Source: a virus
Lineage: Duplodnaviria > Caudoviricetes
DNA: 64,000 bases
IMG/VR virus record: IMGVR_UViG_3300028549_000507
Coordinates: 32,001-96,000 of that record
Reading direction: 5' to 3' (one strand)
The translations under genes and the position numbers were made by a program. This document shows positions 1 through 64,000 of the stretch, one piece after another; within the stretch, counting starts at the first letter, position 1, and each line of letters begins with the position of its first letter. The notes beneath the pieces are model-generated. The model was not told where the DNA came from and ran no database searches. It was given only the letters and a program-made list of their open reading frames with translations.

Positions 1-2793
1 ATTCTCACTAATATTCATTATCATTTCGATAAACGATATAGATTTTTCATTAGATCTATCTCTAATGTATTTCACTATATTATACTTTATAACACTTTCG
101 ATAGAACTCTCATCGACACCAGATTCGTATTTTACACCAATCTTAAAACTCAATGCAAGTCTATCTAGAGGTTTCTTAGTATTTTCAATTCTATCAATAT
201 AATAGAAGTTATTATTACTAACAGTATTCATAAGACCGAACTTAAACGATACTCCGGATGGAGCAAAGTTTTGTAAAGATTCAATCTCATTCATAGTACT
301 CTTTATAGAATCTATCGTATCAATGTAACTTGATCCAATAGAATGAATTCTGTCAACGAGAGGTGTATCTGTTATAACTAATGTATTTGTAGTCAGGTCA
401 GTTATTTCATAAATAGGAAGTCCATTTTTATCAAACATCAGGTTGCCTATTGTTATAAGATTTCCGAAGATATCTCTCTCTTCTATAACCTTACGACTTA
501 CAGTAACACCATTTATAGTCACATCTTCCATAACAAATTCACCAGTAACAGGATCCTTCTTATAAGTATTATATTTATATGTTTTTTGAATTCTCGAAGA
601 AGACTTCGCGAATATATCAACATTTGGTTTAATACTGTCTGTTATATCTTTGAAAAGTTCGATATTACTAATGCTGTGTGAAGAAGATAAGAAATTAAAT
701 CTAGATTCAATGCCATCATCGCCGTAACTTTTGTTTACGATATTCGCATATGTATTTTGATACTTAATTCCATCTTGGTCAATACTACCAGTTCCGACTA
801 TAGAAGTGTAAATTGTTGCAGTAACACTTCGTCTAATTCGTTTACTGTTATCAAAATCGTCAATAGAATACACATCATCCTCTAGAATAGTTATACTATC
901 ATCCAAGATATTGTGGTCAGTTCTAATTGACGCATGTATTGTGAGCATATTCATAGCACGAAAGTTCGGATCTGAGTATACTTTAATACTATTCTTTTTA
1001 ACTATAAACGTTTTACCACCAACTTCAGTAAGTGCAATGGTACTTCTGAAGAACGATTCTGACCCAAGGACTTCATCAGTTGCAAGATCAACATTGTCAT
1101 AATTACTTCCAACAATATTATCAAATAGAAGTTCGCTAACTTGCATATTGAATTCGATATTGAATTTTCCAATATATAATTCATCATCCATAGGATTCTT
1201 GAAGAGTGTACAGTTATCAATAGCAACTACTGATGGAGAATTTAAGTTAAAGTGATTAAACTCTACTTTTCTATTCTCATTAATAGATACATCATATACT
1301 CTACAATCGATAACCTTTACAAGATTGATTATCATATAATATGGAAATCTAAAATCTCTATCAGAATACAGAGAACTCAATGAATTATATATTGGAATAT
1401 AACTATCATCTTCAACGATAATTTCGTTTGGTACAAATCGTTTAGTATCAGTATTCATTTTAAATATATCTCTAGGAGAAACCACGATCATATCGTCAGA
1501 ATTCTGCACGTACGGGATCTCTATAGTCCCAGAAATAGTATTCAGAATAATATTATTTGTAACAATCTTACTACTCATCTTGAAATATATACTAAGGATA
1601 TCAGATCGTTCTTTCAACAATCTCATACCTTTTTCATTTGCAATATTTGCCAATTCCGTAATTGTAAGATTCTTAGAATCACTCTTTTTGGTTACAATAT
1701 TTCGCAATTCTTCGATAGTCATATCGCTAACACCACCGATAGACTCAGGACCATTAATAGATAACAGTGGAGTCATTCTTTTGATATTAGTTTGATAAGG
1801 GTTATCGTCAGAACTTATAATAATATCTCGTATAGGCGGAATATCATTATTCCAGTCCCGAATATAGAAATTGCCTTTAGAACCAAAAGTTTCATACGTA
1901 ACTATTAGTACAGACGAACCTTGTTCTGGGGAGAAGCTATTATTTGCTCGACTAAATCTAACATCTACAAACTTCTCACCATTATTTCTTTCAACAATTT
2001 CGTAACCGTAACCATCTTTATTCAATACTCCGATAGGTCTACCAGTAAGTAATCTATAGGTATCCTTATCGGTTGATTTATAGAATACCTCAAATGCATA
2101 CAGATTAGTTGTATATGGTACTCTAAACTCATATTTATTTATAGATGTATTGATACTAGTTATTTCACGAAATTTTCTAGAATACTGTTTCATTTCTAGA
2201 ATCATAATGAAATAATTATCACCATCTATATTTTGAGTAAACGATTTTATAAATGGATTGTTTATAATACGAGTTATTTCGCTACCATCATTTGTGTATT
2301 TTGCAAAATACGTTTTCCCATCGACACCATTGTCTCTAACATAAATATCAATATCATTATCAAATGTAAATGGCGGATAATCCGCAACAACCATCAGTGT
2401 ATTTTTGTTAACAGTTATTTTTCTAAGAATAGAAGAACCATCTACACTATATGCAAAGTTATCGATATCTGAAAGTTTGAACCCTATACTGAATCCCATG
2501 CTAGCTGGTTTCCCGAAGATACCAACAATCTCATCAGAGTTAAGGTATCTTACAAGAGAACTCTTCAGCTTTGCTGTATTTTTAAGAGCTTCTTGTTTAA
2601 TCATCATCATTTCGAAGAAGTTCATTGATACCATAGAACCAATTTCATCAAATAAAATATTCAATGACGAAGTCGGAGAGTCCGACAATTGTTCATCTAC
2701 ACCAAGGGCATTTCTTTCGATATGTTTTAATAAGTAATTTATAGTACCTTGTGTACTTTTAATTTCACTTATTGGTTTTTCTGGAAATCCCAT
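1..2793 (-). CDS. Baseplate wedge-like virion protein (partial, runs off window start)
   Basis: Not in the ORF track (no stop before the window edge). Manual translation from ATG 2793: MGFPEKPISEIKSTQG...EALKNTAKLKSSLVRY...VTYETFGSKGNF. These segments resemble T4 gp6/baseplate-J-type motifs; I read about the first 300 codons as open. Confidence 0.6.
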   Translation of the reverse strand, partial: MGFPEKPISEIKSTQGTINYLLKHIERNALGVDEQLSDSPTSSLNILFDEIGSMVSMNFFEMMMIKQEALKNTAKLKSSLVRYLNSDEIVGIFGKPASMGFSIGFKLSDIDNFAYSVDGSSILRKITVNKNTLMVVADYPPFTFDNDIDIYVRDNGVDGKTYFAKYTNDGSEITRIINNPFIKSFTQNIDGDNYFIMILEMKQYSRKFREITSINTSINKYEFRVPYTTNLYAFEVFYKSTDKDTYRLLTGRPIGVLNKDGYGYEIVERNNGEKFVDVRFSRANNSFSPEQGSSVLIVTYETFGSKGNFYIRDWNNDIPPIRDIIISSDDNPYQTNIKRMTPLLSINGPESIGGVSDMTIEELRNIVTKKSDSKNLTITELANIANEKGMRLLKERSDILSIYFKMSSKIVTNNIILNTISGTIEIPYVQNSDDMIVVSPRDIFKMNTDTKRFVPNEIIVEDDSYIPIYNSLSSLYSDRDFRFPYYMIINLVKVIDCRVYDVSINENRKVEFNHFNLNSPSVVAIDNCTLFKNPMDDELYIGKFNIEFNMQVSELLFDNIVGSNYDNVDLATDEVLGSESFFRSTIALTEVGGKTFIVKKNSIKVYSDPNFRAMNMLTIHASIRTDHNILDDSITILEDDVYSIDDFDNSKRIRRSVTATIYTSIVGTGSIDQDGIKYQNTYANIVNKSYGDDGIESRFNFLSSSHSISNIELFKDITDSIKPNVDIFAKSSSRIQKTYKYNTYKKDPVTGEFVMEDVTINGVTVSRKVIEERDIFGNLITIGNLMFDKNGLPIYEITDLTTNTLVITDTPLVDRIHSIGSSYIDTIDSIKSTMNEIESLQNFAPSGVSFKFGLMNTVSNNNFYYIDRIENTKKPLDRLALSFKIGVKYESGVDESSIESVIKYNIVKYIRDRSNEKSISFIEMIMNISEN

Positions 2794-2803
2794 TTAAAGA
2801 CCC

Positions 2804-4135
2804 CTATACAAAAATAAGTTTATTTCCTACTATTATCGGACATTTAGCCCATACTTCACCACTATCATCACCATCATTATTTCTAACAGTAGTACTCTTG
2901 AATAATTTTTCAGGAGTAGTTCCTGGAGTTAGTGATATAGTCGTTAGTTCCTTAGCCAATTTTGCTATAGAATGAGGACTACATTCATCAACTGCAACAG
3001 TTTTATCTATTGTATTATTTGTTAATGCCATAGGTAAATTTAACTCGTTGAAATCTATAAATACTCTTGGTTCCATAGGTTCATAAAAATTGAACTTATA
3101 AGATATGCTTATATCGTCTAATTCATCCAATTTTATTTCTTTAGAATGATTCAATGTATTTAAAGGTATTCCAACCGGATAACATCCTGTCCACTTAGCC
3201 CATCTTATGATTGTCATATTATCATCGGCAAGTTTAAATGAATATATAGATATCGTATAATCGATTACTCTATGAGCTAGATATAAATACTTTGGCCAAT
3301 AATATCCTTTTGATACGTCATGGATATATTTTACCCAAGTTAAATGTTTAAGGAATATTGGAGATAATGTTGTGTCATAGAATGTAGCAGTCAATTCCCC
3401 AGCACTATCATAACCATCTGCACCAGCGGCATATGATAATGTGTGTCCTGAAAAGTCGCTATATTCCTCATATGAGTCCAACATAATATCCTTGGCACCA
3501 GTCAAATCTTTACATGCATTGGACATCAATGGATCGAATGCTGATTTGGTTTTAAATTTTTCATCAAGTTTTACTTTGAAATTATCTGATCCAACCGCAC
3601 TATTACTTACTCCCGGATATTGTAAGTACTCGCCAACAAATTGTCCGATTTCACTACTTAAAAGCCAAGTCAAATATCCATTTTGCGTAACGTCATCTTT
3701 AAGTAAATTTAAATCAGGTCTTGTGAAAAACACATAAGAATTTCCGGGACGAGCCGGATCCAAATTTAATATATCCATAGATTTTCTAAAGTGCGTACCG
3801 TATGCTTGTAATGGATTTGAAAAGTTAATACCAATACTATCCAGAGCTTGAGCATACAATTCTTCAATGTCAAGGATCAGAGCTTTATCATCACTAAAAT
3901 TCCCACCAACACCTTTCCCACCATTCGCAGTGGAAAACATATTAGATTCCCCAGCGGGTTTAGATGTGGTTAAACTCTCCAAAACTGTATGAGCGATACT
4001 TGGGTCAGTAGGTAAGCTCGTACTGGCGCCTTTATTTTCCTCATATTTTAAAGGATCTATTTCCATAATGTAAGTCGCCCTCTCGAAATTAACATTAATT
4101 AGTGTTGTTATATCAATATAATGTTGTCGCTCCAA
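2804..4135 (-). CDS. Tail-tube-fold virion protein (T4 gp19/gp54-like)
   Basis: YVFFTRPDLN and WAKWTGCYPVGIP motifs typical of jumbo-phage tube-like proteins; adjacent to the baseplate gene. Confidence 0.6.
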   Translation of the reverse strand: MERQHYIDITTLINVNFERATYIMEIDPLKYEENKGASTSLPTDPSIAHTVLESLTTSKPAGESNMFSTANGGKGVGGNFSDDKALILDIEELYAQALDSIGINFSNPLQAYGTHFRKSMDILNLDPARPGNSYVFFTRPDLNLLKDDVTQNGYLTWLLSSEIGQFVGEYLQYPGVSNSAVGSDNFKVKLDEKFKTKSAFDPLMSNACKDLTGAKDIMLDSYEEYSDFSGHTLSYAAGADGYDSAGELTATFYDTTLSPIFLKHLTWVKYIHDVSKGYYWPKYLYLAHRVIDYTISIYSFKLADDNMTIIRWAKWTGCYPVGIPLNTLNHSKEIKLDELDDISISYKFNFYEPMEPRVFIDFNELNLPMALTNNTIDKTVAVDECSPHSIAKLAKELTTISLTPGTTPEKLFKSTTVRNNDGDDSGEVWAKCPIIVGNKLIFV

Positions 4136-4148
4136 TTAAAAGCTAAAG

Positions 4149-4160
4149 AACACTATAATG
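4149..4160 (+). promoter_or_regulatory. Late-type promoter AACA-N6-TG
   Basis: AACACTATAATG upstream of the head cluster. Confidence 0.65.
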
Positions 4161-4201
4161 TAAGCACTAGTTGGTATATATTTTTTAAAGAGAGTTGTTA
4201 A

Positions 4202-5389
4202 ATGGGAATATTTTTCGATATTGCTACTCAACTTATCGGGAAATCCATAAAGGATGAGGGAAGTAGCCTAGGTCAAGGCGTTCTCAATAACTTCGGTAAG
4301 ATGAATGCCATAACTAAAATGGCAAAAGATGCTGTACACACATACCCTGTAATCTTCTCAGAAGCAGTAGTTGCAAACGATGAAGATCTTATGTTTGCTA
4401 TATGTAAAAAACTCGAAGTACAGTATGCTGTATGTACAATGATTTCATTGGGACTAGATCCCATTTTTGAAGGAAATAGTGCAAAAGATCATCTCTTAAA
4501 AGTATATTCTGAAGAGGATGCTGAGCTTATTACTGATCCTGAATCGGTTCCAAATTCTGAAATCAGCTTATCTGATGGAAATTGTCCTTCTAGTTTGAAA
4601 AACTCAGATGATTTGAAACCTTATGCTGAAGAATCATTTGGTTCAAATAAGCCTGCAAATCCGAAACCTGCCGAAGATTCTAAGAATCTTCAATATTCTT
4701 CAAGCAAAATGGATTCACTAGCTAAAAAGGCTAGAGATAGTGATCCTACAATTGTTAATGTTAAGCTCAAAATGGCTGCAAATAAGCATGAAGTAGAGTT
4801 CCCATTGGCAATTAAAGCTGTAGCTCGATTCATTAGTGGTGAAGAATCGCAGAGAATATTTTCTTATTTGCGTGACGACAAACCAATGGTTCAGATAATT
4901 AAATTCCTTAGCGGAGAAGTACGTCTGTTCCGGGATATTATATTTCAGCTTGATAGAGCTAAAAAAGATAAAGAACTTTATTCTAAACTCGGAAGACATC
5001 CTTGGTTTAGAGCTATGATTGAACGTAGAACTAAACGTAAAGTTAACGGATTGCTTCAACTCACTGGAGTTATGAGTGATTTTCTTCTTGGAAAGAACCC
5101 AGATATTCTTCCATTGTGTAGTCTAATCGTTACTAAAGATGAAATTGAATCAGGATTTTCTAATCTCTGGGCAAACATCAAGAAAAGTGACGATAATATT
5201 ATGGATAAACTCATGCTTCTCGGACTTGTAGTTGTCGATACTACGACTAGAATCGTAGAATTTGATTACTATGGATTCAAGAATAATGAACTGATACGTG
5301 CGGATGACCTTATCAAAGATATGGGTAAATCCGGTAAAGATGGTAAGGATCTTGAAAAATTATTAAATTCACTTATTTATAAGGTTTGA
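4202..5389 (+). CDS. Putative virion (head) structural protein
   Basis: 395 aa, first gene of the late-promoter cluster, contains S/A-x-E motifs. Confidence 0.5.
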   Translation: MGIFFDIATQLIGKSIKDEGSSLGQGVLNNFGKMNAITKMAKDAVHTYPVIFSEAVVANDEDLMFAICKKLEVQYAVCTMISLGLDPIFEGNSAKDHLLKVYSEEDAELITDPESVPNSEISLSDGNCPSSLKNSDDLKPYAEESFGSNKPANPKPAEDSKNLQYSSSKMDSLAKKARDSDPTIVNVKLKMAANKHEVEFPLAIKAVARFISGEESQRIFSYLRDDKPMVQIIKFLSGEVRLFRDIIFQLDRAKKDKELYSKLGRHPWFRAMIERRTKRKVNGLLQLTGVMSDFLLGKNPDILPLCSLIVTKDEIESGFSNLWANIKKSDDNIMDKLMLLGLVVVDTTTRIVEFDYYGFKNNELIRADDLIKDMGKSGKDGKDLEKLLNSLIYKV

Positions 5390-5401
5390 TGAGAGGATAT
5401 C

Positions 5402-6610
5402 ATGAAATTTCTAAATAATTCTAAGAGTGCTATTGGTCGGCACATTGCTCCCGTTATGCATAAAATTAACGGTGGAATAGCAATGTTCAAAGGCGATGTG
5501 CAGAAATCAATTGACTCAGAATTTAAATCATTCGAAGTTAATAATACTGATAAGGCGTTTAAACCATCTATACAAACGTCGATATTTACTGGGATAACAA
5601 GTAATGTTATCCTCAGAAAATATACAGAATTACGCGGACCTTCAAAAAAGTACCTTACTGAAATTGAAGATACTGAAGGCGTGTATTCTAAAAGAGATTC
5701 GCGTGTTAGAAAATCTGTAGATGATATGTATACTCTTATTAGTAAGAATTATAAATTATCTAAAGGTACCAGTGAACAACATACCGTTTATGATTTGTAT
5801 ATTAGAGCATGTAAAATCCTTAATGATAAAAAATGGGCTGATACATTCTCTACATCATTCAAACTTCATAAAAAAGGTTATAAATCTCCTGCAATGTACT
5901 ATTTCATGTATACAGGTTTGGTGTATACCGTTGAAATTCTCACATTGATTCTTAGAGAATATTCTGAGATGATATCTTCGGGAAATCTGAACATATCTAC
6001 GGGAGTAATTAGTAATATCATTTCTAAGTATCCAACTTTCTCTAATGCGGCTTTAACTAATTGTGTTAAAATTGTTTGTTTCTGTGAATCTATTAAGGAT
6101 CCAAAGCAAAGTTTGAACAATATTACTAAAGCTGAAAAAGGTTCTAATGCCGAGGAAGATTACTCAATCTCTACAGAGAATAGTAATCTTTACTCTACGG
6201 AATTTGCGGCTGGGGCATTTATTGCTGTAGGTGCTGGAGTTATTGGTATTGTAGCTGTGATACATGCTATTAGATACGTGATCTATGCATTCTCATGCAC
6301 TATGGTTGATGTATCTAAATCTCTCGTTGAACAATCTTATACTCTTCTTGTAAACATCGAATCTCTTGAAAGAAAACTTAAAACTCTTCCTTCAAATTCA
6401 AGTGAATACAAGTCTTTGGAAAAGGTTATCGAAAGACAGAAATACTATACTGAAAAGTTAGTAGAAGTTTCTCAAAAACTCTCTGGAGATGATTTTAAGA
6501 GTGTTGATGAAGTTCGTAAACAAGAATATCAAGATGCCGAAATTATTAATGATGAAGTAGAAGAGAGTGAAAACTCTGGTTCTGCTGATGATGGCGGATT
6601 CGATATCTAA
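5402..6610 (+). CDS. Putative virion structural protein
   Basis: 402 aa; AEEDYSISTE..YSTE followed by a hydrophobic segment and a coiled-coil tail. Confidence 0.5.
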   Translation: MKFLNNSKSAIGRHIAPVMHKINGGIAMFKGDVQKSIDSEFKSFEVNNTDKAFKPSIQTSIFTGITSNVILRKYTELRGPSKKYLTEIEDTEGVYSKRDSRVRKSVDDMYTLISKNYKLSKGTSEQHTVYDLYIRACKILNDKKWADTFSTSFKLHKKGYKSPAMYYFMYTGLVYTVEILTLILREYSEMISSGNLNISTGVISNIISKYPTFSNAALTNCVKIVCFCESIKDPKQSLNNITKAEKGSNAEEDYSISTENSNLYSTEFAAGAFIAVGAGVIGIVAVIHAIRYVIYAFSCTMVDVSKSLVEQSYTLLVNIESLERKLKTLPSNSSEYKSLEKVIERQKYYTEKLVEVSQKLSGDDFKSVDEVRKQEYQDAEIINDEVEESENSGSADDGGFDI

Positions 6611-6624
6611 TAAGAAAAAAAAAC

Positions 6625-6636
6625 AACATATTAATG
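6625..6636 (+). promoter_or_regulatory. Late-type promoter AACA-N6-TG
   Basis: AACATATTAATG. Confidence 0.65.
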
Positions 6637-6745
6637 TGAATTAAATGTATTTTAACTGTTTTATGAGATGAATTATATCTAGCAACTTTGACAGGTTTAT
6701 AGCTGTATGATTCGTCCAATACAAAACCTATTTTGGAGGAATATT

Positions 6746-7831
6746 ATGTTTGATACTTCAATTGAAAGTATGCTTGGAGACCTTTTCGGTACAAGTTCTA
6801 AACATTCGATGGGAATTGAATCTTCATTGTTCATGGGTATCGAATCCGATGATGGTGATGAAGATGATAAAAAAGGTGAACCTACCGTAATCGAGGGTAC
6901 AGATAAAACTGTCGATCTCGAGGAAGATAAATCAGTCATTAAAGATGCTGAAGATGACGAAGAAAACCTTCCTACTGATGCAGAAGGAAAACCTACTGAT
7001 GCAGTAGATCCTACTCTTACAGATAAAACTGAAGAAGTAACTGGCGAATGTTATAGACTCTCTGCTGAGTGTGCTGTAATGAATGTTGCTATGTTTGCTG
7101 CTGAACACTTTCAGTCTACCGAAGGTGAAGGCTGGGACAAGTTCAAAGCTACTATGAAGAAAATCTGGATCAAAGTAAGAGATTTCGCTCTTACAATCCT
7201 TCGTAGAATCAATCTTCTCATCGCTGGCGACCTTAAGGGTTATCAGAAATGGGCTGCGGCTAATAATTATCAGGGTTTCTATGGTAGTTCTAAAGCTACT
7301 GTTAACGCTAAAGTTCCTGTTACAACTTTCTCAAAAGTTGAAGAAGCTATTAATGCTATTTCTGGCACATATAATGGGTGTGTAGATCTTGCTAAAGAAG
7401 CTCTTTCTACTGGTAAATCTACTTGGAAAGATGAAATCGATAAAGAATTTGCTGGAGTAGCTATTGATACTCTTACAAAACTGTATTATGGTGAAAAACC
7501 TACTACTAAAGCGGTTACTCCTGCAGAATTCAAATCTGCATCTGGTTTTGGTTGGGATGATTTGAAAAATCCTAATCTTAAAGGTATGATTGTTTCTGCA
7601 ACCAATGCTGTTAAAGGTACCAAAATCCTTCTTGCCGGTGTAGATCGTGCAAAAGAGATGGATGCTGATGCAAAAGCAGTTGTCAGAAAAACTTCTACTT
7701 ATGGAACAGCTTATGTTAATGCAACATTCTGGGCTATGAATCAGAAACTTTCTGGTATCCGCACTGTTCGTGCTCTCGCTGGTAAAGTTGTTGGAGAAAG
7801 TACTAAGAAAAAAGCTAAAGATAAGAAATAA
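6746..7831 (+). CDS. Internal head protein, paralogue A (phiKZ gp93-like family)
   Basis: Start moved to ATG 6746 behind GGAGGA. Acidic N-terminal region with many S/G-x-E sites, then STEGEGWDKFKATMKKIW. Confidence 0.65.
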   Translation: MFDTSIESMLGDLFGTSSKHSMGIESSLFMGIESDDGDEDDKKGEPTVIEGTDKTVDLEEDKSVIKDAEDDEENLPTDAEGKPTDAVDPTLTDKTEEVTGECYRLSAECAVMNVAMFAAEHFQSTEGEGWDKFKATMKKIWIKVRDFALTILRRINLLIAGDLKGYQKWAAANNYQGFYGSSKATVNAKVPVTTFSKVEEAINAISGTYNGCVDLAKEALSTGKSTWKDEIDKEFAGVAIDTLTKLYYGEKPTTKAVTPAEFKSASGFGWDDLKNPNLKGMIVSATNAVKGTKILLAGVDRAKEMDADAKAVVRKTSTYGTAYVNATFWAMNQKLSGIRTVRALAGKVVGESTKKKAKDKK

Positions 7832-7932
7832 TCTTATCTCCTTTTCTATTAGATATAATAAATTAAAGGAATGATGCTTACGGCATCATTCCTTTTTACT
7901 TTATTTTTGTTAAAACGAATAGGAATATATAT

Positions 7933-9189
7933 ATGAGTAGAACTGCCCTTGAAAGTATGATTGGTGACATCTTTGGAGATAGAAAATATAGTATCTCTTT
8001 CGAAGATATAAACACCTCTACAGGAGATGAAATTGATACAGATAGTACTGATGAAGAAGTGATGCAAATTGCTCAGGATGCTGAAGTTACTATCGACGAA
8101 ATCAAACAAGAACAAGAAAACGCTCCAGAACCTACTGATGATGGTGAAGGTGGTGTTGTAGGAATTGATACTGACCCAAGTGCAATTGAGAAGATCGCAA
8201 CGGACGATGCACTTGAATCAATGCATATATATCTCAGAGAGACTCTAGAGGCTCAAATCCTTCTTAGAGCTGTTGAGAAATTTGTATGGTCTGTTGAATC
8301 TGATGAAGAGGATGAAGAAATAGATACAACTCTATCTAATGGTGAATCTTATAATATTTCAACGGAATCCAAAGAAGCTTCTAAAAATACCGTTAAAGAA
8401 GGTTTCTGGACTAAATTTTGGGATGCTATTAAACGTATCTATGAAAAAATTAGACTTGTTGTAACAAACTTCTTTAAACGTATTGGAATTTTTCTAGCCG
8501 GTAGTATGAAGAAATATTCGGAATGGTATAATGTTGAAGGTTCTAAGTATGAATCTGCAATTGTTAAAAGTGATGTTACAAGAAAAATTATTCTTCCATC
8601 TGTAAATTTCTCAACATATGAGAAATCTGTGAAGGCCGATGTAGTTTCAGCATTGACAAAAGTTGATAAAGCTACAGTAGAACTTGAAAAGGCATCTACT
8701 AAATCTACAAAATTATTTGGACTTATTAAAGTCGCTGACTATGCAAAATATGCAGATGAATGTCGTGCAGCTTCTGATAAGATTACAGTTGAAACTCTTC
8801 GTACTAACCTTTACGGTAAAAATACAAAAGCTACAACTGTAACTGCTAAAGAGTTCTTTGCAAAATTTGAGTTTAAACAACTCAAGTCATCTGAAGCTGT
8901 TAAAGAATATTATAATAAGAGTAAAGAGCTTGTAGCAACAGCTTCTAAAAACATTAAAAATGCAATGAAAGCTAAAGCTGTCAAAGAATCTGATGTTAGA
9001 AGAGCTCTAAAGATAACTGCTTCAGGTCTTCAGGTAGCTCTTAATAATACTACTACAGGGTTAATTTGGCTCACCACTGACCATATTAAACTTCTTAACA
9101 TTTCTCTACAGTATGGTAGAAAAGTTGTAAAGAATCTCTCTGGTGAGAATAAACTCCAGGTCAACGTTAAGCATAAAATTGGTGGTTGA
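7933..9189 (+). CDS. Internal head protein, paralogue B (phiKZ gp93-like family)
   Basis: Aligns by eye with paralogue A along its length (ESMIGDIFG, EGFWTKFWDAIKRIY, LYGKNTKATTVTAKEF). Confidence 0.65.
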   Translation: MSRTALESMIGDIFGDRKYSISFEDINTSTGDEIDTDSTDEEVMQIAQDAEVTIDEIKQEQENAPEPTDDGEGGVVGIDTDPSAIEKIATDDALESMHIYLRETLEAQILLRAVEKFVWSVESDEEDEEIDTTLSNGESYNISTESKEASKNTVKEGFWTKFWDAIKRIYEKIRLVVTNFFKRIGIFLAGSMKKYSEWYNVEGSKYESAIVKSDVTRKIILPSVNFSTYEKSVKADVVSALTKVDKATVELEKASTKSTKLFGLIKVADYAKYADECRAASDKITVETLRTNLYGKNTKATTVTAKEFFAKFEFKQLKSSEAVKEYYNKSKELVATASKNIKNAMKAKAVKESDVRRALKITASGLQVALNNTTTGLIWLTTDHIKLLNISLQYGRKVVKNLSGENKLQVNVKHKIGG

Positions 9190-9234
9190 TTTACATTAAA
9201 TTAATGTAGGGATTTACTTCCCTACATTAATTTA

Positions 9235-9246
9235 AACATCTTATTG
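9235..9246 (+). promoter_or_regulatory. Late-type promoter AACA-N6-TG
   Basis: AACATCTTATTG. Confidence 0.6.
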
Positions 9247-9277
9247 GTAATAAAATTAGACTAATGGAGTTAAATAT

Positions 9278-11053
9278 ATGGACACCAAAGAACTGATTGT
9301 TGAATTTTCAGAATTCATAGAGACTAGTTATGATGATATTGAGAGAGAATTATCTCTTATATCAAATTCCAATAAGAGCTTTGATAATTCAGATGCGCCT
9401 CTCAATTATAAACAAACAAACATGGAACCCGCAACTGTCAAAGATGCCATAGATACTATGATTAAAACTGGAGATGATTCCAAGTTTATAGATATGGTGA
9501 GTGATAAGTTTGTAGTTATGGTAAATAAACCTATTAAAGAAATCTTTGTTGATATGTCGAAGATTATTCACAGTTTCAATGATATAATATTGTCACATAA
9601 TGATATGGGAGACAAATCTACATTTGTTAATTTCAACAATTATGTCGGAGCTGTTAGACATAACTTAGAATTACTTCTATTAAGCAATGGTTCTAATGTC
9701 TCTATTGAAGGTTTTAATGTCGATAATTATGTAACTCATAACTCGAATACCCCATCATATGAGTCGGATATGTATTTATCTGTTGAAGCTGATGAGGTTA
9801 AACGTGAGGAAAATGAAAAAAATAACATTGAAGCTGCTAGAAACGCTATAAAGGCTGTGGGTAAGAAGTCTCTTAAAATTCGCAATGCTATCAATCAGGG
9901 TAAGATTAATCTTAATAACTTTATTGATAAGATGAATTTAATTAGAACAGCGTTTTATAATAAACATATGGGTAAGATTGATCATATATTTGAAAATTAT
10001 GGAAGTTCCGCTGTCATAAATGAAAATGAAGTATCGATGGATCCTGTTCAAGCTTTATTTCATAAGTGTGGACCATACCTAGCTAAACTTATAGATGATG
10101 TTATTCAGATATATAAGGACTATAACCTATTTATGGATAAGTGTTTCAACTTTAAATCATATGAAGAGATAATAGTTGAAGCTAATAAATATATTAAATT
10201 CGAAGATGTCAAGTTAGAAAATGAAGCAAAACCGTCAGATGTTAAAAAAGCACTGCTTAAGGATCTTAGATTCAAAGTTGCGACAGCGTTACTGACAGAT
10301 AATAAGGTATATGGTCATACTATAAAAAGTATAGTTGAGCAGAAATATCCTCCTATACACCATGTTATGGTATCATTATTTGTACCAAGACCGCATGAGA
10401 AACCTGTAGATATGGCTGTGAGTGATGTATTCTCTAAAGCAGAATCATTTCATCTTATGGGTAATAAAATGAAAGATGTTGTAAAACAGGCATCTTCTAT
10501 AGTTTCATCTAGAATATCCAGTATTAATATTGAGACCGACTTCAAGAAGGTTGTTGAGAGATTTGATAGATTCTCGAAAGTATCTAAAGCAAATCTTAAA
10601 GATCCGATACTTGGTGTTAGTAAAACTATGAATGATGGTGGTAAAGGGGAGATTGATAATAGAAGAAATGATCTTAAGAAAAGATTAGAAGTTCTTAGAG
10701 ATTTTGGTAATATTATCGAAACATTCATACCTATATTCACATATGTATCTGATGCCGGTGTTGTAATGTATGATATTGCTGTTAGAATAGATCATACGTG
10801 TCAAGATGCTGTAAAAGCATTATTGAACGCCGAATCCGCTAAGACAGACAATAGTTCCTCGTATAAAACTGGAGCTTCTAAAGTTAGAGATTCTGAGTAT
10901 AAAACTAGTGCGAATCCTAATCCTAAGAAATTGGATAAACGTTCTGATTTTGAAAAGAGAAGAGATGATCTTATGGCTGAAGGTAGACGTGATAATGGCG
11001 ATAGCGTTACACAGTTTAAACTCAGTGGGATAAACTCTGTTCTGCGTAGATAA
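9278..11053 (+). CDS. Putative virion (head) protein
   Basis: 591 aa, late promoter, SIE/SYE/SVE cluster near residues 140-170. Confidence 0.5.
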   Translation: MDTKELIVEFSEFIETSYDDIERELSLISNSNKSFDNSDAPLNYKQTNMEPATVKDAIDTMIKTGDDSKFIDMVSDKFVVMVNKPIKEIFVDMSKIIHSFNDIILSHNDMGDKSTFVNFNNYVGAVRHNLELLLLSNGSNVSIEGFNVDNYVTHNSNTPSYESDMYLSVEADEVKREENEKNNIEAARNAIKAVGKKSLKIRNAINQGKINLNNFIDKMNLIRTAFYNKHMGKIDHIFENYGSSAVINENEVSMDPVQALFHKCGPYLAKLIDDVIQIYKDYNLFMDKCFNFKSYEEIIVEANKYIKFEDVKLENEAKPSDVKKALLKDLRFKVATALLTDNKVYGHTIKSIVEQKYPPIHHVMVSLFVPRPHEKPVDMAVSDVFSKAESFHLMGNKMKDVVKQASSIVSSRISSINIETDFKKVVERFDRFSKVSKANLKDPILGVSKTMNDGGKGEIDNRRNDLKKRLEVLRDFGNIIETFIPIFTYVSDAGVVMYDIAVRIDHTCQDAVKALLNAESAKTDNSSSYKTGASKVRDSEYKTSANPNPKKLDKRSDFEKRRDDLMAEGRRDNGDSVTQFKLSGINSVLRR

Positions 11054-11087
11054 AAAAAAAAGAAGGATAGCTATAGCTATCCTTCTT
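11052..11087. terminator. Bidirectional intrinsic terminator
   Basis: A10-AAGAAGGATAGC-tata-GCTATCCTTCTT between convergent genes. Confidence 0.75.
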
Positions 11088-11090
11088 TAG

Positions 11091-11180
11091 TTACCACCAA
11101 TCTCTTCTAAAGAGTTTGTAAGTGATAAGTGATGCTACGCATGTAACCGCGATAATGATAAGTTTAGTTGCAACTTTCAT
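11091..11180 (-). CDS. 29-aa hydrophobic peptide MKVATKLIIIAVTCVASLITYKLFRRDWW
   Basis: Below the ORF-track cutoff; AGGA SD, own early-type promoter and downstream terminator. Confidence 0.6.
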   Translation of the reverse strand: MKVATKLIIIAVTCVASLITYKLFRRDWW

Positions 11181-11249
11181 AATGAATCCTATTCCTGGTA
11201 TTCGTACCATAGAAAAATTGTTATAGGATATAGATCAGTCAATCTATTC

Positions 11250-11265
11250 CACTATTAAATATATA
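11250..11265 (-). promoter_or_regulatory. Early-type promoter motif TATATATTTAATAGTG
   Basis: Same motif at 22192, 22645, 26952, 30777, 35224, 37320, 38900 and 43002, always intergenic and upstream of minus-strand units. Confidence 0.7.
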
Positions 11266-11298
11266 CTTTATAATTCATTTATTACAAAAAGGAGGGAA

Positions 11299-12693
11299 TT
11301 ACCCTCCTTCTTTTTTTGTAGTATTCAATAGAGTTATGGTTTCAAATGATTTAAATATATTATAATTACCTGAAGTATTCTCTGGATAGAATTCTTGGTT
11401 ATAATCTGATATAATGAATTTCTTTTCAACAAAACGTTCATTATCTTTAACATCTCCACCTACGACATTTATAGTAAATAGTACATTAGGTTTAAGACAA
11501 TCATCATCCATAGAATCCGATTCTATTACGTAGAATGAATCAATGCCAAGCGATTCGAGCATACTGAATAGGTTAAAGTTATTATTCAACTCATCATATT
11601 CAAAAGATACACCCATACCAGTCTTACTATGACTTAATGCATTTCTAATATATTGTCTAGCTGGAGATTCTGCTCCTTCGAATTTACCATCTTTATAACT
11701 AAACGTTTCCATACCGAAACCATAGTTAGTAAATGCTATACTATCTCCATATGCTTCACCGCTAACAATTCCTAAAGAATTATCTTTAACACCCTTAAAC
11801 ACTGTATGAGCGACAGTTGAATCGGTCTCATACATAGTCATTCCGCCAACATCACCATCAGTATTGTCGGTTTTAGAATATACATACAGATTACAATCTT
11901 TAACTTTACCTTCTTCATAATCATGCTCTAAAGAAAGTCTATTTAGTATATATAACTTACCATCATGATCGAAGAAAGATAATATACCTTTAAGATATAA
12001 TCCATATGTAACTTGCAACGCATCTAATGTATATTTAACATTCCCCGGAGGGATTATTATATTCTCAAAAGGAATTATATTATCAGGTTTATCTATTATA
12101 AACCCTTTACAACCACAAGTCTCAGCAATAAATCGTAGAGCAGTGTCTACCTGAATATAATCTACTCCTTTAGATCTAAGTACTGTATTGTATGTTTTCT
12201 TAAACATCATGTGGTAATCTAGGGTAGTTAGATACATTCGAACAGTATAGATATTTAATGCTCTATCTCGTTCATTTATAGTAGCGATATCCAAAGGTCC
12301 AGCATTCTCATCTTTAGAAGGATTCTCAGGAAAATCCCTAAGATTAGTAGTATCATCTGATTCTACAAGAGGAATGAATAGTTGTTCAAATACTATATCA
12401 TTCTCAACTAGAGTCTTGTCTGCACTATCTTTTGATGTTAAATATTTTAACTTCTCTTTAGTTAAATGTAATAGTAATCTATTATCATTTTTCTTTATAA
12501 ATCCGACATGATCAGCAGTCAGTTCTAATGTAATTGTCATCATTGGTGTGAATAAGTTGTTATACTTAACCACATTTGTTATACTTTGTATCTTTATAGG
12601 TTCAAATTCACCAGTACCATCATCTAAGAATAACTTACATGAAAATCTGTATCTGATACTATATTTTTGATCTTTATCTTTAGCAGCCATCAC
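11299..12693 (-). CDS. Putative virion structural protein (beta-rich, baseplate/tail-associated)
   Basis: 464 aa, downstream of the late promoter at 13729; no diagnostic motif. Confidence 0.4.
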   Translation of the reverse strand: MMAAKDKDQKYSIRYRFSCKLFLDDGTGEFEPIKIQSITNVVKYNNLFTPMMTITLELTADHVGFIKKNDNRLLLHLTKEKLKYLTSKDSADKTLVENDIVFEQLFIPLVESDDTTNLRDFPENPSKDENAGPLDIATINERDRALNIYTVRMYLTTLDYHMMFKKTYNTVLRSKGVDYIQVDTALRFIAETCGCKGFIIDKPDNIIPFENIIIPPGNVKYTLDALQVTYGLYLKGILSFFDHDGKLYILNRLSLEHDYEEGKVKDCNLYVYSKTDNTDGDVGGMTMYETDSTVAHTVFKGVKDNSLGIVSGEAYGDSIAFTNYGFGMETFSYKDGKFEGAESPARQYIRNALSHSKTGMGVSFEYDELNNNFNLFSMLESLGIDSFYVIESDSMDDDCLKPNVLFTINVVGGDVKDNERFVEKKFIISDYNQEFYPENTSGNYNIFKSFETITLLNTTKKEGG

Positions 12694-13718
12694 TACCCCA
12701 TTAACCAGTTAACATTTAATAGTAAATCTTCAAATACAAAGAAGTCATTGAACGAATGAACTGCTTTTGTATCAATTTTACTTTCCCATATCTTCATCAA
12801 ATCTTTAGATAACACATATAGTCTATTCATATAGTCTACATCTATTACCTTTAATCTAATTCCGAGAAGATCTATATCTTTTTGATTTATTTTTATACCA
12901 TCAATGAGTGATGGTATATCATTCTTATCTGTAAATTCCATTGTATTTTGTATAAGTATATTATATATCTTAGTACTTCGAACATGTTTAAGACTCTCTA
13001 ATTTAGGGAATCCATGTTTAAATCCGAGTATACATAGTAATACAGATATTAGATCCAAGTCTTTATAGTTATCTATTACAGTATCAAGCTTTAACCCAGA
13101 ACTTCCAAAGAATATGTCTGGTCCATGGTTTATATGATCGTGTTTTACATGGATCATATCTCTATCAATTCTAAGCATCTGCATTGCTAACATATTGTTA
13201 CCGATGTACATTATTCTACATCGTTTACCAATTTTTGCATTCATAGATGATATATTTGTAGCAGTGAAATATGCTACGTGTTGGTATAGATATTTCATTT
13301 CATTATCAAGTTTCTCTATAAATATAGTCTTTTTGAATAGATTAACTATAGAACAAACTTTAGAACACGTTATACTATATCTATCATAAATAGTGCTATC
13401 AGATGAATAAATGATAAGTACACTTTTACAACCAACTTTATCATTTATAAAATGTCTATAGTGTGCGGCTGTATTCAATATTCCGTATGCTATTCTTGTA
13501 ATTGTTAAATTATCAAGTTCTCTATCTTTGAAATTGGAATGTTCATCTATATTATGAATACTTTCCATAAATCTAAGTATATAAGCGATGTCCAACATTA
13601 CTATAAACTTATCTTTCTTATAACTCTCGTCTAATTCGGTTTCAAAGAACTCTGTCAATTTGGCAAATTGTAATTTAGAATAATTACACGATAAGTCGAT
13701 CTTTTCATTTTCAAGCAT
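12693..13718 (-). CDS. Possible degenerate 5'-3' exonuclease (PIN/FEN-like) fold protein
   Basis: FIVMLDIAY, IMYIGNNMLAMQML and an H3TH-like segment echo FEN motifs, but acidic residues are missing. Confidence 0.35.
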   Translation of the reverse strand: MLENEKIDLSCNYSKLQFAKLTEFFETELDESYKKDKFIVMLDIAYILRFMESIHNIDEHSNFKDRELDNLTITRIAYGILNTAAHYRHFINDKVGCKSVLIIYSSDSTIYDRYSITCSKVCSIVNLFKKTIFIEKLDNEMKYLYQHVAYFTATNISSMNAKIGKRCRIMYIGNNMLAMQMLRIDRDMIHVKHDHINHGPDIFFGSSGLKLDTVIDNYKDLDLISVLLCILGFKHGFPKLESLKHVRSTKIYNILIQNTMEFTDKNDIPSLIDGIKINQKDIDLLGIRLKVIDVDYMNRLYVLSKDLMKIWESKIDTKAVHSFNDFFVFEDLLLNVNWLMG

Positions 13719-13728
13719 AGTATACCTC

Positions 13729-13740
13729 CATTAAGATGTT
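13729..13740 (-). promoter_or_regulatory. Late-type promoter AACA-N6-TG
   Basis: AACATCTTAATG on the minus strand; divergent partner AACATATTAATA at 13768-13779 (+). Confidence 0.65.
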
Positions 13741-13804
13741 TCGTCGAGATTAATATATTACCCAGTCAACATATTAATATATAACTTAAAGTAGGAGTTT
13801 AGAA

Positions 13805-14716
13805 ATGGCAGAGACACCAAAGTTTCTTGATATAAAAACATTTATGAATCCGGCAGGACAAGCATCACATGCACGATTGATTATAAATGCATTCGTTGAT
13901 AGATATAAACAGTTTATAGTGAAAACTATAAATATGAAAGCATATAAAGATGGTAAAAGTTATGTATTCTTATTTAAAATACCTTCTGAAAAGAATCACT
14001 TATACCTTACAGATATGTTTTACGATATCATAGTAGAGTTCTATCCTAGACCAAATACTACCAATGAAGATGATAAAACTGTAATAGACTATGGTCTGAG
14101 AGTTTTTAGTAATTGTCCCACATTCGTATTTCAGTATACTCACTTATATTACAAGATGGGCGCACTATATAGAAAGATAGATACAAACCACTACAGTCAT
14201 ACGGCATTGGAAGAGCCTGCTAAGATTGCAAATCCTTATAAATTAGTAGGTATTGAAAAATCAATATTTTATGCTCTTAATTATATATTTGAGAAAACGA
14301 ATTATAATAAAGGTAAGATAGATGGATTACTTATTAAACTTCCTAAAATTGAGACCGGATTCCAATTTCCAGGCAATCTATTTAGTGATGTAAAGACTCA
14401 AGATTCTAAGATGAATGAGATTGCTAAGCATAACAAAAGTAGATTAAATGAAAAAAAGAGGAAGAAACGTAAAGCGGGACATTCTCAAGTTGAATTGAGA
14501 TTAGGTAATACTGTACTAGCTAGTGACGAAGTTGGTGGTAGAAAGAGTAAAAGGAATCTTCTAGAGAGTGATTTGGTTCGTAGAGAAGATAACTTTAAAA
14601 GTAATCTGACTCATAGTTTTAAGAAAGAATCTGTTAAAAATTCTCTTACAACTTCTAAACTAAAAACATCGGGTCTTACGACATCTAGGATTAAGTCTAA
14701 ATTAAAGAAAAAATAA
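13805..14716 (+). CDS. Hypothetical protein with basic C-terminal tail
   Basis: 303-aa ORF, K/R/S-rich C-terminus. Confidence 0.6.
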   Translation: MAETPKFLDIKTFMNPAGQASHARLIINAFVDRYKQFIVKTINMKAYKDGKSYVFLFKIPSEKNHLYLTDMFYDIIVEFYPRPNTTNEDDKTVIDYGLRVFSNCPTFVFQYTHLYYKMGALYRKIDTNHYSHTALEEPAKIANPYKLVGIEKSIFYALNYIFEKTNYNKGKIDGLLIKLPKIETGFQFPGNLFSDVKTQDSKMNEIAKHNKSRLNEKKRKKRKAGHSQVELRLGNTVLASDEVGGRKSKRNLLESDLVRREDNFKSNLTHSFKKESVKNSLTTSKLKTSGLTTSRIKSKLKKK

Positions 14717-14742
14717 ATAAGGAGGGATAATACCCTCCTTAT

Positions 14743-15327
14743 TTACAATTTAACTTTATCAAGTTCTCTTCTAACATCATCAGACTCTAAACGAGTTATT
14801 TTGATAAAGTTATTAATGTATAGTTCAGATGGATTGATTTTGTAATATATCAAACCTCCAAAATATTTACTAAAGAATATCAATGCCAATCTTGACGTTT
14901 TCTTGACAATCTTTCTAATAAATGATTTTTCGGGATATTGAATATTATAGTCAATAAGCTTTTTAAATAGTATATCACATACTTCTCTATCAAAAAAATT
15001 ATTAGCATACAATCCATCGTGATATAGAGTTGGAATCAGAGTATCCGCAGATACTCTAACTACATCTCCAATATTTATAGGGGATGTTACTCCATCCCAT
15101 ATAATACCCTCAGAAACATCGATACTATAGAACTCATTCTTAACACTAATAATCATGTGACTAGGTTCACAAGTTGTCATTATGTTAGATGGGAACTTTT
15201 TGTATCGACCTATTATTTTAGATTTATACACTGGATTAGTCTGTAACTCCTCCATATGCATAAATCTAAATGGTATACTTTTTTTAGGGTATATTATAAT
15301 CATTACATCATTTTCTTTAATACTCAT
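14743..15327 (-). CDS. DUF1353-like protein
   Basis: EGIIWDGVTSP ... LYHDGLY matches the DUF1353 G-x-x-x-DG-x-S-x-P / HD-x-LY pattern. Confidence 0.65.
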   Translation of the reverse strand: MSIKENDVMIIIYPKKSIPFRFMHMEELQTNPVYKSKIIGRYKKFPSNIMTTCEPSHMIISVKNEFYSIDVSEGIIWDGVTSPINIGDVVRVSADTLIPTLYHDGLYANNFFDREVCDILFKKLIDYNIQYPEKSFIRKIVKKTSRLALIFFSKYFGGLIYYKINPSELYINNFIKITRLESDDVRRELDKVKL

Positions 15328-15348
15328 AGTTTAATTCCCTTAACCTTA

Positions 15349-16467
15349 TTAACAATAAGATAATAATCGGTTTCGTTGTTCGAATCCGTAATCTATCCCT
15401 TCTACAATACTATTATGAACGAATAGTTTATCTTCATCTATCATCTGACTAATTACATCCGTAACTTCGTAAGATGAATCTGCTGAGGAACTAACATCAC
15501 TATCTGCTTGTTGATTGTCATAATCTTTGTATATTATTCTACACTTGGAACCGATTATTGAAGGTGAGTACATAAGTCTCACACTGCCGTAGCGATCCTC
15601 TATAACTTTCCCAATTTGGCGTAGAGCAAACATAACATTTTCAATTTCAATCTCAGCATGACCAGGTGTCATATATTTTTTACCGATAACAGAACTATTT
15701 CTGAAATTCATTCCCATTTGGGTATCATATGCGAATACACCACCATTCACGGTGTAATCGCACCCTGTAATGAAGTTTAGATCTGATATAACTTCATTTG
15801 ATGAACGGAGTTCACTATCATTAGTAAACATTATCTTTTTATCATCATTAATCAGAAGACTATCATTTATCGTATCAAACATCTTAGGGTGTTGTAAATA
15901 TAACGTTGTAACATCATCGATAATGTCCAACCCATACAATCTAGTAAACTCCCGAATTCCGGGATTGACATCATTTTCAACAGCATATTCATGCTCTTGG
16001 GTATAAAATCTCGGATCTACAAGTAATTTTGTTTCAACATATTCACTTATCTCATAACTATTAAATGTACAAGAGTAAAGATTGGCTACATCATTTCTAG
16101 TAAATCCTAAATCATAGTCCGAATCTCTATCGAGTCTTTTAGCTGATAGTATGGTTAGTTCGCTAACCTTAAATCTATCAATTAATGATCCTCCGATATG
16201 GGGGAGTTGGCATGAATAAACATACACAGCCATGAACGAAAGTGTTCCATTATCTCTATTTGATACGGATTCGAATATCACTTTATCAGATCGGGTTGTG
16301 GATATGTTTACTTGTATAACTTTACACACATCACCAATTCTTTCATCATGAAATATATGGATAAATCTTCTACGATCAATAAGTCCCGCTTCTTTAGCAT
16401 TTTCACCGTGCTTACTTAACAATGAATCGCCTAACAAATCGTAATTATTTCCCGTTGGAATATACAT
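15349..16467 (-). CDS. Hypothetical protein
   Basis: 372-aa ORF behind a late-type promoter at 16479-16490. Confidence 0.6.
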   Translation of the reverse strand: MYIPTGNNYDLLGDSLLSKHGENAKEAGLIDRRRFIHIFHDERIGDVCKVIQVNISTTRSDKVIFESVSNRDNGTLSFMAVYVYSCQLPHIGGSLIDRFKVSELTILSAKRLDRDSDYDLGFTRNDVANLYSCTFNSYEISEYVETKLLVDPRFYTQEHEYAVENDVNPGIREFTRLYGLDIIDDVTTLYLQHPKMFDTINDSLLINDDKKIMFTNDSELRSSNEVISDLNFITGCDYTVNGGVFAYDTQMGMNFRNSSVIGKKYMTPGHAEIEIENVMFALRQIGKVIEDRYGSVRLMYSPSIIGSKCRIIYKDYDNQQADSDVSSSADSSYEVTDVISQMIDEDKLFVHNSIVEGIDYGFEQRNRLLSYC

Positions 16468-16495
16468 TAAAATTCTCCCACTTAAATGTTCAAGT

Positions 16496-17563
16496 TTAAA
16501 AGATATGATCTATCCAATGAATGGAATCGAAATGTTGTTCATTCCTAAACTTACCTATATCATAAGTAAAGTCTTTGGTTATAAATCCACCATTATGTTT
16601 ATCATACTTTATAATTCTAATAGCAATGTTGCCTATAGTAGCTTTTACCATAAGTCTAAAATTGAATTCGAATTCATCTTTTATAAAATCCATAGATGTT
16701 ACGAATGTTTCTATGGCATTATTTTCTATTTGAGTTCTATAAATATCGTTTGGAAGCTTGTGATCTGTAATATACTTTATCCTGGATAACCCATCTATAG
16801 TATCGTAGCAAAATTCCAAACCATTGTAAAGCAGAGTCAACTTCAGGTCAGTGACAGGTCCTACTATCATATACTTGAGGTAATCGATTGTGTCACTATG
16901 ACTTAATCCCTCATTATATTGACATTCCATAGACTCCATATCAAAGGCATGACTAGTCTGCAAGTTAGAGTAGTTTGATTTATTTGTAACGATCATTCTA
17001 GTATTCTCATCAATTAATTCTTTGAGAATAACTTTGTAATGATCTATCTTCATGTAATCGCCATTGTTAAGAAACACATCACCACCAAATGCTCTATCGA
17101 TATTTTCCAGCCCTATAGCTTGGTGCTCTTCATTATAGTACCTGATATCAGGTATTTTTGCAAAATTATCAGTATAACTAAAGTTATCAACATAAGATGT
17201 GTGAGCTCTCAACTCATCGAATCTATTTCTACGTAAATCATAATCGTGCATTCCGTATGATAGATCTTTAACAAATAGCTCAGAGTGCATATTTAATGCA
17301 TCCCTATAGTTTCCATCTGTAGGAATTCTAGAGAAAACCATACCTAAACAATGGTATATGTTTACATTTTGAACCTGTTGTTTGTTTGAAAGTATTCCGA
17401 CAGCACTACCTCCTTTAGTAGCACAAATATTAACCACAGTTATCTGCGACGGCTCCATCACAGAATTAGGTAATTCGAAAATTATATATCGTTTGTTATA
17501 CACGATATTGGATAAATTTGTAAAAGATTTACCCTTTAAAGATCCGCCTGTATTTATATACAA
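16496..17563 (-). CDS. Hypothetical protein
   Basis: 355-aa ORF; starts MYINTG, similar to the MYIPTG start of its neighbour. Confidence 0.6.
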   Translation of the reverse strand: MYINTGGSLKGKSFTNLSNIVYNKRYIIFELPNSVMEPSQITVVNICATKGGSAVGILSNKQQVQNVNIYHCLGMVFSRIPTDGNYRDALNMHSELFVKDLSYGMHDYDLRRNRFDELRAHTSYVDNFSYTDNFAKIPDIRYYNEEHQAIGLENIDRAFGGDVFLNNGDYMKIDHYKVILKELIDENTRMIVTNKSNYSNLQTSHAFDMESMECQYNEGLSHSDTIDYLKYMIVGPVTDLKLTLLYNGLEFCYDTIDGLSRIKYITDHKLPNDIYRTQIENNAIETFVTSMDFIKDEFEFNFRLMVKATIGNIAIRIIKYDKHNGGFITKDFTYDIGKFRNEQHFDSIHWIDHIF

Positions 17564-17618
17564 TTTAAACTCCTTTTAAAAAATATAATGGTTGGGACAT
17601 TCCCAACCATTATACATT

Positions 17619-19241
17619 CTAGTTTATAATCTTTAAATAAAACTCTAAGATCTCATTAATAAGCTCTTCATCAGAGTGTTTTATGATATTACCGTTACGT
17701 GGATCTCCGAAATTATTATATACAAACTTATCGTTTGCAAGATGAATTACATCGTCTCGAATAAAGTCTTTCTTTTCAAAGAAACCTCTAATAAAACGAT
17801 ATTTTCCATCAACAATCTCAGTATATCTAGGATCTTCATAAAACTTTCTATCAGAGTTCTTTCCGCCCCATCGCTGTGTAAACGAATGTCCGACACAATT
17901 GGATGCGACATAATCTGCAAGAATATTAAACCCTTGTTTTCTCAAATACTTAATAGTAAGTATGAGTAATCTGACATAGTTATGTCTATTATTATCATAC
18001 ATATTATCAATCCCACCATAACTGTGTGAGAAGATGTTGAATATAGTTTTAGATTGCATATTATGAAGATATAGATTATTCATATAGAATAGATATTCTT
18101 CATACGAATCAATGAATACCCCATATCGAGCAGATATCTTACCAATCGTATCATCAGCAGTATATCGTCTAACGATTTTTAGCAATTCATCTGGACGAGC
18201 TATCTTATTCTCATGAATCTCTATCTCAGTCACAATGTTATCATCGCTACCGGTATTCTTATAATCGTCCCCAAACCCGTTCAAATGGTTATACCCATTA
18301 TCAGTTTGAGGCGTCCAAGTTGCCGATGTATTTTTGATAACTCCTAGAAGATATGATGCAGCTTTATCGACTGGTTCAATTACCGCAATAATCTTTGCAA
18401 GAACCTTAGAAAAGTTATTCTCAATCTCAGTATCAGTTGTAATACCTTTGATTGCCATATTGTCATACATCTTCTTGTGAACTTTTACAGAGTTCTTAAC
18501 GATCTTAGTCGTATATCTGTGTAGTTTATCAAGGATATCATTATCATATTTAAGAGTCAAAGACATTCTTTTAAACAACGCAATAGCCAGATCGTGGAAG
18601 AATTCTTTAGAATCAACTTCTCGGATCATGATATTACAATAATGAGTACAGATAGGAACGATAAGATTTGCGGCATATTTAACATGACACATACCTTTAA
18701 TATCCATATCGGTAAATGTCATATCCATGGAATGTTTATGTTTGGTTGAATCGATTAATTCATCCATACTTCCCATATATACTGAATCTACGTAATTGAA
18801 AATTATCTTAATAATGTTATCTGTTACAACATTCATAAGCTCATTTATAAATACAGGATAGGGGATCTTCGTAAGTTCTCCACCATCATCAATATCCATT
18901 TTCATAGATATTATATTAAGGATAAACTCTTCAGTGTCTCTTAATCCTTCATTATATTTGCGTTTAATCTTGTCGCCAGTATCAATATGAACAAATTGTT
19001 CTGTAAATGAATGGTTTAGAATTCGATTATTATTATCGACTATCAGAGCATTATATCTTTTGAATATACGTTTTGCCGATAGCGATACTCTGAAAGTATC
19101 ATATGGCTTAGCGAAATCGAAGAGTTTACTTACATCAATTGTAATATCTCCCGGACTATCTGTAGATAGTTTGAAGAAGTGCTTACCTTTGAAAGGCTTT
19201 TGCACAAACTCATACTTCTCTTTCTCAATATCTTCGCTCAT
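17619..19241 (-). CDS. Non-virion RNAP promoter-specificity (sigma-like) subunit, AR9 gp226 / phiKZ gp68-like
   Basis: Colinear resemblance to AR9 gp226 as I recall it (ITIDVSKLF, LIVPICTHY, ILDKLHRY, AASYLLGVIK, C-terminal EELINEILEFYL). Start moved to ATG 19241; early-type motif variant at 19269-19284. Needs HHpred confirmation. Confidence 0.7.
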   Translation of the reverse strand: MSEDIEKEKYEFVQKPFKGKHFFKLSTDSPGDITIDVSKLFDFAKPYDTFRVSLSAKRIFKRYNALIVDNNNRILNHSFTEQFVHIDTGDKIKRKYNEGLRDTEEFILNIISMKMDIDDGGELTKIPYPVFINELMNVVTDNIIKIIFNYVDSVYMGSMDELIDSTKHKHSMDMTFTDMDIKGMCHVKYAANLIVPICTHYCNIMIREVDSKEFFHDLAIALFKRMSLTLKYDNDILDKLHRYTTKIVKNSVKVHKKMYDNMAIKGITTDTEIENNFSKVLAKIIAVIEPVDKAASYLLGVIKNTSATWTPQTDNGYNHLNGFGDDYKNTGSDDNIVTEIEIHENKIARPDELLKIVRRYTADDTIGKISARYGVFIDSYEEYLFYMNNLYLHNMQSKTIFNIFSHSYGGIDNMYDNNRHNYVRLLILTIKYLRKQGFNILADYVASNCVGHSFTQRWGGKNSDRKFYEDPRYTEIVDGKYRFIRGFFEKKDFIRDDVIHLANDKFVYNNFGDPRNGNIIKHSDEELINEILEFYLKIIN

Positions 19242-19334
19242 ACGTTCCCCAAAGTTAAAGTTATTCAAGTAGTAAATATATACTCATATACTCACTTTAA
19301 GATATTGCGGGAATTGTTTAATTCCCGCAAATAA

Positions 19335-21722
19335 TTACATTTCACCTTTTACGAGAAACATTTCTTTCTTAGCAGTGCTATTTGTGAAAAGGTTCTCAAT
19401 CCACGTATCAGTATAGAATTTATCAGTACTTTTCAATTGGATGATATAACGAGTTTTCGTATCCATAGACGTTACACGAAGTTCCTCTTCCGAGTTCGCT
19501 CCGAGACCTTTAGATCGCGTAACCTCCATACCAGAATTATTTCCAAATAGAGTATTATGAATAAGTTTACCTTGTTCATAATAGATACCACTATAGATAG
19601 TTCCAGTATTACGTCCTACCAATCGGATTCTACATAGTTGAATTTTATTTTTAATGAAATCTACAATAGGATCTATTATATTTTCTTTAAAAGTTCTATC
19701 AATCTGTATATAGAAGTGCTCATATTCCTTATCAATATTAAGCTTTCTAACTCCACCTTCTTCAATATCGAATTTGGTACAATCAAATCCATAAACTTTA
19801 AGTGATTTAGTATTACCTTTCATGATATTCTTGAAATCCATAGCAATTGCTTCCAATATGATAGGATTCAATGTTAATCTATGAGCAAACTCATCAAGCA
19901 ATTTAGAATAGTCTACAAGATTCTGAATGTAGTATTTAAATACATAATCCGGAATATCTGTATTCTCTGGGGTAATACCTTTGAATACTTTCATACACTT
20001 ATCATTTAGCAAACGATTCAGTTGATCATGATTATTGATATATATCGAATTACCTTTAGCATTCATAGTGTATAAAGGCGGTTTAGCAATGAATACATTT
20101 CCATTCTCAATCAGCTCTGGGTAATGTATATGAAAGAATGCTATAAGAAGTGAACTAATATGATACCCATCAACATCGGCGTCTGTAATGATAATGATAC
20201 GCTTATATCTCAATTTAGAGATATCTTTAGTATCATCTTTACCAATTCCGAGAATCTTGACAAGAGTCATAAGTTCCTCTGATAGATCAGATTTCTTTAC
20301 AACATTTTTCACTTTACCACGAAGAGCGAATACAGCTTGATAATCTCTATTACGACCATCTTTAACAGATGATGCAGCGGAATCTCCTTCACATAAGAAT
20401 ATCTCCGTACGCTCTGGATCATTCTTATTACAGTCGGAGAATTTCTTTACATCAATAGTCTTGAATAGATCAGTTTTACTTGATCCAGATTTGATGATCG
20501 CATCTTTAAGCTTACTTGTTTCATATCTCAATTTTGCAAGTTTAGCACAATGTTCACCGATCTTATCGATAGTTGTTGGATCAGAAGATATCCATTTACT
20601 AATCTCATTCTTAAGAACTGGTACAGTTGTAGGTCTATATTCTTTAGAGTTGAAATAACTCTTCTGCTGACCTGTATATTCCGCATGTTGTTGGTCTGCA
20701 ACAATGATCGCAAACATACTATCTGCAATCTCGGAACCACTAATCTTAATCTTATTTGCCATAGATTTAGGTATGTAATTACCTTTATTAAGATGAGCAG
20801 TCAATGTTCCGAGTGCTTCTGTTAACGATTTAACGTGTTCACCACCATCTTTAGTATAGATACCATTTACATATGAAATGCTACCCGCACCACGTCCGGT
20901 GAATCCTAGTACGATATTATAACCTACAGTATGTTTATCATTAAACCATTTGAAATGTACTGGTTTACCGATTGTCTTAATACTACGTTTACGACTTTCT
21001 TTTTCATAATAGTCTACAACGCCATTAGGATGATAATAGTGTTCAACACGACCATTATCCCATTTGAAGTTAATCTTTACACCGGGAGTTACCATAGATT
21101 GTACTTCTACAAAATTTCTATACTCAGATGCTCTAGATGTAATATCTACAAGACGCATAACCTCTACGTCAGGAGTCCATTCGATAATTGTACCGGTGAG
21201 TTTCTTGTCAACTTTAACAATTTCAACATCACCAATCTGCACACCCATATCGAATTTGACCTTATGAGATTCACCATCTCGTGTAGAAATTGCTACAAGA
21301 TCACGACTTACGGCAGTAACCATAGTGATACCAATCCCATTTACGCCGCCAGATACAGGATATCCAGACTTCTCTGCCCCAGCGATATCTCCCATTTTAC
21401 CGGAAGTATTCATCTTAGTGAGAATTCGTACAAGTTTACCTTGTGGGATACCTCGACCTCTATCTTCAATACGGAATCGGGGACCTCGACTATCGATAGT
21501 ATTATTGATATATACATCAATTTCATTACCGAAACCGGCTATAAATTCGTCAATTGAATTCGCAAATACTTCTTGAAGTAGGTGAAATACTCCATCCAAC
21601 TCAATTTTACCATTGAGCATAGGGCGTTTTCTCAATGCTTCAAGTTCCGTAAGTTCAACGATGTGGTCATCATTATAACCAGTAGACATAGTAGATCCTT
21701 CATGTTTATTATTAGACTTCAT
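19335..21722 (-). CDS. gyrB: Type IIA DNA topoisomerase subunit B (GyrB/ParE-like)
   Basis: EVFANSIDE, DRGRGIP, GGVNGIG (GHKL ATPase); EGDSA, LRGK, TDADVDG (TOPRIM); KGLG. Confidence 0.95.
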   Translation of the reverse strand: MKSNNKHEGSTMSTGYNDDHIVELTELEALRKRPMLNGKIELDGVFHLLQEVFANSIDEFIAGFGNEIDVYINNTIDSRGPRFRIEDRGRGIPQGKLVRILTKMNTSGKMGDIAGAEKSGYPVSGGVNGIGITMVTAVSRDLVAISTRDGESHKVKFDMGVQIGDVEIVKVDKKLTGTIIEWTPDVEVMRLVDITSRASEYRNFVEVQSMVTPGVKINFKWDNGRVEHYYHPNGVVDYYEKESRKRSIKTIGKPVHFKWFNDKHTVGYNIVLGFTGRGAGSISYVNGIYTKDGGEHVKSLTEALGTLTAHLNKGNYIPKSMANKIKISGSEIADSMFAIIVADQQHAEYTGQQKSYFNSKEYRPTTVPVLKNEISKWISSDPTTIDKIGEHCAKLAKLRYETSKLKDAIIKSGSSKTDLFKTIDVKKFSDCNKNDPERTEIFLCEGDSAASSVKDGRNRDYQAVFALRGKVKNVVKKSDLSEELMTLVKILGIGKDDTKDISKLRYKRIIIITDADVDGYHISSLLIAFFHIHYPELIENGNVFIAKPPLYTMNAKGNSIYINNHDQLNRLLNDKCMKVFKGITPENTDIPDYVFKYYIQNLVDYSKLLDEFAHRLTLNPIILEAIAMDFKNIMKGNTKSLKVYGFDCTKFDIEEGGVRKLNIDKEYEHFYIQIDRTFKENIIDPIVDFIKNKIQLCRIRLVGRNTGTIYSGIYYEQGKLIHNTLFGNNSGMEVTRSKGLGANSEEELRVTSMDTKTRYIIQLKSTDKFYTDTWIENLFTNSTAKKEMFLVKGEM

Positions 21723-21845
21723 TTTACTCTCCGAATGTTACATTTATTTGTTGAGTGAATTATAATTTTTAATCCTATGGCGTTATCTAATATATATTTA
21801 AACGATATCATTGAAAAAAAAAAGAAAGGCTTGCACCCTTTCTTT

Positions 21846-22106
21846 TTAACTCATACTCGCCATTACGCCGAGTATTGTCCCTGCAAGCACAGTGCTCGCC
21901 AGAACCGTGTTGAGTACGATCTTTTGAACACCTTTGACTTCCGACAACCCGTCGGAAGTTGAGAGCATCATGAGCGGGATGCTCATGATCGCCAGTGCAA
22001 GCGCGATTCCTATGGCAATATATGCCATAGGTTTAATCATCATAATCACCGCAACCGTAACAACAGTAACGATAATTTGAAGTGCTTCTTTTGTAGAATC
22101 TTTCAT
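21846..22106 (-). CDS. Small membrane protein in a solo early cassette
   Basis: 86 aa, about 3 hydrophobic segments, visibly GC-richer than flanks, own promoter (22192) and terminator. Confidence 0.65.
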   Translation of the reverse strand: MKDSTKEALQIIVTVVTVAVIMMIKPMAYIAIGIALALAIMSIPLMMLSTSDGLSEVKGVQKIVLNTVLASTVLAGTILGVMASMS

Positions 22107-22246
22107 AATAAATCCAATCCGGGCATATATTGTTTTGCCCTATAATTAATTAATAGAAGGTAAGTTAACATTCGTTACTTCCTTCTTTGTTCACTATTAA
22201 ATATACATATTACAAAAAAAAAGAGAGAGGGATTACTCCCTCCCTA

Positions 22247-22588
22247 CTAAGAATCCATAGAATCAGGATCGGTATCAACAATTTCCAAAAGATTACTTTC
22301 ATAATCAAGATGTAGATAAACTCTTTTTCCAACTTCACAATTGGAAGATCCCATTTCTTCAATGAGTTCTTTTACATGAGTATTGTTAAACCTAGCAAAT
22401 ATTACATTGCCAAGCGGTACAGATTTCTTAATATCCACAACACTTCCTTCTATGAAGTCTCTGTGGATATATTTATCAATCTGAGGATCATGTATCTTAA
22501 CCCATACAACTGCTCCATTCATGAACGTTTTTAACTTATATCTAAAACGTTCTGGGAATGATGTTACTTCGATAATTAGTCTACTCAT
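22247..22588 (-). CDS. Hypothetical protein in a solo early cassette
   Basis: GGAG SD, promoter motif at 22645, terminator at about 22226. Confidence 0.65.
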   Translation of the reverse strand: MSRLIIEVTSFPERFRYKLKTFMNGAVVWVKIHDPQIDKYIHRDFIEGSVVDIKKSVPLGNVIFARFNNTHVKELIEEMGSSNCEVGKRVYLHLDYESNLLEIVDTDPDSMDS

Positions 22589-22673
22589 AATATTCTCCGT
22601 TATTAAAGTATTATGGATGCATCTCGATTGAGATGCATCCTATTCATTATTAAATATATACTTTAATAATAGT

Positions 22674-23111
22674 TTAAAGTATGGCCCTTCTAATCTCACC
22701 AATGACAAATTGCTTCATTTCCTGAGCATAATCGCCTAGGTATACAGTCTCACCATAACGACGATTATTAATAGTCATTTCTTCGCCAATTATATCACAC
22801 ACCATAAACATAACATTCTCAATTAGATCGAGTTTGTATTTTGAGATCTTCTTAGTATTGTATGCATAAGTAGATATGTATACTCCTGTAACATTGGTTA
22901 TAAGTTCAAAAATGTTAACAAGTGTAGTTTTTTTATTAGAATTTTCACGCTTTAAACTTTTGCGGATATTTTTCATGTCATTATATATTACGCCGAAGAT
23001 CTTTTTATCCTCAAGGAGTTTATAGACCGCACGTTTAATAACTAACCGAAACATCACCTCTGCTGCAATTGTGCTTAATACGTCTTTCAAAACACTAACC
23101 TTAAACATCAT
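22674..23111 (-). CDS. Hypothetical protein
   Basis: 145-aa ORF directly downstream of the endolysin gene. Confidence 0.55.
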   Translation of the reverse strand: MMFKVSVLKDVLSTIAAEVMFRLVIKRAVYKLLEDKKIFGVIYNDMKNIRKSLKRENSNKKTTLVNIFELITNVTGVYISTYAYNTKKISKYKLDLIENVMFMVCDIIGEEMTINNRRYGETVYLGDYAQEMKQFVIGEIRRAIL

Positions 23112-23116
23112 ATCTC

Positions 23117-24028
23117 CTATTTAAAATTTGAAGCAATTACTTTTCTAATAGACTCGAAATAAGCTCTACGCCCATCAAGTCCATGACTACCACCATTGAT
23201 ACGTTTTGTAAGAAGAGTTACATTATTAGTATCAGCAATAGTATTACAATTATTCTTTGTCCAGAACCATACCGCAGAGTCAACGATGCCACCACCTCTA
23301 GTACAGAAATCAACTGCTTCAGGAACTGTAATCTTTCTATCAGCAGCATATGCTGTATAGTTAGCTCTACCCGTCAACTGTATAAGTCCTCTGCCGCGAA
23401 ATCTAAACCCATCACCACTCGATGGATTTCCATTAGCCATTCTATTGGCATAAACCTTATTAGCAATAGCCTCAGGTTTTCTGGCGTATTTAGCAGCCTC
23501 GGCATCAGTAAGGAAGTATTTCTTAAAAATCTTAAGAAGACCTTCCTTAGAATAATTTAGATTCTCAGTAACAACACGGAAACCACCAGATTCTTGAGCA
23601 CATTGTGCTAAGAAATGAGATGCTCTAAGTTCCGTGTTAATATTGCCGATATCCATAAAGTTATTCAAGAACGGTACGAGATCCTTACGACCAGTAGGGA
23701 ATAATTTTACAAACTGGGCTTCTGTTATAATTGGTTTTTTAGCTACAGGAGATGCTGCGACTATCTCATTAATTTCAACATCCTCAACCTTTGATGCTTC
23801 TTTAATTGGAGAAGATACAGCCTCGACTATAGGAGTTTCTACAACTAATGCAACAAGCTGACCATCAATCTCATTTTCAGAGAAATGAGCAGTATCTAGA
23901 ACTGCCGGAGTTGTTGTAGGAGGTTCTACAAGAGTAGGTTCTGTATGCATTGGGGTTGCCGATATTGCAACCGGTTCAGATCTACGAGATCTTAGGTATT
24001 CGATAATAGTTCTGAGTAAAGATTTCAT
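23117..24028 (-). CDS. Glycoside hydrolase family 19 endolysin
   Basis: HFLAQCAQESGGF, ENLNYS, GDGFRFRGRGLIQLTG, TKRINGG; late-type promoter at 24065-24076. Confidence 0.92.
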   Translation of the reverse strand: MKSLLRTIIEYLRSRRSEPVAISATPMHTEPTLVEPPTTTPAVLDTAHFSENEIDGQLVALVVETPIVEAVSSPIKEASKVEDVEINEIVAASPVAKKPIITEAQFVKLFPTGRKDLVPFLNNFMDIGNINTELRASHFLAQCAQESGGFRVVTENLNYSKEGLLKIFKKYFLTDAEAAKYARKPEAIANKVYANRMANGNPSSGDGFRFRGRGLIQLTGRANYTAYAADRKITVPEAVDFCTRGGGIVDSAVWFWTKNNCNTIADTNNVTLLTKRINGGSHGLDGRRAYFESIRKVIASNFK

Positions 24029-24080
24029 AGAATCTCTCCAAATGAATAAAATTAATTAGATACACATTATAATGTTTACT

Positions 24081-24692
24081 TTAAGGATTGTATATAGGAT
24101 TTTCATCTATTTTGAATTTCCATGTACCATCCAAAAACCCAGTAGGACACTCTCCCGAATTAGTTCTATACTCTCTAACATTAGGACTATTTATAGTTGC
24201 ACTACGTTCATCCAAGGTATACTCGCTAATTTTAAATGATCGAGCATTGGTATTTATTAGAAATGGTTCATTTCCTACAATTTGTTTATAATCGTTACAA
24301 TTACACCATCTTCTAAACTCGGCAAAAGGTTCCTGAGTTTTTGAATGTGACAATATTTTGAAGAATCGTTCATTTCCAGATTCGAATGTTATAATGTCCG
24401 CATCAAGATGAGGAATTATATATAACTCGACATAAGAATTTGTTGTGTAATCATTAATAATACCTGTTAGATTTTCCATTATATCACTTATAGCACGTTC
24501 GATTCTTTCGGTATCAAATCGATTACAACATATAGAAGAAAATCTGACAAGTATTTCATTATGATTATTGTGCGTATAACTAGCTAATGGACAACTTCCC
24601 ACACCACCACTGATATAGGATATAACTTTATTCGCCGGAGTCTTTCCGGGATATTTAATTTCCAATACAATACTTTTAACTTGTAAAAACAT
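24081..24692 (-). CDS. Hypothetical protein
   Basis: 203-aa ORF in a packed operon. Confidence 0.55.
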   Translation of the reverse strand: MFLQVKSIVLEIKYPGKTPANKVISYISGGVGSCPLASYTHNNHNEILVRFSSICCNRFDTERIERAISDIMENLTGIINDYTTNSYVELYIIPHLDADIITFESGNERFFKILSHSKTQEPFAEFRRWCNCNDYKQIVGNEPFLINTNARSFKISEYTLDERSATINSPNVREYRTNSGECPTGFLDGTWKFKIDENPIYNP

Positions 24693-24695
24693 AAA

Positions 24696-25277
24696 CTAAT
24701 CTCCTCTGTAAGTATCTTCCCATGTTTCTTCTAGAAATGAATCCGCGTCAATAAGCTCAAACTCTGCTTCTTCAATATCATCGTCTTCGTAGCCACTACC
24801 ATCTTCATCTTCACAATCGTCATAACCATCTGTTCCACTACGAAGTTCATCGAGATAGAATCTAATATTAGAATTATTAAACACCTCTCCAGGACCAACG
24901 TAATGTAATTGATTTTTCAACGTATTTATTGAGAAGAATGGTTTGACTTTAATACCATCAATACTATTGAATGATGATACAGCTACCAAATACACCGAAT
25001 CGATTGCGATTTCATCCTCAATCCAATTCAACATTATTGGGCAATTTGTAAACATGATATAGTCTTCTAATTTAGAATCTTCAATGATACTATCCATGTA
25101 TTTTTCAACATCCCAATACTCCAAATCTCTCGTAGGATCCCATAACACCATAGCATTTGGATTATAATCCATACCAATAGAATTCATTAGAGGGATTACT
25201 TCTAACGGGTTTCTATTTAAAAGAATGTCATGTAAATATTTTTTTTCTTCATAAGTTCCTAGTATAATTCTAATCAT
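24696..25277 (-). CDS. Hypothetical protein with acidic C-terminus
   Basis: 193-aa ORF. Confidence 0.55.
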   Translation of the reverse strand: MIRIILGTYEEKKYLHDILLNRNPLEVIPLMNSIGMDYNPNAMVLWDPTRDLEYWDVEKYMDSIIEDSKLEDYIMFTNCPIMLNWIEDEIAIDSVYLVAVSSFNSIDGIKVKPFFSINTLKNQLHYVGPGEVFNNSNIRFYLDELRSGTDGYDDCEDEDGSGYEDDDIEEAEFELIDADSFLEETWEDTYRGD

Positions 25278-25767
25278 GAGATGTCTTCAATTCTTTTGAT
25301 GTAATTAACGGATTTTCATTAAAATGAAATTTAAGCCATTCTAGACATGCGCTATTATATTCCTCTGACTTCTCGGGTTCCCAAGATACTCTGAAAGTTC
25401 TTGAGATATCCTCGATAAAGTATCGAATATGTACATTATCAGGATGACCGAATATTTCAGTAATCATATCATCGAAAGATCTCAGATTTCTGACATGGAA
25501 AAGTATATATGCATCATGACTTCCTTCTTGATTAGATGGTATACCATCTTCATTGGTCGAAGGAATTGAACCTTGACATGATGCTATTGGGGTAACGTCC
25601 AATGAATAATTCATACTTATTACCATGATGATTGCGGATATACCAGAATCTACACTATAAGATATATCATCTGTTTTATGTGCATTGAAATCTGTTCTAT
25701 TCGTATACATCAATACCATCCAATTCTTTTTGAATACGTTTACATCCCTCAATATCTCCAGCAACAA
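25270..25767 (-). CDS. Hypothetical protein
   Basis: 165-aa ORF. Confidence 0.5.
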   Translation of the reverse strand: MLLEILRDVNVFKKNWMVLMYTNRTDFNAHKTDDISYSVDSGISAIIMVISMNYSLDVTPIASCQGSIPSTNEDGIPSNQEGSHDAYILFHVRNLRSFDDMITEIFGHPDNVHIRYFIEDISRTFRVSWEPEKSEEYNSACLEWLKFHFNENPLITSKELKTSHD

Positions 25768-25942
25768 GGCATATTTTATGACCCTGAATTAACGCGATTC
25801 TTCTAGACTGGTTGACCATTTTTTCAGGAGCATCGTATAAGTGTAAGCCTCGGTTATTCATTTTCGCAAAGATTGTAGCGAAATGTCTTCTCTGTCTCTC
25901 CATAAAGATTTCTAATCTCTCTTTTCTACTTCTCGGTCTCAT
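25697..25942 (-). CDS. Hypothetical protein
   Basis: 81-aa ORF with GGAG SD. Confidence 0.5.
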   Translation of the reverse strand: MRPRSRKERLEIFMERQRRHFATIFAKMNNRGLHLYDAPEKMVNQSRRIALIQGHKICLVAGDIEGCKRIQKELDGIDVYE

Positions 25943-26258
25943 TTGGAACTCCTTCGGAAATATGAAAACTCTTATTAACTTTTATATACAAATTCGTATC
26001 AGCACACGCAACAGCTTCTTTCCAGTATATAATACTGTCAGTAACGCCTTCATCGATCCATCTAGTACATTCTTCTTCTGTAATTGGTTCTTTCCAATTA
26101 GCAACGCAAGATTGATTGACCGTACATTCTTTTAAATGAAACCACGGTTTATTTTCATTGAAGTATATCCCGTTATAACTCCCGCTGATAGTGGGAATGT
26201 CATCAAGACATACAAACATTTCTTCTTCGATTTTCAACATCCGAACAACACGTTTCAT
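25926..26258 (-). CDS. Hypothetical protein
   Basis: 110-aa ORF behind a promoter variant at 26290-26305. Confidence 0.55.
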   Translation of the reverse strand: MKRVVRMLKIEEEMFVCLDDIPTISGSYNGIYFNENKPWFHLKECTVNQSCVANWKEPITEEECTRWIDEGVTDSIIYWKEAVACADTNLYIKVNKSFHISEGVPNETEK

Positions 26259-26363
26259 AACATCCGACCTTGTTTAAATTGTTATTAACCAAATTATAAA
26301 TATATAATTTAATAAGATACTTGAAAAAAAAATGAGGTAGTAAATACCACCCCATTAATACGA

Positions 26364-26930
26364 TCAATCTGAGGAAGTTGAGGTAATGGATATAGACTCA
26401 TTATCGATAGCCATTATGGTTAACGTTTCGCCAATAGAACCATTCCACATCTGACCACTGATAGTAACCTTGCCAACTTCACCAAAACACAACTTAGCAA
26501 TGTGCATGTCTGATACAAAGTGTCTTAACTCTAATTTTCTTCGCTCCTTACTAATGATCAACCCATCAGGTTCCTCACAGATAAGTCTTGCCCCATTTTC
26601 AAATCCAATGATCACAGCAAACCGAAAGAATCTAGTAGCATCTGAATTATGTTTGATGAGATCAGTCGTTCTGGCTCTTGTAGTTGGATCATATGCTATA
26701 TATACATTTCTTATAAATCCGGTATCTTGGATAAGTACATATGTATTATCCTCAAGGTGGTCGATAAATTCAATATTATCATCAGTTCCAGTGATGATAT
26801 GTCTTAGTATTTGTACAGATTTCAATCCTCGAAAATCCGTCTCATTAAAATTAACAAACCCAACATTAAGTTCTTCCGAACTACACTTCTGCATATCCAT
26901 AATAACTCCTCTTATAATATTATTACACAT
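26364..26930 (-). CDS. Hypothetical protein in a solo early cassette
   Basis: Promoter motif at 26952; terminator hairpin at about 26330-26356. Confidence 0.6.
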   Translation of the reverse strand: MCNNIIRGVIMDMQKCSSEELNVGFVNFNETDFRGLKSVQILRHIITGTDDNIEFIDHLEDNTYVLIQDTGFIRNVYIAYDPTTRARTTDLIKHNSDATRFFRFAVIIGFENGARLICEEPDGLIISKERRKLELRHFVSDMHIAKLCFGEVGKVTISGQMWNGSIGETLTIMAIDNESISITSTSSD

Positions 26931-27018
26931 TTGACATTCGTCCTATGTGTTCACTATTAAATATATAATTTAATATGAATTTAAAAAATGGGGTAAATAA
27001 ATACCCCATTAATATAAT

Positions 27019-28068
27019 CTAAAAATCATCCCAACCCGGAAGAGCAGAGCTCATATTATATGAAGTAACTGTAGTCTCGAAGAAGTTGGCTTTAGATGAA
27101 CCTTCTCCTTCCAAGTCTGCAATTCTTTCAAGATGCATATATGGATTCTTAGAGAACTTAGGATCAGTAAATAATTTACTTATACCAATAAATTCCAAAC
27201 GTTCATTAGTAATAAATTTTGTATACTGCTCAATAGAATCATCTGATATTCCGAGTACATTCTTTATAATATGTGTAGACCATTTAATCTCTTGTTCTAC
27301 CGCCATTTTAAACATTTCATTAATCTCTATATCATGAATAGATTCCCATACTTCCGGAGATTCTTTCTTGATTTCATTGATAATATGTTTAAATAATACA
27401 ACATGGAGGAGTTCATCTCTCTGGATAAGTTTGATGATATTAGCTGTACCATTCATCAAATTTCTAGAAGTTAATGTATAGAAGAAATTAAATCCATTGT
27501 AAAAATATATAGATTCAAGAAGATAGTTAGCAATAATAGTCTTCATAAAGTTCTTATTACTAGGATCATCCTCAAAATCTTGATATATAGAAGCTATGTA
27601 TTTATTTCTTTCTAGAAGAACCTCATCCTCACGCCACTTCTCATAAAGAGTATCTCTTGCAGGTTTATCTATAATACTCTCGATAATATATGCATAAGAC
27701 TTCGAATGAATAGATTCAAAGAAAGTTTGCACCGTTAGAGTTAGAGATACTTCTGGAGCTGTAATATACTTGGCTATATTAGGTAAGTTTGTAACCTGAA
27801 TACTATCTAAGAATACTAAGAAAGACAGTATCCCATCATAAGCAACCTTTTCATCAGGAGTTAATTTACGGTAATCTCGTACATCATCTGTAAGAGATAC
27901 CTTCTCCGGAATCCAGAAGTTATTCATCATATTAGTATAAAGGTTGTTTGCCCACTGATATTTAACATTGTTAAGGTTAAATAGATTAGTAGTATTACCA
28001 TCCAAAATACTTCTTTCAGAAAGTTCTTCAGTTCCGGTTTCATTAAATATAAGTTTAGTCTTCATCAT
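27019..28068 (-). CDS. nrdB: Class I ribonucleotide reductase beta subunit
   Basis: NFWIPE, FLD, ESIHSKSY, ESIYFYNGF, IQRDELLH, NFFE. Confidence 0.95.
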   Translation of the reverse strand: MMKTKLIFNETGTEELSERSILDGNTTNLFNLNNVKYQWANNLYTNMMNNFWIPEKVSLTDDVRDYRKLTPDEKVAYDGILSFLVFLDSIQVTNLPNIAKYITAPEVSLTLTVQTFFESIHSKSYAYIIESIIDKPARDTLYEKWREDEVLLERNKYIASIYQDFEDDPSNKNFMKTIIANYLLESIYFYNGFNFFYTLTSRNLMNGTANIIKLIQRDELLHVVLFKHIINEIKKESPEVWESIHDIEINEMFKMAVEQEIKWSTHIIKNVLGISDDSIEQYTKFITNERLEFIGISKLFTDPKFSKNPYMHLERIADLEGEGSSKANFFETTVTSYNMSSALPGWDDF

Positions 28069-28073
28069 ATCTC

Positions 28074-30332
28074 CTAATTAGCACAGCTTACACATTCTTC
28101 TTTAGACTTTTCAGAACCATCTTTTTGAATAGTTCTTGTATAATAAATAGCTTTACACTCGGATTTCCAAGCGAATATAATATTTTCAAAGATATCCTTA
28201 GCGGTGATATCTGAATTGAGATTGTACACAAGCTCCATACTAATTCCAGTATCGATCCATTTCTGAATAATAGATGTAATACGGATCACATCTCTTTGAT
28301 CTGTAAACTTATTCTCATTATAGAACCATCGTTTAGATCTAATATAAGGTGGGAATACAGGTACATTTCCATTAGAATTCTTTTCGATATGGAACTTAGA
28401 GTATGTAGGAAGAACACTTGCTGTACATCCGATGAGATTAGATGTAGATGTATTTGGAGCAATTGCTGTACATTGTGAGTTTCTTATTCCAAACACTTTA
28501 AGTTTATTGAATAATACTTTCCATTTTTCATACATACTTGAGTTAGAGTATTCATCAATAGTTTTATTGAGGATCTTACCTTTATAGAATTCTGAATTCT
28601 CATATGCTTCAAATGTTCCACGTTCTTTAGCCAAATCTATAGATGAATCATATGTATAATATGCAAATTTTTCAAATAGATTATCTACAAATTCTCCAGA
28701 TTCAGCATATCGTTTATCATTTATAGCTAACAAATCATGCAAACCCATATAACCGATACCGATTACTCTATATAGTCTATTGTGATTATCTGCATCCATT
28801 ACTGGTGGAGTTGTAATTTCTATAGCATTATCAAGTATTCTAACTGCCGTTCTATGGATTTGTTTAATTTCATCTTCATCCGTAATATCTATTTCTGCAA
28901 GATTTATAGAAACTAGGTTACATATATGGGTTTCCCCTATACGTCTAATCTCGGTCGATACTGCAGAATCATGCTCAGATTCCATTATTGAAGATGGTCT
29001 AAAGTTAGAGAATGATTCTACACAGAGATTAGCAGAACCAATATAACCACATTCTTTATTTGGATTATATTTGTTAGCGGTATCTTTGAAGAATATATAT
29101 GGCATACCGGTCTCAATTTGAGTTTTCATGATATGCTTCATAATATCTCTTGCTTGATGAACTCTTTTGAATTTGATCAATTCACTATGTTCGATAGTAA
29201 GATACCAATCTTCAAATGCTTTACCATGAAGTTCGAAGATATTTATACCAAATACCTTTTTAATTTCATATGGATCGAATGTTGTCCAAGGACCACTTTC
29301 TTCAACACGTCGCATGAATATGTCCGATATAACTACTTGTGGGAATACATCAAATGACTTTCTTCTAAGATCACCATTTTCAGTCTGCATTTCCAAGAAT
29401 TCAATAATATCATTGTGCCAAATATCCAATGCGACAGTAGCTGCACCAGCTCTATGACCATTCTGATCTACTGCAATCATTGTATCATTTACAATCTTAA
29501 TCCAAGGAAGAACTCCATTGGATCCTCCGAGTTGTCCTCTAAGATAAGATCCATTTGATCTAATTCTAGATACATTAACACCTACACCACCACCTGTAGC
29601 AGATATATTAGAAATATCTTTTACTGTTTGGAATATGCTGTCTAGGTTATCATCCATTGCTACGATGAAGCAAGATGATAGATTTCCATTAGGACGTCTA
29701 AGGTTTGTTAGGATAGGCGTTGCAAGAGATATCAATTTCCTAGTGATCATACTATAGAATTGGATTGTTACACTGTTGCGAACTTCCGGTTTCTCATTCA
29801 TTGCGAGGTACATTGATACTACCATAAACATTGTTTGAGGGAGTTCATATCCTATAAGATAACGGTTTTTAAGAATGTTTAAACCGGCGTATTCAAACAA
29901 TGCATCATTATCAAAATCCATAGAATTGAAGATTTCTCTAATAGATTCTTCATTATATCTTTCCAATATAACTTTATCATATTGATTCTCTTCAACCATT
30001 TTATTAACAAATGAAACAAACCCATCTACAGTATATTGGTCGAATTTAAGGTTTCGTTTGGCTTCTTTTGTAACTTCATGAAGGAGCATTCTAGCTGCAA
30101 AACTTGAGTAATCTAGGTTATTCAAATCACATTTAGTTACAGCATAGTGAATGATTGATTTCTGAATCTCACTGGTAGTGACAACTTCTGATTTAGAGAA
30201 TGCATCAATGTGGGCTTCTACTTCAAGGTGATCTATAGTGAGTCCTACGGAACAATCTCGTACAACTTTTCTAATTTTTTCAATATCAATTTTACTTTCA
30301 TGACCATGACGGTCAACTACGGTTACGCTCAT
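28074..30332 (-). CDS. nrdA: Class I ribonucleotide reductase alpha subunit
   Basis: ATPILTN, SSCF, GGGVG, SANLCVE, IGIGYMGL, IAPNTSTS, C-terminal CVSC. Confidence 0.97.
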   Translation of the reverse strand: MSVTVVDRHGHESKIDIEKIRKVVRDCSVGLTIDHLEVEAHIDAFSKSEVVTTSEIQKSIIHYAVTKCDLNNLDYSSFAARMLLHEVTKEAKRNLKFDQYTVDGFVSFVNKMVEENQYDKVILERYNEESIREIFNSMDFDNDALFEYAGLNILKNRYLIGYELPQTMFMVVSMYLAMNEKPEVRNSVTIQFYSMITRKLISLATPILTNLRRPNGNLSSCFIVAMDDNLDSIFQTVKDISNISATGGGVGVNVSRIRSNGSYLRGQLGGSNGVLPWIKIVNDTMIAVDQNGHRAGAATVALDIWHNDIIEFLEMQTENGDLRRKSFDVFPQVVISDIFMRRVEESGPWTTFDPYEIKKVFGINIFELHGKAFEDWYLTIEHSELIKFKRVHQARDIMKHIMKTQIETGMPYIFFKDTANKYNPNKECGYIGSANLCVESFSNFRPSSIMESEHDSAVSTEIRRIGETHICNLVSINLAEIDITDEDEIKQIHRTAVRILDNAIEITTPPVMDADNHNRLYRVIGIGYMGLHDLLAINDKRYAESGEFVDNLFEKFAYYTYDSSIDLAKERGTFEAYENSEFYKGKILNKTIDEYSNSSMYEKWKVLFNKLKVFGIRNSQCTAIAPNTSTSNLIGCTASVLPTYSKFHIEKNSNGNVPVFPPYIRSKRWFYNENKFTDQRDVIRITSIIQKWIDTGISMELVYNLNSDITAKDIFENIIFAWKSECKAIYYTRTIQKDGSEKSKEECVSCAN

Positions 30333-30458
30333 TGGTTTCTCCTAAAGATAAATACTCGCTACTAATAGACTGTTTAATCGATTATATTTTTTAAATTTAT
30401 AACGATAGATGATATGTTCAAAAAAAAAAGAAGGAGAGCGCAATGCTCCCCTTTCTTT

Positions 30459-30692
30459 TTATTCTGAAGCCTTTCTAAGGGCACGGCGAAGTGCCGCTCC
30501 CTTATACGCTACGGAGTCATAGATATTCACCCACACGTCGAAATCTCCTTCCGGATCAATAGCGTGTCCGAAGATCCACGCATCTCCATTCATAATGAAC
30601 GAAGTCTGAATAGCCTCAACCCCCTGCACAGATACTTCTGTGATAAGGGTTCTAATTTCTTTGTCGCCGCTGTTTGTTGTAACTTTAATCAT
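30459..30692 (-). CDS. Hypothetical protein in a solo early cassette
   Basis: Start moved to ATG 30692 (AAGGA SD); GC-richer than flanks; promoter at 30777. Confidence 0.65.
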   Translation of the reverse strand: MIKVTTNSGDKEIRTLITEVSVQGVEAIQTSFIMNGDAWIFGHAIDPEGDFDVWVNIYDSVAYKGAALRRALRKASE

Positions 30693-30843
30693 AATAGATC
30701 CTTTTCTTGGCACACCTGTACCATAGTAAAAATATAGTTTGTTAGAGTATATGGTATAGTCTTTCTATCCATTCTCCACTATTAAATATACACATCAATA
30801 ATCGTTTATTACAAAAAGAGAGGGATTGCTCCCTCTCCTTATA

Positions 30844-33800
30844 TTATCCGCAAGAAAGAGGTTTTCTAATAATAGGTCTATCACTAGAATTTGAAGAATA
30901 TGTAACTCTTCTAGGAGCTTCCCATTCACGTCGTTCTTTGTTCCAATTTTCAACTTTAGTTGGGAATCCAACAACACGAGTGATACGGGATACAATCTCT
31001 GCACCACACATATTACAACTAGTTGTATCGAAATCTCCAATAGTATTATGACCATTTTCACATTCACACGTTACAGGATTAGCCGAGAAGTGTTCACATC
31101 CCACTTCAACCGCATCATTTACAAGATTTTCATTTTGTAATGGAGTTAAAAGTGATCCAATTTGGAAGTGAACAATACCACCACCGGTAAGCATCTGTTG
31201 ATACTTTCCGTCAGTAGCCATACGTTCATAGATAGTAGCATCTTCCCACAATGGAACGAATTGATTACTATATAGAACATTAGTTACAACATCACTACCA
31301 AATATAGCCCTATCAGCTTTAGGGAATTTAGCAGCCATAGACTCACCGGGAATCTCTTCAATATTACCAAAGATCTCATATTTAGAAGAGAACTCGTCTA
31401 CAGAACTCTCAATGATTTCTAAAGCAATCCCGATGAAATCAAGATCTTCATCATTACCAAATTTATGAACAAGAGTTGTAGCCATCTCAGAAGAAGCAAT
31501 TATACCAATAGTAGAGAATAATGCATTATGATTGATCCAACCATTAGAAATAAACTTCTGAAGCTTCTTATCTGCTGTAAATTTGATAAGTTCTTTATGA
31601 GCCTTAAGAACTTTACATGCGTCTTCTACTCTGTTTCTAAGTACTTCTTTGAAGTCTTTTACAGATTTAGATTGCAATGCAACTCTATTAAGATTAATAG
31701 GAACTACACGATGCGAACCAATACCAATACCTTCTCCACCAAATGAGTTTACAGATTTAGCCTGTTCTCTCATTAGAGATTTGAGTAGGTCATAATCGTT
31801 GGAAAACCGACAGTTGTGAGTTATAATTCCATTAGGAAGAGTAAAGTATGGTTCATCTTTATTTTTCATTTCAAAACAGTATACATATTCTTTTTCATAA
31901 TCTTTGATTTTCTCAACTGATTTGATTTTAAAGTAAGTATTGCCATTGAATTTTCTATAAATATGACCATATCCTCGCTTCTGTTTTATAGAATAGAATC
32001 TCACAGAATACACTGGGTATTTTGGAATAATAGTTTCAACCCCACGAACAGGTCTAATTTGACCAACTCTATTATCAATATTTACAACAGAAGTCATACC
32101 TAATGAAGTTATCAATACCTCAAGATCTAATGATAATTGTTCACTCGTAGTATATATTCTATTTCTATTTCCACCATCGGTAATATAAAGACCCTCAAGT
32201 ATACCTTTTCTAAATTTTACAGATTGTTTTATAGCATCAAGATTTAGAGATTTTGAATGAGCTTTCCCTAAATTTGTCCAAGTTTGTATAAGATTTATAA
32301 TGCGTTTATCACTAGTACTAACCGATACAACATTGTTTGCTATGGGATTTATATTCCAAATAGGATTTGTCAAATCTACAATCTTACCAAAGATCCCAAC
32401 CTTTTCAGAATTCATACTTAAGATAAGTCTATTGTAGTTTGAAATATCGCCATTCTTACATTCGTGGATACTACTAGAGATATTTCCATCTCCTAAATAT
32501 GCCCCAACAATAATACCGTCTTCATATGAGATATCCAACTCACTATTAGATCCGAGTACAGATGAGTTCAACATTAGATAATTTGATCTAGATAGTTTAT
32601 CAGTTCGAATATCTCCAGTCATTGTTGGAAATAAATGATCCTCAGTAGCAATCATTACCTTATTGTTGGTAGTTTCGATTCTATACATAGATTTATTATC
32701 TCTAGGAATCTTAACTAGTTCACCATTACACCAAGAACCATCGTGGAAGATTTTATATTTACCAATATTAGAGTTATATAACTCTTCAAATGAGAGTCTC
32801 ATAACTCCATCTTTTTTACTATTGATCAAGCAATCCTCACCACCATCGAAGCAGCACATCGACACTCTATTGCCAGTACTTACATTGATATTGTATCTAT
32901 GCATTTCTCGTACAGCAACTTTTTTAAGAAAGTCTTGTTCAACTACACGGAATTTACCAGTCTCATCATCAAATACTTTAGTCATATTTATTGTAGATAC
33001 TGGGAATGTGATCTGTCGATTATTCTTTGTTTGGTCACCTTTTTCAAAGATATCCATATAGATATTTTGAAGTTCAACAATCAAATCTGCGATATAATTA
33101 ACTTTTTCATCACCATGTAAATAATCGGTATCCATGAACATGTGTTCCATAGTACCATATATCCCTTTAATTTTAGTTCTATCAAAGATAGAAATATTGG
33201 TAAAAGGAGATTCTGCACCATTTCTAGATGTGTGATTTACTGAGTGAATAATTGTCTGGAATAGATTTTCAAGAGTCTTTCTAACTATATAATTAGTTTT
33301 AATATCCTCAAGATTAACTCTACCTATAGATGTATTTACACCATCTGCGTACATAATAAGATGGGCAATATCAAAGAATAGAGTTGAGATAGCAATAGCA
33401 CCAGCCAAACTATTACTCATCTCATGAACGGTTTCTAAAACCTGTTGGATATAACTATCAACACGTTTTGCAGGAGCCGAATGAAGAACTCCCCAAGGTC
33501 TACCCTCGATAATCAATTTACTAAAGTCAGCAGCATAACAATATACAGAAAGAATTTGTGTACTATCGCTAACGGTAAGATCGAAAGAATACAGTAATCC
33601 AGATAAGCGTTTAGCTTCTTCTTTACCATAGATTTCTTTCATAGCTCTATATAGATAGTCATATCCTGTAATCTTTTGGAAGCTAGCTTGAGCATCTGCA
33701 AAGATCTGTTTGATAGTCTTCTCTGTTTTATTAGAGTTATCATCTACCATACCGGCAATAGTATCTTGTTTAAACTGTGCTGACATAGACATTTCAACAT

Positions 33801-33984
33801 TTTTTACAAAGTCGAAATTCGCAGGAGCCATTCCATGAATTTTCATAAGTTCATGAGCAACATTATCAATATGATCTTCAGGAATAATTCCGGAGTGTCT
33901 CAGGTTATCCTTAAGAGTATTTGAAATATTCTTCTGCAGTCTACTTGTTTTCGACGAGTAGTCGAATTCTAAGGTCTCATTCAT
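30844..33984 (-). CDS. nrdD: Anaerobic (class III) ribonucleotide reductase, intein-containing
   Basis: ESPFTN, SMC|CRF active-site motif split by an intein, EEIPGES, C-terminal CxxC pairs, glycyl-radical motif RVVGF. Confidence 0.95.
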   Translation of the reverse strand: MNETLEFDYSSKTSRLQKNISNTLKDNLRHSGIIPEDHIDNVAHELMKIHGMAPANFDFVKNVEMSMSAQFKQDTIAGMVDDNSNKTEKTIKQIFADAQASFQKITGYDYLYRAMKEIYGKEEAKRLSGLLYSFDLTVSDSTQILSVYCYAADFSKLIIEGRPWGVLHSAPAKRVDSYIQQVLETVHEMSNSLAGAIAISTLFFDIAHLIMYADGVNTSIGRVNLEDIKTNYIVRKTLENLFQTIIHSVNHTSRNGAESPFTNISIFDRTKIKGIYGTMEHMFMDTDYLHGDEKVNYIADLIVELQNIYMDIFEKGDQTKNNRQITFPVSTINMTKVFDDETGKFRVVEQDFLKKVAVREMHRYNINVSTGNRVSMCCFDGGEDCLINSKKDGVMRLSFEELYNSNIGKYKIFHDGSWCNGELVKIPRDNKSMYRIETTNNKVMIATEDHLFPTMTGDIRTDKLSRSNYLMLNSSVLGSNSELDISYEDGIIVGAYLGDGNISSSIHECKNGDISNYNRLILSMNSEKVGIFGKIVDLTNPIWNINPIANNVVSVSTSDKRIINLIQTWTNLGKAHSKSLNLDAIKQSVKFRKGILEGLYITDGGNRNRIYTTSEQLSLDLEVLITSLGMTSVVNIDNRVGQIRPVRGVETIIPKYPVYSVRFYSIKQKRGYGHIYRKFNGNTYFKIKSVEKIKDYEKEYVYCFEMKNKDEPYFTLPNGIITHNCRFSNDYDLLKSLMREQAKSVNSFGGEGIGIGSHRVVPINLNRVALQSKSVKDFKEVLRNRVEDACKVLKAHKELIKFTADKKLQKFISNGWINHNALFSTIGIIASSEMATTLVHKFGNDEDLDFIGIALEIIESSVDEFSSKYEIFGNIEEIPGESMAAKFPKADRAIFGSDVVTNVLYSNQFVPLWEDATIYERMATDGKYQQMLTGGGIVHFQIGSLLTPLQNENLVNDAVEVGCEHFSANPVTCECENGHNTIGDFDTTSCNMCGAEIVSRITRVVGFPTKVENWNKERREWEAPRRVTYSSNSSDRPIIRKPLSCG
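31813..32853 (-). mobile_element. Intein (347 aa) with LAGLIDADG homing endonuclease
   Basis: Starts CFDGGE, ends VYCFEM...GIITHN followed by extein C; endonuclease blocks GAYLGDG and GLYITDG. Confidence 0.95.
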
Positions 33985-34036
33985 TTGTACGCCTTTCTCC
34001 AATATTACCACATTTGAAAATATTAGAAATAGAAAG

Positions 34037-34546
34037 TTATTTGTATTTAAAAACGCCGTCGATACTTAATAGATTGAACTCTTTATCATAAATCTTTTGA
34101 TTTTTAGATGCGAGTATCAAACTATCGTCTGTGAGTTTTGATTTTTGGATCTTTTTCCTATCAAATACACCAGACTTTAAGAATGTGAATGGGATACTAT
34201 TATCTCGAGCTACATTGATATCATATCCGGTATAGATTATTAAATTATAACCGGTATCCAATAGTTTTGTAGATAATAGTTTGGTTAACTCAATATTATT
34301 CTTGAATAGAGGATCTCCTCCAACAAATGATACATTTTTAGTGCGAGATCTTCTGCACCGTGATATTATTTCTAAGTAAGCTCTATCTGAGAACTCTTCA
34401 ATATCATCTACAACTTCGGCAGGAATTGCCAATGAAGGGTTGTGACAGTCTTTACAACCTATGTCACAACCCTGAAAGAATACAGATACACACATACAAC
34501 TACTATCTGGGTAATCTATAAAATTACTTTCAATATAAGTTATCAT
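34037..34546 (-). CDS. nrdG: Class III RNR activase (radical SAM)
   Basis: FQGCDIGCKDCHN (CxxxCxxC), GGDP, YTGY; adjacent to nrdD. Confidence 0.93.
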   Translation of the reverse strand: MITYIESNFIDYPDSSCMCVSVFFQGCDIGCKDCHNPSLAIPAEVVDDIEEFSDRAYLEIISRCRRSRTKNVSFVGGDPLFKNNIELTKLLSTKLLDTGYNLIIYTGYDINVARDNSIPFTFLKSGVFDRKKIQKSKLTDDSLILASKNQKIYDKEFNLLSIDGVFKYK

Positions 34547-35013
34547 TGTACACCTGTATGACCAAATCCACCATCACCACGAACTGTTTCACTAAGGGTT
34601 TCTGCTACAACATAGCGGGCATGAGAAACTTTTGCAAGCACCAATTGTGCAATGCGTTCTCCTCTGCGTATTGCGAAGTCGACCTTAGAGTGGTTTATTA
34701 ATATAACCTTAACTTCTCCACGATAGTCGGAATCAATTGTTCCGGGAGTATTCAATACAGTTACTCCGAATTTGGCAGCAAGTCCACTTCTAGGTCTAAC
34801 CTGAATCTCTAATCCATGAGGAATCTCGAAAGAAAGGCCTGTTGGGACTTCCATAATACTTCCTGGCATTAGAATTGTTTCTTCTTCAATACAAGCACAA
34901 ATATCTGAACCAGATGCACCTTCGCTCATTAGTCTTGGCAATGAGATATCATCTCCAAAGTTTTCAAGTTTAACAGTATTAATTGCAACTTGACTAGAAC
35001 ATCCACAACCCAT
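34543..35013 (-). CDS. dut: Trimeric dUTPase
   Basis: ASGSDI, PRSGLA, GTIDSDYRGE, RIAQ, RGDGGFGHTG; start moved to ATG 35013 behind GGAGGA; late-type promoter at 35043-35054. Confidence 0.96.
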   Translation of the reverse strand: MGCGCSSQVAINTVKLENFGDDISLPRLMSEGASGSDICACIEEETILMPGSIMEVPTGLSFEIPHGLEIQVRPRSGLAAKFGVTVLNTPGTIDSDYRGEVKVILINHSKVDFAIRRGERIAQLVLAKVSHARYVVAETLSETVRGDGGFGHTGVQ

Positions 35014-35130
35014 ACGATCCTCCAATAAAAATAATAATCCGTCAATCAAATGTTTGACTTCTATTTATTTTTTATTGAAAAAAAAAAGTACACATCCGAA
35101 ATTGTGTACAAAAATCATTACACTTATATG

Positions 35131-35190
35131 TTAAAATGTTATGACTAAATCTTTTAAGAAGTTTCTCAAAACTTCGATACACTCTCTCAC
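35131..35190 (-). CDS. 19-aa peptide MRECIEVLRNFLKDLVITF
   Basis: GTG start behind AGGGGA; only ORF between the promoter at 35224 and the terminator at 35079-35109. Confidence 0.45.
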   Translation of the reverse strand: MRECIEVLRNFLKDLVITF

Positions 35191-35296
35191 GATATCCCCT
35201 AGATATTTATTAGTATTGTATTACACTAATAAATATATACATCAAAAAGAAGTCAAAAAATCAATAGTGTAGGGATTTCTCCCTACACTAATTACT

Positions 35297-35551
35297 CTAA
35301 ACGATATCATCTCTATTAAACATCTTTTCAAAACTAAATCGTTTATTTCCACTAAAATGGATATCGACAAATTCGGATAATTCTCTAGACCACAACGATC
35401 CCACAGGATGATCTCCACCATCATCTAGTTGTAAGTAGTTTACAATATCCTTTTTACAATCATTAGCCCATCTAGATATACTTATTACAAGGTATCTCTT
35501 ACCTTTCCAATGTTTATAAATACCACCTACTATAACTCTTTCATTAGGCAT
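35297..35551 (-). CDS. DUF1653-like protein
   Basis: GGIYKHWKGKRYLV ... V-x-Y ... LWSRELSEF ... RF. Confidence 0.75.
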   Translation of the reverse strand: MPNERVIVGGIYKHWKGKRYLVISISRWANDCKKDIVNYLQLDDGGDHPVGSLWSRELSEFVDIHFSGNKRFSFEKMFNRDDIV

Positions 35552-35578
35552 ATTATACCACTTCTTACTATGTATTAT

Positions 35579-35965
35579 TTATACTTCTGTAATATATGTG
35601 ACGAACTTTGAAGTTATCGGACCATCATGTATTAATGATAAAAATTCCAACCATTCATCAACATAAACTCCATCAGAATTTCTATTTATACACATTCTCC
35701 AATTAACTCTTCTAACTCCGTCAATTCTAGATGTAGAATTAGTTTCATCAAAGTTTAAACATCTGACATTATAAAAATCAACACGACCAATTACAATTCC
35801 ATAGCAATGTTTAACAGATATAGATATAATTGTATCTTTATCTGTTCTAAGTGTAGTGTTTCCTGTTTCATCAATTATGAGTAAGCTCTCATAAATTTTA
35901 GATGCAGTCGGAAGTTTATCTTTAACATTGTAAACGTAATTATCTATTTTAATCTCGTTAGACAT
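35579..35965 (-). CDS. Hypothetical protein
   Basis: 128-aa ORF with GGAG SD. Confidence 0.55.
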   Translation of the reverse strand: MSNEIKIDNYVYNVKDKLPTASKIYESLLIIDETGNTTLRTDKDTIISISVKHCYGIVIGRVDFYNVRCLNFDETNSTSRIDGVRRVNWRMCINRNSDGVYVDEWLEFLSLIHDGPITSKFVTYITEV

Positions 35966-36133
35966 ATTGGACTCCTGATGACCTTGCCACGCATGATATT
36001 AATTTAGAATTTAGTTGAATTACTTTCTTCTGCTCATCGATAATCATTTTAGTAAGATCTTCTTTACTATATTCAATATAACCGTGCTCATACTGAAAAT
36101 GATTAAGAACTCCATCTATAACTTTATCTTGCA

Positions 36134-36367
36134 TCATTCAACCTTATTCAATGGGTCCAAATACTTTACAGTTTCAAGTATTATTGCATCTCTAGCGAGT
36201 ATATCGATTTTACCATCATTATAGTCTTTATAAATCTTCACAATTGAATCTTCACAATGAGGGATATATTTTGTAGTTTTACCACTCGAAATATTAGCAG
36301 AAACCATCAGAAGTACTATTATACTTAATATAAGAACTACTGATAAAACTTCTTTAATATTTTCCAC
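36134..36367 (-). CDS. Small membrane-anchored protein
   Basis: N-terminal hydrophobic helix. Confidence 0.5.
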   Translation of the reverse strand: MENIKEVLSVVLILSIIVLLMVSANISSGKTTKYIPHCEDSIVKIYKDYNDGKIDILARDAIILETVKYLDPLNKVE

Positions 36368-36368
36368 T

Positions 36369-36770
36369 TTAAACCTCTCCGTCTGCTATTGTTTTCAATA
36401 TTCTATATACAACATCCTCCGGAGTATGTCCATCATACTCGTGGATACTAGTCTCATATGAAGGAATTTTAAATACTTCCCAATACTTTATATTGTAATG
36501 GTTAGATATACATCCTGAAGGTAGCTTAGCGCTAACTATAAACATATCATCTTTCCCAAAACAAGCTTCACCATCATGATGCTTCATACTTTTATGAACT
36601 TCATACATACCTTCTGATGCCCATTTATTGAATATCAATGCATTGTAGATAGTTCTAAACACATACAATTCTTCAAAGGTATGATAACCATCATTAACTT
36701 TAGAAGCATCTTCGACCGTTGCGATTTCAATCTTCTCTTTTCCATCATCCTTGTAGAATACAGATTCCAT
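36369..36770 (-). CDS. Conserved phage protein (DGYHTFEELY...YDGH, WDGH-type)
   Basis: DGYHTFEELY, HHDG, ISNHY, YDGHT motifs; start moved to ATG 36770. Confidence 0.6.
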   Translation of the reverse strand: MESVFYKDDGKEKIEIATVEDASKVNDGYHTFEELYVFRTIYNALIFNKWASEGMYEVHKSMKHHDGEACFGKDDMFIVSAKLPSGCISNHYNIKYWEVFKIPSYETSIHEYDGHTPEDVVYRILKTIADGEV

Positions 36771-36846
36771 AATAGCTCCTAATACTGTTAAAATTAGTTT
36801 TATAAGTTTGGATATTATAACTTTAAATATAGAAAACATGTAGCCC

Positions 36847-37050
36847 TCATCGTTTATTTGATAAATGTTTTGTAATTTTCTTACCATAACTACCATACAG
36901 TTTATAGGATTGTATACCTATTTTACAACTGTCGTATGAATTTGATTCACAATTTTTATTATCACAATAGTTAATAGGTACAACTTTTGAGAATGCACTC
37001 GGATTAGAGTATTTATTAACTTTCCTCCATTGAAATTTAGACTTCACCAT
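36847..37050 (-). CDS. Hypothetical protein
   Basis: 67-aa ORF with Cys residues. Confidence 0.4.
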   Translation of the reverse strand: MVKSKFQWRKVNKYSNPSAFSKVVPINYCDNKNCESNSYDSCKIGIQSYKLYGSYGKKITKHLSNKR

Positions 37051-37167
37051 AATGTAAACCCACCCAGTTTTAAATTACATTTGGTTGTTGGATCGTTATT
37101 TAATATATAAACTATATTAGTTATTGAAAAAAAAAGTAGGGGGAGAATTTCTCCCCCAGTATTATGA

Positions 37168-37221
37168 TTAATCTTCATCGCACAATGGCGGAAGAGTAAC
37201 CCAAGTATTTGGATGCAACAT
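37168..37221 (-). CDS. 17-aa peptide MLHPNTWVTLPPLCDED
   Basis: Perfect AAGGAGG 5 nt before ATG; between the promoter at 37320 and the terminator at 37127-37157. Confidence 0.5.
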   Translation of the reverse strand: MLHPNTWVTLPPLCDED

Positions 37222-37422
37222 AGCATCCTCCTTTTCAATATGTCCACTTCCCTTAAATCAGGGGTCAATACATTGATAGACTTTCAATGTATTCAGATGA
37301 TCAATATTGTATATTTCATCACTATTAAATATATAATCTATATGTACGGTTATTACAAAAATAACAATCATTAAACAATTTAATGTGGATATTTAACCAA
37401 AATTTATTAAAAGGCGTTTTAC

Positions 37423-38805
37423 ATGAATGTTCAAGCTATTTCAATCGTACCTCCAACAGAAGCTAAAGATAACTATGCACTGACTCCAGAGCTTTGTGCT
37501 GCTGTATTGGCTAAGTTTTCAAGATCAAATGATGGTTTAGATACAATTATGAAAAATGTTGATATCGAAAACTCTCAGAAATCAGTAGATAACATATTTA
37601 AGTTTATCGATTATGGACATGCTTCTATTGGTGGTCTTACTGGCGGGATTCCGATTGTATTGGACGGAATTTCGATGTTCTTGGCATACAAACTATTCGA
37701 TATTGCACAACTTACAGATGGTCAGGAATCATCTACTCGATATATTACTATGACAAAAGAATCTCTTTTAAGTCCTGAGGAAATGGGTATTGATGATCCA
37801 GAACTTGCGGAACAATATCTTTCGGTTATGGGTGAAGCGTTTGATGTATATAATGAAGTATACAATGATCTCGATAGACTCGCAAAAGAACAACCTGAAT
37901 TAACTCGTATTCCAAAAGACGTAGCTCCTAAAGTAAGAGAGCGTATGCTTAAAAATTACGCATTAGATAGAGCTCGCTATTTCATTCCGTTCGGAACAAA
38001 GACATCTGCAGCATATATTATGACTGCTCGAGTATGGGCTGATACGATTAAACGTCTTGAATCATACGAAGTACCAGAGTTTAAAGAAGCTGCTTCTAAA
38101 ATTCGAGTTGAACTTGAGAAGTATTCTAAAAACCTCATCAGACATAGTCATGCTGATGATAACTCGATTTATGTTGCGAAGATGGAAAGTGATCTTTGGT
38201 TTAATAGTGACACTGAATATGATTCTGAAATTATTGGGTTGTATGATAGTGAACATTATACTCAACTTGATGATTTTAATCATAAAATCGATACAAGATA
38301 TGATGATTATGATGTACTTCAATCCGTTAAAACAAAATTGAACAGATATGCTCAATATTGTCATGAGATTAAGAACCGCACAATCAGATTTCTTATTAAA
38401 GGTATTACTATTGCGGAACTTCGCGACCTAAATAGACATAGATCAGGACATCGTTTCTCGGATCTTAATGTTCGCGGACTTTATATTAGTAAAGAAGTTC
38501 GTGATATGAAGAATCCTAAAATTGATGAGTTCCTTTCAAGATATGTTGATCTTGTTAGAAATATGAAAGATTACTCTTATGGTAATGAGTTGAATATCAT
38601 TCCATATAGCTTCCTCCTAGGAACTCAGGTAGATTTCGAACACACTACTCAGTTGGATAAATTTATCTATGAAGCTGAGCTTAGAACTGGCCTTGGTTCT
38701 CACTATATGTATGCTCACCACTTTACTTGTTTAACAATGGACTTTATTGATAAAAATCCATTGTTTGAAGATTATATCGAACTCGGTACAGCCGAGCCGG
38801 AATAA
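37423..38805 (+). CDS. thyX: FAD-dependent thymidylate synthase, tandem-domain type
   Basis: YGHASIG, QESSTRY, RARYFIP, LRDLNRHR; late-type promoter at 37374-37385. Confidence 0.85.
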   Translation: MNVQAISIVPPTEAKDNYALTPELCAAVLAKFSRSNDGLDTIMKNVDIENSQKSVDNIFKFIDYGHASIGGLTGGIPIVLDGISMFLAYKLFDIAQLTDGQESSTRYITMTKESLLSPEEMGIDDPELAEQYLSVMGEAFDVYNEVYNDLDRLAKEQPELTRIPKDVAPKVRERMLKNYALDRARYFIPFGTKTSAAYIMTARVWADTIKRLESYEVPEFKEAASKIRVELEKYSKNLIRHSHADDNSIYVAKMESDLWFNSDTEYDSEIIGLYDSEHYTQLDDFNHKIDTRYDDYDVLQSVKTKLNRYAQYCHEIKNRTIRFLIKGITIAELRDLNRHRSGHRFSDLNVRGLYISKEVRDMKNPKIDEFLSRYVDLVRNMKDYSYGNELNIIPYSFLLGTQVDFEHTTQLDKFIYEAELRTGLGSHYMYAHHFTCLTMDFIDKNPLFEDYIELGTAEPE

Positions 38806-38899
38806 AAAAAAATAAGTATTGTTTTACCACTAAACTAATAATGGGCTCTACCCATTATGCGGGATTCGGACCCGCGACTGTATACCTAATCTCTAGAGT
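38806..38899 (-). ncRNA. Circularly permuted tRNA-like RNA (YrlA-like topology)
   Basis: 5'->3' order: TAGGTAT, variable ACAGTC, T arm GCGGG-TCCGAAT-CCCGC, acceptor ATAATGGG-tagag-CCCATTAT, TA, D arm GTTT-AGTGGTA-AAAC, A, ATACTTA, U-tract; promoter motif at 38900-38915. Confidence 0.75.
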
Positions 38900-38910
38900 C
38901 ACTATTATAT

Positions 38911-39567
38911 ATGTATGTAAAATTTATTTTAAACATATCAATAGTGACAACTCTTATTAAAGGAATAATGATGGAAACCCAAATTCAAGTATTTAACAGA
39001 CTATGTGCTCTAACGGGAACAGTCACAGTATTGGCTGCTGATGAAATTCTCATGCCTCATTGTGCTGATATTGGCGGAAGAGAAGATTATATAAGATCTA
39101 GTAAAGAAGAATTTTATATAACAAAAGAAAACTACCCAATACATATCGGTAAGACAGTGGTATGCCCTATCGTTCAGAAGAATAGTACAACTAGATTCGC
39201 AGATTCTATTGTAACTCTTACATCTGACAATATCCATAAATATATTACTAATAACTATACATATAGAGAAGCTAAGGATCCTACTGGATATGTTAATCGT
39301 TATGAAGTATTTACTATAAATGCCATGGGTAAATCTTATACAAATATCCTAACCGGAACAGTCGTAACTCATACCGATGCCAATAATGATTCTACAGTAT
39401 CATTCTTGATTGATACCGATATCAGCGATTCTATTTCTGCATATTCTCCTACTATAGATAGGAATTATACGTATGAAGGGAAACAAGGATATTTGAGAAA
39501 AAGAGTTATAATGAATGTTAGAAACATCGATACTCTTGAATTTGAAATCTTTAAAGTGCATCCATAA
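38911..39567 (+). CDS. Hypothetical protein
   Basis: A late-type promoter at 38932-38943 suggests the real start is at MMETQIQ. Confidence 0.6.
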   Translation: MYVKFILNISIVTTLIKGIMMETQIQVFNRLCALTGTVTVLAADEILMPHCADIGGREDYIRSSKEEFYITKENYPIHIGKTVVCPIVQKNSTTRFADSIVTLTSDNIHKYITNNYTYREAKDPTGYVNRYEVFTINAMGKSYTNILTGTVVTHTDANNDSTVSFLIDTDISDSISAYSPTIDRNYTYEGKQGYLRKRVIMNVRNIDTLEFEIFKVHP

Positions 39568-39610
39568 AATACTATAAATAGTGGTGAGTGTAAACTCACC
39601 ACTATTATTA

Positions 39611-42310
39611 TTAGTTCTTTTCTTTCCAATAATATTGATGATATGAACCTCCATTAAGATTCATCTCAATACTCTCAGCAGTCTTTTTAACAGCAACTTC
39701 ATCGGTTACATCTAAGTCGAAAAAGTTAGGATCAGATTCTTCTAATAACTTCTTTACCACATCTTTATGATATTCCATTATATCAAACTCACCTAAATCG
39801 ACGCCATTATCTTTAAGGAAATCTACAACTTTAGAGAAGTCAATCTTCGCAGTTATTATAGATATAGCCTTTGACATAAGATCATTATAAGTAATGAGTT
39901 CTGTTAGATTCTTTTTACCTATAGCAATCTCTTTTATAATATCCTCTATCAGTAATAGCATTTGTTTATTTAATTCAGATAGAGTTAATTTATAGTTAGT
40001 ATTTTCAGATTTAACTATAGCATCTGCTATGAGTTTATCGATATCTATATCTTTAAGGGAAATTAATCCTTTTTCATCAATGATTTTATTAAGATCATTT
40101 AATGTAATAAATATAGAAGTATCAATCTCTTTTCCGATAACCACATATCCAGTAGAATCTTTTACTTCTGCATCCTTTTTAAGAGTAGCCCAGTCTGTAA
40201 GTGATTCTAATGTAATAAGTCCTTTATTGAAACGAACTAACAAATCTTCCATATTCTCCATCATAATTTTCATTTTATTGATATTTGATAGATAATCATC
40301 GACAATCGAGGATATATCATTAAGAATAGGATCATCTTTTAAAGTATTCATTAATTCTGTTATATATTGGTTAAATGTTTTATTTACCAAGATATTAATA
40401 TCATTCTTTATATTATTGAGAGCAACTTCAAGAAGATAATTAAAATTCACATTATCAATTGTCTTTATATTATTTGTAATAATATAGTTATTCACTATAA
40501 CTTGAGCAGTGTTTCCAGAAGGATCATTTGGATCTACAACAAATGTGCCATCTTTAATATCTCCAATAACATTCTTTATTATAGTTATTAGATCATAAGA
40601 TATAAACTCTTGAAATTTAGTATCTATGAATATAGCGATATCCTTAAAAATATCTTTTATAATATTCTGTATTTCGGCATCTGTAAGACCATTTGTAGTA
40701 TTTACAGTTATATTTGTTATATGCTGGTTTATCCAAAATAGAATAAGAGTTGCGGCAGTGGTGTCTTTACTCGGATCATTACTCTTAATTTCGCCAGCCT
40801 CATCCTTATTTATAATAGCTTTAACCTCTTCGGATGTAGTATCTTTTATTGTATCAGCAGTTTTCTTACCATCTTCGACAGGTTTAACTGCGTTAACAAC
40901 TTCCTCATACATCTGTGGTTCGGTAATTATAACCATATCTAAAAGAGGAAACATATACTTAATCTTAGCAGGATCAAACAGGAAGTCCTGAATTTCCAAT
41001 GTATATTTATATGCAGATTCCCACATCTCTTTAAGCTTATCAAACTTCAATATATCAGTAGATGGCATAAATTTACCAAGTTCAGCATCAAGTTTTTTTC
41101 CAAGATTAGTCATTATCTTATATTTTAATCTATCTGCTAGTTTTGGATTATATATTGCATCTTGTTTTGGAACATTTTCATACATATAAACATATAGTCT
41201 TTTTATGTTTAAGTTCCTAGGATCTATATATGTAAATTTATCTTTAATGTCATCAAAGAGTCCACCAACTTTTTTACCAATTTTAGATCTTTTAAATCTT
41301 GAGGATTTCATTGTAAATCCATCAAGGATCTTAGCACCAATACCAGTAGCAGTTATAGGATTGCCATTAGCATCTAATTCGGGCTTATATATCGGAGCTA
41401 TAGCATCAATTTCACTACCGAGGATAGCAAAACGTCCACCAAATTCTTTATCATTTATACCGAATACAGAAGGTTTAACATCTGCTTTTTTTAGTAGCCC
41501 TGAGAATACTTCTTCATCAACGTCAGTATAACTATTCAAAACTAATAATTTAATCAGTTGAACCATGTTACCTTTTACTTCCCTACACATACTCTTCATA
41601 CCAGAAACAACCTCTGACGGTTGGGATTCATCTAATGACAATGACTTACACTCATTGTATATATCAGAATATTTACCTACAACATATTCTACATTTTTAT
41701 AACATCCGAACTGTGCAGATATCACTCCATCTGAATGATATAAGTCCGATCTTAGTCCACTATACTCGATTTCCCAAAGATTATTCCACCATTTAAGAGT
41801 GTGAGATAATCCTCTACTAACTATTAGTTTTCGTATATAGTTATTATCATGCTCAAGATCCGCCCCTGTTATATCAAATGCCAACAGAGATGCAGTATAT
41901 ACTATGTCTGGTATAAATATTCTACTTAAGAGTGCTCCAATTAGATCATCAAGCAGTCCTCCGGCGATATTCTCAAGAGCACCCAATGCTCCAGTTAATT
42001 TATCTACACCAAGTTTCTTGAGTTTAGAACTATCTACTTTGATGGAATCCGCAAGTTTACCTTTAACATCAGCTAAACTTGGCATTCCGCCCTTTATATC
42101 TCCGAGAACCCCAGCAATTTTACCTATACTTAGCTTAGATTTACCAGATATCAACGTGCCAGATTTTATAGTATCAGAATGAGTCTTCATGCTTTGTTTG
42201 AATTTTACTAAACTCTTTCGAAACTCACTCTTGTCATCACCGGTTTTTTTATCGTACGTTCCCTTTTCGCCTTCAAAGGCGGAATTTATTAATGGCGTTG
42301 GTTCACTCAC
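39611..42310 (-). CDS. Large late-class protein, possibly virion-associated
   Basis: 899 aa; late-type promoter AACATCTTAATG at 42335-42346; GTG start behind GGAGG. Confidence 0.55.
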   Translation of the reverse strand: MSEPTPLINSAFEGEKGTYDKKTGDDKSEFRKSLVKFKQSMKTHSDTIKSGTLISGKSKLSIGKIAGVLGDIKGGMPSLADVKGKLADSIKVDSSKLKKLGVDKLTGALGALENIAGGLLDDLIGALLSRIFIPDIVYTASLLAFDITGADLEHDNNYIRKLIVSRGLSHTLKWWNNLWEIEYSGLRSDLYHSDGVISAQFGCYKNVEYVVGKYSDIYNECKSLSLDESQPSEVVSGMKSMCREVKGNMVQLIKLLVLNSYTDVDEEVFSGLLKKADVKPSVFGINDKEFGGRFAILGSEIDAIAPIYKPELDANGNPITATGIGAKILDGFTMKSSRFKRSKIGKKVGGLFDDIKDKFTYIDPRNLNIKRLYVYMYENVPKQDAIYNPKLADRLKYKIMTNLGKKLDAELGKFMPSTDILKFDKLKEMWESAYKYTLEIQDFLFDPAKIKYMFPLLDMVIITEPQMYEEVVNAVKPVEDGKKTADTIKDTTSEEVKAIINKDEAGEIKSNDPSKDTTAATLILFWINQHITNITVNTTNGLTDAEIQNIIKDIFKDIAIFIDTKFQEFISYDLITIIKNVIGDIKDGTFVVDPNDPSGNTAQVIVNNYIITNNIKTIDNVNFNYLLEVALNNIKNDINILVNKTFNQYITELMNTLKDDPILNDISSIVDDYLSNINKMKIMMENMEDLLVRFNKGLITLESLTDWATLKKDAEVKDSTGYVVIGKEIDTSIFITLNDLNKIIDEKGLISLKDIDIDKLIADAIVKSENTNYKLTLSELNKQMLLLIEDIIKEIAIGKKNLTELITYNDLMSKAISIITAKIDFSKVVDFLKDNGVDLGEFDIMEYHKDVVKKLLEESDPNFFDLDVTDEVAVKKTAESIEMNLNGGSYHQYYWKEKN

Positions 42311-42378
42311 ATTACCCTCCAGTTATTTATATCACATTAAGATGTTTTAAGAAAAAAAAGAGGCATTATAGCCTCTTT

Positions 42379-42963
42379 TTAATCCAGATCTTTAGCTTCA
42401 AAGTTCAATTGAACTTTGATAATGATATGGATTAATTCCAGAATACCAATAACGTAGTAAGCACTTCTCCAATCAAGAGTCAATGCTAATACTACACTAA
42501 ATCCAACCCCAGCAAGTCCACAGATAGCCTTTACGCTATTACGGATCCCGCGATACTTTTTCGCATCTTTAGGAGTCGAATTTCTAGTTAATACATCTCT
42601 AAGCCATTCATCATAACTTAGCCTTGTTAAAGCCGACAATGCAAATAACATTGTCAGCGTTATGGCGAATACCTTTGGATCATTTGATCCGAAGAAGCAC
42701 CATAGAAAAGCTAATATGTGAAAAGTCCAACCTAGCTTTTCCGATATTCTGTGCGGTAACATGACCGCAACTCCATCGAATAATGGGAATATTCTTCCCA
42801 TCGATGATATGAGCCCAATAGCCTCGGGATTCAATAATCCCAATACCATTGCAGATATTGTACTGGCACTACCGCCAGTCAATGCATTGGAACTATCCCT
42901 AAGGATAGTTTTAAGTCTCAACGACTTAACCTTATCTTCTGGAATTTTTATAAATTCATGCAT
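42379..42963 (-). CDS. Polytopic membrane protein in a solo early cassette
   Basis: About 5 hydrophobic segments; GGAGG SD; promoter motif at 43002. Confidence 0.65.
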   Translation of the reverse strand: MHEFIKIPEDKVKSLRLKTILRDSSNALTGGSASTISAMVLGLLNPEAIGLISSMGRIFPLFDGVAVMLPHRISEKLGWTFHILAFLWCFFGSNDPKVFAITLTMLFALSALTRLSYDEWLRDVLTRNSTPKDAKKYRGIRNSVKAICGLAGVGFSVVLALTLDWRSAYYVIGILELIHIIIKVQLNFEAKDLD

Positions 42964-43071
42964 AAATCCTCCTATAAATTATACGCATTCTTTATTTTCA
43001 TCACTACTATATATATAATTAAATTATACACTATATACAAAAAAAAGAGGTAATAATCCCTCTTTTTTTTA

Positions 43072-43704
43072 TTAACCATCCTCTTTTGAAAGTTCATATT
43101 GTTTAGTAACCTCATACAAATTTGAATTTGGATCTTTTGTTTCCAAATCATGTACCAGTAGCGATAACACATGCTTGCGCACATGAGATATATCTGGTCG
43201 TAATATTTCCTTCTTTGCAAATTGTAAATTACGAGCAACCTTAACCTTTTCGGCAAAATCTCTAGCTGCAATGAATGCTACAACTAATCGTCTAAATGCT
43301 ACATCGCCGACACCTTCTGTGCCGAGTTCAATAATTTTAGACACAACTCCAGACGAAATTGCATGAAAACCATCACTCATATCGGAATAATTTGCCGCAT
43401 ATGACAATTCGCTAGAGTTAATAGTTCTAACTGAACAAGTGTCTCTGAGAACGATCCAAAGTCTATCATCAATATTTTCAAAGATATTGATGATATTTGA
43501 CATAGTTCGTCGATTCATGAAGATGTCAAATGTATCAATATCCATCATATACGTTGGAAGATATTTTTTAGTTACATGGAAATTTAAGACTTTATCTTCA
43601 TCTTCACAATATCTGATACGAATGAAAGGTTTGTCATCGATATTCGTGAAATCTTGAGGAATGTGTTCCTCAAGAATTTCAAATGTTTTTGGTTTTGGTT
43701 TCAC
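43072..43704 (-). CDS. Hypothetical protein
   Basis: 210-aa ORF, last gene of the small-gene array. Confidence 0.55.
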   Translation of the reverse strand: MKPKPKTFEILEEHIPQDFTNIDDKPFIRIRYCEDEDKVLNFHVTKKYLPTYMMDIDTFDIFMNRRTMSNIINIFENIDDRLWIVLRDTCSVRTINSSELSYAANYSDMSDGFHAISSGVVSKIIELGTEGVGDVAFRRLVVAFIAARDFAEKVKVARNLQFAKKEILRPDISHVRKHVLSLLVHDLETKDPNSNLYEVTKQYELSKEDG

Positions 43705-43891
43705 ATTGTCCTTCTTTCTGCAAAGTATTGTATACTCCTATACATTTTTGACACACATTACCGTGATTATACTCATGCAACGATTCGAATTCTTCAATTT
43801 CCATAATTCCGTCACCATATGATCGTACAACAACTGGAGATACTCCACATAGTTTGTCAAAAGTATCAACTCTAACCAAGTGCTTTTTCAT
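43679..43891 (-). CDS. Small Cys-containing hypothetical protein
   Basis: LCG...VCQKC. Confidence 0.45.
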   Translation of the reverse strand: MKKHLVRVDTFDKLCGVSPVVVRSYGDGIMEIEEFESLHEYNHGNVCQKCIGVYNTLQKEGQCETKTKNI

Positions 43892-43902
43892 AATACCCTA
43901 TT

Positions 43903-44232
43903 TCAATGAATATTGTCATTTTTAGATTTATAATGCTCACAGTTTTTGTAACATCTACCTTGGCTAACAACACGACATCCCCAAGGATATTCTACATTAT
44001 CAATCGTAACAGTATGATTACAATGTATACAATCAATCTGACACAATGTTGGTTTCAAATCAACTTCAAAACTTTTGAGTATAGATTTTCTAGAAACAGA
44101 TGATCTTTTAGATACCTTTTTAATAATATCTTTAAGATCTTCTACTAGGTATGCTGGAAATACCTTAGGGTAGTTCTTCTTAAGTACTGATCCCATTAGT
44201 AGAGACATAAACGACATTTCAGGACTCATCAT
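43903..44232 (-). CDS. Cys-rich putative Zn-binding protein
   Basis: CQIDCIHC...GC...CYKNCEHY. Confidence 0.5.
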   Translation of the reverse strand: MMSPEMSFMSLLMGSVLKKNYPKVFPAYLVEDLKDIIKKVSKRSSVSRKSILKSFEVDLKPTLCQIDCIHCNHTVTIDNVEYPWGCRVVSQGRCYKNCEHYKSKNDNIH

Positions 44233-44238
44233 TTTAAA

Positions 44239-44607
44239 TTACTCCAAATCTTCCGATGCTAGTTTGAAAGATGGATATCGATCCACGAATATATTGTAAG
44301 CTATATTAAAGAATTTGTTAACCGTAATAAGGAATCCTTCTTCTTTAATATTCCATCCTTCTGGAGCGTTCTCGCACATAGATTTCCATTTCTTATGGAA
44401 TTCCATAGTTCTCGATACACACTTCTCAATAGTATGAGATTGTACTGTATGAGAAACTCTACCCTGCGGCAGGTGTAGTCCGTTCTTATACTCATTGAAA
44501 AACTCGACCAACAAAGGTGCTAATACATTATTAAAAGATTCATTATATTTAAAACTTTTAGGATCATGGATCTTAAGATACTTTTCAATATATTCTTTAG
44601 CTTTCAT
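44239..44607 (-). CDS. Hypothetical protein
   Basis: 122-aa ORF with GGAG SD. Confidence 0.55.
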   Translation of the reverse strand: MKAKEYIEKYLKIHDPKSFKYNESFNNVLAPLLVEFFNEYKNGLHLPQGRVSHTVQSHTIEKCVSRTMEFHKKWKSMCENAPEGWNIKEEGFLITVNKFFNIAYNIFVDRYPSFKLASEDLE

Positions 44608-44628
44608 TTAGTTTCTCCATTTTGTTAT

Positions 44629-44901
44629 TTAAATATAATATCTTGAGAATTCGATATCGATTGTAGTTAGAGCTAGTTTTGCTATATCATTACAGTCCGA
44701 AAGAGCATACGCAACATCGATTGCAGAAAGCCATTTTTCAATACTGTCATGTATTTCAGTTATGGATTTAAGAGCATAATTTTTAATTTTATCCTCAATG
44801 ATATGTGATGCTTCATGATCTCTACGAGATGAGCTAATCCTAAGATTTTCAATCATCTTGTTTAGTTCTAGTTCGGTAAGTTTCCCTATTTTAGTTTCCA
44901 T
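44629..44901 (-). CDS. Hypothetical protein
   Basis: 90-aa ORF with GAGG SD. Confidence 0.55.
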   Translation of the reverse strand: METKIGKLTELELNKMIENLRISSSRRDHEASHIIEDKIKNYALKSITEIHDSIEKWLSAIDVAYALSDCNDIAKLALTTIDIEFSRYYI

Positions 44902-44916
44902 TTTGTATACCCTCTT

Positions 44917-45295
44917 TCAAACTTTATATACATGTTCGAACCATACTTTAGTTGCGTCATCAACAATTCCGTTATAATTTATAGTAATCTCTTCCCCACG
45001 TTTAATATGACGTATTGACTCTAAAATAATCGTTTTAGAGTCAATACATCTATGATATTTTGCATTTGGTTTATATGAATGATTATATATTGATCCATAA
45101 CCCAATGCAATTGCTGACTGTTTTTCTTCCCAATTGAAATAGTAATTATATAAATAAGTTTTATCTATTTTTTTTAGTATCTTTCTCGTTTAAAATAATG
45201 ACAGGACAAATTTCAATAATTTCATTTTCTTTAATATCCGTCAGCGAGAATACCCCATTTCCATGAAGTGGGGATTTTCTAATTTCAATATTCAT
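44917..45295 (-). pseudogene. SET-domain protein-lysine methyltransferase, frameshifted at an A8 tract
   Basis: 5' frame MNIEIRKSPLHGNGVF...EICPVII; 3' frame YLYNYYFNW...ALGYGSIYNHSYKPNA...IKRGEEITINY. Removing one A from the A8 run (45168-45175) gives a 125-aa ORF. Confidence 0.85.
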
Positions 45296-45309
45296 TAAAC
45301 ATTGATTGT

Positions 45310-45600
45310 TCATGAGTGAGCTCCTCCAAATAATATTTTCATAGATGTTGGAACTTCAGTTCCTGTTAAATCGGATCTCACCAACGTTCTTGCACGACCT
45401 TCGTCAGGAGCACATACCATTGCAAATTTCCCAGCTTCATAACCGCCTTCAGGTGTCTCGGTTCCACGATGACTTCCACGTCTTACCAAACCTTTCAGTT
45501 TTTCTTTTTGTTCGGTGAGATTTCTGTTATGTTCATCCATACGCTTAACCCTCCCAGGTCTTTTATTTATAAAGTACATTAACAAGTTTCTTATCATCAC
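45310..45600 (-). CDS. Hypothetical protein
   Basis: 96-aa ORF overlapping the upstream gene. Confidence 0.45.
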   Translation of the reverse strand: MMIRNLLMYFINKRPGRVKRMDEHNRNLTEQKEKLKGLVRRGSHRGTETPEGGYEAGKFAMVCAPDEGRARTLVRSDLTGTEVPTSMKILFGGAHS

Positions 45601-46039
45601 CGACGATAGGAATTGTTATTTGATAGGGTGAAGTTGTTCCAACAACTTCCCTAGATTGTGTCATCATCGAGTATGGTTTCTTCCCTGTTATGAGGAATTT
45701 TGACAAGAAAGATTTAAACTTAACTCTCTTAAATATCTTTGATTCACACGGACTATTTGTTGACGCTAAACTGTAAAACTCATTGACGGTATTCTTCATA
45801 CTCACAATTTGTTTTTGAAATTGTGTTGTATCAATACCATGAGAATTCAACTTAATGATTCTAGACTTTACAACACGGCGTTTCAAGTAATAGAATGCTG
45901 ACAAATCTTTAACATTTGTCATATCAATGAATTTCTCAATGATATCTATTGCCGTAACGATCGTATTAAATCTGTAAGTTTCGAAACGATTTTTACACAT
46001 CGCAATGTTTACAATCTTTTTAGCTACGCGTTTATTCAT
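45563..46039 (-). CDS. Hypothetical basic protein
   Basis: 158-aa ORF with GAGG SD. Confidence 0.55.
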   Translation of the reverse strand: MNKRVAKKIVNIAMCKNRFETYRFNTIVTAIDIIEKFIDMTNVKDLSAFYYLKRRVVKSRIIKLNSHGIDTTQFQKQIVSMKNTVNEFYSLASTNSPCESKIFKRVKFKSFLSKFLITGKKPYSMMTQSREVVGTTSPYQITIPIVGDDKKLVNVLYK

Positions 46040-46054
46040 TTGTAATCCTCATCC

Positions 46055-46468
46055 TTATTTAAAATGGTTTCCTGAAGATTGTTCAGTTTCTATAACCAAC
46101 ACTTCTTCAACAATATATCTATCATTGAAGTCCGGCATATCTCTATACAATGCTTCTACATAGTCGTCGTAAATTTGAAATTTACATACGCGTTCATATT
46201 CTTTACAATTATCCCACTCAGTTTTACGATCCCGTAATATCGCTACTGCTGTATCATGAGTGATTGAGATATCCTGTTTAGCGTGCTCCAGTATAACATC
46301 ATTGATCAATTCGTTAATGTAAGATGTATAGTTCTCTCTAAACATCTTACATTTTGTCACCGTTACTGTAGGATCATACATTTCAGTTTGTTTATTCATA
46401 ACCATCACATTAATTGTATTTTTCTGCGATAGTTGAAACATTTTATTTACAAGATCGAGCTTTTTCAT
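46055..46468 (-). CDS. Hypothetical protein
   Basis: 137-aa ORF, translationally coupled to the upstream gene. Confidence 0.55.
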   Translation of the reverse strand: MKKLDLVNKMFQLSQKNTINVMVMNKQTEMYDPTVTVTKCKMFRENYTSYINELINDVILEHAKQDISITHDTAVAILRDRKTEWDNCKEYERVCKFQIYDDYVEALYRDMPDFNDRYIVEEVLVIETEQSSGNHFK

Positions 46469-46947
46469 TATACAATCCTTTGATTAATCTTCTTTCTTAT
46501 GGTAGGTATATCTTTTGGGTCTCCCAAAAATGCCCCAACAGAATGGAAACAAAGAACGTCTACAGAAACGTTTCGACGTTCAGTTTCATTATTGATCATT
46601 TTATTAATTAATTCAATGCCGGTATTTGACACACACGCCGTAATTACTCTGGATTGTAATCCCAATGTATCTACCCTACTTTTTGTTATAGAATCATTCC
46701 ATAGCATGTCTAGCCATCGTTCAGTGAGACACCCGCTGTGTAGTTCATAACCACGATTAAAAGTTCTGTAATAATCGACGATTCTATCGATATCCTTTAT
46801 GTTTACAAAGCGAAATTGTGCCCCCCAAGTTCCATGGTTTCCGGAATAGTAATCTAGAAGACCTCCACAAGTATTTCTATCCAACCAACATGGTGCATAG
46901 AACTCTCCGTTGAATTCTCTAACTAACGGATCAGTTTTCGCAATCAC
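46468..46947 (-). CDS. Hypothetical protein
   Basis: GTG start behind GGGAGG. Confidence 0.55.
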   Translation of the reverse strand: MIAKTDPLVREFNGEFYAPCWLDRNTCGGLLDYYSGNHGTWGAQFRFVNIKDIDRIVDYYRTFNRGYELHSGCLTERWLDMLWNDSITKSRVDTLGLQSRVITACVSNTGIELINKMINNETERRNVSVDVLCFHSVGAFLGDPKDIPTIRKKINQRIV

Positions 46948-46972
46948 GATAACCTCCCGGTTATTTTATCAA

Positions 46973-47203
46973 TTACCATACATTCGCCATATTAAATGGT
47001 GTAACCTTTAGCGTGTCCCCAATATTTCCAAGATTTGTTTTGGATGTAAATCTATACCCCTGTATACCGTCTGTTGTAGATATAACTTCGTAAACGGTTT
47101 GTTTACCGTTTATACTGACTATAACACACGTTTGAAGTTTATGGGTTGCATTTCCACATGATGTTATTAGAATGGATAAAATTAATATCAATTTACTCTT
47201 CAT
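46973..47203 (-). CDS. Putative small lipoprotein
   Basis: MKSKLILILSILITS-C signal/lipobox. Confidence 0.6.
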   Translation of the reverse strand: MKSKLILILSILITSCGNATHKLQTCVIVSINGKQTVYEVISTTDGIQGYRFTSKTNLGNIGDTLKVTPFNMANVW

Positions 47204-47221
47204 GATTTTTCTCCTTAATAA

Positions 47222-47371
47222 TTACTCTATAATTAATTCATCGAGGTTTCCTACAATGAGTTCACTAGGTTCATAACTAAAATCGATATATTCAATCTGC
47301 ATTGTATCGGGATCAAACCCTTCGTCCACAAACATTTGGTCGATTTTAGCTTTTATTTCTGTCCAAGTCAT
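47222..47371 (-). CDS. 49-aa acidic protein
   Basis: MTWTEIKAKIDQMFVDEGF...; GAGGAG SD; not in the ORF track. Confidence 0.55.
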   Translation of the reverse strand: MTWTEIKAKIDQMFVDEGFDPDTMQIEYIDFSYEPSELIVGNLDELIIE

Positions 47372-47389
47372 GATTTTTCTCCTCGATAA

Positions 47390-47575
47390 TTACTTAAAGT
47401 TTGGCAGTGTAGCCGAATCGAGAGATACATTATCCCCAAAACGATGGTTCACTAAATAATAATTCCCATTCTCATCTTTTAGATATTTACCGTCTAACTT
47501 TTCCGGAATTCCGTCTGTTGAGCAACCGATTAAAAACACACATAGAAATGGTAACATCTTTTTCATATTTTTCAT
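47390..47575 (-). CDS. Putative small lipoprotein
   Basis: MKKMLPFLCVFLIG-C signal/lipobox. Confidence 0.6.
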   Translation of the reverse strand: MKNMKKMLPFLCVFLIGCSTDGIPEKLDGKYLKDENGNYYLVNHRFGDNVSLDSATLPNFK

Positions 47576-47782
47576 TTATCCAACCGTTTCCGTCGGGGCG
47601 TTTTGTTTATTAAACTCTTGAAAGGCCGCCTCAAGGTGTTCACAATCGTACACAGGTTCATCACTCTCTCCAATTGAGAAATACCATGAGTCTGCTCCAT
47701 ACCTATAATAAGTTCCTTCATCGGTATACATAGCAAAACATTCTAATACCGAAACACGTTCTACTTTCATAAAATCCTCCAT
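47576..47782 (-). CDS. Hypothetical protein
   Basis: 68-aa ORF with GGAGG SD, first gene of the array. Confidence 0.55.
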   Translation of the reverse strand: MEDFMKVERVSVLECFAMYTDEGTYYRYGADSWYFSIGESDEPVYDCEHLEAAFQEFNKQNAPTETVG

Positions 47783-48095
47783 TAGATTAGTTATCTCATA
47801 CTTCTTAATATATACTCAATATGTTAATTTAAAAAAAAAAAGAAGAGGGATTAATCCCTCTTCAATATATATCCTAGAAACAAATACGTTTCATTGCAAC
47901 CATCCCATATGGAAACTTTATTATTATCCACGATAATCTCCTACTTAAATTTAAATCCCACAATACAGTTTGGTGCTACATAATATACTACAAGAATCAC
48001 TATTAATGTCATCGAGATTCCTTCAACCATTTCATTCCTCCTAGATTTTCAAAAAATAAAAATACTTGGAGCATAATTGCTCCAAGTATAATCGT

Positions 48096-48929
48096 TTAAA
48101 CAAAGTCCATTTCATCAAATACAGTATTGGTATGCTGTACTGATTCATACTCTTTCATTATCCCTGTTTTATGAGCTGTTTCTAACTCTTCAACATCATC
48201 CACACCACCAGAAAGATCCAGTCGTGATACGGAATTTGAATAATTTTTCATAGCTTCCTCAACTTCAATATCGATTCTCTTTATACATTTTTCAACGTAC
48301 TTATAAAGTTTCTCAAAGTTAAGGTTCTTATCAACCATCAATGATACTTTAGAAAGCGTATTTAGCATAGCCATCAACATCGCTTTAATATCATTCTTAT
48401 CATAATCAACACCTTGACCCAGTACTTCCAGATCTCCATTTGCACGACAACATTCAGAATCACCTCTCAACCAATATTCATAGATAACTCCATTGAATGT
48501 AGCTGGTAGAAGGTCTTCTTGTGTTGGTCCGCGTTTAACTAGTGAGACTATATCAATAAGTCTTCCACTAGAATCATACTCATTTTCATCATCCTCATCT
48601 CTAAAGTAATCACTTAGAGTAGAAGTTAGAAATTTCGATAAGATGAGTAGATGCTCTTTATTTCTAAATGGATTGAATGGTACAAGGATTGGGCTATCCT
48701 TTGTATCAAAATAGTCTTTTCCCGAATCCGGGACATAAAGGTGTTTTCCTGAGAGCGTGATTCCAATCGTATCTCCAATTTTCTGAATAATTCCATCATT
48801 GTTTACATGGAATCCTACATAATTCAAAATCGGACCAATTACAACATTCATCATTGTTCTGTAATCTGTATCATTAATCGACATTATCGGACTCCTTCTT
48901 TCGTTTAAAAATGTCAAGGGTGTAATCAT
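48096..48929 (-). CDS. Hypothetical protein
   Basis: 277-aa ORF. Confidence 0.55.
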   Translation of the reverse strand: MITPLTFLNERRSPIMSINDTDYRTMMNVVIGPILNYVGFHVNNDGIIQKIGDTIGITLSGKHLYVPDSGKDYFDTKDSPILVPFNPFRNKEHLLILSKFLTSTLSDYFRDEDDENEYDSSGRLIDIVSLVKRGPTQEDLLPATFNGVIYEYWLRGDSECCRANGDLEVLGQGVDYDKNDIKAMLMAMLNTLSKVSLMVDKNLNFEKLYKYVEKCIKRIDIEVEEAMKNYSNSVSRLDLSGGVDDVEELETAHKTGIMKEYESVQHTNTVFDEMDFV

Positions 48930-49437
48930 ACTCTAGAAGATCTAGTATGAATTTAAACTTCCCCCAACTTAATGCATTCTTTTTATATAACATATTCCGA
49001 TCATTATTCATCGCAATCTTTTCATGATTAGAATATAGTCGTTTGAAACCGCCAACAGTAGTTTCCTCCTGTATTAATATCGATTTCATTATAGCCATGA
49101 GATCCTCATCTTTAGGAGTTATCTCTAGTCGAAGCGGTTGATCATCTCCCTCAGATTGTACATCAGGAAGTCTAACGCTTTTGAAGCTATCTGACACAGC
49201 TCCTAATCCCTTACTCATCCGCCGTCTCATTACAAGTTCTGGAGTATTGCGATATACTGTTCCATTCACTATGTAGATGCAGATTATATTAGGCACTTCT
49301 TCATGCGTATGGTATATACCTATAAATATATAGTATATACCATTTATGATGATCTTTTGGTATCGCTTCGTGATGTGCGAGGTTCCAAATAAATTCATCA
49401 CATAATTATGTATTCCAACATTATCCCTATCGCTCAT
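48874..49437 (-). CDS. Hypothetical protein, possible C-terminal HTH
   Basis: NALSWGKFKFILDLL resembles a Cro/C1-type recognition-helix region. Confidence 0.4.
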   Translation of the reverse strand: MSDRDNVGIHNYVMNLFGTSHITKRYQKIIINGIYYIFIGIYHTHEEVPNIICIYIVNGTVYRNTPELVMRRRMSKGLGAVSDSFKSVRLPDVQSEGDDQPLRLEITPKDEDLMAIMKSILIQEETTVGGFKRLYSNHEKIAMNNDRNMLYKKNALSWGKFKFILDLLEYDYTLDIFKRKKESDNVD

Positions 49438-49499
49438 AACGGATCCCTTTCATCATGAATATTTTAAACATTCGTTCAAAATGATATATATATGTTAAT

Positions 49500-50219
49500 T
49501 TACGATTTGCCTTTCATAATATTCAGACCCAAATTCAACATTAACAAATTATTACTATAGATATTTTTCATATAGTTTTTCAAAGCATAAGCCATAGCCA
49601 CGAAATCTTCAGCATACATTGCTATAATTGGACCTGCTTGGTTTCTAATAGATATACCTTCGTACAATATACCAGTATCACTATCTCTAATTGCGGCAGG
49701 ATAAAATTGAATGTATTCGAAATCATTCTTATTTACTGTAGGATTATATGGAGCCGGAGTTCCTAATCCTACTAATTTATTCTGACCATCAACCCTGAAT
49801 AGGTGTCTATAACTATCTAATTTCAACCAGTCTAAACATATGTTTAGACTGTCGGCTATCAGTGGGAATTGTTTCTGAGTAAAGAATGATGCTGCCGATT
49901 TAACATATCGTTTATTTTCTTCATCAAACTCTTGTTTTTGAAACCCTATGATAGCTTTACCATACGTATCAAGTGATATTGTTTTAAAATTCCTATTACT
50001 AGAATCCGGATAAGTCTGGATTATAGGAGAAGTTTTATACTTATCATTAATAGTATCATCCTTATCAACCATAAGGATGACTACAATTTTAAACCCTCTA
50101 CATTTGTATACGGTATCCACAATATTTTTAAGACGCATATTCCCCTCACGAAAAAACTTTTTCAATCCGACCATCAGACTTACATTCATAATGTAGTATC
50201 TGATTTTTATGTTTTTCAT
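49500..50219 (-). CDS. Hypothetical protein downstream of the helicase
   Basis: 239-aa ORF; the true start is probably MRLKNIVD. Confidence 0.55.
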   Translation of the reverse strand: MKNIKIRYYIMNVSLMVGLKKFFREGNMRLKNIVDTVYKCRGFKIVVILMVDKDDTINDKYKTSPIIQTYPDSSNRNFKTISLDTYGKAIIGFQKQEFDEENKRYVKSAASFFTQKQFPLIADSLNICLDWLKLDSYRHLFRVDGQNKLVGLGTPAPYNPTVNKNDFEYIQFYPAAIRDSDTGILYEGISIRNQAGPIIAMYAEDFVAMAYALKNYMKNIYSNNLLMLNLGLNIMKGKS

Positions 50220-51669
50220 GGTTGAGAAGTCGTTTATCTGTCTGACGTTTCATCCCCTCGAATGCTCCGTCAGTTAGATCAACAAACCAACCCTTAGGAT
50301 CTCTTATTCTACCTCTCATCTGTCGAACTATTTGTTCCGACGAGATAGGGATAGCATTTATTATCATTACGAGATTTTCAACATCTAACCCTTCTCTATT
50401 TGAGATAGTTGCAAATATTATATTCCGATTAAGTTCTTCATGACGCTTTTCTTTAGCGACATTTCCACTAGTATCTCCGATTGTAGGACGAAATCCTTCA
50501 AAGTAATCGGAAGTATTAATTATCTTATTCAAAGCATCTTTTACAATATTAATACCTTCCAAATATTGGATGTATATTAGTACCTTTTTACTTGGATTGT
50601 ATGAATATTGTCTAAAGATTTTCTTTATAAAATATGCAAGTACGTTCACAAATAATCTAGTTCTAGACTCACTTCTAAATATGTATTTAAAATACAACAA
50701 TGCATGAACCCCTCTTCTAGGTTGGATTCTAAATAGATCCATTCTAGTTGGAGTCGTATAATACTTCATCATTATAATATTAAACTTATTTATTTCATGA
50801 GTCTTTTCACCAAATGATCTAAAATTCTCTCTAAAGATTTTCTTATATAGAGAATCTTGTCTATAATCACTTCTTGTAGGAGTAGCTGAAAGAAATAGAG
50901 TTCTTTCAACTGAACTATTTACAAGTATTCTAATAATCTTCATGAAATGAGAATGGCATTCGTCAAATATCTGAAGACCGATGCCAAATCGCTTATAAAA
51001 CCTATTTAGAATTTCTGTATCATGCTTCAATCCTGCAATCAATGAATCTAATGCGATAACATAATAAGCTCCCATAGGAGAATCTGAGTCATCCATTAGT
51101 TTTTTCATATCTTGCCAAGTCTTTATATAGAATAAATTCTCACCAAGAGTACAATCCGTAAAACTAAGTATACGATCAACCCACTGATTTGATAGGTTAG
51201 TAGATGTTACAAGCGTAGGCATCTGTAAAGCTGTCGATCCCATAATCGCACATACAGTTTTGCCAAATCCAGTATCCAATGTTAATAGTCTATGAGACTT
51301 ACATTTATCCGCAGAACCAAGACCTACTATAAAATCAACAGATTCTTTTTGAACTTTATCCCGAGGAGCCGCAGTACAGGTTACACCTTTTATCCTACGA
51401 CTTTCCACATGTTGATCACTTGTATCTATAATATTTTTAGTATAAATACCGTCTGCCACTAGCTTTCCTAGTACAAAATTAAGACCAACTCCGGATGGAA
51501 TTTTCATTATCCTCAACTTCGTATCATAGAAATATCCAACATGAGTAACTCTTTTCTCTATATAATCGAATATAGATAGAGACTTCTCTAGAGTTGGAGA
51601 CATGTTTGGAGTATACCCATATATGTAAACGGCAGATCTTCTAAGTTCAATTTTAAGTTCATCTTCCAT
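50146..51669 (-). CDS. Superfamily 2 (DExH) helicase
   Basis: LDTGFGKT (Walker A), IFDECH, LSAT, EGLD, QMRGRIR; follows the RNAP beta' gene as phiKZ gp75 follows gp74. Confidence 0.9.
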   Translation of the reverse strand: MEDELKIELRRSAVYIYGYTPNMSPTLEKSLSIFDYIEKRVTHVGYFYDTKLRIMKIPSGVGLNFVLGKLVADGIYTKNIIDTSDQHVESRRIKGVTCTAAPRDKVQKESVDFIVGLGSADKCKSHRLLTLDTGFGKTVCAIMGSTALQMPTLVTSTNLSNQWVDRILSFTDCTLGENLFYIKTWQDMKKLMDDSDSPMGAYYVIALDSLIAGLKHDTEILNRFYKRFGIGLQIFDECHSHFMKIIRILVNSSVERTLFLSATPTRSDYRQDSLYKKIFRENFRSFGEKTHEINKFNIIMMKYYTTPTRMDLFRIQPRRGVHALLYFKYIFRSESRTRLFVNVLAYFIKKIFRQYSYNPSKKVLIYIQYLEGINIVKDALNKIINTSDYFEGFRPTIGDTSGNVAKEKRHEELNRNIIFATISNREGLDVENLVMIINAIPISSEQIVRQMRGRIRDPKGWFVDLTDGAFEGMKRQTDKRLLNHEKHKNQILHYECKSDGRIEKVFS

Positions 51670-51684
51670 TTTGTGCCAATCTAT

Positions 51685-51897
51685 TTAATAATCCACTGGA
51701 TCGTTGAATGCACGATGTTTCTTATGATCATAAGGGTTACACTTTTCACATCCACATCCTTTAAGATGGAATGATATCTTTCTTTTTGGTGGAGGAATTG
51801 TTCCTCCAAGTTCTAATGAGTTACGTTTTTGTTTCACAATATCATAACCTAACAAGTTTGCTATAAATTTTAACATTAAATCTCCTAGTAAAAACAC
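51685..51897 (-). CDS. Small Cys-containing protein
   Basis: GCGCEKC; late-type promoter at 51900-51911. Confidence 0.45.
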   Translation of the reverse strand: MFLLGDLMLKFIANLLGYDIVKQKRNSLELGGTIPPPKRKISFHLKGCGCEKCNPYDHKKHRAFNDPVDY

Positions 51898-51970
51898 TAC
51901 AATTAAGTGTTTGAGAAGATTTATATAAAAAATATAGTAGGAGGAAAATCCCCCTACTATAAATTATCAA

Positions 51971-54082
51971 TTAAAACAAGTACTTTCTAGTTTCTCTAAA
52001 TTCAACACCATTATCTTCGAATACTTTATTCTTGAAGAAGATATCGAATATTCCAGGAACAGACTTCTTAAGACTTTGTGGATCTTTAAGTTGTCTACGA
52101 AGTTCTTGGAATGCGATAGAACTAAATAAGTCAGCTTTCTGAATAGCTTGCGTAAGTTTTACAAACTTAATATTAGGTTCAACCTTAGTAGAATAGTCAG
52201 GTCGTATAATACTATCATTTTCACTTCGCATAAGATTCATTATAAGCGTTTCAATATGAATCATCATACCTTTTGTAGTCAAATCCGCCTTGAATAAAAT
52301 ATCGATGAAATCAACGATAGGATCTTCAGGGCAAGTATATAATGAAGTTTTAGCTCCATCAATAATCGATTTAGTAATACGAAGGTATTTAGAAACTTCC
52401 TCTGTAAGGAGTTTGATCGAGAATATAGGCTCGCTTTGATCTAGGTTTTCAATAGAAATAGATACAAATTCCATATCTTGGAACTCACTCTCCCAGTTCA
52501 CATCCTTATTCTCACTCTCAACTTCAGCAATACTATCAACCACATCCTCATATCGAACCATATCCATGGCTCCAGAATTTGAGATATACCCAATAATATA
52601 GTCACTTATATTGATGAAGAATGATTTATCTTCTAAATCCATTGCTCGCAATACACCATTCTCAACAACGAATAGCATATCTATATATTTGGAATAATCC
52701 AATCCATCTTCAACTTCTTTAGAGTCAATAATATTCTCACTAGATATAATATCACTAACAACTTCAAACGGAATTAATATCTTGATATTACTATCACTCT
52801 TCTTTAGACAGATCTCATTGTTTTCAATGATGAAATATCTAAATAAAGTATCACCAGTAATCTCCTCGGCACTAGTTCCTGTAGCATGTTTGGACGACAT
52901 GCCTAACTGAGTTAGAGGGTTAATCAATTTAATCCCAACAAATCCTCCGATTCTACAATCTTTAAGGATCTTATGTTTATTACCAAAACATATAGAACAA
53001 ACCTTATTAAGACGATGTCCTGTAATACATTTGGTATGAGATCTAATTTTAACAGTAGTTCCGATAAGTTGGGTATCTTTTATAGATATCTCTTTTAGAA
53101 GTGGACCTTTCTCATCAATAAGCATATACTTACCTTCAAGAATCTCCAAATGCTTATGATTCTTTACATGATACGATAGGTAGAATTTAGTTCCACAATC
53201 ATATATAGAAGAATCTAGCTCAGTATTGAGACATGCCAAATTCACCTTACGAGATAAATATCCCGAATCAGGAACTGCTTCCTTCTTAACGATAATTGCA
53301 TTTCTAGTAGTTACAGATTCTGCAAAGAATTCGGAATTAGTCTTCATACCGTGCATCCATCCCTGTTTGATCATTACAGGGAGAATAGATTTATCGATAT
53401 CAATACGAGGTCCTACACCTACAAACATCTGTCCCACTTGAAGTTTCTTCAACATGTTTGATGTTATGAATGGGTATAGACAACAACTAGCATCTTTCTC
53501 GATAATTTCATAGAACTTTTGAGAAGCTGCTTCTAGATATTCTTCGGCAGCACTAGGACTCATATCGTCACTAAGAGTTCTATTATAGATATCCGCAAAC
53601 TCAGGAGATCTAGTTTCTAATGCCATAATATCATATAAGCTAAATGTATTTGACATTATATCACCGTAAATACGAGCAATTCTAACAATTCTCTGTTTTA
53701 CGGTTGAGATGATATCATAATTATCAAAGTCGCAACCAAGTTCAACAAATCTAGAAATAATCTTATTCATTATACCAAGGTAACTTCCCTTGGTTGAATC
53801 TGACATATCATAAACATTATCTTCGGTAATCGGAAATCCGAAAGCAGAGTTGAACAACCACAATATAGAGTTCATATAGAATGATGAAAAATCCATAAGA
53901 TATCTTTTACCATCATCCGTAACCACATATAATGCTTTATGTACAATATCCGGATCGTCGATAACAGTCCCTTCCATCTTAACTAGAAGTCTAAGATGTG
54001 ATAAATATCTAAGTTTCGGATCTTCAATACTAGTAATAGTTCTAGTATTAAATAGAATCCGATCCAACTGGTCTTCAGACAT
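51971..54082 (-). CDS. Multisubunit RNA polymerase beta' C-terminal subunit (non-virion type; phiKZ gp74 / AR9 gp154-like)
   Basis: SGYLSRKV (bridge helix), DCGT, RS..KC..VCSICFG (Zn site), PLTQLGMSSKH (trigger-loop-like); early-type motif variant at 54129-54144. Confidence 0.9.
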   Translation of the reverse strand: MSEDQLDRILFNTRTITSIEDPKLRYLSHLRLLVKMEGTVIDDPDIVHKALYVVTDDGKRYLMDFSSFYMNSILWLFNSAFGFPITEDNVYDMSDSTKGSYLGIMNKIISRFVELGCDFDNYDIISTVKQRIVRIARIYGDIMSNTFSLYDIMALETRSPEFADIYNRTLSDDMSPSAAEEYLEAASQKFYEIIEKDASCCLYPFITSNMLKKLQVGQMFVGVGPRIDIDKSILPVMIKQGWMHGMKTNSEFFAESVTTRNAIIVKKEAVPDSGYLSRKVNLACLNTELDSSIYDCGTKFYLSYHVKNHKHLEILEGKYMLIDEKGPLLKEISIKDTQLIGTTVKIRSHTKCITGHRLNKVCSICFGNKHKILKDCRIGGFVGIKLINPLTQLGMSSKHATGTSAEEITGDTLFRYFIIENNEICLKKSDSNIKILIPFEVVSDIISSENIIDSKEVEDGLDYSKYIDMLFVVENGVLRAMDLEDKSFFINISDYIIGYISNSGAMDMVRYEDVVDSIAEVESENKDVNWESEFQDMEFVSISIENLDQSEPIFSIKLLTEEVSKYLRITKSIIDGAKTSLYTCPEDPIVDFIDILFKADLTTKGMMIHIETLIMNLMRSENDSIIRPDYSTKVEPNIKFVKLTQAIQKADLFSSIAFQELRRQLKDPQSLKKSVPGIFDIFFKNKVFEDNGVEFRETRKYLF

Positions 54083-54204
54083 ATTTCCTCCGTTTAAAAG
54101 ATGTCATATACATTAAATTGTTTATCGTCAAATTATAATATATATCTAAAATGACAAGTTGAATAAGATTAAATAGTAGCGTAGGATTCCCTACGCTACT
54201 ATAA

Positions 54205-54471
54205 TTATTTAACAACTGTACAGGATGACACGAAAGAGCAATTACCACAGTGGGGTTTAACTGCATACTTTTCTTCATCACAATAACATGGAGAATACCC
54301 TTCATCAATCTGCATTTTCCGTATTCTACTGATTCTAGACTTGAGTTCCATCGATTTATGATAAAGAATCTTTTCTTCATCATTCTCAACCTCTAAAGGC
54401 ATATGATCGCCAGTAGACTCAGTACTTCTTCTCAAGATACGTTTGATGACACTTTTAATAAATTTTCTCAT
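54205..54471 (-). CDS. Small Cys-rich protein
   Basis: PCYC...HCGNCSFVSSC. Confidence 0.5.
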   Translation of the reverse strand: MRKFIKSVIKRILRRSTESTGDHMPLEVENDEEKILYHKSMELKSRISRIRKMQIDEGYSPCYCDEEKYAVKPHCGNCSFVSSCTVVK

Positions 54472-54553
54472 TTTGTAGCTCCATTTCTTTTCAATAAAAT
54501 GTTCATTCGCAACATCATATTAGATAATAAATTTTATAATTTTTGGAGAGATT

Positions 54554-55249
54554 ATGTCTACTAGTACTAAAAGTCCTGCTAGGGTCAAGGCTGAAAAGAG
54601 TATTTATGATTTATTTGATGCATTAGATCATAGTGGCTATAATAGTGGTATGTATAAAGAATTATTTTCAACTATGAATGATACTGAATTTAAATCATAT
54701 ATGAGGGATTTATATGAAGAACGACAGTATGTTTACATGGAAGTCGATACAGCTAAACGTGAATTAACTATGGATAAGATTTTTAAAGCATGTGAAAAGA
54801 TTGGCTTTGAAACTCATAAATATGTAAAATATAGAGATTCACAAGAATCAAATGGCGAAAGTACAAGTACAGTCACAACTGAACCGATTCTTATTCTATA
54901 TATGCCTATAAAAAGACTTCAACAAATGTTGAGTAAAAAGAATAGTGCATCAGGAGATATTGATAAAATAAATCCAATGACAGGCACAGTTACAAGTGAT
55001 AGTAAATCTGCCGGTATAAATGATACTCAAACGTTCGGATTAATAACTACCGGTCAAACAGAGGTTATTAAAGAGTTACTTGGACCTAGAGCGGATGATG
55101 AAAGATCGAAAAAACAAATGTTACATATGATTGAAGAACGTGGCGATGTTTCTCTTAGAGATCTGAATATAGATGTTAAGAATAAACAATCTGTAAATAC
55201 CATGAAAGTGTTCCTTAGATCTGTAAATATTGATGTTGAAATAGTTTAA
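54554..55249 (+). CDS. RNA polymerase beta C-terminal fragment (virion type; phiKZ gp149-like)
   Basis: KRLQQMLSKKNS..NPMTGTVTSDSK resembles the beta C-terminal KL.HM..K....GP/QP region; late-type promoter at 54511-54522. Confidence 0.7.
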   Translation: MSTSTKSPARVKAEKSIYDLFDALDHSGYNSGMYKELFSTMNDTEFKSYMRDLYEERQYVYMEVDTAKRELTMDKIFKACEKIGFETHKYVKYRDSQESNGESTSTVTTEPILILYMPIKRLQQMLSKKNSASGDIDKINPMTGTVTSDSKSAGINDTQTFGLITTGQTEVIKELLGPRADDERSKKQMLHMIEERGDVSLRDLNIDVKNKQSVNTMKVFLRSVNIDVEIV

Positions 55250-55284
55250 ATAATAGAGAGGGAGTAGTCCCTCTCTATTATATA

Positions 55285-57666
55285 TTAATATTTAGATCCA
55301 CCTCTAACAGGAGGTACTGCTACAAACTGATTCTGCAAATTTATAATTGTAGCACCAATGCTACCAGTACTATTTCTTCGAAGGATTTTCTCAATATATG
55401 ACATCGGATTAATAGCATCACCAAGTAATCCTAAGAATCCCGCTTCTCTACTCTCGGAATTTCTACCTCGTGTAGCTTGAGTCATCTTTTGAATCCATCT
55501 ATCAAATCTCGATCCAGTATATCTCTGCTCAGAAATCGTTAAACCTCCAAGTATATTCATGTAGGATGTAAATCCATCATTACCTTGGAACAATGGAGCC
55601 CATAAACCTTTAGACATACCCATCATAATCGCAGGAGATAAATCCTTTATAGATAATGAAACTTTTATAGTTTTAGGAATAATACTAGAGCCAGCATATA
55701 CCCAATTATTCTTATCATCTCCTCTGGTGATTGAAAGACTTTCAATCATCCCCATAGGAATTTGAAAATAGCCCGGCATATGAACTCTAACCATAAATGG
55801 ATTTGTATAAGTTCTCTTACCAATTTGTCTAGGCATAGACATCGCTATAAGCATTAGTAATGGAACATATGTATTTTCGAAAATGGCTAAAGGGTGAGCA
55901 TACGGACTTGTGAATGTGAAATCCATACTGATACTTCTAGTAAAAGAAGACTCAGACCACATATCAGGCAATACCATACGACCTTCACCTGTAACAACCG
56001 TAGAAACGTCTCCTCTAAACAATGAGTTTTTAATATTCTCAAATCGTTTAATACCGGCGTCAATAGTAGATGTTACAGCGTTACCTTCTCCGGTGACAAA
56101 ATTATTAGCTTTCGAAGCTGCTGTTTCTGCTGCTTGAGAGTTTAATGTTGCCATCATCGGGTTAGGTTGGGATGAGTTGGATATAGATTCAGATATCGAT
56201 ACATTCTTTCCTACAAGAAAAGGAAGCATACCTTTATGACCACCACGGTTTTCAGGCCTAAATGATCCTGCTAGTATTCTTCGACGTATACCCATATAGG
56301 CTCCGCCGTAATCCTTATCTTCAGTCGGAGAAGATTTAATTTTATCTTTAAATAATTTAAAGAATTTATCTTTAGTGTCATCGAATGTAAACTCCGCTTT
56401 CTCAGAATCTATTTCACCAGTAGCCTTAACACCTTCCCCAGTTGCAGTAACCGCATCGGATATACCATCTTCCTTCTCATATGCACTTTCCATCGCCGCA
56501 GAAGTTCCTCCAGAGAATGCTTCTGCAGGAACTGAGAGGTTGAGCATAATTGCTACTTGTTGAGCCATATCTTCAAAGAATTGGTCATATAGGTCAGTAT
56601 CCAATTCAAATCTCGCAAACTGTTTAAGTCCTAGAAGTTTATCAAATGGATATGATACAATATTCCAAGTCCCACGAAGAACGGAACCCAAAGCATGGAA
56701 CGGAAATGTTAATATATTCTTTAGAGATAATCCACCATCACCTCTAATTCTTTTACTAACTGCGGCTTCATTTGTATTACCTTGATCTAGTAAAGTATTT
56801 GAAATCAAACTAGAATTATACTTTATACGACCAACCTCAAATGTTGCAACAGGAAAGTTTGAATTTATCTTATTATTATAAACTCTTCCAATAAACGGAA
56901 ATGCTCTATCACTTCGAACGTCATCGTGTGGATTGAATTGGAATGGAGGATTTATAACATTTGCATCCCCAATTCCCATACCCCTACTTTTACCATTCTT
57001 CTTCTTATCAGAGAGAGGTTCACCTTCACGTTTAGCGTGATTATTATCTCCCCACAACGCATCGGCAACAGAGTCTAGTATCCCTAGGATACCACCATCA
57101 CCTTCTGCAGTCAGGTCGATTACCATCCCATGTTTATTAGCCTCTTCCAAAGTAGATACGCCTATTGGTACATATTGTGAGTTATTTTCATCGAAACCGA
57201 ATCTTTTTAACGAATTTTTAAGACTACTCGTCATTTTGTCAGTCATATGTGAACCAATATTATTAATCGTATCTACGACTGCGGAACTTCCTACAAATGT
57301 TTTTCTAGTATAATCAGTAAATGTAAGACCGGCAACATCGACGCTAGCTTTAAATTTACCAGTACCAGAACTATCGGGGGTAGAAGAACCAATATCAACC
57401 GATGATACATTTGGTTTAGTTTCAGGGTTAGGATTAACAAAATCCGTATTACTTTTGGGAGAAACTTTTAATTCCTCACCACTACCAGCAGTAACAGATA
57501 CTGTTCCTAATGGAGAGTCCTGCGGAGTTTCATTTCCCAGCGCAGGATTGCTAAATTCCGGTTTACCATAATCCCCAATATAAGACGATGTATTTCCTAG
57601 AGATTCTCTCCCCAAATTATCCAAACCATCATTCTCAAACTCAAGCACTCCTTCAGTTTTTGCCAT
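55285..57666 (-). CDS. Baseplate / tail-tube cap-like virion protein
   Basis: C-terminal PDMWSESSFTRSISMDFTF...PFMVRV...GMIESLSITRG is typical of gp48/tube-initiator-like domains; downstream of the tape-measure-like gene. Confidence 0.55.
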   Translation of the reverse strand: MAKTEGVLEFENDGLDNLGRESLGNTSSYIGDYGKPEFSNPALGNETPQDSPLGTVSVTAGSGEELKVSPKSNTDFVNPNPETKPNVSSVDIGSSTPDSSGTGKFKASVDVAGLTFTDYTRKTFVGSSAVVDTINNIGSHMTDKMTSSLKNSLKRFGFDENNSQYVPIGVSTLEEANKHGMVIDLTAEGDGGILGILDSVADALWGDNNHAKREGEPLSDKKKNGKSRGMGIGDANVINPPFQFNPHDDVRSDRAFPFIGRVYNNKINSNFPVATFEVGRIKYNSSLISNTLLDQGNTNEAAVSKRIRGDGGLSLKNILTFPFHALGSVLRGTWNIVSYPFDKLLGLKQFARFELDTDLYDQFFEDMAQQVAIMLNLSVPAEAFSGGTSAAMESAYEKEDGISDAVTATGEGVKATGEIDSEKAEFTFDDTKDKFFKLFKDKIKSSPTEDKDYGGAYMGIRRRILAGSFRPENRGGHKGMLPFLVGKNVSISESISNSSQPNPMMATLNSQAAETAASKANNFVTGEGNAVTSTIDAGIKRFENIKNSLFRGDVSTVVTGEGRMVLPDMWSESSFTRSISMDFTFTSPYAHPLAIFENTYVPLLMLIAMSMPRQIGKRTYTNPFMVRVHMPGYFQIPMGMIESLSITRGDDKNNWVYAGSSIIPKTIKVSLSIKDLSPAIMMGMSKGLWAPLFQGNDGFTSYMNILGGLTISEQRYTGSRFDRWIQKMTQATRGRNSESREAGFLGLLGDAINPMSYIEKILRRNSTGSIGATIINLQNQFVAVPPVRGGSKY

Positions 57667-57744
57667 ATCAATCCTCTTTATTTTTAAACTCTCCTATTTA
57701 AAATGTTATATGGGAATAACATAATTATTCCCATATAAACATTA

Positions 57745-58068
57745 CTTACCTTTCCAACAGTAGCGGCACCTTTTTGTGTATTACTAGCAGACTTAGCAGC
57801 CGCAGAAGTATTCACATTCATGATCGTTGACCGAGCTTCAGCACCATATTTACCTTTGGTAACATCGACGTTTGCAGCTTTAGCCAATTCACTACTATTA
57901 TTAATGCTTACCTTTCGCAACAGTAGCGGCACCTTTTTGTGTATTACTAGCAGACTTAGCAGCCGCAGAAGTATTCACATTCATGATTGTTGACTGAGCT
58001 CCAGCGCCATATTTACCTTTGGTAACATCGACGTTTGCAGCTTTAGCCAATTCACTACTATTATTAAT
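57745..58068. repeat. Tandem direct duplication of about 162 bp (57745-57905 and 57907-58068)
   Basis: Copies differ by 4 substitutions and 1 single-base indel. Confidence 0.95.
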
Positions 58069-61000
58069 ACTATACTGTCTACTTCCATCTTTGAATTGGG
58101 ATAATACTAATATATCTCCCTTTCCACTAGTCGGAACATATACAGTTTGGTACCCGATTAACACACCCTGATGGTTAATAGGAATGTCTCCAACAAGAAT
58201 CGAATGGGTTTTCTTAGTAACCGCATCGGTTATAAATTTATTTACAGCGGCAGTATCTCCACCTCGTTTAACAATATCACCCTTAGCTTTATTTGCACCT
58301 AAGTAACTACTAATAGCTGCAACTATTGCGTTAGGAGTACCTTCTTTAGTTTTAGATTCCGCAGTTTGAACCATACTAAATTCTTTCTTATCACCACTGC
58401 CCCAAGAATACATCGAACTAAAGTCATTCAGATTAGTTTCCCCATCATTCTGACCACCTGTCTTTTCACCAGAATCATCATTAGTCGAATCGACTTTATT
58501 TCCATCCATAGTGAACGTTTTCTCGGTAACTGGATCAAATGTGAACTCAACTTTACCAGAACCTTGCTTATAATCGCTAGATACTGGCGACGAAGTGTCC
58601 GGTGTATCTGATCCACCGCCGCTAAAAAAATCTTTAATTCCAGCACCTATTTTACCAAATAACCCTTCATTCTTCTTAGCAGCCTCAGCTTCTTTCATCT
58701 TTCTGAGCTCAGCAGAATCTTTAGAATCATCACCCTTTTTACGTTTTCCAATTCCACTACCACCATCAAGTAATGATTGTGCAATAAGCTCATTCGTAAT
58801 CTTAGTAAGACTAAAGTTCTCGGCTGTAGTTCCGGCAATACTAAGTAATGCGGATATAACACTTGAGAAGAATGATTCGCTAACACCATTATGCCTTGTT
58901 TGTTCGGCATACATAGCTCTTAACGCATCCAACTCCGTATTTATATTAGCAGTAATTCCAGTCATAGCTTTAACCAATGGTTGTCCAACACTAGATTTTT
59001 CAGTAACAGCTTTAGTCAGTTTTTCCTGATCAACTGGTTCCTTTACCTGTTGTTTGACATCTACAGTTGCCGCTACTGCTGCACTTACAGCAGGAATTTT
59101 ATTATCAAGTTTAAGATCTTTCTTAACAGCTTTTACAGCATCGCCCTCTAGAGGATTATTACTTCCGCCAGGAGCATTTGGACTAAGTTTAGTATCTATA
59201 GCTCCACCAGAAGTAGTGATAGGTTTAGTTACAGCGGCAGAAACACTTCCAGCTACAACGCCCCCAGCTACAACGCCCCCAGCTACAACAGGTGCGGCAG
59301 AAACTACCGGCGATGCAGAAACGACTGGTGCAACCTTTTCAGAACTTGCAACTTCTTTAGCATCAGCAGCAACTTCATCATCGTTAGATTCAGATAGTTT
59401 AACATCCGAATCCTCAGTTGATACTTCACCCTTTTTAGGTGTGACTGGTAAAGATTTTACAAGCTTAGCAGCTTCAGAAAGGAATTTCTCTCTAAATAAT
59501 CTCTGACGTTCTGCGTCTTCCGGTGAAGATGGAACTCCTCCAGTAACGCCGTCTCCGCCAAATTGTTTAGAGAGTTTAGCTCTAAGCTTTTCAACGGCTT
59601 CATATTTAGTAGATTTCCAAGTATTGAACGCATCCATACCCGCAGCATCTTGACCAAATCCAAGCATTGCAGCATCCTTTTTACCGGATCCCATCATACC
59701 TTGCCAAATGTTCTTAGTCTCAAATTCGGAAAGAGGACCGTCAGGAACTCCAAGTATCCCAGCTTTAGCAGATGTAAACTTCTTGAAATCCGCAGCATAC
59801 TCTTTTTCTTCACTACTTCCAAATATAGAATGGAATGTGGTTACTATAAGATCTGTAGGGATTAAACCGAATAATAATGAACTAAGTACATTAGCCAATC
59901 CGGATGTTAATCTCATACTTATAGTAGGTTTAGCACCTTTACCTAATCCAAAGTATCTAGAGGTACTATTCATACCTGTGAGGAAATCGTTTATAGTAAG
60001 AGCAATCCCTATAGGACCAATCAAACTTGCCAATTTCTTAAATATTTTACTACCAATGCCTTTTAACATTGACGGTTTCAATATCTTAGGAATTGCTGCA
60101 GAAACTTTAGCCGCTACACCGGGCTTTATAAATTTAGCCAACTTCTTACTATTAAGAAGTCTATTTATGAAATCGGAAATCATTTTAGGAATCTTTTGAA
60201 TATTTTCAACTATTCCTTTTCCTATTTTTCCACCATGTTTAGAAATCTTTGCTCCAAGTTTAGACCCGATACCTTTTACAGCATTGAATCCGCTTTTAAG
60301 ACCTTTACCTAAAAGTTTAACTGTAGGAACTCGAGCTTTAAGAACTGATGTAGACTGTGTAGATCTCTCGGAAAATCCTAATTCTTTTCCATCAAAACCA
60401 TACTTAGAATCACCTTCTACGCCAGCAGCATTTCCAGCAATATCTCCGACACTGCCATTCTCATATAAACCAGACTCTTTAGCTTGTTGGTGTTTATCAA
60501 ATATACCTTTTTTAGCAACAAGTCCGATAGTAGCCACAGAAGCAGCTCCAGCAGCCAATCCTCCGAGAAGTTTTCCATTTCTCTTCAAGAATCCACCTAT
60601 ACCACCGCCACCTTCTCCATCACCTTCGCCAACTTTTCCATTCTTCATCTCTTTTACGAGTTGTTTCTGGCGTTTCTTTTCAGCTCTTTCATTGAAGTAA
60701 GTTCCAAGTATCTTCTTAATATCTTTAAGAGAACTATTACTTTCCTCAGCCACAGAGTCATCAGAACCTTCATTATTGTCGAATACTTGATCTTGAATAC
60801 TACCTTCTCTAAACCCATTATCAGGATCTATACCAGTTTTAACATCTTCTTCCGAAGAAGTTTTCTTACTACCAAGATAGCCTCTAACCTTATCAGCTAT
60901 ACCGGACTTAACTGATTCAAACTTATTCTTCAATGAGAATTTCTTCTTAGAAGATGGAGCATTACTCTCAGTTTCACCCAACTTAGAGTTTACAGCATTT

Positions 61001-63987
61001 TCGGAAGATTTGGTTTTAAGTTTAGACCACTTTTCTTTTATCTTATCGATGAAGCTAAGTTTCTTATCTACAGCAGATGTATCCTTAGTATCGTTACCAT
61101 TCTTAGCATTTGTTTCAGAATTAGCGATATCATCAAGTTCAATGATTACCTCTTCTTCAGTCACATCTTCTATAACAGCTTCAATTTCTTCATCACTAAT
61201 ATTATCAATTTCAACGTTTCTCTTAGCAAATAATCTTCTTACGAGTTCCGGAATATGGGGTTGAACCTTTTTATTCTTACCACTAAACAGAAGAATTATA
61301 TATTTGATAGGAGATAACAGGAAACCTGCAGCAAATGATGTTGCCAATAATGCTGCACCAGTGGCTCCAATAAGAAGTGTCAATGCTGCTTTAAGTGCGA
61401 ATCCGGTCAGCTTAAGAGCCGCCATTATACCAAATAATAAAGCCTTAAGACCTAATCTTAATATCAATTTTACCGCTTTAAAGAATAGTATACCAGTTCC
61501 CCAGATAGCTTTACCTAGTAATTTGATAGCACCTATACCACCTTTAATCATAAGTACACCGGCATCTTGTCCAGCATTAAAACTACCTTTGAAAGCAGCT
61601 CTAATCATGGCACCGATATCGCCCTTCTTAACGGTCTTCTTTTCTTTTTTGTTCCTACTACGAATAGTACTAACAGGCATAGGTGAAGATGTTTCAGGTT
61701 CTTCTACTTCCTCAATGTTATTTTGTAGTTTAGAATTTGAAGAATGTATTCCTCGTGATTTCTTAGAAGAAGTGTCACTAGAAATCTTTCTTCTTCTAGA
61801 CCCTATACCTACATATTGAGCATCGTCTTCAGACTTAATCTTTTTCTTCCTAAGACCAGATCCGCCACTAGTTGTATGTGTTTCATTTTCTACAATAGGA
61901 TCTGTAGATGCTGATAATTTCGAATTATTTGCAGCAGTTATCTGTACATATTTTCGTTTAGCATCTTCAATTTTCTGTAAAGATTTCTTCTTTACATTGT
62001 CATAAATAGAAAGGAATTTAGTTTTGACACTGCTACCAGACTTAGCAATCTTCTCCTTCAAAGAATCTTTCTCTTCTCCAGTAAGATTTGGATCTTCATC
62101 AATTATCTTGATTTCTTCTTCGATATTCTCAGGAGTTTTTCCGAATTTAGAAACTATACCAGCTATAAGATTACTACCTCTTCCGCCACCTTTTTTAGAC
62201 ATACCCATTCTAATCATAGTAACTTCGTGAAGTATCTCATTCAAAGCATCTTTCTCAGACATTTCCGGTCTACGTTCGACACTATTCATCTCATCCGATA
62301 CACTGTTTCCGATACCAAATATCTTATTTGTAAACTTAGATACGCCACGTTTAATAGTTTCACTAGCAGAGGTTATAGTATCCTTACCAACAGTTGAAGC
62401 AGTTTCTAATAAGTTACCACCAGTTGTCAGTACATTCTTACCAAATTTACCAGCACCGTCAATAGCAGATTCTAAGAATTTACTACCACCACGACCGATA
62501 TTAGCCAATGAATCCATCGCACCTTTACCTAAATTAGCAGTACCATCTTTAACTGAGTCACTCGTTAGGAAATCTGATACAGATTTTAGGAGGTTTCGTG
62601 CTCCTTTAAATCCACTCTTAACACCACCTTTAACAGTGTTAAATACTTTTCCACCCATTTCAATACTTTTATTGATAACGGAACGACTAACGCCAAAGAC
62701 TTTACCGATCCCATATTTAGCTTTTTCAGCAAAATATCTTGCACCAGATCTACTATAGTTTATAACTTTCTTAAATATACCTTTACCTTTATCAGTAGTA
62801 TCACGAAGATTCTTCTTCATTTCCTCAACTGCTTCAGGTGATAGTCCTGGTAAATCTCCAGAGAATATTTTAGCAACAAGTATCTCAAAGCTTCCAAACA
62901 TTTTTCCAAATGTTTCTTTCAATGAGAACATATTTTCATTCATATTACCGAAAGTTTTAAAGCCATGCTCTCTAAACTCATCAAAGAATTTAGCATTTGT
63001 AGCATGAGATCTATCTATAGCATCTACTATGGATTTATTATCAACGATAACTTCACCACGTTTTGGAGCATCTGGTAGAGGTTTTGTACTCATATTTGTA
63101 TAAAGTAAATTGTATATATCACTATTTACTTTAAATATATTACTCAACCCACTAACAACTTCACTATTATCGATCTTGTAATTATTTACAGTATTACGTT
63201 TACCCTTCTTCGAACCAGTCATATTCTTAGAAGATTTATCTCCATCTAAGAAACTTTTATCAAAGTCAGAAATAGTTCGCTCTTTAACAGTCTCAATCTC
63301 ACCCATTACTAACTCGCTAGCGAGTTTACCTAAGTCTACATCAGCTTTAATACCTCTACCATATATATCATCTTTGAGCTCAAGTATAGCATCATTGAGT
63401 TTCCGTTTAGCCGCTGTAAATAAACCAGTTTTATCATGAGCTATATAATATTTTAATAGAAGTTTATCTTTTTCAGTGGCAGGTTTACCATCTTTATCAT
63501 ATGTAATCAAGTCTTCAAGACTAAGACTATCATCAGATGCCAAGATATTTATAGCATCATTAACAGTTTCTAATCTACCAGTTTCCAAGTATTGTGATAA
63601 TTGAGATTCCTGTCTATCGCTTTCTCCCCCCATCAATTCTGTAAATGATTTGAGGAAAGTATCAAGATTTGCTTCAACATCTTCAAATTGTTCTTCAGCT
63701 ACACCTTTTCCATCTGCAGATTTGGCATTCTCTCCAAATTGAAATTTATATATGGCATTACTAGCACTATCGAGGAAGCTTTCAAGTTTATCACTAATAG
63801 CCGATTTTACTTTATTATCACCGGAAAACTTAGATGAAAGTATTTCATATGATCTTTTACGACGTCTATCAGCTAAAGCTTGTTCACGCTTATCAGCATT
63901 AAGTGCCGCAATTTCAGCATTTTCATTTTCTTCTTTAAGTTCTCTCTCACGAATAACTGAAGTCTTATTTTTATAATAATTCTCCAT
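57901..63987 (-). CDS. Tape-measure-like tail protein
   Basis: 2028 aa, G/A/K/S-rich helical composition, central hydrophobic block, upstream of the baseplate-like gene. Confidence 0.7.
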   Translation of the reverse strand: MENYYKNKTSVIRERELKEENENAEIAALNADKREQALADRRRKRSYEILSSKFSGDNKVKSAISDKLESFLDSASNAIYKFQFGENAKSADGKGVAEEQFEDVEANLDTFLKSFTELMGGESDRQESQLSQYLETGRLETVNDAINILASDDSLSLEDLITYDKDGKPATEKDKLLLKYYIAHDKTGLFTAAKRKLNDAILELKDDIYGRGIKADVDLGKLASELVMGEIETVKERTISDFDKSFLDGDKSSKNMTGSKKGKRNTVNNYKIDNSEVVSGLSNIFKVNSDIYNLLYTNMSTKPLPDAPKRGEVIVDNKSIVDAIDRSHATNAKFFDEFREHGFKTFGNMNENMFSLKETFGKMFGSFEILVAKIFSGDLPGLSPEAVEEMKKNLRDTTDKGKGIFKKVINYSRSGARYFAEKAKYGIGKVFGVSRSVINKSIEMGGKVFNTVKGGVKSGFKGARNLLKSVSDFLTSDSVKDGTANLGKGAMDSLANIGRGGSKFLESAIDGAGKFGKNVLTTGGNLLETASTVGKDTITSASETIKRGVSKFTNKIFGIGNSVSDEMNSVERRPEMSEKDALNEILHEVTMIRMGMSKKGGGRGSNLIAGIVSKFGKTPENIEEEIKIIDEDPNLTGEEKDSLKEKIAKSGSSVKTKFLSIYDNVKKKSLQKIEDAKRKYVQITAANNSKLSASTDPIVENETHTTSGGSGLRKKKIKSEDDAQYVGIGSRRRKISSDTSSKKSRGIHSSNSKLQNNIEEVEEPETSSPMPVSTIRSRNKKEKKTVKKGDIGAMIRAAFKGSFNAGQDAGVLMIKGGIGAIKLLGKAIWGTGILFFKAVKLILRLGLKALLFGIMAALKLTGFALKAALTLLIGATGAALLATSFAAGFLLSPIKYIILLFSGKNKKVQPHIPELVRRLFAKRNVEIDNISDEEIEAVIEDVTEEEVIIELDDIANSETNAKNGNDTKDTSAVDKKLSFIDKIKEKWSKLKTKSSENAVNSKLGETESNAPSSKKKFSLKNKFESVKSGIADKVRGYLGSKKTSSEEDVKTGIDPDNGFREGSIQDQVFDNNEGSDDSVAEESNSSLKDIKKILGTYFNERAEKKRQKQLVKEMKNGKVGEGDGEGGGGIGGFLKRNGKLLGGLAAGAASVATIGLVAKKGIFDKHQQAKESGLYENGSVGDIAGNAAGVEGDSKYGFDGKELGFSERSTQSTSVLKARVPTVKLLGKGLKSGFNAVKGIGSKLGAKISKHGGKIGKGIVENIQKIPKMISDFINRLLNSKKLAKFIKPGVAAKVSAAIPKILKPSMLKGIGSKIFKKLASLIGPIGIALTINDFLTGMNSTSRYFGLGKGAKPTISMRLTSGLANVLSSLLFGLIPTDLIVTTFHSIFGSSEEKEYAADFKKFTSAKAGILGVPDGPLSEFETKNIWQGMMGSGKKDAAMLGFGQDAAGMDAFNTWKSTKYEAVEKLRAKLSKQFGGDGVTGGVPSSPEDAERQRLFREKFLSEAAKLVKSLPVTPKKGEVSTEDSDVKLSESNDDEVAADAKEVASSEKVAPVVSASPVVSAAPVVAGGVVAGGVVAGSVSAAVTKPITTSGGAIDTKLSPNAPGGSNNPLEGDAVKAVKKDLKLDNKIPAVSAAVAATVDVKQQVKEPVDQEKLTKAVTEKSSVGQPLVKAMTGITANINTELDALRAMYAEQTRHNGVSESFFSSVISALLSIAGTTAENFSLTKITNELIAQSLLDGGSGIGKRKKGDDSKDSAELRKMKEAEAAKKNEGLFGKIGAGIKDFFSGGGSDTPDTSSPVSSDYKQGSGKVEFTFDPVTEKTFTMDGNKVDSTNDDSGEKTGGQNDGETNLNDFSSMYSWGSGDKKEFSMVQTAESKTKEGTPNAIVAAISSYLGANKAKGDIVKRGGDTAAVNKFITDAVTKKTHSILVGDIPINHQGVLIGYQTVYVPTSGKGDILVLSQFKDGSRQYSINNSSELAKAANVDVTKGKYGAGAQSTIMNVNTSAAAKSASNTQKGAATVAKGKH

Positions 63988-64000
63988 TGTATCTGTGAGA

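What the first reader, a model, noticed from the sequence alone, without database searches (positions are those of the whole stretch)
11181..11265. Homologous two-hairpin leader shared by unrelated solo cassettes (copy 1)
Seen: the leader of the 29-aa ORF reads promoter-hairpin 1 (ATAGAT-tgactg-ATCTAT)-...AACAA.TTTTTCTA-hairpin 2 (TGGTA-cgaa-TACCA)-GGAATAGGATTCATTATG. The leader at 30693-30792 has the same order and shares sequence: hairpin 1 ATGG-ATAG/CTAT-a-CCAT, ...AACAA..TTTTTACTA, TGGTAC-aggt-GTGCCA, AGAAAAGGATCTATTATG. The ORFs also begin alike (MKVAT / MIKVTT) and then diverge. Inference: a reusable expression module or structured cis-regulatory RNA into which different payload genes have been swapped.
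Basis: partly seen in the sequence, partly recalled or inferred. Interest (0 to 1): 0.66.

Follow-up and report, generated by a model that had tools for sequence, protein, structure and literature searches.

The report
Reused early-promoter leader cassette, jumbo phage
In an uncultured giant phage, this is the front end (promoter, two-hairpin leader, ribosome site) of a one-gene early cassette; the same front end is reused before unrelated tiny genes, much like the promoter/terminator shuffling cassettes of T4-type phages.

Summary
Observation confirmed; interpretation partly supported. All features lie on the minus strand of a 200-kb, 33% GC phage that encodes its own multisubunit RNA polymerases.

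Window 11181-11265 holds a 14-nt promoter core (TATATTTAATAGTG, 15 copies genome-wide with up to one mismatch). A 69-nt leader follows, with a hairpin at the inferred 5' end (hp1), a second hairpin 15 nt before the AUG (hp2) and a ribosome-binding site. The payload is a 29-aa membrane-type ORFan, closed off by a terminator.

The likeness to the leader at 30693-30790 goes beyond promoter and ribosome site (z 6.1, 1 of 300 shuffles). The two are not each other's nearest kin. Closer copies lie at genome 28016 and 29379 (for this one) and 16300 (for the other).

Both hairpins show some structure-preserving change. hp1 has three compensatory pairs under an unchanged loop. hp2 has three different 3' arms that all pair. 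hp2 is missing in sibling copies.

The whole cassette is absent from phages about 50% identical at this site. AR9's own early leaders are short and unstructured.

Best reading: a PeSL-like reusable expression cassette whose hairpins stabilise and insulate the mRNA. This scan had already noted the cassette family elsewhere in this genome.

The parts
11289..11309 (.). Upstream G+C-rich terminator hairpin with T-runs on both sides. It overlaps the stop codon of the 464-aa gene (11299-12693, minus strand).
   Evidence: Terminator scan and sequence. Similar GAGGGAnnAATCCCTC-type hairpins precede most promoter copies.
11264..11288 (-). AT-rich upstream element (TTGTAATAA... type). It is not conserved in spacing among copies.
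   Evidence: The sigma-70-like match TTGTAA-18-TATATT scores only 9 of 12.
11250..11263 (-). Promoter core TATATTTAATAGTG. The transcription start is inferred at or next to its last G.
   Evidence: 15 copies with up to one mismatch genome-wide, 13 on the minus strand. Window excess over shuffles. Resembles the AR9 early consensus AAATATATATTAT-N6-G+1 (PMC5312081). Relatives carry TATATATTTAATTATGAG.
11226..11250 (-). Hairpin 1: 6-7 bp core plus GGA:TCC over a bulged A; loop TGACTG; about -8 kcal/mol.
   Evidence: Folds. Three compensatory pairs plus one G-U against genome copy 186326, with loop and 3' flank unchanged.
11210..11225 (-). Single-stranded linker with a T5 run, shared with genome copies 28016 and 29379.
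11196..11209 (-). Hairpin 2: 5 bp, loop CGAA, -3.7 kcal/mol (longer if the T-run pairs with the first GGA). Its base lies 15 nt before the AUG.
   Evidence: The same 5' arm appears in copies 28016 and 30790 with different loops and 3' arms that still pair.
11186..11195 (-). Ribosome-binding region GGA-N3-AGGAT, followed by (N)ATT-ATG as in sibling cassettes.
11091..11180 (-). Payload: 29-aa ORFan, hydrophobic helix with a basic/aromatic tail (best 19-residue hydropathy 2.0).
   Evidence: no family match.
11059..11088 (-). Downstream 13-bp terminator, shared with the convergent 591-aa gene (9278-11053, plus strand).
30693..30790 (-). Partner copy: promoter core 30777-30790, hp1 30744-30777, hp2 30708-30723, SD. 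It drives the 77-aa ORFan at 30459-30692, which is followed by a terminator.
   Evidence: Identical in two other contigs.
22107..22205 (-).
   Evidence: z -4.0. Its paralogue at genome 27466 carries a compensatory G-C to A-U change in hp2.

Best explanation
The stretch is the 5' control frame of a self-contained, single-gene early cassette of an AR9-like jumbo phage.

Parts, in order: upstream terminator; a phage-specific promoter (core TATATTTAATAGTG); a 69-nt leader; SD; a 29-aa ORFan; a terminator.

Inferred steps:
1. The promoter is most likely read by the phage's own virion-type multisubunit RNA polymerase.
2. Transcription most likely starts at or beside the last G of the core. hp1 would then sit at the very 5' end of the mRNA.
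3. hp1 would act as a 5'-terminal protective stem-loop against 5'-end-dependent decay.
4. hp2 sits at a fixed 14-15 nt from the AUG. It would keep the weak AGGAT ribosome site single-stranded and independent of whatever lies upstream or is inserted behind it.

Shown here:
- The frame belongs to a small multi-copy family in this genome, with hp1 types and presence or absence of hp2 combined in different ways.
- The frame is fused to unrelated ORFans.
- This cassette is missing at the same site in related phages.

Inferred by analogy with PeSL cassettes: the dispersed terminator-promoter-leader repeats are the substrate by which small genes are gained, lost and exchanged.
For: Promoter class:
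- 15 copies, nearly all behind a terminator and in front of a monocistronic ORF followed by another terminator.
- The phage has two Rpb2_6 matches and one Rpb1_2 match.
- AR9-type late motifs AACA-N6-T[AG] stand before nrdA and the topoisomerase gene (PMC5312081).
- A 64%-identical relative uses the near-identical core TATATATTTAAT.

Homology of leaders:
- z 6.1 for the reported pair, 11.5 for this copy against genome 29379, 26.7 for 30790 against 16300, and 33.4 for the family B pair.
- A further copy lies at genome 28016.

Structure:
- hp1 is 100% paired, with three double-sided changes.
- hp2 3' segments pair by chance with P = 0.037, 0.012 and 0.0017.
- Family B hp2 carries a compensatory change.
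- G-U pairs fit the sense-strand RNA only.
- The first 45 nt of 14 leaders have mean z -2.6, against -0.56 for 80 control 5' regions (p = 3.6e-4).

Insertion:
- Six relative loci have 30-33 nt and one shared terminator where this phage has a 245-nt cassette.

Known precedents:
- Protective 5'-terminal stem-loops, as in ompA (references 113 and 114 of PMC2777011).
- PeSL cassettes (PMC2839356).
Against: - There are no RNA data, so the start site, timing and polymerase are all inferred.
- hp1 of this copy is not significantly more stable than shuffles (z -1.2), and hp2 is weak (-3.7 kcal/mol).
- hp2 is absent in copies 16300, 29379 and 186326, so it is dispensable.
- The covariation rests on very few independent sequences. 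One sequence supplies all three hp1 changes. RNAalifold finds no double-sided change in hp2.
- Paralogues are not independent in the class-wide tests.
- A sigma-70-like reading (TTGTAA-18-TATATT) fits this particular copy.
- No mini-circle or recombination junction was seen.
Confidence: 0.68

Rival explanations
1. The hairpins are operators for a trans-acting factor. A phage or host RNA-binding protein, nuclease or small RNA would recognise hp1 (loop UGACUG) and/or hp2. It would jointly control stability, translation or localisation of a subset of early mRNAs, as T4 RegA and RegB do.
For: The hp1 loop and its 3' flank stay unchanged while the stem covaries. hp2 keeps a fixed distance to the AUG in five leaders of at least two families. 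AR9 and the nearest relatives mostly lack such structures, so they are not a generic need of this promoter class.
Against: Only four copies share the loop, and one of them has UGAAUG. Other cassettes under the same promoter carry unrelated hairpins or none. No complementary partner of note was found in the genome. No candidate binding protein was identified.
Confidence: 0.14
2. The leader is a riboregulator or attenuator that switches between folds. In this copy AUCCUAU (just after hp1) can pair with the SD segment AUAGGAU. In the 30790 copy ACCAUA can pair with UAUGGU.
For: The minimum-energy fold of this leader sequesters the SD in a 7-bp helix, within 1.5 kcal/mol of the open form.
Against: The SD-masking helix is not conserved in the nearest copy (28016) or in the 30790 copy. 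There is no Rfam match. The leader is too small and too variable for a ligand pocket. No T-run follows either hairpin as a terminator would need.
Confidence: 0.06
3. The similarity is only recent duplication. The hairpins are neutral left-overs of palindromic DNA, and the promoter is an ordinary host sigma-70/sigma-A promoter as in true PeSLs.
For: TTGTAA-18-TATATT matches at this copy. The copies in sister contigs are identical. hp2 can be lost. z-scores for this copy are weak.
Against: The -35-like hexamer is absent or wrongly spaced in most copies, whereas eight bases downstream of TATATT are invariant. Three diverged hp2 3' arms all keep pairing. There are compensatory changes in hp1 and in family B hp2. 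Structure is enriched class-wide against controls and against AR9.
Confidence: 0.12

Closest known systems
PeSL (promoter-early stem-loop) cassettes of T4-type phages RB49 and phi1 (Arbiol et al. 2010, PMC2839356)
   Same: Dispersed intergenic repeats that combine a terminator stem-loop, an early promoter, an SD and a start codon. They flank small ORFan genes in a plastic genome region, and related phages differ by insertion or deletion of whole promoter-to-terminator units.
   Different: PeSL promoters match the host sigma-70 consensus, and their stem-loop sits within or upstream of the promoter as a terminator. Here the promoter is an AR9-like phage-polymerase type. Besides the upstream terminator, there are transcribed leader hairpins downstream of the promoter that are themselves shared and reassorted. 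Mini-circles were not examined.
Early (virion RNA polymerase) promoters of Bacillus phage AR9 / PBS1 (Lavysh et al. 2017, PMC5312081)
   Same: [quoted passage not shown] Dozens of copies stand before early genes in a phage that encodes two sets of split multisubunit RNA polymerase genes. AACA-N6-T[AG] late motifs are also present here.
   Different: The core sequence differs (TATATATTTAAT-nnTG against AAATATATATTAT-N6-G). The first 45 transcribed nt of AR9's 25 early transcripts are unstructured, and most reach an SD within that stretch (mean z -0.13). Here leaders are 50-98 nt and structured (mean z -2.6).
ompA-type 5' UTR stabilisers (Emory et al. 1992; Arnold et al. 1998, as cited in PMC2777011)
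   Same: A two-hairpin leader with a stem-loop at the extreme 5' end and a second hairpin just upstream of the ribosome-binding site.
   Different: There is no sequence relation. The stabilising function is untested here, and the host and its RNases are unknown.

Membership tests
PeSL-type mobile regulatory cassette | Repeated intergenic unit that joins a terminator stem-loop, an early promoter, an SD and a start codon | tested here: met
   hairpin plus T-run, 14-nt core, SD and ATG in most of the 15 copies.
PeSL-type mobile regulatory cassette | Promoter matches the host sigma-70 consensus (-35 and -10 at 16-18 nt) | tested here: not met
   Only some copies have TTGTAA at 18 nt. Others have it at 4-14 nt or lack it, while the eight bases after TATATT are invariant.
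PeSL-type mobile regulatory cassette | Units flank ORFans and mark insertions or deletions between related phages | tested here: met
   The payloads match no family and the 77-aa product has no homologue. The cassette is absent at the orthologous site in six relative loci.
PeSL-type mobile regulatory cassette | Recombination between units yields mini-circles | not testable with these tools
   Only contigs were available. The joints are explained by paralogous repeats.
AR9/phiKZ-type virion-RNAP early promoter | Phage encodes split multisubunit RNA polymerase genes | tested here: met
   Two PF00562 matches and one PF00623 match in the 200-kb record. Subunit sets were not fully assigned.
AR9/phiKZ-type virion-RNAP early promoter | Extended AT-rich conserved core with the start site a fixed few bases downstream, active early without host polymerase | tested here: inconclusive
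   The core resembles the AR9 consensus, with a conserved G eight bases after TATATT against nine in AR9. No RNA run was available to map starts or timing.
5'-terminal stem-loop mRNA stabiliser | Stem-loop within a few nt of the 5' end that prolongs half-life | not testable with these tools
   hp1 begins at the last G of the core. Both the start site and any half-life effect are inferred.
Known cis-regulatory RNA family (Rfam) | Match to a curated covariance model | tested here: not met
   No hit at gathering score in the window. Only E > 0.09 noise in 11050-11350.

The most novel reading that the evidence does not exclude
hp1 (conserved UGACUG loop on a covarying stem) and the fixed-distance hp2 are recognition tags for a dedicated factor. 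That factor would set the fate of a subclass of early mRNAs (protection, timed shut-off, or hand-over to ribosomes from the early infection compartment). The phage lineage seems to build a nucleus-like shell and, unlike AR9, has evolved long structured early leaders.
Probability: 0.1. Interest if true: 0.7.

Novelty: new variant of a known kind. Interest (0 to 1): 0.4.

Why it matters
It extends the idea of mobile regulatory cassettes from T4-type phages that use host-polymerase promoters to a jumbo phage that brings its own polymerase. The unit of exchange here includes a transcribed, structured leader, not only the promoter and terminator.

The cassette gives a compact, natural 'plug-in' expression frame whose parts can be tested one by one (5' hairpin, RBS-proximal hairpin, weak SD). 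It also flags a set of tiny early ORFans, several of them membrane peptides, as likely accessory host-takeover genes.

The contrast with AR9's unstructured early leaders is a concrete comparative question about mRNA stability in such infections.

Tried and rejected
Searches for relatives and further copies:
- Megablast and tblastn against the phage collection found nothing.
- The search for related loci with the neighbouring 464-aa gene, and three specific leader patterns in viral contigs, found nothing.
- The bare 14-nt core in viral contigs gave only single, chance-level hits.
- The hp1 pattern in metagenome contigs gave four hits, all without promoter or hairpin, so chance.
- Relatives cannot be drawn for a virus record, and the records behind the loci are not held.

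Expression and strain variation:
- No RNA holder was listed.
- Laying four DNA runs gave contigs only. Assemblies break at the repeated promoters, and no variant was listed inside 11181-11265.
- The 14-nt 'insertion' at 22207 in run X4 probably comes from the paralogue at genome 27466 and was not used.

RNA families and models:
- Rfam gave nothing.
- No covariance model was built. Only three hp2 copies can be aligned structurally, family B falls out of register in MAFFT, and a word-7 BLAST of the whole genome found no further copies.

Readings considered and dropped:
- SD masking by AUCCUAU in this copy is not conserved in siblings.
- An upstream AUG inside the hp2 5' arm could start a longer ORF or a uORF. 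It has no SD, and its frame is not kept in the 30790 copy.
- Complements of the hp1 loop elsewhere in the genome showed nothing notable.
- A strict mosaic origin (5' half from one family, 3' half from another) is only weakly supported. SD-segment identities are 13-15 of 18 with all three siblings.

Full report
**What is there**

The window is bases 32001-96000 of a single 200,251-bp virus contig with 33% G+C. All features of the finding lie on the minus strand. In the direction of transcription the order is:
- A G+C-rich hairpin with T-runs at 11289-11309, overlapping the stop codon of a 464-aa gene.
- An AT-rich spacer.
- The 14-nt core TATATTTAATAGTG at 11263-11250.
- A 69-nt leader at 11249-11181.
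- ATG at 11180, opening a 29-aa hydrophobic ORF that ends at 11091.
- A 13-bp terminator at 11088-11059, shared with the convergent 591-aa gene.

RNAfold places hairpin 1 at 11226-11250. It has a 6-7 bp core with loop TGACTG, extended by GGA:TCC over a bulged A. Hairpin 2 is at 11196-11209, with stem TGGTA/TACCA and loop CGAA.

**Is the likeness more than chance?**

I removed the promoter core and the last 14 nt (SD and spacer) and aligned all 13 leaders pairwise. The reported pair scores 31, with z 6.1, and 1 of 300 dinucleotide shuffles reaches that score. The median over all pairs is 14. So the similarity is not confined to the promoter and SD.

The two leaders are not nearest neighbours, however.
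- A word-7 BLAST of the genome found a further copy at genome 28016, whose promoter core has two mismatches. It matches this leader at 34 of 37 positions through hp1 and the linker and carries the same CTATGGTAC.
- Genome 29379 shares hp1 and the linker (32 of 37) but has no hp2.
- Genome 16300 is almost identical to the 30790 leader, except that hp2 is collapsed to a loopless TGGTACCA.
- Genome 186326 shares the hp1 loop and 3' flank on a different stem.

The two hp1 types, and hp2 present or absent, therefore occur in all combinations. That points to reassortment or repeated loss. A clean two-parent mosaic for this copy is only weakly supported.

The claim that the ORFs begin alike rests on 14 of 16 nt with one gap. 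A score that high occurs in 0.4% of random gene-start pairs, which is suggestive but not proof. The proteins themselves are unrelated.

**What the shared core is**

The core occurs 15 times genome-wide with up to one mismatch. Thirteen copies are on the minus strand, and most lie between 16 and 70 kb. Almost every copy sits behind a terminator and in front of a short monocistronic ORF that is followed at once by another terminator. In three places the next core follows directly.

Several lines point to a phage-polymerase promoter of the AR9 type:
- The record has two Rpb2_6 matches and one Rpb1_2 match, so the phage encodes multisubunit RNA polymerase.
- The AR9 paper gives the early consensus AAATATATATTAT-N6-G(+1) and the late consensus AACA-N6-TA/G (PMC5312081).
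- Here TATATT is followed by eight invariant bases ending in G.
- AACA-N6-T[AG] stands in front of nrdA and of the topoisomerase gene, just after the cassette terminators.
- A relative with a 64%-identical topoisomerase uses TATATATTTAATTATGAG before its small genes.

A sigma-70-like reading (TTGTAA-18-TATATT) fits this copy. In most copies, though, the -35-like hexamer is missing or wrongly spaced.

I therefore read the core as an AR9-like early promoter recognised by virion RNA polymerase, with the start at or next to its last G. This is inference, because no RNA run holds the phage.

**Are the hairpins selected?**

hp1:
- I aligned this copy, 28016 and 29379 with 186326. All six core pairs are kept.
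- Three pairs have changes on both sides and one is G-C to G-U, while the loop and the following ATCCTATAA are unchanged. Only 9 of 500 shuffles do as well, and slid registers collapse.
- All of these changes come from one sequence.

hp2:
- The 5' arm is constant. The loop and 3' arm differ entirely among this copy, 28016 and 30790, yet form 5, 7 and 6 pairs.
- A random 3' segment does as well with P = 0.037, 0.012 and 0.0017.
- RNAalifold recovers hp2 as the consensus, but with one-sided changes only.
- Family B (22205 and genome 27466) has an unrelated G+C-rich hp2 with one compensatory G-C to A-U change.
- In all five leaders that have an hp2, its base lies 14-15 nt from the AUG.

The G-U pairs would be A-C mismatches on the other strand, so the structure belongs to the sense RNA.

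Class-wide tests:
- The first 45 nt of 14 leaders fold better than shuffles (mean z -2.6), compared with -0.56 for 80 control 5' regions (p = 3.6e-4). Paralogues inflate this figure.
- AR9's 25 early transcripts have short leaders with mean z -0.13.
- Relatives' leaders are mostly short and unstructured.

Structured early leaders are thus a trait of this lineage, not of the promoter class.

Against strong claims:
- This copy's own z-scores are weak (-1.2 to -1.7).
- hp2 is only -3.7 kcal/mol.
- hp2 is dispensable in three relatives of the leader.

**The cassette as a unit**

Homologues of the 464-aa gene, at 44-53% identity, were traced to their contigs. In six loci from at least two lineages, the 464-aa and 591-aa homologues are separated by 30-33 nt holding one bidirectional terminator. 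In this phage, and in an identical sister contig, the gap is 245 nt and holds the cassette.

The upstream terminator here resembles the relatives' single terminator. The simplest history is therefore insertion of a promoter-to-terminator unit next to an existing terminator.

The 77-aa payload of the 30790 cassette has no homologue among 5.8 billion clusters. All of the five cassette payloads scanned lack Pfam or PHROG matches.

**Mechanism proposed**

- Shown: repeated frames, unrelated payloads, insertion as a unit, and hairpins kept through sequence change.
- Inferred: an early vRNAP promoter; hp1 as a 5'-terminal protective stem-loop; hp2 as a spacer or insulator that presents a weak SD at a fixed geometry; the repeats as substrates for recombination that shuffles small genes.

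The closest described system is the PeSL cassette of T4-type phages (PMC2839356). It shares the terminator-promoter-SD repeat, the ORFan cargo and the insertions and deletions between relatives. It differs in promoter type, and its stem-loop is a terminator rather than part of a transcribed leader. The ompA 5' UTR is the functional analogue for a two-hairpin protective leader (PMC2777011).

**Rivals**

- A trans-factor operator is favoured by the conserved loop and fixed geometry, and is weakened by the diversity of hairpins under the same promoter.
- A switching riboregulator is possible because this copy's lowest-energy fold masks the SD with AUCCUAU. That helix is not conserved in siblings.
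- Neutral duplication under a host promoter is weakened by the pairing statistics and by the invariant bases downstream of TATATT.

**Prior notes of this scan**

Earlier notes had already described this cassette family elsewhere in the same genome and named PeSL as the closest kind. I reached the copy list, the insertion evidence and the AR9 comparison with my own calls.

What this report adds:
- The copy at genome 28016 as the nearest relative of this leader.
- The hp1 and hp2 pairing tests.
- The absence of the cassette at this specific site in relatives.
- The contrast with AR9's unstructured early leaders.

**Verdict**

This is a real, multi-copy, reusable early expression frame. It is a new variant of a known kind of phage regulatory cassette, of moderate interest.

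Noticed in passing
window 30360-30385 and 21735-21760 (minus strand): AACA-N6-T[AG], the AR9 late-promoter consensus, stands just upstream of nrdA (28074-30332) and of the topoisomerase II gene (19335-21722). Each follows the terminator of an early cassette.
   Followed up: partly
window 35090-35237 (minus strand): A one-mismatch promoter core (TATATTTATTAGTG) is followed by about 150 nt ending in a hairpin plus T-run. At most a 19-codon GTG ORF lies inside. This is a candidate small RNA or micro-peptide unit.
   Followed up: no
window 37130-37333 (minus strand): An exact promoter core with a 98-nt, two-hairpin leader, followed by only a 17-codon ORF before a terminator. It may be a non-coding transcript rather than a gene.
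   Followed up: no
window 30844-34011 (minus strand); L131 1-2849: The NrdD-like anaerobic ribonucleotide reductase gene upstream of the 30790 cassette carries an intein. The identical gene in a sister contig has precomputed Pfam hits NRDD, Intein_splicing, NRDD.
   Followed up: no
L165 822-1222: A related phage contig (topoisomerase 57% identical) encodes a tmRNA with a 26-residue tag, inside a 1.2-kb non-coding gap (ARAGORN).
   Followed up: partly
L163 1463-1928: In the 64%-identical relative, an early-type core (TATATATTTAATTATGAG) opens a 466-nt stretch without a called gene, ending in a terminator. It may be a non-coding RNA.
   Followed up: no
genome 16150-16210, 27100-27170; window 30420-30458: The downstream terminators of three cassettes are also alike (AGAAGG..GCATTrCGC..CCTTCT), so the 3' end of the frame is reused as well as the 5' end.
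   Followed up: partly
window 11091-11180, 21846-22106; genome 16056-16211, 29485-29955: Several cassette payloads are small proteins with one strongly hydrophobic helix (29, 86, 51 and 156 aa). These are possible membrane-acting early accessory proteins.
   Followed up: partly
L163 3846-3912: One early leader of the relative contains the same 11-mer TTTTTCTATGG as this leader. There, CTATGG forms the 3' arm of the 5' hairpin rather than the 5' arm of a second hairpin.
   Followed up: partly

Follow-up and report, generated by a model that had tools for sequence, protein, structure and literature searches.

The non-virion multisubunit RNA polymerase (nvRNAP) of phage AR9 is the textbook case of a polymerase whose promoter is read on the template strand and only with uracil, and its specificity for U at position -11 arises from the conformation of the bound DNA itself. 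Reviews of these systems have drawn a dichotomy, with thymine DNA and phiKZ-type promoters on one side and uracil DNA and AR9-type promoters on the other. The AR9 late promoter has been experimentally defined as 5'-A(-11)ACA-N6-T-A/G(+1) (PMC7598289; Lavysh 2017, PMC5312081; Sokolova 2017, PMC5449584). In the AR9 specificity subunit gp226, the 2.1bis helix (Y202-Y210) reads -10U and -9G, with the valine V206 shutting out the methyl group of thymine, and in the beta-N subunit R363 stacks on -10U and K375 bonds with it (PMC9209446). Promoters of phiKZ have nothing like a -10 element; it is the beta-like GP123 that reads their TATG (PMC12809450).

We describe a gp226-like gene and a set of AACA-type promoters in a 64,000-nucleotide stretch of DNA (henceforth the window) from an uncultured phage of ~200 kb from microbial mats, and we present evidence that here the promoter is probably read in ordinary thymine DNA, unlike in the uracil-DNA relatives. 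The genome is ~72% complete, and the DNA runs tied to the region are of microbial-mat and biofilm types only.

Genomic context and phylogenetic position

The phage encodes all four split beta/beta' subunits of the nvRNAP core, namely the homologs of AR9 g105, g089, g270 and g154, the last of these, beta'-C, lying within the window (51971..54082, minus strand; blastp E 9e-32 to AR9 127805-129700). The beta-N, beta-C and beta'-N genes are predicted at 152727-154244, 124287-126335 and 136565-138352 of the phage genome. The gene order around the gp226-like ORF is syntenic with AR9 g212-g214, g218, g227 and g222-223. In the tree of the nvRNAP beta-C subunit, this phage and its relative G001 form the sister group of a clade that holds all known uracil-DNA (dU) phages (support 100/100), and its nearest cultured relatives by the same subunit are the uracil-DNA jumbo phages, at 26-32% identity. 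It shares with the latter (PBS1/PBS2/AR9, phiR1-37, S6 and relatives) the two-RNAP strategy with early and late promoter types but is sister to their clade rather than nested in it. The Pfam chimallin model PF25677 found no match in this phage or in any related genome.

A sister-lineage ortholog of AR9 gp226

The gp226-like gene, coding for the sigma-like specificity subunit of the nvRNAP, occupies 17619..19241 on the minus strand, from a likely ATG start at 19241, ahead of which a GGGG ribosome-binding site (RBS) stands, to the stop codon at 17619-17621; the frame is open throughout 17619..19268, and the 540-aa product corresponds to the database form P0002. It appears to be an isolated unit: a terminator-like hairpin follows the upstream GyrB-like gene (19307..19328, minus strand) and a hairpin with a T-run follows the gp226-like gene (17575..17608, minus strand), both read from the sequence. 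Upstream of the gene lies a candidate early-type, virion-RNAP-like promoter, GAGTATATATTTACTACTTG (19266..19285, minus strand), identified by its match to bases 1-10 of TATATATTTAATAGTG, the early motif of this genome. The G001 ortholog has a similar early-type element upstream, and in AR9 an early promoter is annotated at the equivalent place before g226. The two downstream ORFs (15349-16467 and 16496-17563), whose N-termini look alike, were considered as paralogs, a relationship that blastp does not support (E 0.13).

Direct searches with the ORF recovered no match in PDB (phmmer), PHROGs, Pfam or 50,697 phage records (tblastn), and a profile of the close clade alone likewise found none in PDB; because pairwise searches find nothing, profile and fold methods are needed to establish the homology. 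A wide family profile of 75 members, each at most 34% identical to AR9 gp226, matches the latter (7s01_A) with E 6.4e-82 across positions 10-461 of 464. The earlier note had likened the ORF to AR9 gp226 from end to end and proposed profile-profile and AlphaFold comparisons with the AR9 nvRNAP promoter complex; comparisons of both kinds with the AR9 subunit bear the likeness out: hhalign aligns the close-clade profile to gp226 at 94.6% (E 7e-8, 435 columns), and the AF2 model, which has a pLDDT of 73 overall and low confidence (50-58) around the counterpart of the 2.1bis helix, finds gp226 with Foldseek (E 1e-11) and, with VIA, matches 7s01_A at Z 22.8 over 423 residues (model 18-538, gp226 3-464), the next unrelated fold coming at Z 5.0. 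The model matches the two-domain fold of gp226, with both the N- and C-terminal domains, and the C-terminal domain alone matches gp226 with Z 13.9 (rmsd 3.9 A, 172 residues). Hence, the wide profile, hhalign and fold search agree that the ORF is an end-to-end homolog of AR9 gp226 and its ortholog in a sister lineage.

The likeness to AR9 gp226 (PDB 7S01/7UM0/7UM1) thus extends from the full fold, profile homology and a similar length (540 versus 464 aa) to the gene neighborhood, the early-type promoter upstream, the four split core subunits and the AACA-N6-T-purine promoters discussed below, even as the two proteins share only ~17-21% identity, to which pairwise searches are blind. The specificity subunit gp68 of phiKZ (PDB 7OGP/8QUE/9RJS) also shares the C-terminal fold (Z about 13, rmsd 3.4-4.1 A, 164-170 residues), and phiKZ resembles this phage in its thymine-type genome, a probable one here, and in preferring G as the start base; however, gp68 lies at a much greater distance (profile E 0.19) and the present phage falls on the AR9 side of the beta-C tree. 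The dozen GenBank members that a 2022 analysis reportedly included make up a small part of the gp226 family, which at 50% identity falls into over 100 clusters. A search of IMG/VR for loci of an intermediate subgroup of the family found none.

Candidate AACA-type promoters across the window

The earlier note had listed 15 intergenic occurrences of AACA-N6-T(A/G) as AR9-type late promoters, mostly before virion, lysis or nucleotide genes; all 15 match the pattern on the strand given, and each lies ~15-45 nt ahead of an RBS and start codon, although none of the sites could be seen to precede a lysis gene. On the plus strand, candidate late-type promoters with AACA-N6-TG precede the homolog of AR9 g214, a minor virion protein (4149..4160), the ORFs at 6707-7831 (6625..6636) and 9278-11053 (9235..9246), and ThyX (37374..37385); those with AACA-N6-TA precede the homolog of AR9 g227 at 13805-14716 (13768..13779) and the ORF at 54554-55249 (54511..54522), and a further TA site stands before an ORF starting near 38971 (38932..38943). 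The minus-strand candidates with TG lie before the ORFs at 12693-13718 (13729..13740), 15349-16467 (16479..16490), 23117-24028 (24065..24076), 39611-42310 (42335..42346) and 54075-54389 (54492..54503), before a unit of a small ORF and a helicase at 50146-51897 (51900..51911) and directly before the dUTPase gene (35043..35054), while one with TA precedes the large subunit of class I ribonucleotide reductase (RNR; 30363..30374). Also on this strand, TG sites face the tail-tube gene at 2804-4135 (4114..4125), precede the GyrB-like topoisomerase gene at 19335-21722 (21741..21752), recur upstream of the dUTPase unit (35121..35132) and stand directly before the gene for nvRNAP beta'-C (54111..54122).

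The raw count of AACA-N6-TG in the window, 31 against 37 +/- 6 in shuffled sequences, is not above chance; the signal is positional rather than one of abundance. Genome-wide, 39 of 87 AACA-N6-TG sites are intergenic, where intergenic sequence makes up 5.3% of the DNA, and their intergenic density is 14.6-fold that in coding sequence (binomial P about 9e-27). The corresponding ratios for the control patterns AACA-N5-TG, AACA-N7-TG, ACAA-N6-TG, AAGA-N6-TG and AATA-N6-TG are 0.0-0.6. Among wholly intergenic AACA-N6-T[AG] sites, 44 of 53 face a gene start within 120 nt, at a median of 30 nt. The same intergenic enrichment is seen for AACA-N6-TG in the relative G001 (5.4-fold) and for AACA-N6-TA in AR9, phiR1-37 and S6 (3.4-6.0-fold). 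A reading of the motif as a host sigma-70 promoter was rejected, there being no -35/-10 geometry.

De novo discovery in upstream regions, also proposed earlier, converged on the same element. Initially it yielded the RBS and, as the dominant pattern, a terminator motif; upon trimming of the RBS and masking of terminators the AACA promoter emerged as the top motif, AAACATnTTAnTGTnA, in ~61 of 86 upstream regions. The identical procedure applied to AR9 recovered its known early and late motifs. The element thus displays the features of the AR9 late promoter, i.e. the four-base AACA, the 6-nt spacer, the T-purine start, placement ~30 nt before start codons and intergenic enrichment. It differs from the latter in being stronger and longer, with additional preferences for A at -12, T at -7, T at -4 and A at -3 (91% of sites), and in favoring TG over TA, with G at +1 in 82% of sites as against A in 86% in AR9. 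In position, orientation and depletion within genes, AACA-N6-T(A/G) is promoter-like, and the purine, 11 nt downstream of the first A, is the predicted transcription start.

Nucleotide metabolism and the identity of the DNA base

As the earlier note had claimed, the window encodes both a dUTPase and a ThyX. The dUTPase (156 aa; 34543..35013, minus strand, ATG at 35013) scores 105 bits with Pfam PF00692 and 183 bits with the NCBIfam equivalog NF001862 (cut-off 103), compared to only 42 bits with the dCTP-deaminase model (cut-off 93), and all five motifs of trimeric dUTPases are visible in its sequence. The second enzyme is a long-form thymidylate synthase of the ThyX family (460 aa; 37423..38805, plus strand), which matches Pfam Thy1 with 50.6 bits (cut-off 24.8) but is divergent, falling at 31.6 bits below the equivalog cut-off (87.9) of NCBIfam TIGR02170; it has RHR at residue 338 and S-x-R-Y at 113-117, and its nearest Atlas clusters are Thy1 proteins of 445-570 aa, one of them fused to a thymidylate kinase. 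Each of the two genes is preceded by its own AACA promoter.

Both genes belong to a nucleotide-metabolism island of ~15.6 kb (24029..39610), which further includes class I RNR, an intein-bearing class III RNR and small early cassettes. A tblastn synteny map shows that the entire island is missing at the syntenic site of G001, the closest large relative, for which reason we regard the dUTPase/ThyX island as accessory. That it might be an assembly chimera was considered and rejected, as its genes carry early and late promoters of the types proper to this phage, and its RNR genes are syntenic with those of AR9.

We compared this gene complement with 11 dU-type genomes: the three proven dU phages AR9, phiR1-37 and S6, plus eight complete metagenomic genomes of the AR9 type. 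None of these has ThyX or ThyA, and none has a convincing dUTPase, the only candidate being a marginal 22.8-bit family match in G009. Conversely, dCMP deaminase, present in 9 of the 11, is absent here, and blastp detected no homolog in this phage of the AR9 UGI (g104), deoxyribonucleotidase (g151) or dCMP deaminase (g221). No UDG was found either, and the only thymidylate-kinase-like match is sub-threshold. With the genome only ~72% complete, the missing uracil toolkit is weak evidence; taken together with a genuine dUTPase and a ThyX, it makes thymine the most likely base in the phage DNA.

A replaced base-reading head

The counterpart of the 2.1bis helix of AR9 gp226 is the segment K-V-H-K-K-M-Y-D-N at residues 253-261 (18459..18485, minus strand). 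An ungapped by-eye alignment in the earlier note had set SDVVIW of AR9 against VHKKMY here, and this pairing is reproduced by MAFFT, hhalign and hmmalign. It places H at D204, K at V206, M at I207, Y at W208 and N at Y210. The conserved YSD-x-V-I-W helix of the uracil-reading subgroup, which takes the form YSD.[V/T/S][I/L/M]W in all 11 dU-clade genomes, is not present here; the clade of this phage instead shows K[V/S][H/N]K.[I/M]Y, with the position equivalent to V206 unconstrained (K, P, Q, V, I, L or R). The finger (F261/Y263 in AR9) is unrecognizable in the gp226-like protein. In the partner beta-N subunit, pairwise alignments show a gap in place of the 9-residue segment bearing R363, in a loop whose alignment is uncertain, and K375 of AR9 aligns with a lysine. 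At the sequence level, then, the suspicion that the pocket is remodeled holds for V206, I207, W208, Y210, the finger and, less certainly, the R363 loop. Given that the -11U specificity of AR9 comes from the bound DNA conformation, keeping this consensus with T would require the DNA to be bound in another geometry.

Proposed mechanism and alternatives

Weighing these observations, we consider it fairly likely that the sister-lineage ortholog of gp226 directs the nvRNAP to the AACA promoters and is T-tolerant, operating in thymine DNA. The subunit would probably be made early, from the virion-RNAP-type promoter, and join the four split beta/beta' subunits to form a holoenzyme. This would drive ~45-60 promoters of the form A-AACA-T-n-TTA-A-T-G, in which AACA spans -11 to -8, positions -3 and -1 are A and T, and G(+1) is the predicted start, serving genes for virion proteins, replication and nucleotide metabolism. 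In thymine DNA, this holoenzyme would have to take T at the two template positions, -11 and -10, at which AR9 depends strictly on U. Such T-tolerant reading might take place on the template or the non-template strand and would fit the replacement of the elements of the AR9 uracil pocket, namely the 2.1bis helix, the finger and, probably, the R363 loop of beta-N.

That same apparent replacement of the whole template-strand pocket could also mean that, in thymine DNA, AACA is not read in the AR9 manner at all, and the N-terminal domain of AR9 gp226 does additionally bind an AACA-like non-template stretch (PMC9209446). In a variant of this view, the (A)TG would be read by the beta lobe, with the gp226-like protein mainly opening the DNA: the beta-like subunit of phiKZ reads non-template T(-3)ATG(+1) (PMC12809450), and the preference for G at +1 and T at -1 here resembles the 3' half of TATG. 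However, the -11 to -8 element and the exact 6-nt spacing are common to the dU clade, so that a conserved recognition mode is the simplest reading, and the beta-N lysine that bonds -10U in AR9 appears to be kept; we hold this departure from AR9-style reading to be unlikely, while giving it real weight.

The remaining alternatives concern the DNA base. The cultured phages in the gp226 family all have uracil DNA and G001 is without dUTPase and ThyX, as might be expected if uracil or mixed U/T DNA were still packaged and the gp226-like subunit read U, with the dUTPase and ThyX being used otherwise, for instance late or on host pools. A phage dUTPase, however, destroys the dUTP needed for dU-DNA synthesis, and phages of the PBS2 type inhibit the dUTPase of their host. 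With the present enzyme retaining the five catalytic motifs and passing the equivalog cut-off, with ThyX/ThyA missing from the dU-type genomes and dUTPase all but missing, and with the U-reading residues of the dU clade absent here, we deem uracil DNA highly improbable. We give still less credence to a base modified in some other way, for instance thymidine altered after replication or another hypermodification, to which, rather than to plain T, the reading head would have adapted. The many genes of unknown function, the incomplete genome and a faint methyltransferase PHROG match in a neighboring ORF (E 0.002) leave some room for it; against it, a hydroxymethylase of the ThyA type was not found, ThyX and dUTPase constitute the canonical dTMP route, and no modification gene turned up in the Pfam, NCBIfam and PHROG scans of the window.

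Conclusions

Our preferred reading remains that of a T-tolerant gp226 ortholog acting at AR9-type promoters. A phage equipped for thymine and having such promoters would break the reviewed association of AR9-type promoters with uracil DNA and of phiKZ-type promoters with thymine DNA. The sister lineage has kept the consensus, the spacing and the subunit, which raises the question of whether such recognition inherently depends on U or became specialized for it afterwards. We see an even prospect that the -10-like AACA/TTGT element and the gp226-type subunit that reads it are older than uracil DNA, with this lineage as a surviving thymine branch of the AR9-like phages in which the consensus is read with T; AR9, S6 and phiR1-37 would have acquired their strict U-specificity, embodied in V/T/S206, W208, D204, the finger and the R363 loop of beta-N, only afterwards, as their DNA changed to dU.

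The question has become experimentally approachable, since the five subunits could be co-expressed, as was reportedly done for those of AR9, and the replaced 2.1bis helix and finger flag the key residues. If the element and its reader do antedate uracil DNA, this phage would be a natural counterpart of the V206G enzyme that has reportedly been engineered and would allow direct study of how U/T discrimination evolves in a polymerase.

Homology and setting of the gp226-like subunit

The gp226-like gene (CDS 17619-19241, minus strand) lies in a frame open over 17619-19268 and probably starts at the ATG at 19241, preceded by a GGGG ribosome-binding site, which yields the 540-aa product present in the databases (P0002). 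Direct searches with it gave no match in Pfam, PHROG, the PDB (phmmer) or 50,697 phage records (tblastn), and a profile built from its 18 close relatives did not recover AR9 gp226, the promoter-specificity subunit of the non-virion RNA polymerase (nvRNAP). Exhaustive phmmer searches collected 106 cluster representatives of the family, mostly of ~500 aa, and a 75-member family profile matched AR9 gp226 (7s01_A; residues 10-461 of 464) at E 6.4e-82, compared with E 0.19 for the far weaker phiKZ gp68 hit. As every member of this profile is at most 34% identical to gp226, the match is not self-recognition. The close clade alone aligned with the single gp226 sequence at 94.6% probability (hhalign; E 7e-8, 435 aligned columns). 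In Foldseek, an AlphaFold2 model of the product (pLDDT 73) came closest to AR9 gp226 (E 1e-11), on which VIA-align superimposed it with a Z of 22.8 over 423 residues, a span covering both proteins; with phiKZ gp68 the Z was ~13, for the C-terminal domain, and the next unrelated chain gave Z 5.0. The end-to-end resemblance to gp226 proposed in the earlier note is thus upheld by profile, hhalign and structure. Grouped at 50% identity, the family forms at least 106 clusters.

Genomic context agrees with this homology. The source IMG/VR virus record (200,251 bp, with the window at bases 32001-96000; ~72% complete by CheckV estimate, from microbial-mat metagenomes) carries homologous genes for each of the four core subunits of the AR9 nvRNAP, g105, g089, g270 and g154, the last within the window at 51971-54082, and the gp226-like gene lies amid homologs of AR9 g212-g214, g218, g227 and NrdE/F (g222-223), which also flank g226 in AR9. 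Elsewhere, a single 2796-aa ORF (89901-98291 of the full record, minus strand; window 57901-64000 and beyond) is weakly similar to a 1925-aa AR9 protein, and its scanned portion lacks Pfam domains; the Pfam chimallin model matched neither this phage nor any AR9-type genome.

An early-type promoter-like element, GAGTATATATTTACTACTTG (19285-19266, minus strand), stands upstream of the gp226-like gene and matches the first ten bases of the phage early motif; a similar element precedes the ortholog in G001, the closest large relative. One hairpin follows the upstream GyrB-like gene, ahead of the gp226-like gene, and another, with a T-run, lies beyond its stop codon. The gene is therefore a self-contained unit, bounded by hairpins and equipped with an early-type promoter-like element. 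For AR9 g226, an early promoter is annotated.

Late and early promoters

The AR9 late consensus is 5'-A(-11)ACA-N6-T-A/G(+1) (PMC7598289), and all 15 sites of this form listed in the earlier note match it, each ahead of a ribosome-binding site and start codon. The total of AACA-N6-TG in the window is unremarkable (31 versus 37 +/- 6 in shuffles); across the 200-kb record, 39 of 87 sites are intergenic, intergenic DNA being 5.3% (density ratio 14.6-fold, binomial P ~9e-27), with ratios of 0.0-0.6 for spacing and permutation controls. The signal is hence one of site position rather than of total count. Within coding DNA of the whole record the N6 spacing occurs 48 times, below N5 (147) and N7 (81), a shortage that suggests selection against late promoters inside genes.

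A home-made ZOOPS EM search of upstream regions found both established motifs, early and late, in AR9 as a positive control and initially returned the ribosome-binding site and a very uniform terminator in this genome. After terminator masking, the top motif was AAACATnTTAnTGTnA, in ~61 of 86 upstream regions, in keeping with the upstream motif anticipated earlier. The 44 oriented sites lie a median of 30 nt from the start codon and favor A(-12) (61%), T(-7) (73%), T(-4) (70%), A(-3) (91%) and G(+1) (82%). The terminators, GAGGGAnnAnTCCCTC followed by a T-run, are nearly uniform over ~42 intergenic regions and form the strongest de novo motif upstream of genes.

The same late motif is present in G001 (intergenic ratio 5.4-fold), whereas the proven uracil-DNA (dU) phages AR9, phiR1-37 and S6 have AACA-N6-TA at 3.4-6.0-fold and no enrichment of the TG form. 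AACA and its spacing are accordingly shared throughout the AR9-like lineage, with start dinucleotides that diverge: TG here, TA in the dU phages. The second de novo motif, TATATATTTAATAGTG, is close to the AR9 early (virion-RNAP) promoter ATATATTATAATAnTG and is its analogue, so that both promoter classes appear conserved with AR9. It is very uniform, intergenic and genome-wide, standing 20-90 nt ahead of small ORFs, as at 26952, 30777, 35224, 37320, 22192, 22645 and 11250 (minus strand).

Nucleotide metabolism

Sequence evidence makes ORF 34543-35013 a true dUTPase: its Pfam score is 105 bits and its score against the NCBIfam equivalog NF001862 is 183 bits (cut-off 103), it reaches 42 of the 93 bits required by the dCTP-deaminase model, and it has all five trimeric-dUTPase motifs. 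The ThyX at 37423-38805 (460 aa) is divergent, exceeding the Pfam Thy1 cut-off (50.6 versus 24.8) and falling below that of the equivalog TIGR02170 (31.6 versus 87.9); its family consists of Thy1 proteins of 445-570 aa and includes one cluster with a thymidylate kinase fusion. Both enzymes were rightly recognized at first reading, and each gene has its own AACA promoter motif. Our comparison set comprised AR9, phiR1-37, S6 and eight 100%-complete IMG/VR genomes with an AR9-type gp226. None of these 11 has ThyX or ThyA, or a dUTPase beyond one marginal 22.8-bit match in one of them (G009), and nine encode a dCMP deaminase. In the ~72%-complete record of our phage no dCMP deaminase was found, and blastp detected no homolog of AR9 UGI (g104), deoxyribonucleotidase (g151) or dCMP deaminase (g221). 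Outside the window, a 245-aa ORF (178642-179379 of the full record, G000:C1) with a sub-threshold thymidylate-kinase-like match (24.9 bits versus a cut-off of 27) is possibly a dNMP kinase.

Both genes lie in a ~15.6-kb island (24029-39610) with class I and class III RNRs and several small early cassettes. The island is accessory, as the otherwise collinear G001 (69% complete) lacks all of it, with ~4.5 kb at the syntenic site. An assembly artefact is ruled out by its use of the phage's own promoter types and by RNR genes syntenic with those of AR9. The class III (anaerobic) RNR gene (30844-34011, minus strand) contains an intein, with a Pfam Intein_splicing match within the 1055-aa NRDD protein.

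Phylogeny and base-reading elements

In an IQ-TREE phylogeny of nvRNAP beta-C rooted on two phiKZ-type phages, our phage and G001 group together (99/99) as sister to a 100/100 clade of AR9, S6, phiR1-37 and all eight metagenomic AR9-type genomes. In AR9, gp226 I207 and beta-N R363 sandwich -10U, V206 keeps out the thymine methyl (T is accepted by the V206G variant), and -9G is contacted by Y210 through stacking and by F261/Y263 through bonds (PMC9209446). All 11 dU-clade members keep YSD-x-[V/T/S]-[I/L/M]-W in the 2.1bis helix and a recognizable finger, whereas the helix counterpart reads K-V-H-K-K-M-Y-D-N in our phage and K-S-N-K-K-I-Y-D-R in G001. The alignment confirms the by-eye pairing of AR9 SDVVIW with VHKKMY, and describing the pocket as remodelled is fair at sequence level: 2.1bis is replaced, the finger is not alignable, and the V206-equivalent position varies freely within the clade of our phage. 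In beta-N, K375 is kept and the R363-bearing segment is missing in the alignment, in a gapped loop of uncertain placement. V206, 'absolutely conserved' in a 2022 analysis, is T, S, A, M, K, G or P among uncultured family members in our wide alignment, one of which (P0029) has G-G at 206-207.

Promoter recognition in a predicted thymine-DNA phage

All cultured phages with a detectable gp226-family gene are proven or reported dU phages, and the literature searched described no thymine phage with an AR9-type promoter or subunit. Retention of uracil DNA, in keeping with these cultured relatives, conflicts with the phage-encoded dUTPase, and we regard it as improbable; some other base modification of the DNA seems to us more improbable still. 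In a serious though unlikely variant, the polymerase would recognize AACA on the non-template strand, or its beta lobe would recognize the start-site TG, following the phiKZ example (PMC12809450).

The most likely account, which we hold to be probable, is that the gp226-like protein serves as an early-expressed sigma-like subunit of nvRNAP. It would direct the polymerase to AACA-N6-TG promoters in the predicted thymine DNA, and its reading head would tolerate or prefer T. In AR9 the specificity for -11U comes from the conformation of the bound DNA itself; the geometry here must therefore differ.

Follow-up and report, generated by a model that had tools for sequence, protein, structure and literature searches.

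A folded RNA of ~190 bases from an early promoter of an uncultured AR9/phiKZ-like jumbo phage most likely encodes a 17-residue peptide

Among the described systems closest to the locus reported here are the PeSL (promoter-early stem-loop) cassettes of the T4-type phages RB49 and phi1 (Arbiol et al. 2010, PMC2839356), in which a repeated strong early promoter, together with stem-loops and terminators, frames small non-essential open reading frames (ORFs), copies of the promoter flank the insert, and a stem-loop overlaps or follows the promoter. Our unit resembles these cassettes in each of the three respects, with the qualification that the PeSL promoter is of the sigma-70 type whereas the one found here is of the AR9/phiKZ virion-polymerase type, and that the cargo of this unit is just 17 codons. 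PeSL mobility is, moreover, defined by presence/absence polymorphism and by recombination at the repeats, whereas the unit described here is known from the sequence of one genome.

The second point of comparison is the set of early (virion RNA polymerase, vRNAP) units of the Bacillus phage AR9 (Lavysh et al. 2017, PMC5312081). The accessible part of that report describes an experimentally mapped early consensus recognized by the virion polymerase, AAATATATATTAT-N6-G; a promoter of extended, AT-rich form (TATATATT...), its conserved G start lying a few bases further on; a companion late motif, AACA-N6-T(A/G), upstream of neighboring genes; and discrete operons closed by intrinsic terminators that function in vivo (PMC5312081). 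Each of these features has a counterpart around our locus, the differences being that promoter-to-terminator units with ORFs of fewer than 30 codons are not described in that part of the AR9 report (PMC5312081), and that expression was measured in AR9 whereas the early units of the present phage are known from sequence alone. A third comparison concerns product size: T4 Stp, an early polypeptide of 26 residues, acts as an inhibitor of the type Ic restriction enzyme EcoprrI, with most of the activity residing in its 18 N-terminal residues (PMC3014915), and it shows that very short early phage peptides can be functional, although Stp has no sequence similarity to the 17-residue peptide considered here and its function is known genetically.

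The window that we analyzed (64,000 nt) comprises bases 32001–96000 of a 200,251-bp IMG/VR record (estimated 72% complete, ~32% GC) and codes for a phage multisubunit RNA polymerase beta subunit, NrdD/NrdG, dUTPase and ThyX, the nearest homologues of the last (~50% identity) coming from Fibrobacterota/Chitinispirillales. The source is an uncultured AR9/phiKZ-like jumbo phage. Other contigs encode proteins 94–100% identical to those of the genes flanking the unit (P0121; P0122, for thyX; P0124, for orf156, at 94%; P0126, for orf67, identical on two further contigs; and P0127), and a relative, G001, has an RNA polymerase beta subunit 53% identical to that of this phage. G001 lacks both thyX and orf156, and its lack of a match to the unit is consistent with an accessory, non-core element, though it proves little; a single-sequence covariance model of the unit (R1) matched only the unit itself in its own genome and nothing in G001 or in G002. 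At the DNA level, megablast and blastn searches of the phages collection returned no similar DNA; DNA-pattern and protein-guided scans of viral, metagenome and genome contigs (the near-relative contigs not being among them) returned only the distant, non-syntenic contigs L002 and L003; and a promoter-motif scan of viral contigs gave only chance matches or a repeat protein, with zero nucleotide relatives.

On the minus strand between 37335 and 37127 we recovered every element listed in a preliminary description of this DNA, namely a promoter, hairpins, a stem taking in the end of the Shine–Dalgarno (SD) sequence with the AUG in its loop, an ORF, a terminator and a U-tract, and the proposal that these form a stand-alone early unit is upheld in that the unit has both a promoter and a terminator of its own. 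The early, virion-RNA-polymerase-type promoter core P1 (TATATATTTAATAGTG, minus strand, 37320..37335) matches the consensus at 16/16 positions and has a position weight matrix (PWM) score of 31.9, within the 20.7–48.4 range of the 19 sites in the genome that score at least 20.7 (the best of the remaining sites reaches 17.9; 18 of the 19 lie on the minus strand). The consensus carries an upstream companion, a T-run/GTAATAA or TTTAAAT element, and the unit has such an element in tatttttGTAATAA (minus strand, 37350..37363), which an alignment of the 19 sites shows to be common to several other early promoters here. The TATATATTTAATAGTG motif resembles the AR9 early consensus while differing from it in detail, and the class displays the hallmarks of AR9/phiKZ-type early promoters: an extended AT-rich consensus, a start-site purine fixed a few bases downstream, and over-representation. 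Transcription probably starts at the final G of the core, at ~37320. A variant of the motif, TATATATTTAATWWTG, is over-represented in G001 (13 matches vs 1 for the reversed control), and in both phages a 5′ hairpin comes after the promoter motif, with an SD and ATG beyond it. This promoter is the sole sequence that the unit has in common with the rest of its genome.

The predicted transcript (all coordinates on the minus strand) opens with a weak 5′-terminal hairpin (37296..37320, −2.7 kcal/mol), and its first 14 bases repeat the promoter core in inverted form with 86% identity, the counterpart here of the PeSL stem-loop. From +28 there follows hairpin 1 (AATACATTGA/TCAATGTATT, 37267..37293, −7.9 kcal/mol), a perfect 10-bp stem (AAUACAUUGA/UCAAUGUAUU) with a loop of 7 nt, which probably serves as a 5′ stabilizer as in other early units; in most of these the first hairpin begins within ~10 nt of the start, a position taken in our unit by the weak hairpin at +1. 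Hairpin 2 (CCCU/AGGG, 37250..37264, −5.1 kcal/mol) precedes the SD sequence AAGGAGG (37227..37233), which lies 5 nt 5′ of the AUG in the ribosome-binding-site (RBS) style of the other early cassettes (gaaaAGGAnnnattATG). The last two G residues of the SD are paired in hairpin 3 (GGAUGC/GCAUCC, 37211..37228, −9.0 kcal/mol), the AUG (37221–37219) sitting in its 6-nt loop. A pseudoknot between the UAUGU of this loop and an upstream ACAUA was considered and rejected, as the connecting loop would be just 1 nt and a match of 5 nt is expected by chance. The 17-codon ORF (MLHPNTWVTLPPLCDED, 37168..37221, including a TAA stop at 37170–37168) harbors a further hairpin, hairpin 4 (37166..37202, −9.4 kcal/mol), absent from the earlier list of elements. 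Beginning 10 nt past the stop codon, the stem of an intrinsic terminator (GGGGGAGA-aat-TCTCCCCC, 37157–37139, −14.2 kcal/mol) is followed by TAC and nine T (37135–37127), the whole element spanning 37127..37157 and reading, as RNA, GGGGGAGA-aau-UCUCCCCC, then UAC and U9.

This arrangement recurs across the genome, which holds ~19 look-alike early units, all starting with 5′ hairpins and the present one being the smallest. The majority of the promoter sites head single-gene units, most of which terminate just past a short ORF; where a unit has both an RBS-linked ORF and a terminator, the stop codon falls between 1 nt inside the terminator stem and 21 nt before it. The longest ORF has 288 aa and the shortest have 29, 19 and 17 aa, lengths below 30 aa occurring in 3 of the ~19 units. 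The 19-aa mini-unit is placed likewise, upstream of dut, and no homology was found between it and the 17-aa unit. The class also includes, 1.6 kb away, a unit (38915–38804) that specifies an ORF-less, tRNA-shaped RNA, and a G001 promoter of this type is followed by 330 nt or more in which there are two long hairpins but no open frame of great length.

Membership of this class has consequences for how the folding is to be read. The whole RNA is more stable than all of 200 dinucleotide shuffles (z about −4.36 to −4.5) and, with the terminator removed, is still below the shuffles (z = −2.7), the genome background lying at −1.06 ± 1.2. The description of the transcript as highly structured is thus borne out for the strength of the fold and loses its value as a distinguishing feature, a strong fold being common to the early units of this phage: seven units that we folded gave z values from −1.0 to −10.6, five of them at or below −4.4, and the strongly folded ones include units encoding proteins of 51–77 aa. 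Opening the RBS costs 9.0 kcal/mol, vs 5.7 ± 2.8 for 144 phage genes, which places the unit in the top 10% without making it an outlier, and one bona fide early unit reaches 11.3 kcal/mol. Of the proposed sequestration of the start, what stands is that the SD/AUG region is partly masked; its interpretation as a switch-like, "translationally repressed" trait is weakened, since masking that is above average yet ordinary for the class is no evidence for a dedicated switch. Strong folding or a masked RBS in such a phage should be judged special only after comparison with its other early units.

Several lines of evidence suggest that the ORF is a real, or recently real, coding sequence, and the balance leans towards this conclusion. 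By our estimate, a GGAGG-N4-9-ATG arrangement would arise by chance in 190 nt of this composition in ~0.4% of cases; the AAGGAGG-N5-ATG spacing and its flanks agree with those of other early genes, and 25/36 of the GGAGG-N4-9-ATG motifs in the genome head ORFs of at least 28 aa. The position of the stop codon, with 10 nt separating it from the terminator stem, fits the cassette pattern, for which the chance in a random frame is an estimated ~7% (taking stops to occur at 0.076 per codon in DNA of 32% GC, over the 21 codons that lie from AUG to stem). Codon usage is gene-like, with a score of 0.239 per codon vs 0.284 ± 0.196 for true frames and −0.25 for stop-free off-frames, and among the controls 0.6% of stop-free off-frames score at least as high as the ORF, as do 9.7% of antisense frames and 3.9% of stop-free shuffles of the ORF itself. 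Length argues the other way: 17 codons is near the run expected by chance after an AUG in DNA of 32% GC (~13 codons). The real-looking RBS and 17-codon ORF of the preliminary description therefore hold up, and its suggestion that the ORF is vestigial does not, in that RBS, stop-to-terminator spacing and codon usage all favor a genuine coding frame. The source pipelines called no gene in 37044–37374, as is to be expected for a frame of 17 codons.

The peptide itself (MLHPNTWVTLPPLCDED) has no paralogue in the genome and contains no recognizable motif and no feature suggestive of function; it has no hydrophobic segment, and its C-terminus is acidic. Since it is not hydrophobic, the earlier label "toxin-like" fails. 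Type I toxin–antitoxin loci are defined by a hydrophobic, membrane-inserting peptide and an overlapping or adjacent antisense RNA gene, and the unit has neither: the plus strand of 37127–37335 carries neither an early nor a late phage promoter motif, and sigma-70-like matches occur at chance level.

The unit is bounded on both sides by genes with promoter motifs of their own. The late-type motif AACA-N6-T(A/G) is strongly enriched upstream of the genes of this phage (49/143 vs 7.3 expected), mostly 25–37 nt from the start codon; none occurs within the unit on either strand, and both thyX and orf67 are preceded, at the customary spacing, by a copy of the form AACA-N6-TG. The late-type promoter of the divergent thyX (37423–38805), AACAATTTAATG (plus strand, 37374..37385, PWM 17.8), lies, like thyX itself, beyond the limits of the unit, which means that the RNA does not run antisense to the leader of thyX. 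On the other side orf67 (minus strand, 36847..37050), the first gene of a downstream six-gene operon, also lies outside the unit and marks its boundary; the late-type motif of this gene (AACAACCAAATG, minus strand, 37078..37089) has its last base 27 nt ahead of the start codon at 37050, and the match is weak (PWM 10.2, under the 10th percentile, 12.0, of 36 gene-proximal sites). The terminator is followed immediately by a CAATAA junction and then by P2, a degenerate, early-like copy of the promoter (junction and P2 together, minus strand, 37094..37126) that is 85% identical to P1 over 26 nt; its core, TATATATTAAATAACG (37109–37094), has 3 mismatches and a PWM score of 11.1, vs at least 20.7 for the 19 good sites.

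We tentatively favor the reading that the locus is a minimal, stand-alone accessory cassette of the early class, with a 17-codon ORF whose translation is throttled. The early promoter, presumably used by a phage RNA polymerase packaged in the virion, would initiate near 37320, and the strong intrinsic terminator would stop the RNA near 37127, yielding a transcript of ~190 nt. The 5′ hairpins, present on every early transcript here, most likely guard against 5′-end-dependent decay. From a single RBS of the cassette type, the ORF would give rise to a small, soluble, acidic peptide, with the −9 kcal/mol hairpin over the 3′ end of the SD and the start codon reducing initiation without switching it off. 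The surroundings, with each neighbor carrying a late-type promoter of its own and P1, cargo, terminator and the degenerate P2 in succession, are those expected of an inserted and probably swappable accessory cassette, P1 and P2 corresponding to the promoter copies that flank PeSL inserts.

A different account of the same features would be that a cargo gene has been largely deleted, leaving promoter, leader, RBS, first and last codons and terminator, such that the 17-codon frame is a functionless fusion scar and the unit at most a spacer of promoter and terminator. We regard this as unlikely, though it deserves weight: a real-looking RBS and gene-like codons would suit a former gene equally, the length of the ORF is near the chance expectation, and ORFs below 30 aa are found in those 3 of the ~19 units. 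The native start and a stop placed 10 nt before the terminator, however, would demand an in-frame internal deletion or a lucky stop codon; leader and terminator are unique in the genome, so that such a deletion was not made by recombination between shared frames; and the promoter is still a perfect 16/16 match and the hairpins are intact, with no visible decay.

A further alternative places the function in the folded RNA, which might serve as riboregulator, protein sponge or anti-defense decoy against a host target, with the ORF incidental or secondary. Structured RNAs of 100–500 nt with their own promoter and terminator, a small translated ORF and a partly structured RBS are familiar from SgrS/SgrT, RNAIII/delta-haemolysin and SR1/SR1P, and our unit has the autonomous promoter and terminator, the typical size of a small RNA, four stable hairpins and a fold with z = −4.4. 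That the same early promoter class drives the ORF-less, tRNA-shaped RNA 1.6 kb away makes a function at the RNA level plausible for this unit as well, and the promoter-headed stretch of at least 330 nt in G001, with its two long hairpins, points the same way. Set against this, the unit differs from the dual-function RNAs in having neither Rfam homology nor a detected base-pairing seed or target among the phage initiation regions. At gathering thresholds the window gave no Rfam match, and for the unit there was none even at E ≤ 10 (the best sub-threshold match overlapping it scored 22.1 bits vs a threshold of 56); a tRNA/tmRNA search found none, and the body of the RNA has no paralogue in the genome, its sequence being unique. 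Target complementarity, which the preliminary description suggested looking for, did not emerge from the 144 phage translation-initiation regions, where the best duplex (−34.0) was no better than those of shuffles (−31.2 ± 2.5, 15% being as good). The single-stranded stretches consist of the A-rich RBS region and are neither C-rich nor seed-like loops, a perfect SD with an AUG is very unlikely to be incidental, and protein-coding cassettes of this phage fold strongly too. On this evidence an RNA-borne function appears quite unlikely.

The position of the unit ahead of an operon raises the question of a regulatory leader. Leader-peptide attenuators such as trpL, pyrL and the 17-residue MgtL place a short ORF before an intrinsic terminator ahead of an operon, and by analogy P1 might be the true early promoter of orf67–orf84 (an operon whose orf156 and orf84 contain a WDGH domain and a DUF1653, respectively), with partial read-through of the terminator tuned by translation of the leader ORF, either by a ribosome positioned on the stop codon, 10 nt short of the stem, or by alternative pairing between the ORF and a terminator arm. 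Both of the promoters that the operon has of its own are weak (the early-like copy at PWM 11.1 vs at least 20.7, the late-type motif at 10.2, under the 10th percentile), so early expression of orf67–orf84 may depend on read-through from P1; the UAC between stem and U9 may make the terminator leaky; and the 19-aa mini-unit upstream of dut is placed alike. In the minimum-energy fold of the nascent RNA, the CUCUUCC(GCC) of the ORF, which forms the 5′ arm of hairpin 4, pairs with the 5′ arm of the terminator, GGGGGAGA, a possible likeness to the attenuators. This pairing shows only while the 3′ arm is withheld, the whole RNA folding at −45.0 kcal/mol when the terminator 3′ arm is forbidden vs −58.3 kcal/mol with the terminator, and the terminator hairpin (−14.2 kcal/mol) is far stronger than the alternative. 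Combinations of early and late promoters are reported to give continuous expression in AR9, in the accessible part of its description (PMC5312081). In the phage studied here, however, a promoter-like copy and a canonically spaced late motif lie between the terminator and orf67, signals that the attenuators do not share; the ORF contains one Pro-Pro pair and none of the codon runs through which such leaders regulate; ribosomes would have to follow the polymerase, and whether they do so behind an RNA polymerase of the virion is doubtful; and the remaining early units are simple cassettes of gene and terminator. We retain attenuation, by either route, as an improbable reading, and do so because of the pairing between ORF and terminator arm.

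A composite of these ideas, in which the unit is a dual-function RNA and a translation-sensing early switch, supplying a 17-residue host-directed peptide and gating early read-through into the six-gene operon, is in our judgement a long shot. Gating would proceed via the RBS hairpin and the competition between ORF and terminator arm, and the 19-aa unit upstream of dut would behave likewise; were this to be true, it would constitute a new route to a metered early dose of "late-promoter" genes. Finally, the notion that the real gene is instead a 60–74-codon frame (37268–37044) encoding a small, two-segment hydrophobic protein, running through the "terminator" to end at an ATGGTGA overlapping the orf67 start, with the hairpins inside its coding sequence, is barely credible despite its staying open across AT-rich DNA (an estimated chance of 1–2%) and the two hydrophobic stretches of its translation, and we reject it because it lacks a usable RBS (its ATG abuts the SD with zero spacing and its TTG/GTG starts have no SD), has an off-frame-like codon score (−0.388), derives its hydrophobic stretches from the T-run and the terminator, crosses that terminator and two promoter motifs, and is called by no source pipeline.

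Returning to the preferred reading, a minimal early cassette with a translated 17-codon ORF, the unit adds modestly to its cassette class and is no new type of element. Should the peptide be produced, few early products proposed for jumbo phages would be as small, and it would be a compact candidate for a host-takeover or anti-defense factor in the manner of T4 Stp. In phiKZ, predicted small ORFs and the single predicted small RNA failed on closer analysis or by northern blot (PMC8244752), so that a confirmed early micro-peptide would be of some interest. Taken with the 19-aa unit and the ORF-less RNA, the 17-aa unit suggests that this early promoter class serves very small products that gene callers miss, and annotation of such phages would be well advised to take guidance from their promoters.

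The first transcribed bases of the 17-aa unit, the minus-strand early cassette with a 17-codon ORF, are an inverted copy of its own promoter core: window positions 37306-37319 repeat 37324-37337 in inverse orientation over 14 nt, at 86%. The inversion is perfect over 12 bp (TATATTTATTAG/CTAATAAATATA) in the 19-aa unit starting at window 35239 (genome 67239), and further copies of the core are inverted at transcript starts at genome 54660 and 99336. These copies may have arisen by chance in AT-rich DNA, or may form a stem-loop overlapping the promoter; the latter would be a candidate likeness to some subclasses of PeSL (the promoter-early stem-loop cassettes of phages RB49 and phi1), in which the stem-loop overlaps the promoter.

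The 19-aa unit (35079-35239, minus strand, upstream of dut) carries a 19-codon ORF (GVG-start; GTG start), and another mini-unit with the same early promoter (11065-11265, minus) encodes a hydrophobic ORF of 29 codons (MKVATKLIIIAVT...) that ends 2 nt ahead of its own terminator. Neither shows homology to the 17-aa unit. On the minus strand of the 181-kb relative G001 (locus L129, G001:C1:125414-128429, starting at position 483 once the locus is reversed), an early-type promoter precedes a stretch of 330 nt or more that contains two long, near-perfect hairpins, of 14 and 13 bp, lacks any long open frame and may be an early non-coding RNA. The distant relative contig JACCDX010112996.1 holds two tRNA-like sequences (1310-1400 and 1545-1655) that have a common 3′ end, GGTTCGAATCCTGTCCTGACTGCA; a hydrophobic ORF of 41 aa lies between them.

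A 74-codon frame (37044-37268, minus) stays open across the terminator and T-run of the 17-aa unit and across both promoter motifs downstream of them, and ends in ATGGTGA, overlapping the start of orf67, the first gene of the downstream operon; with an off-frame-like codon score and no RBS, this frame is probably spurious. The mechanically called 175-aa ORF at 36369-36896 (minus), whose protein contains a WDGH domain (PF25311), is probably 156 aa long, with the ATG at 36839 as its start codon, the position to which the start of a relative's 94% identical protein (P0124) corresponds. The divergent ThyX (37423-38805, plus; 460 aa) has its closest homologues, at ~50% identity, in Fibrobacterota/Chitinispirillales genomes, a hint of the host lineage or of the gene's source.

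The promoter 16-mer also recurs many times in unrelated viral contigs (L013, L009, L083; IMGVR_UViG_3300005264_000124 and _000097), because there it sits within a ~150-nt tandem repeat encoding protein (...Y-I/V-F-N-S...), and such repeat-borne copies are a pitfall for motif-based searches. The late-type promoter motif AACA-N6-T(A/G), with the extended consensus AAACAT-n-T-n-A-n-TG, is rarer than expected across the whole window (79 sites versus 108 ± 10 in shuffles) and, in a genome scan, ~7-fold over-represented in the 100 nt that precede genes; this distribution and consensus suggest that stray late promoters are selected against.
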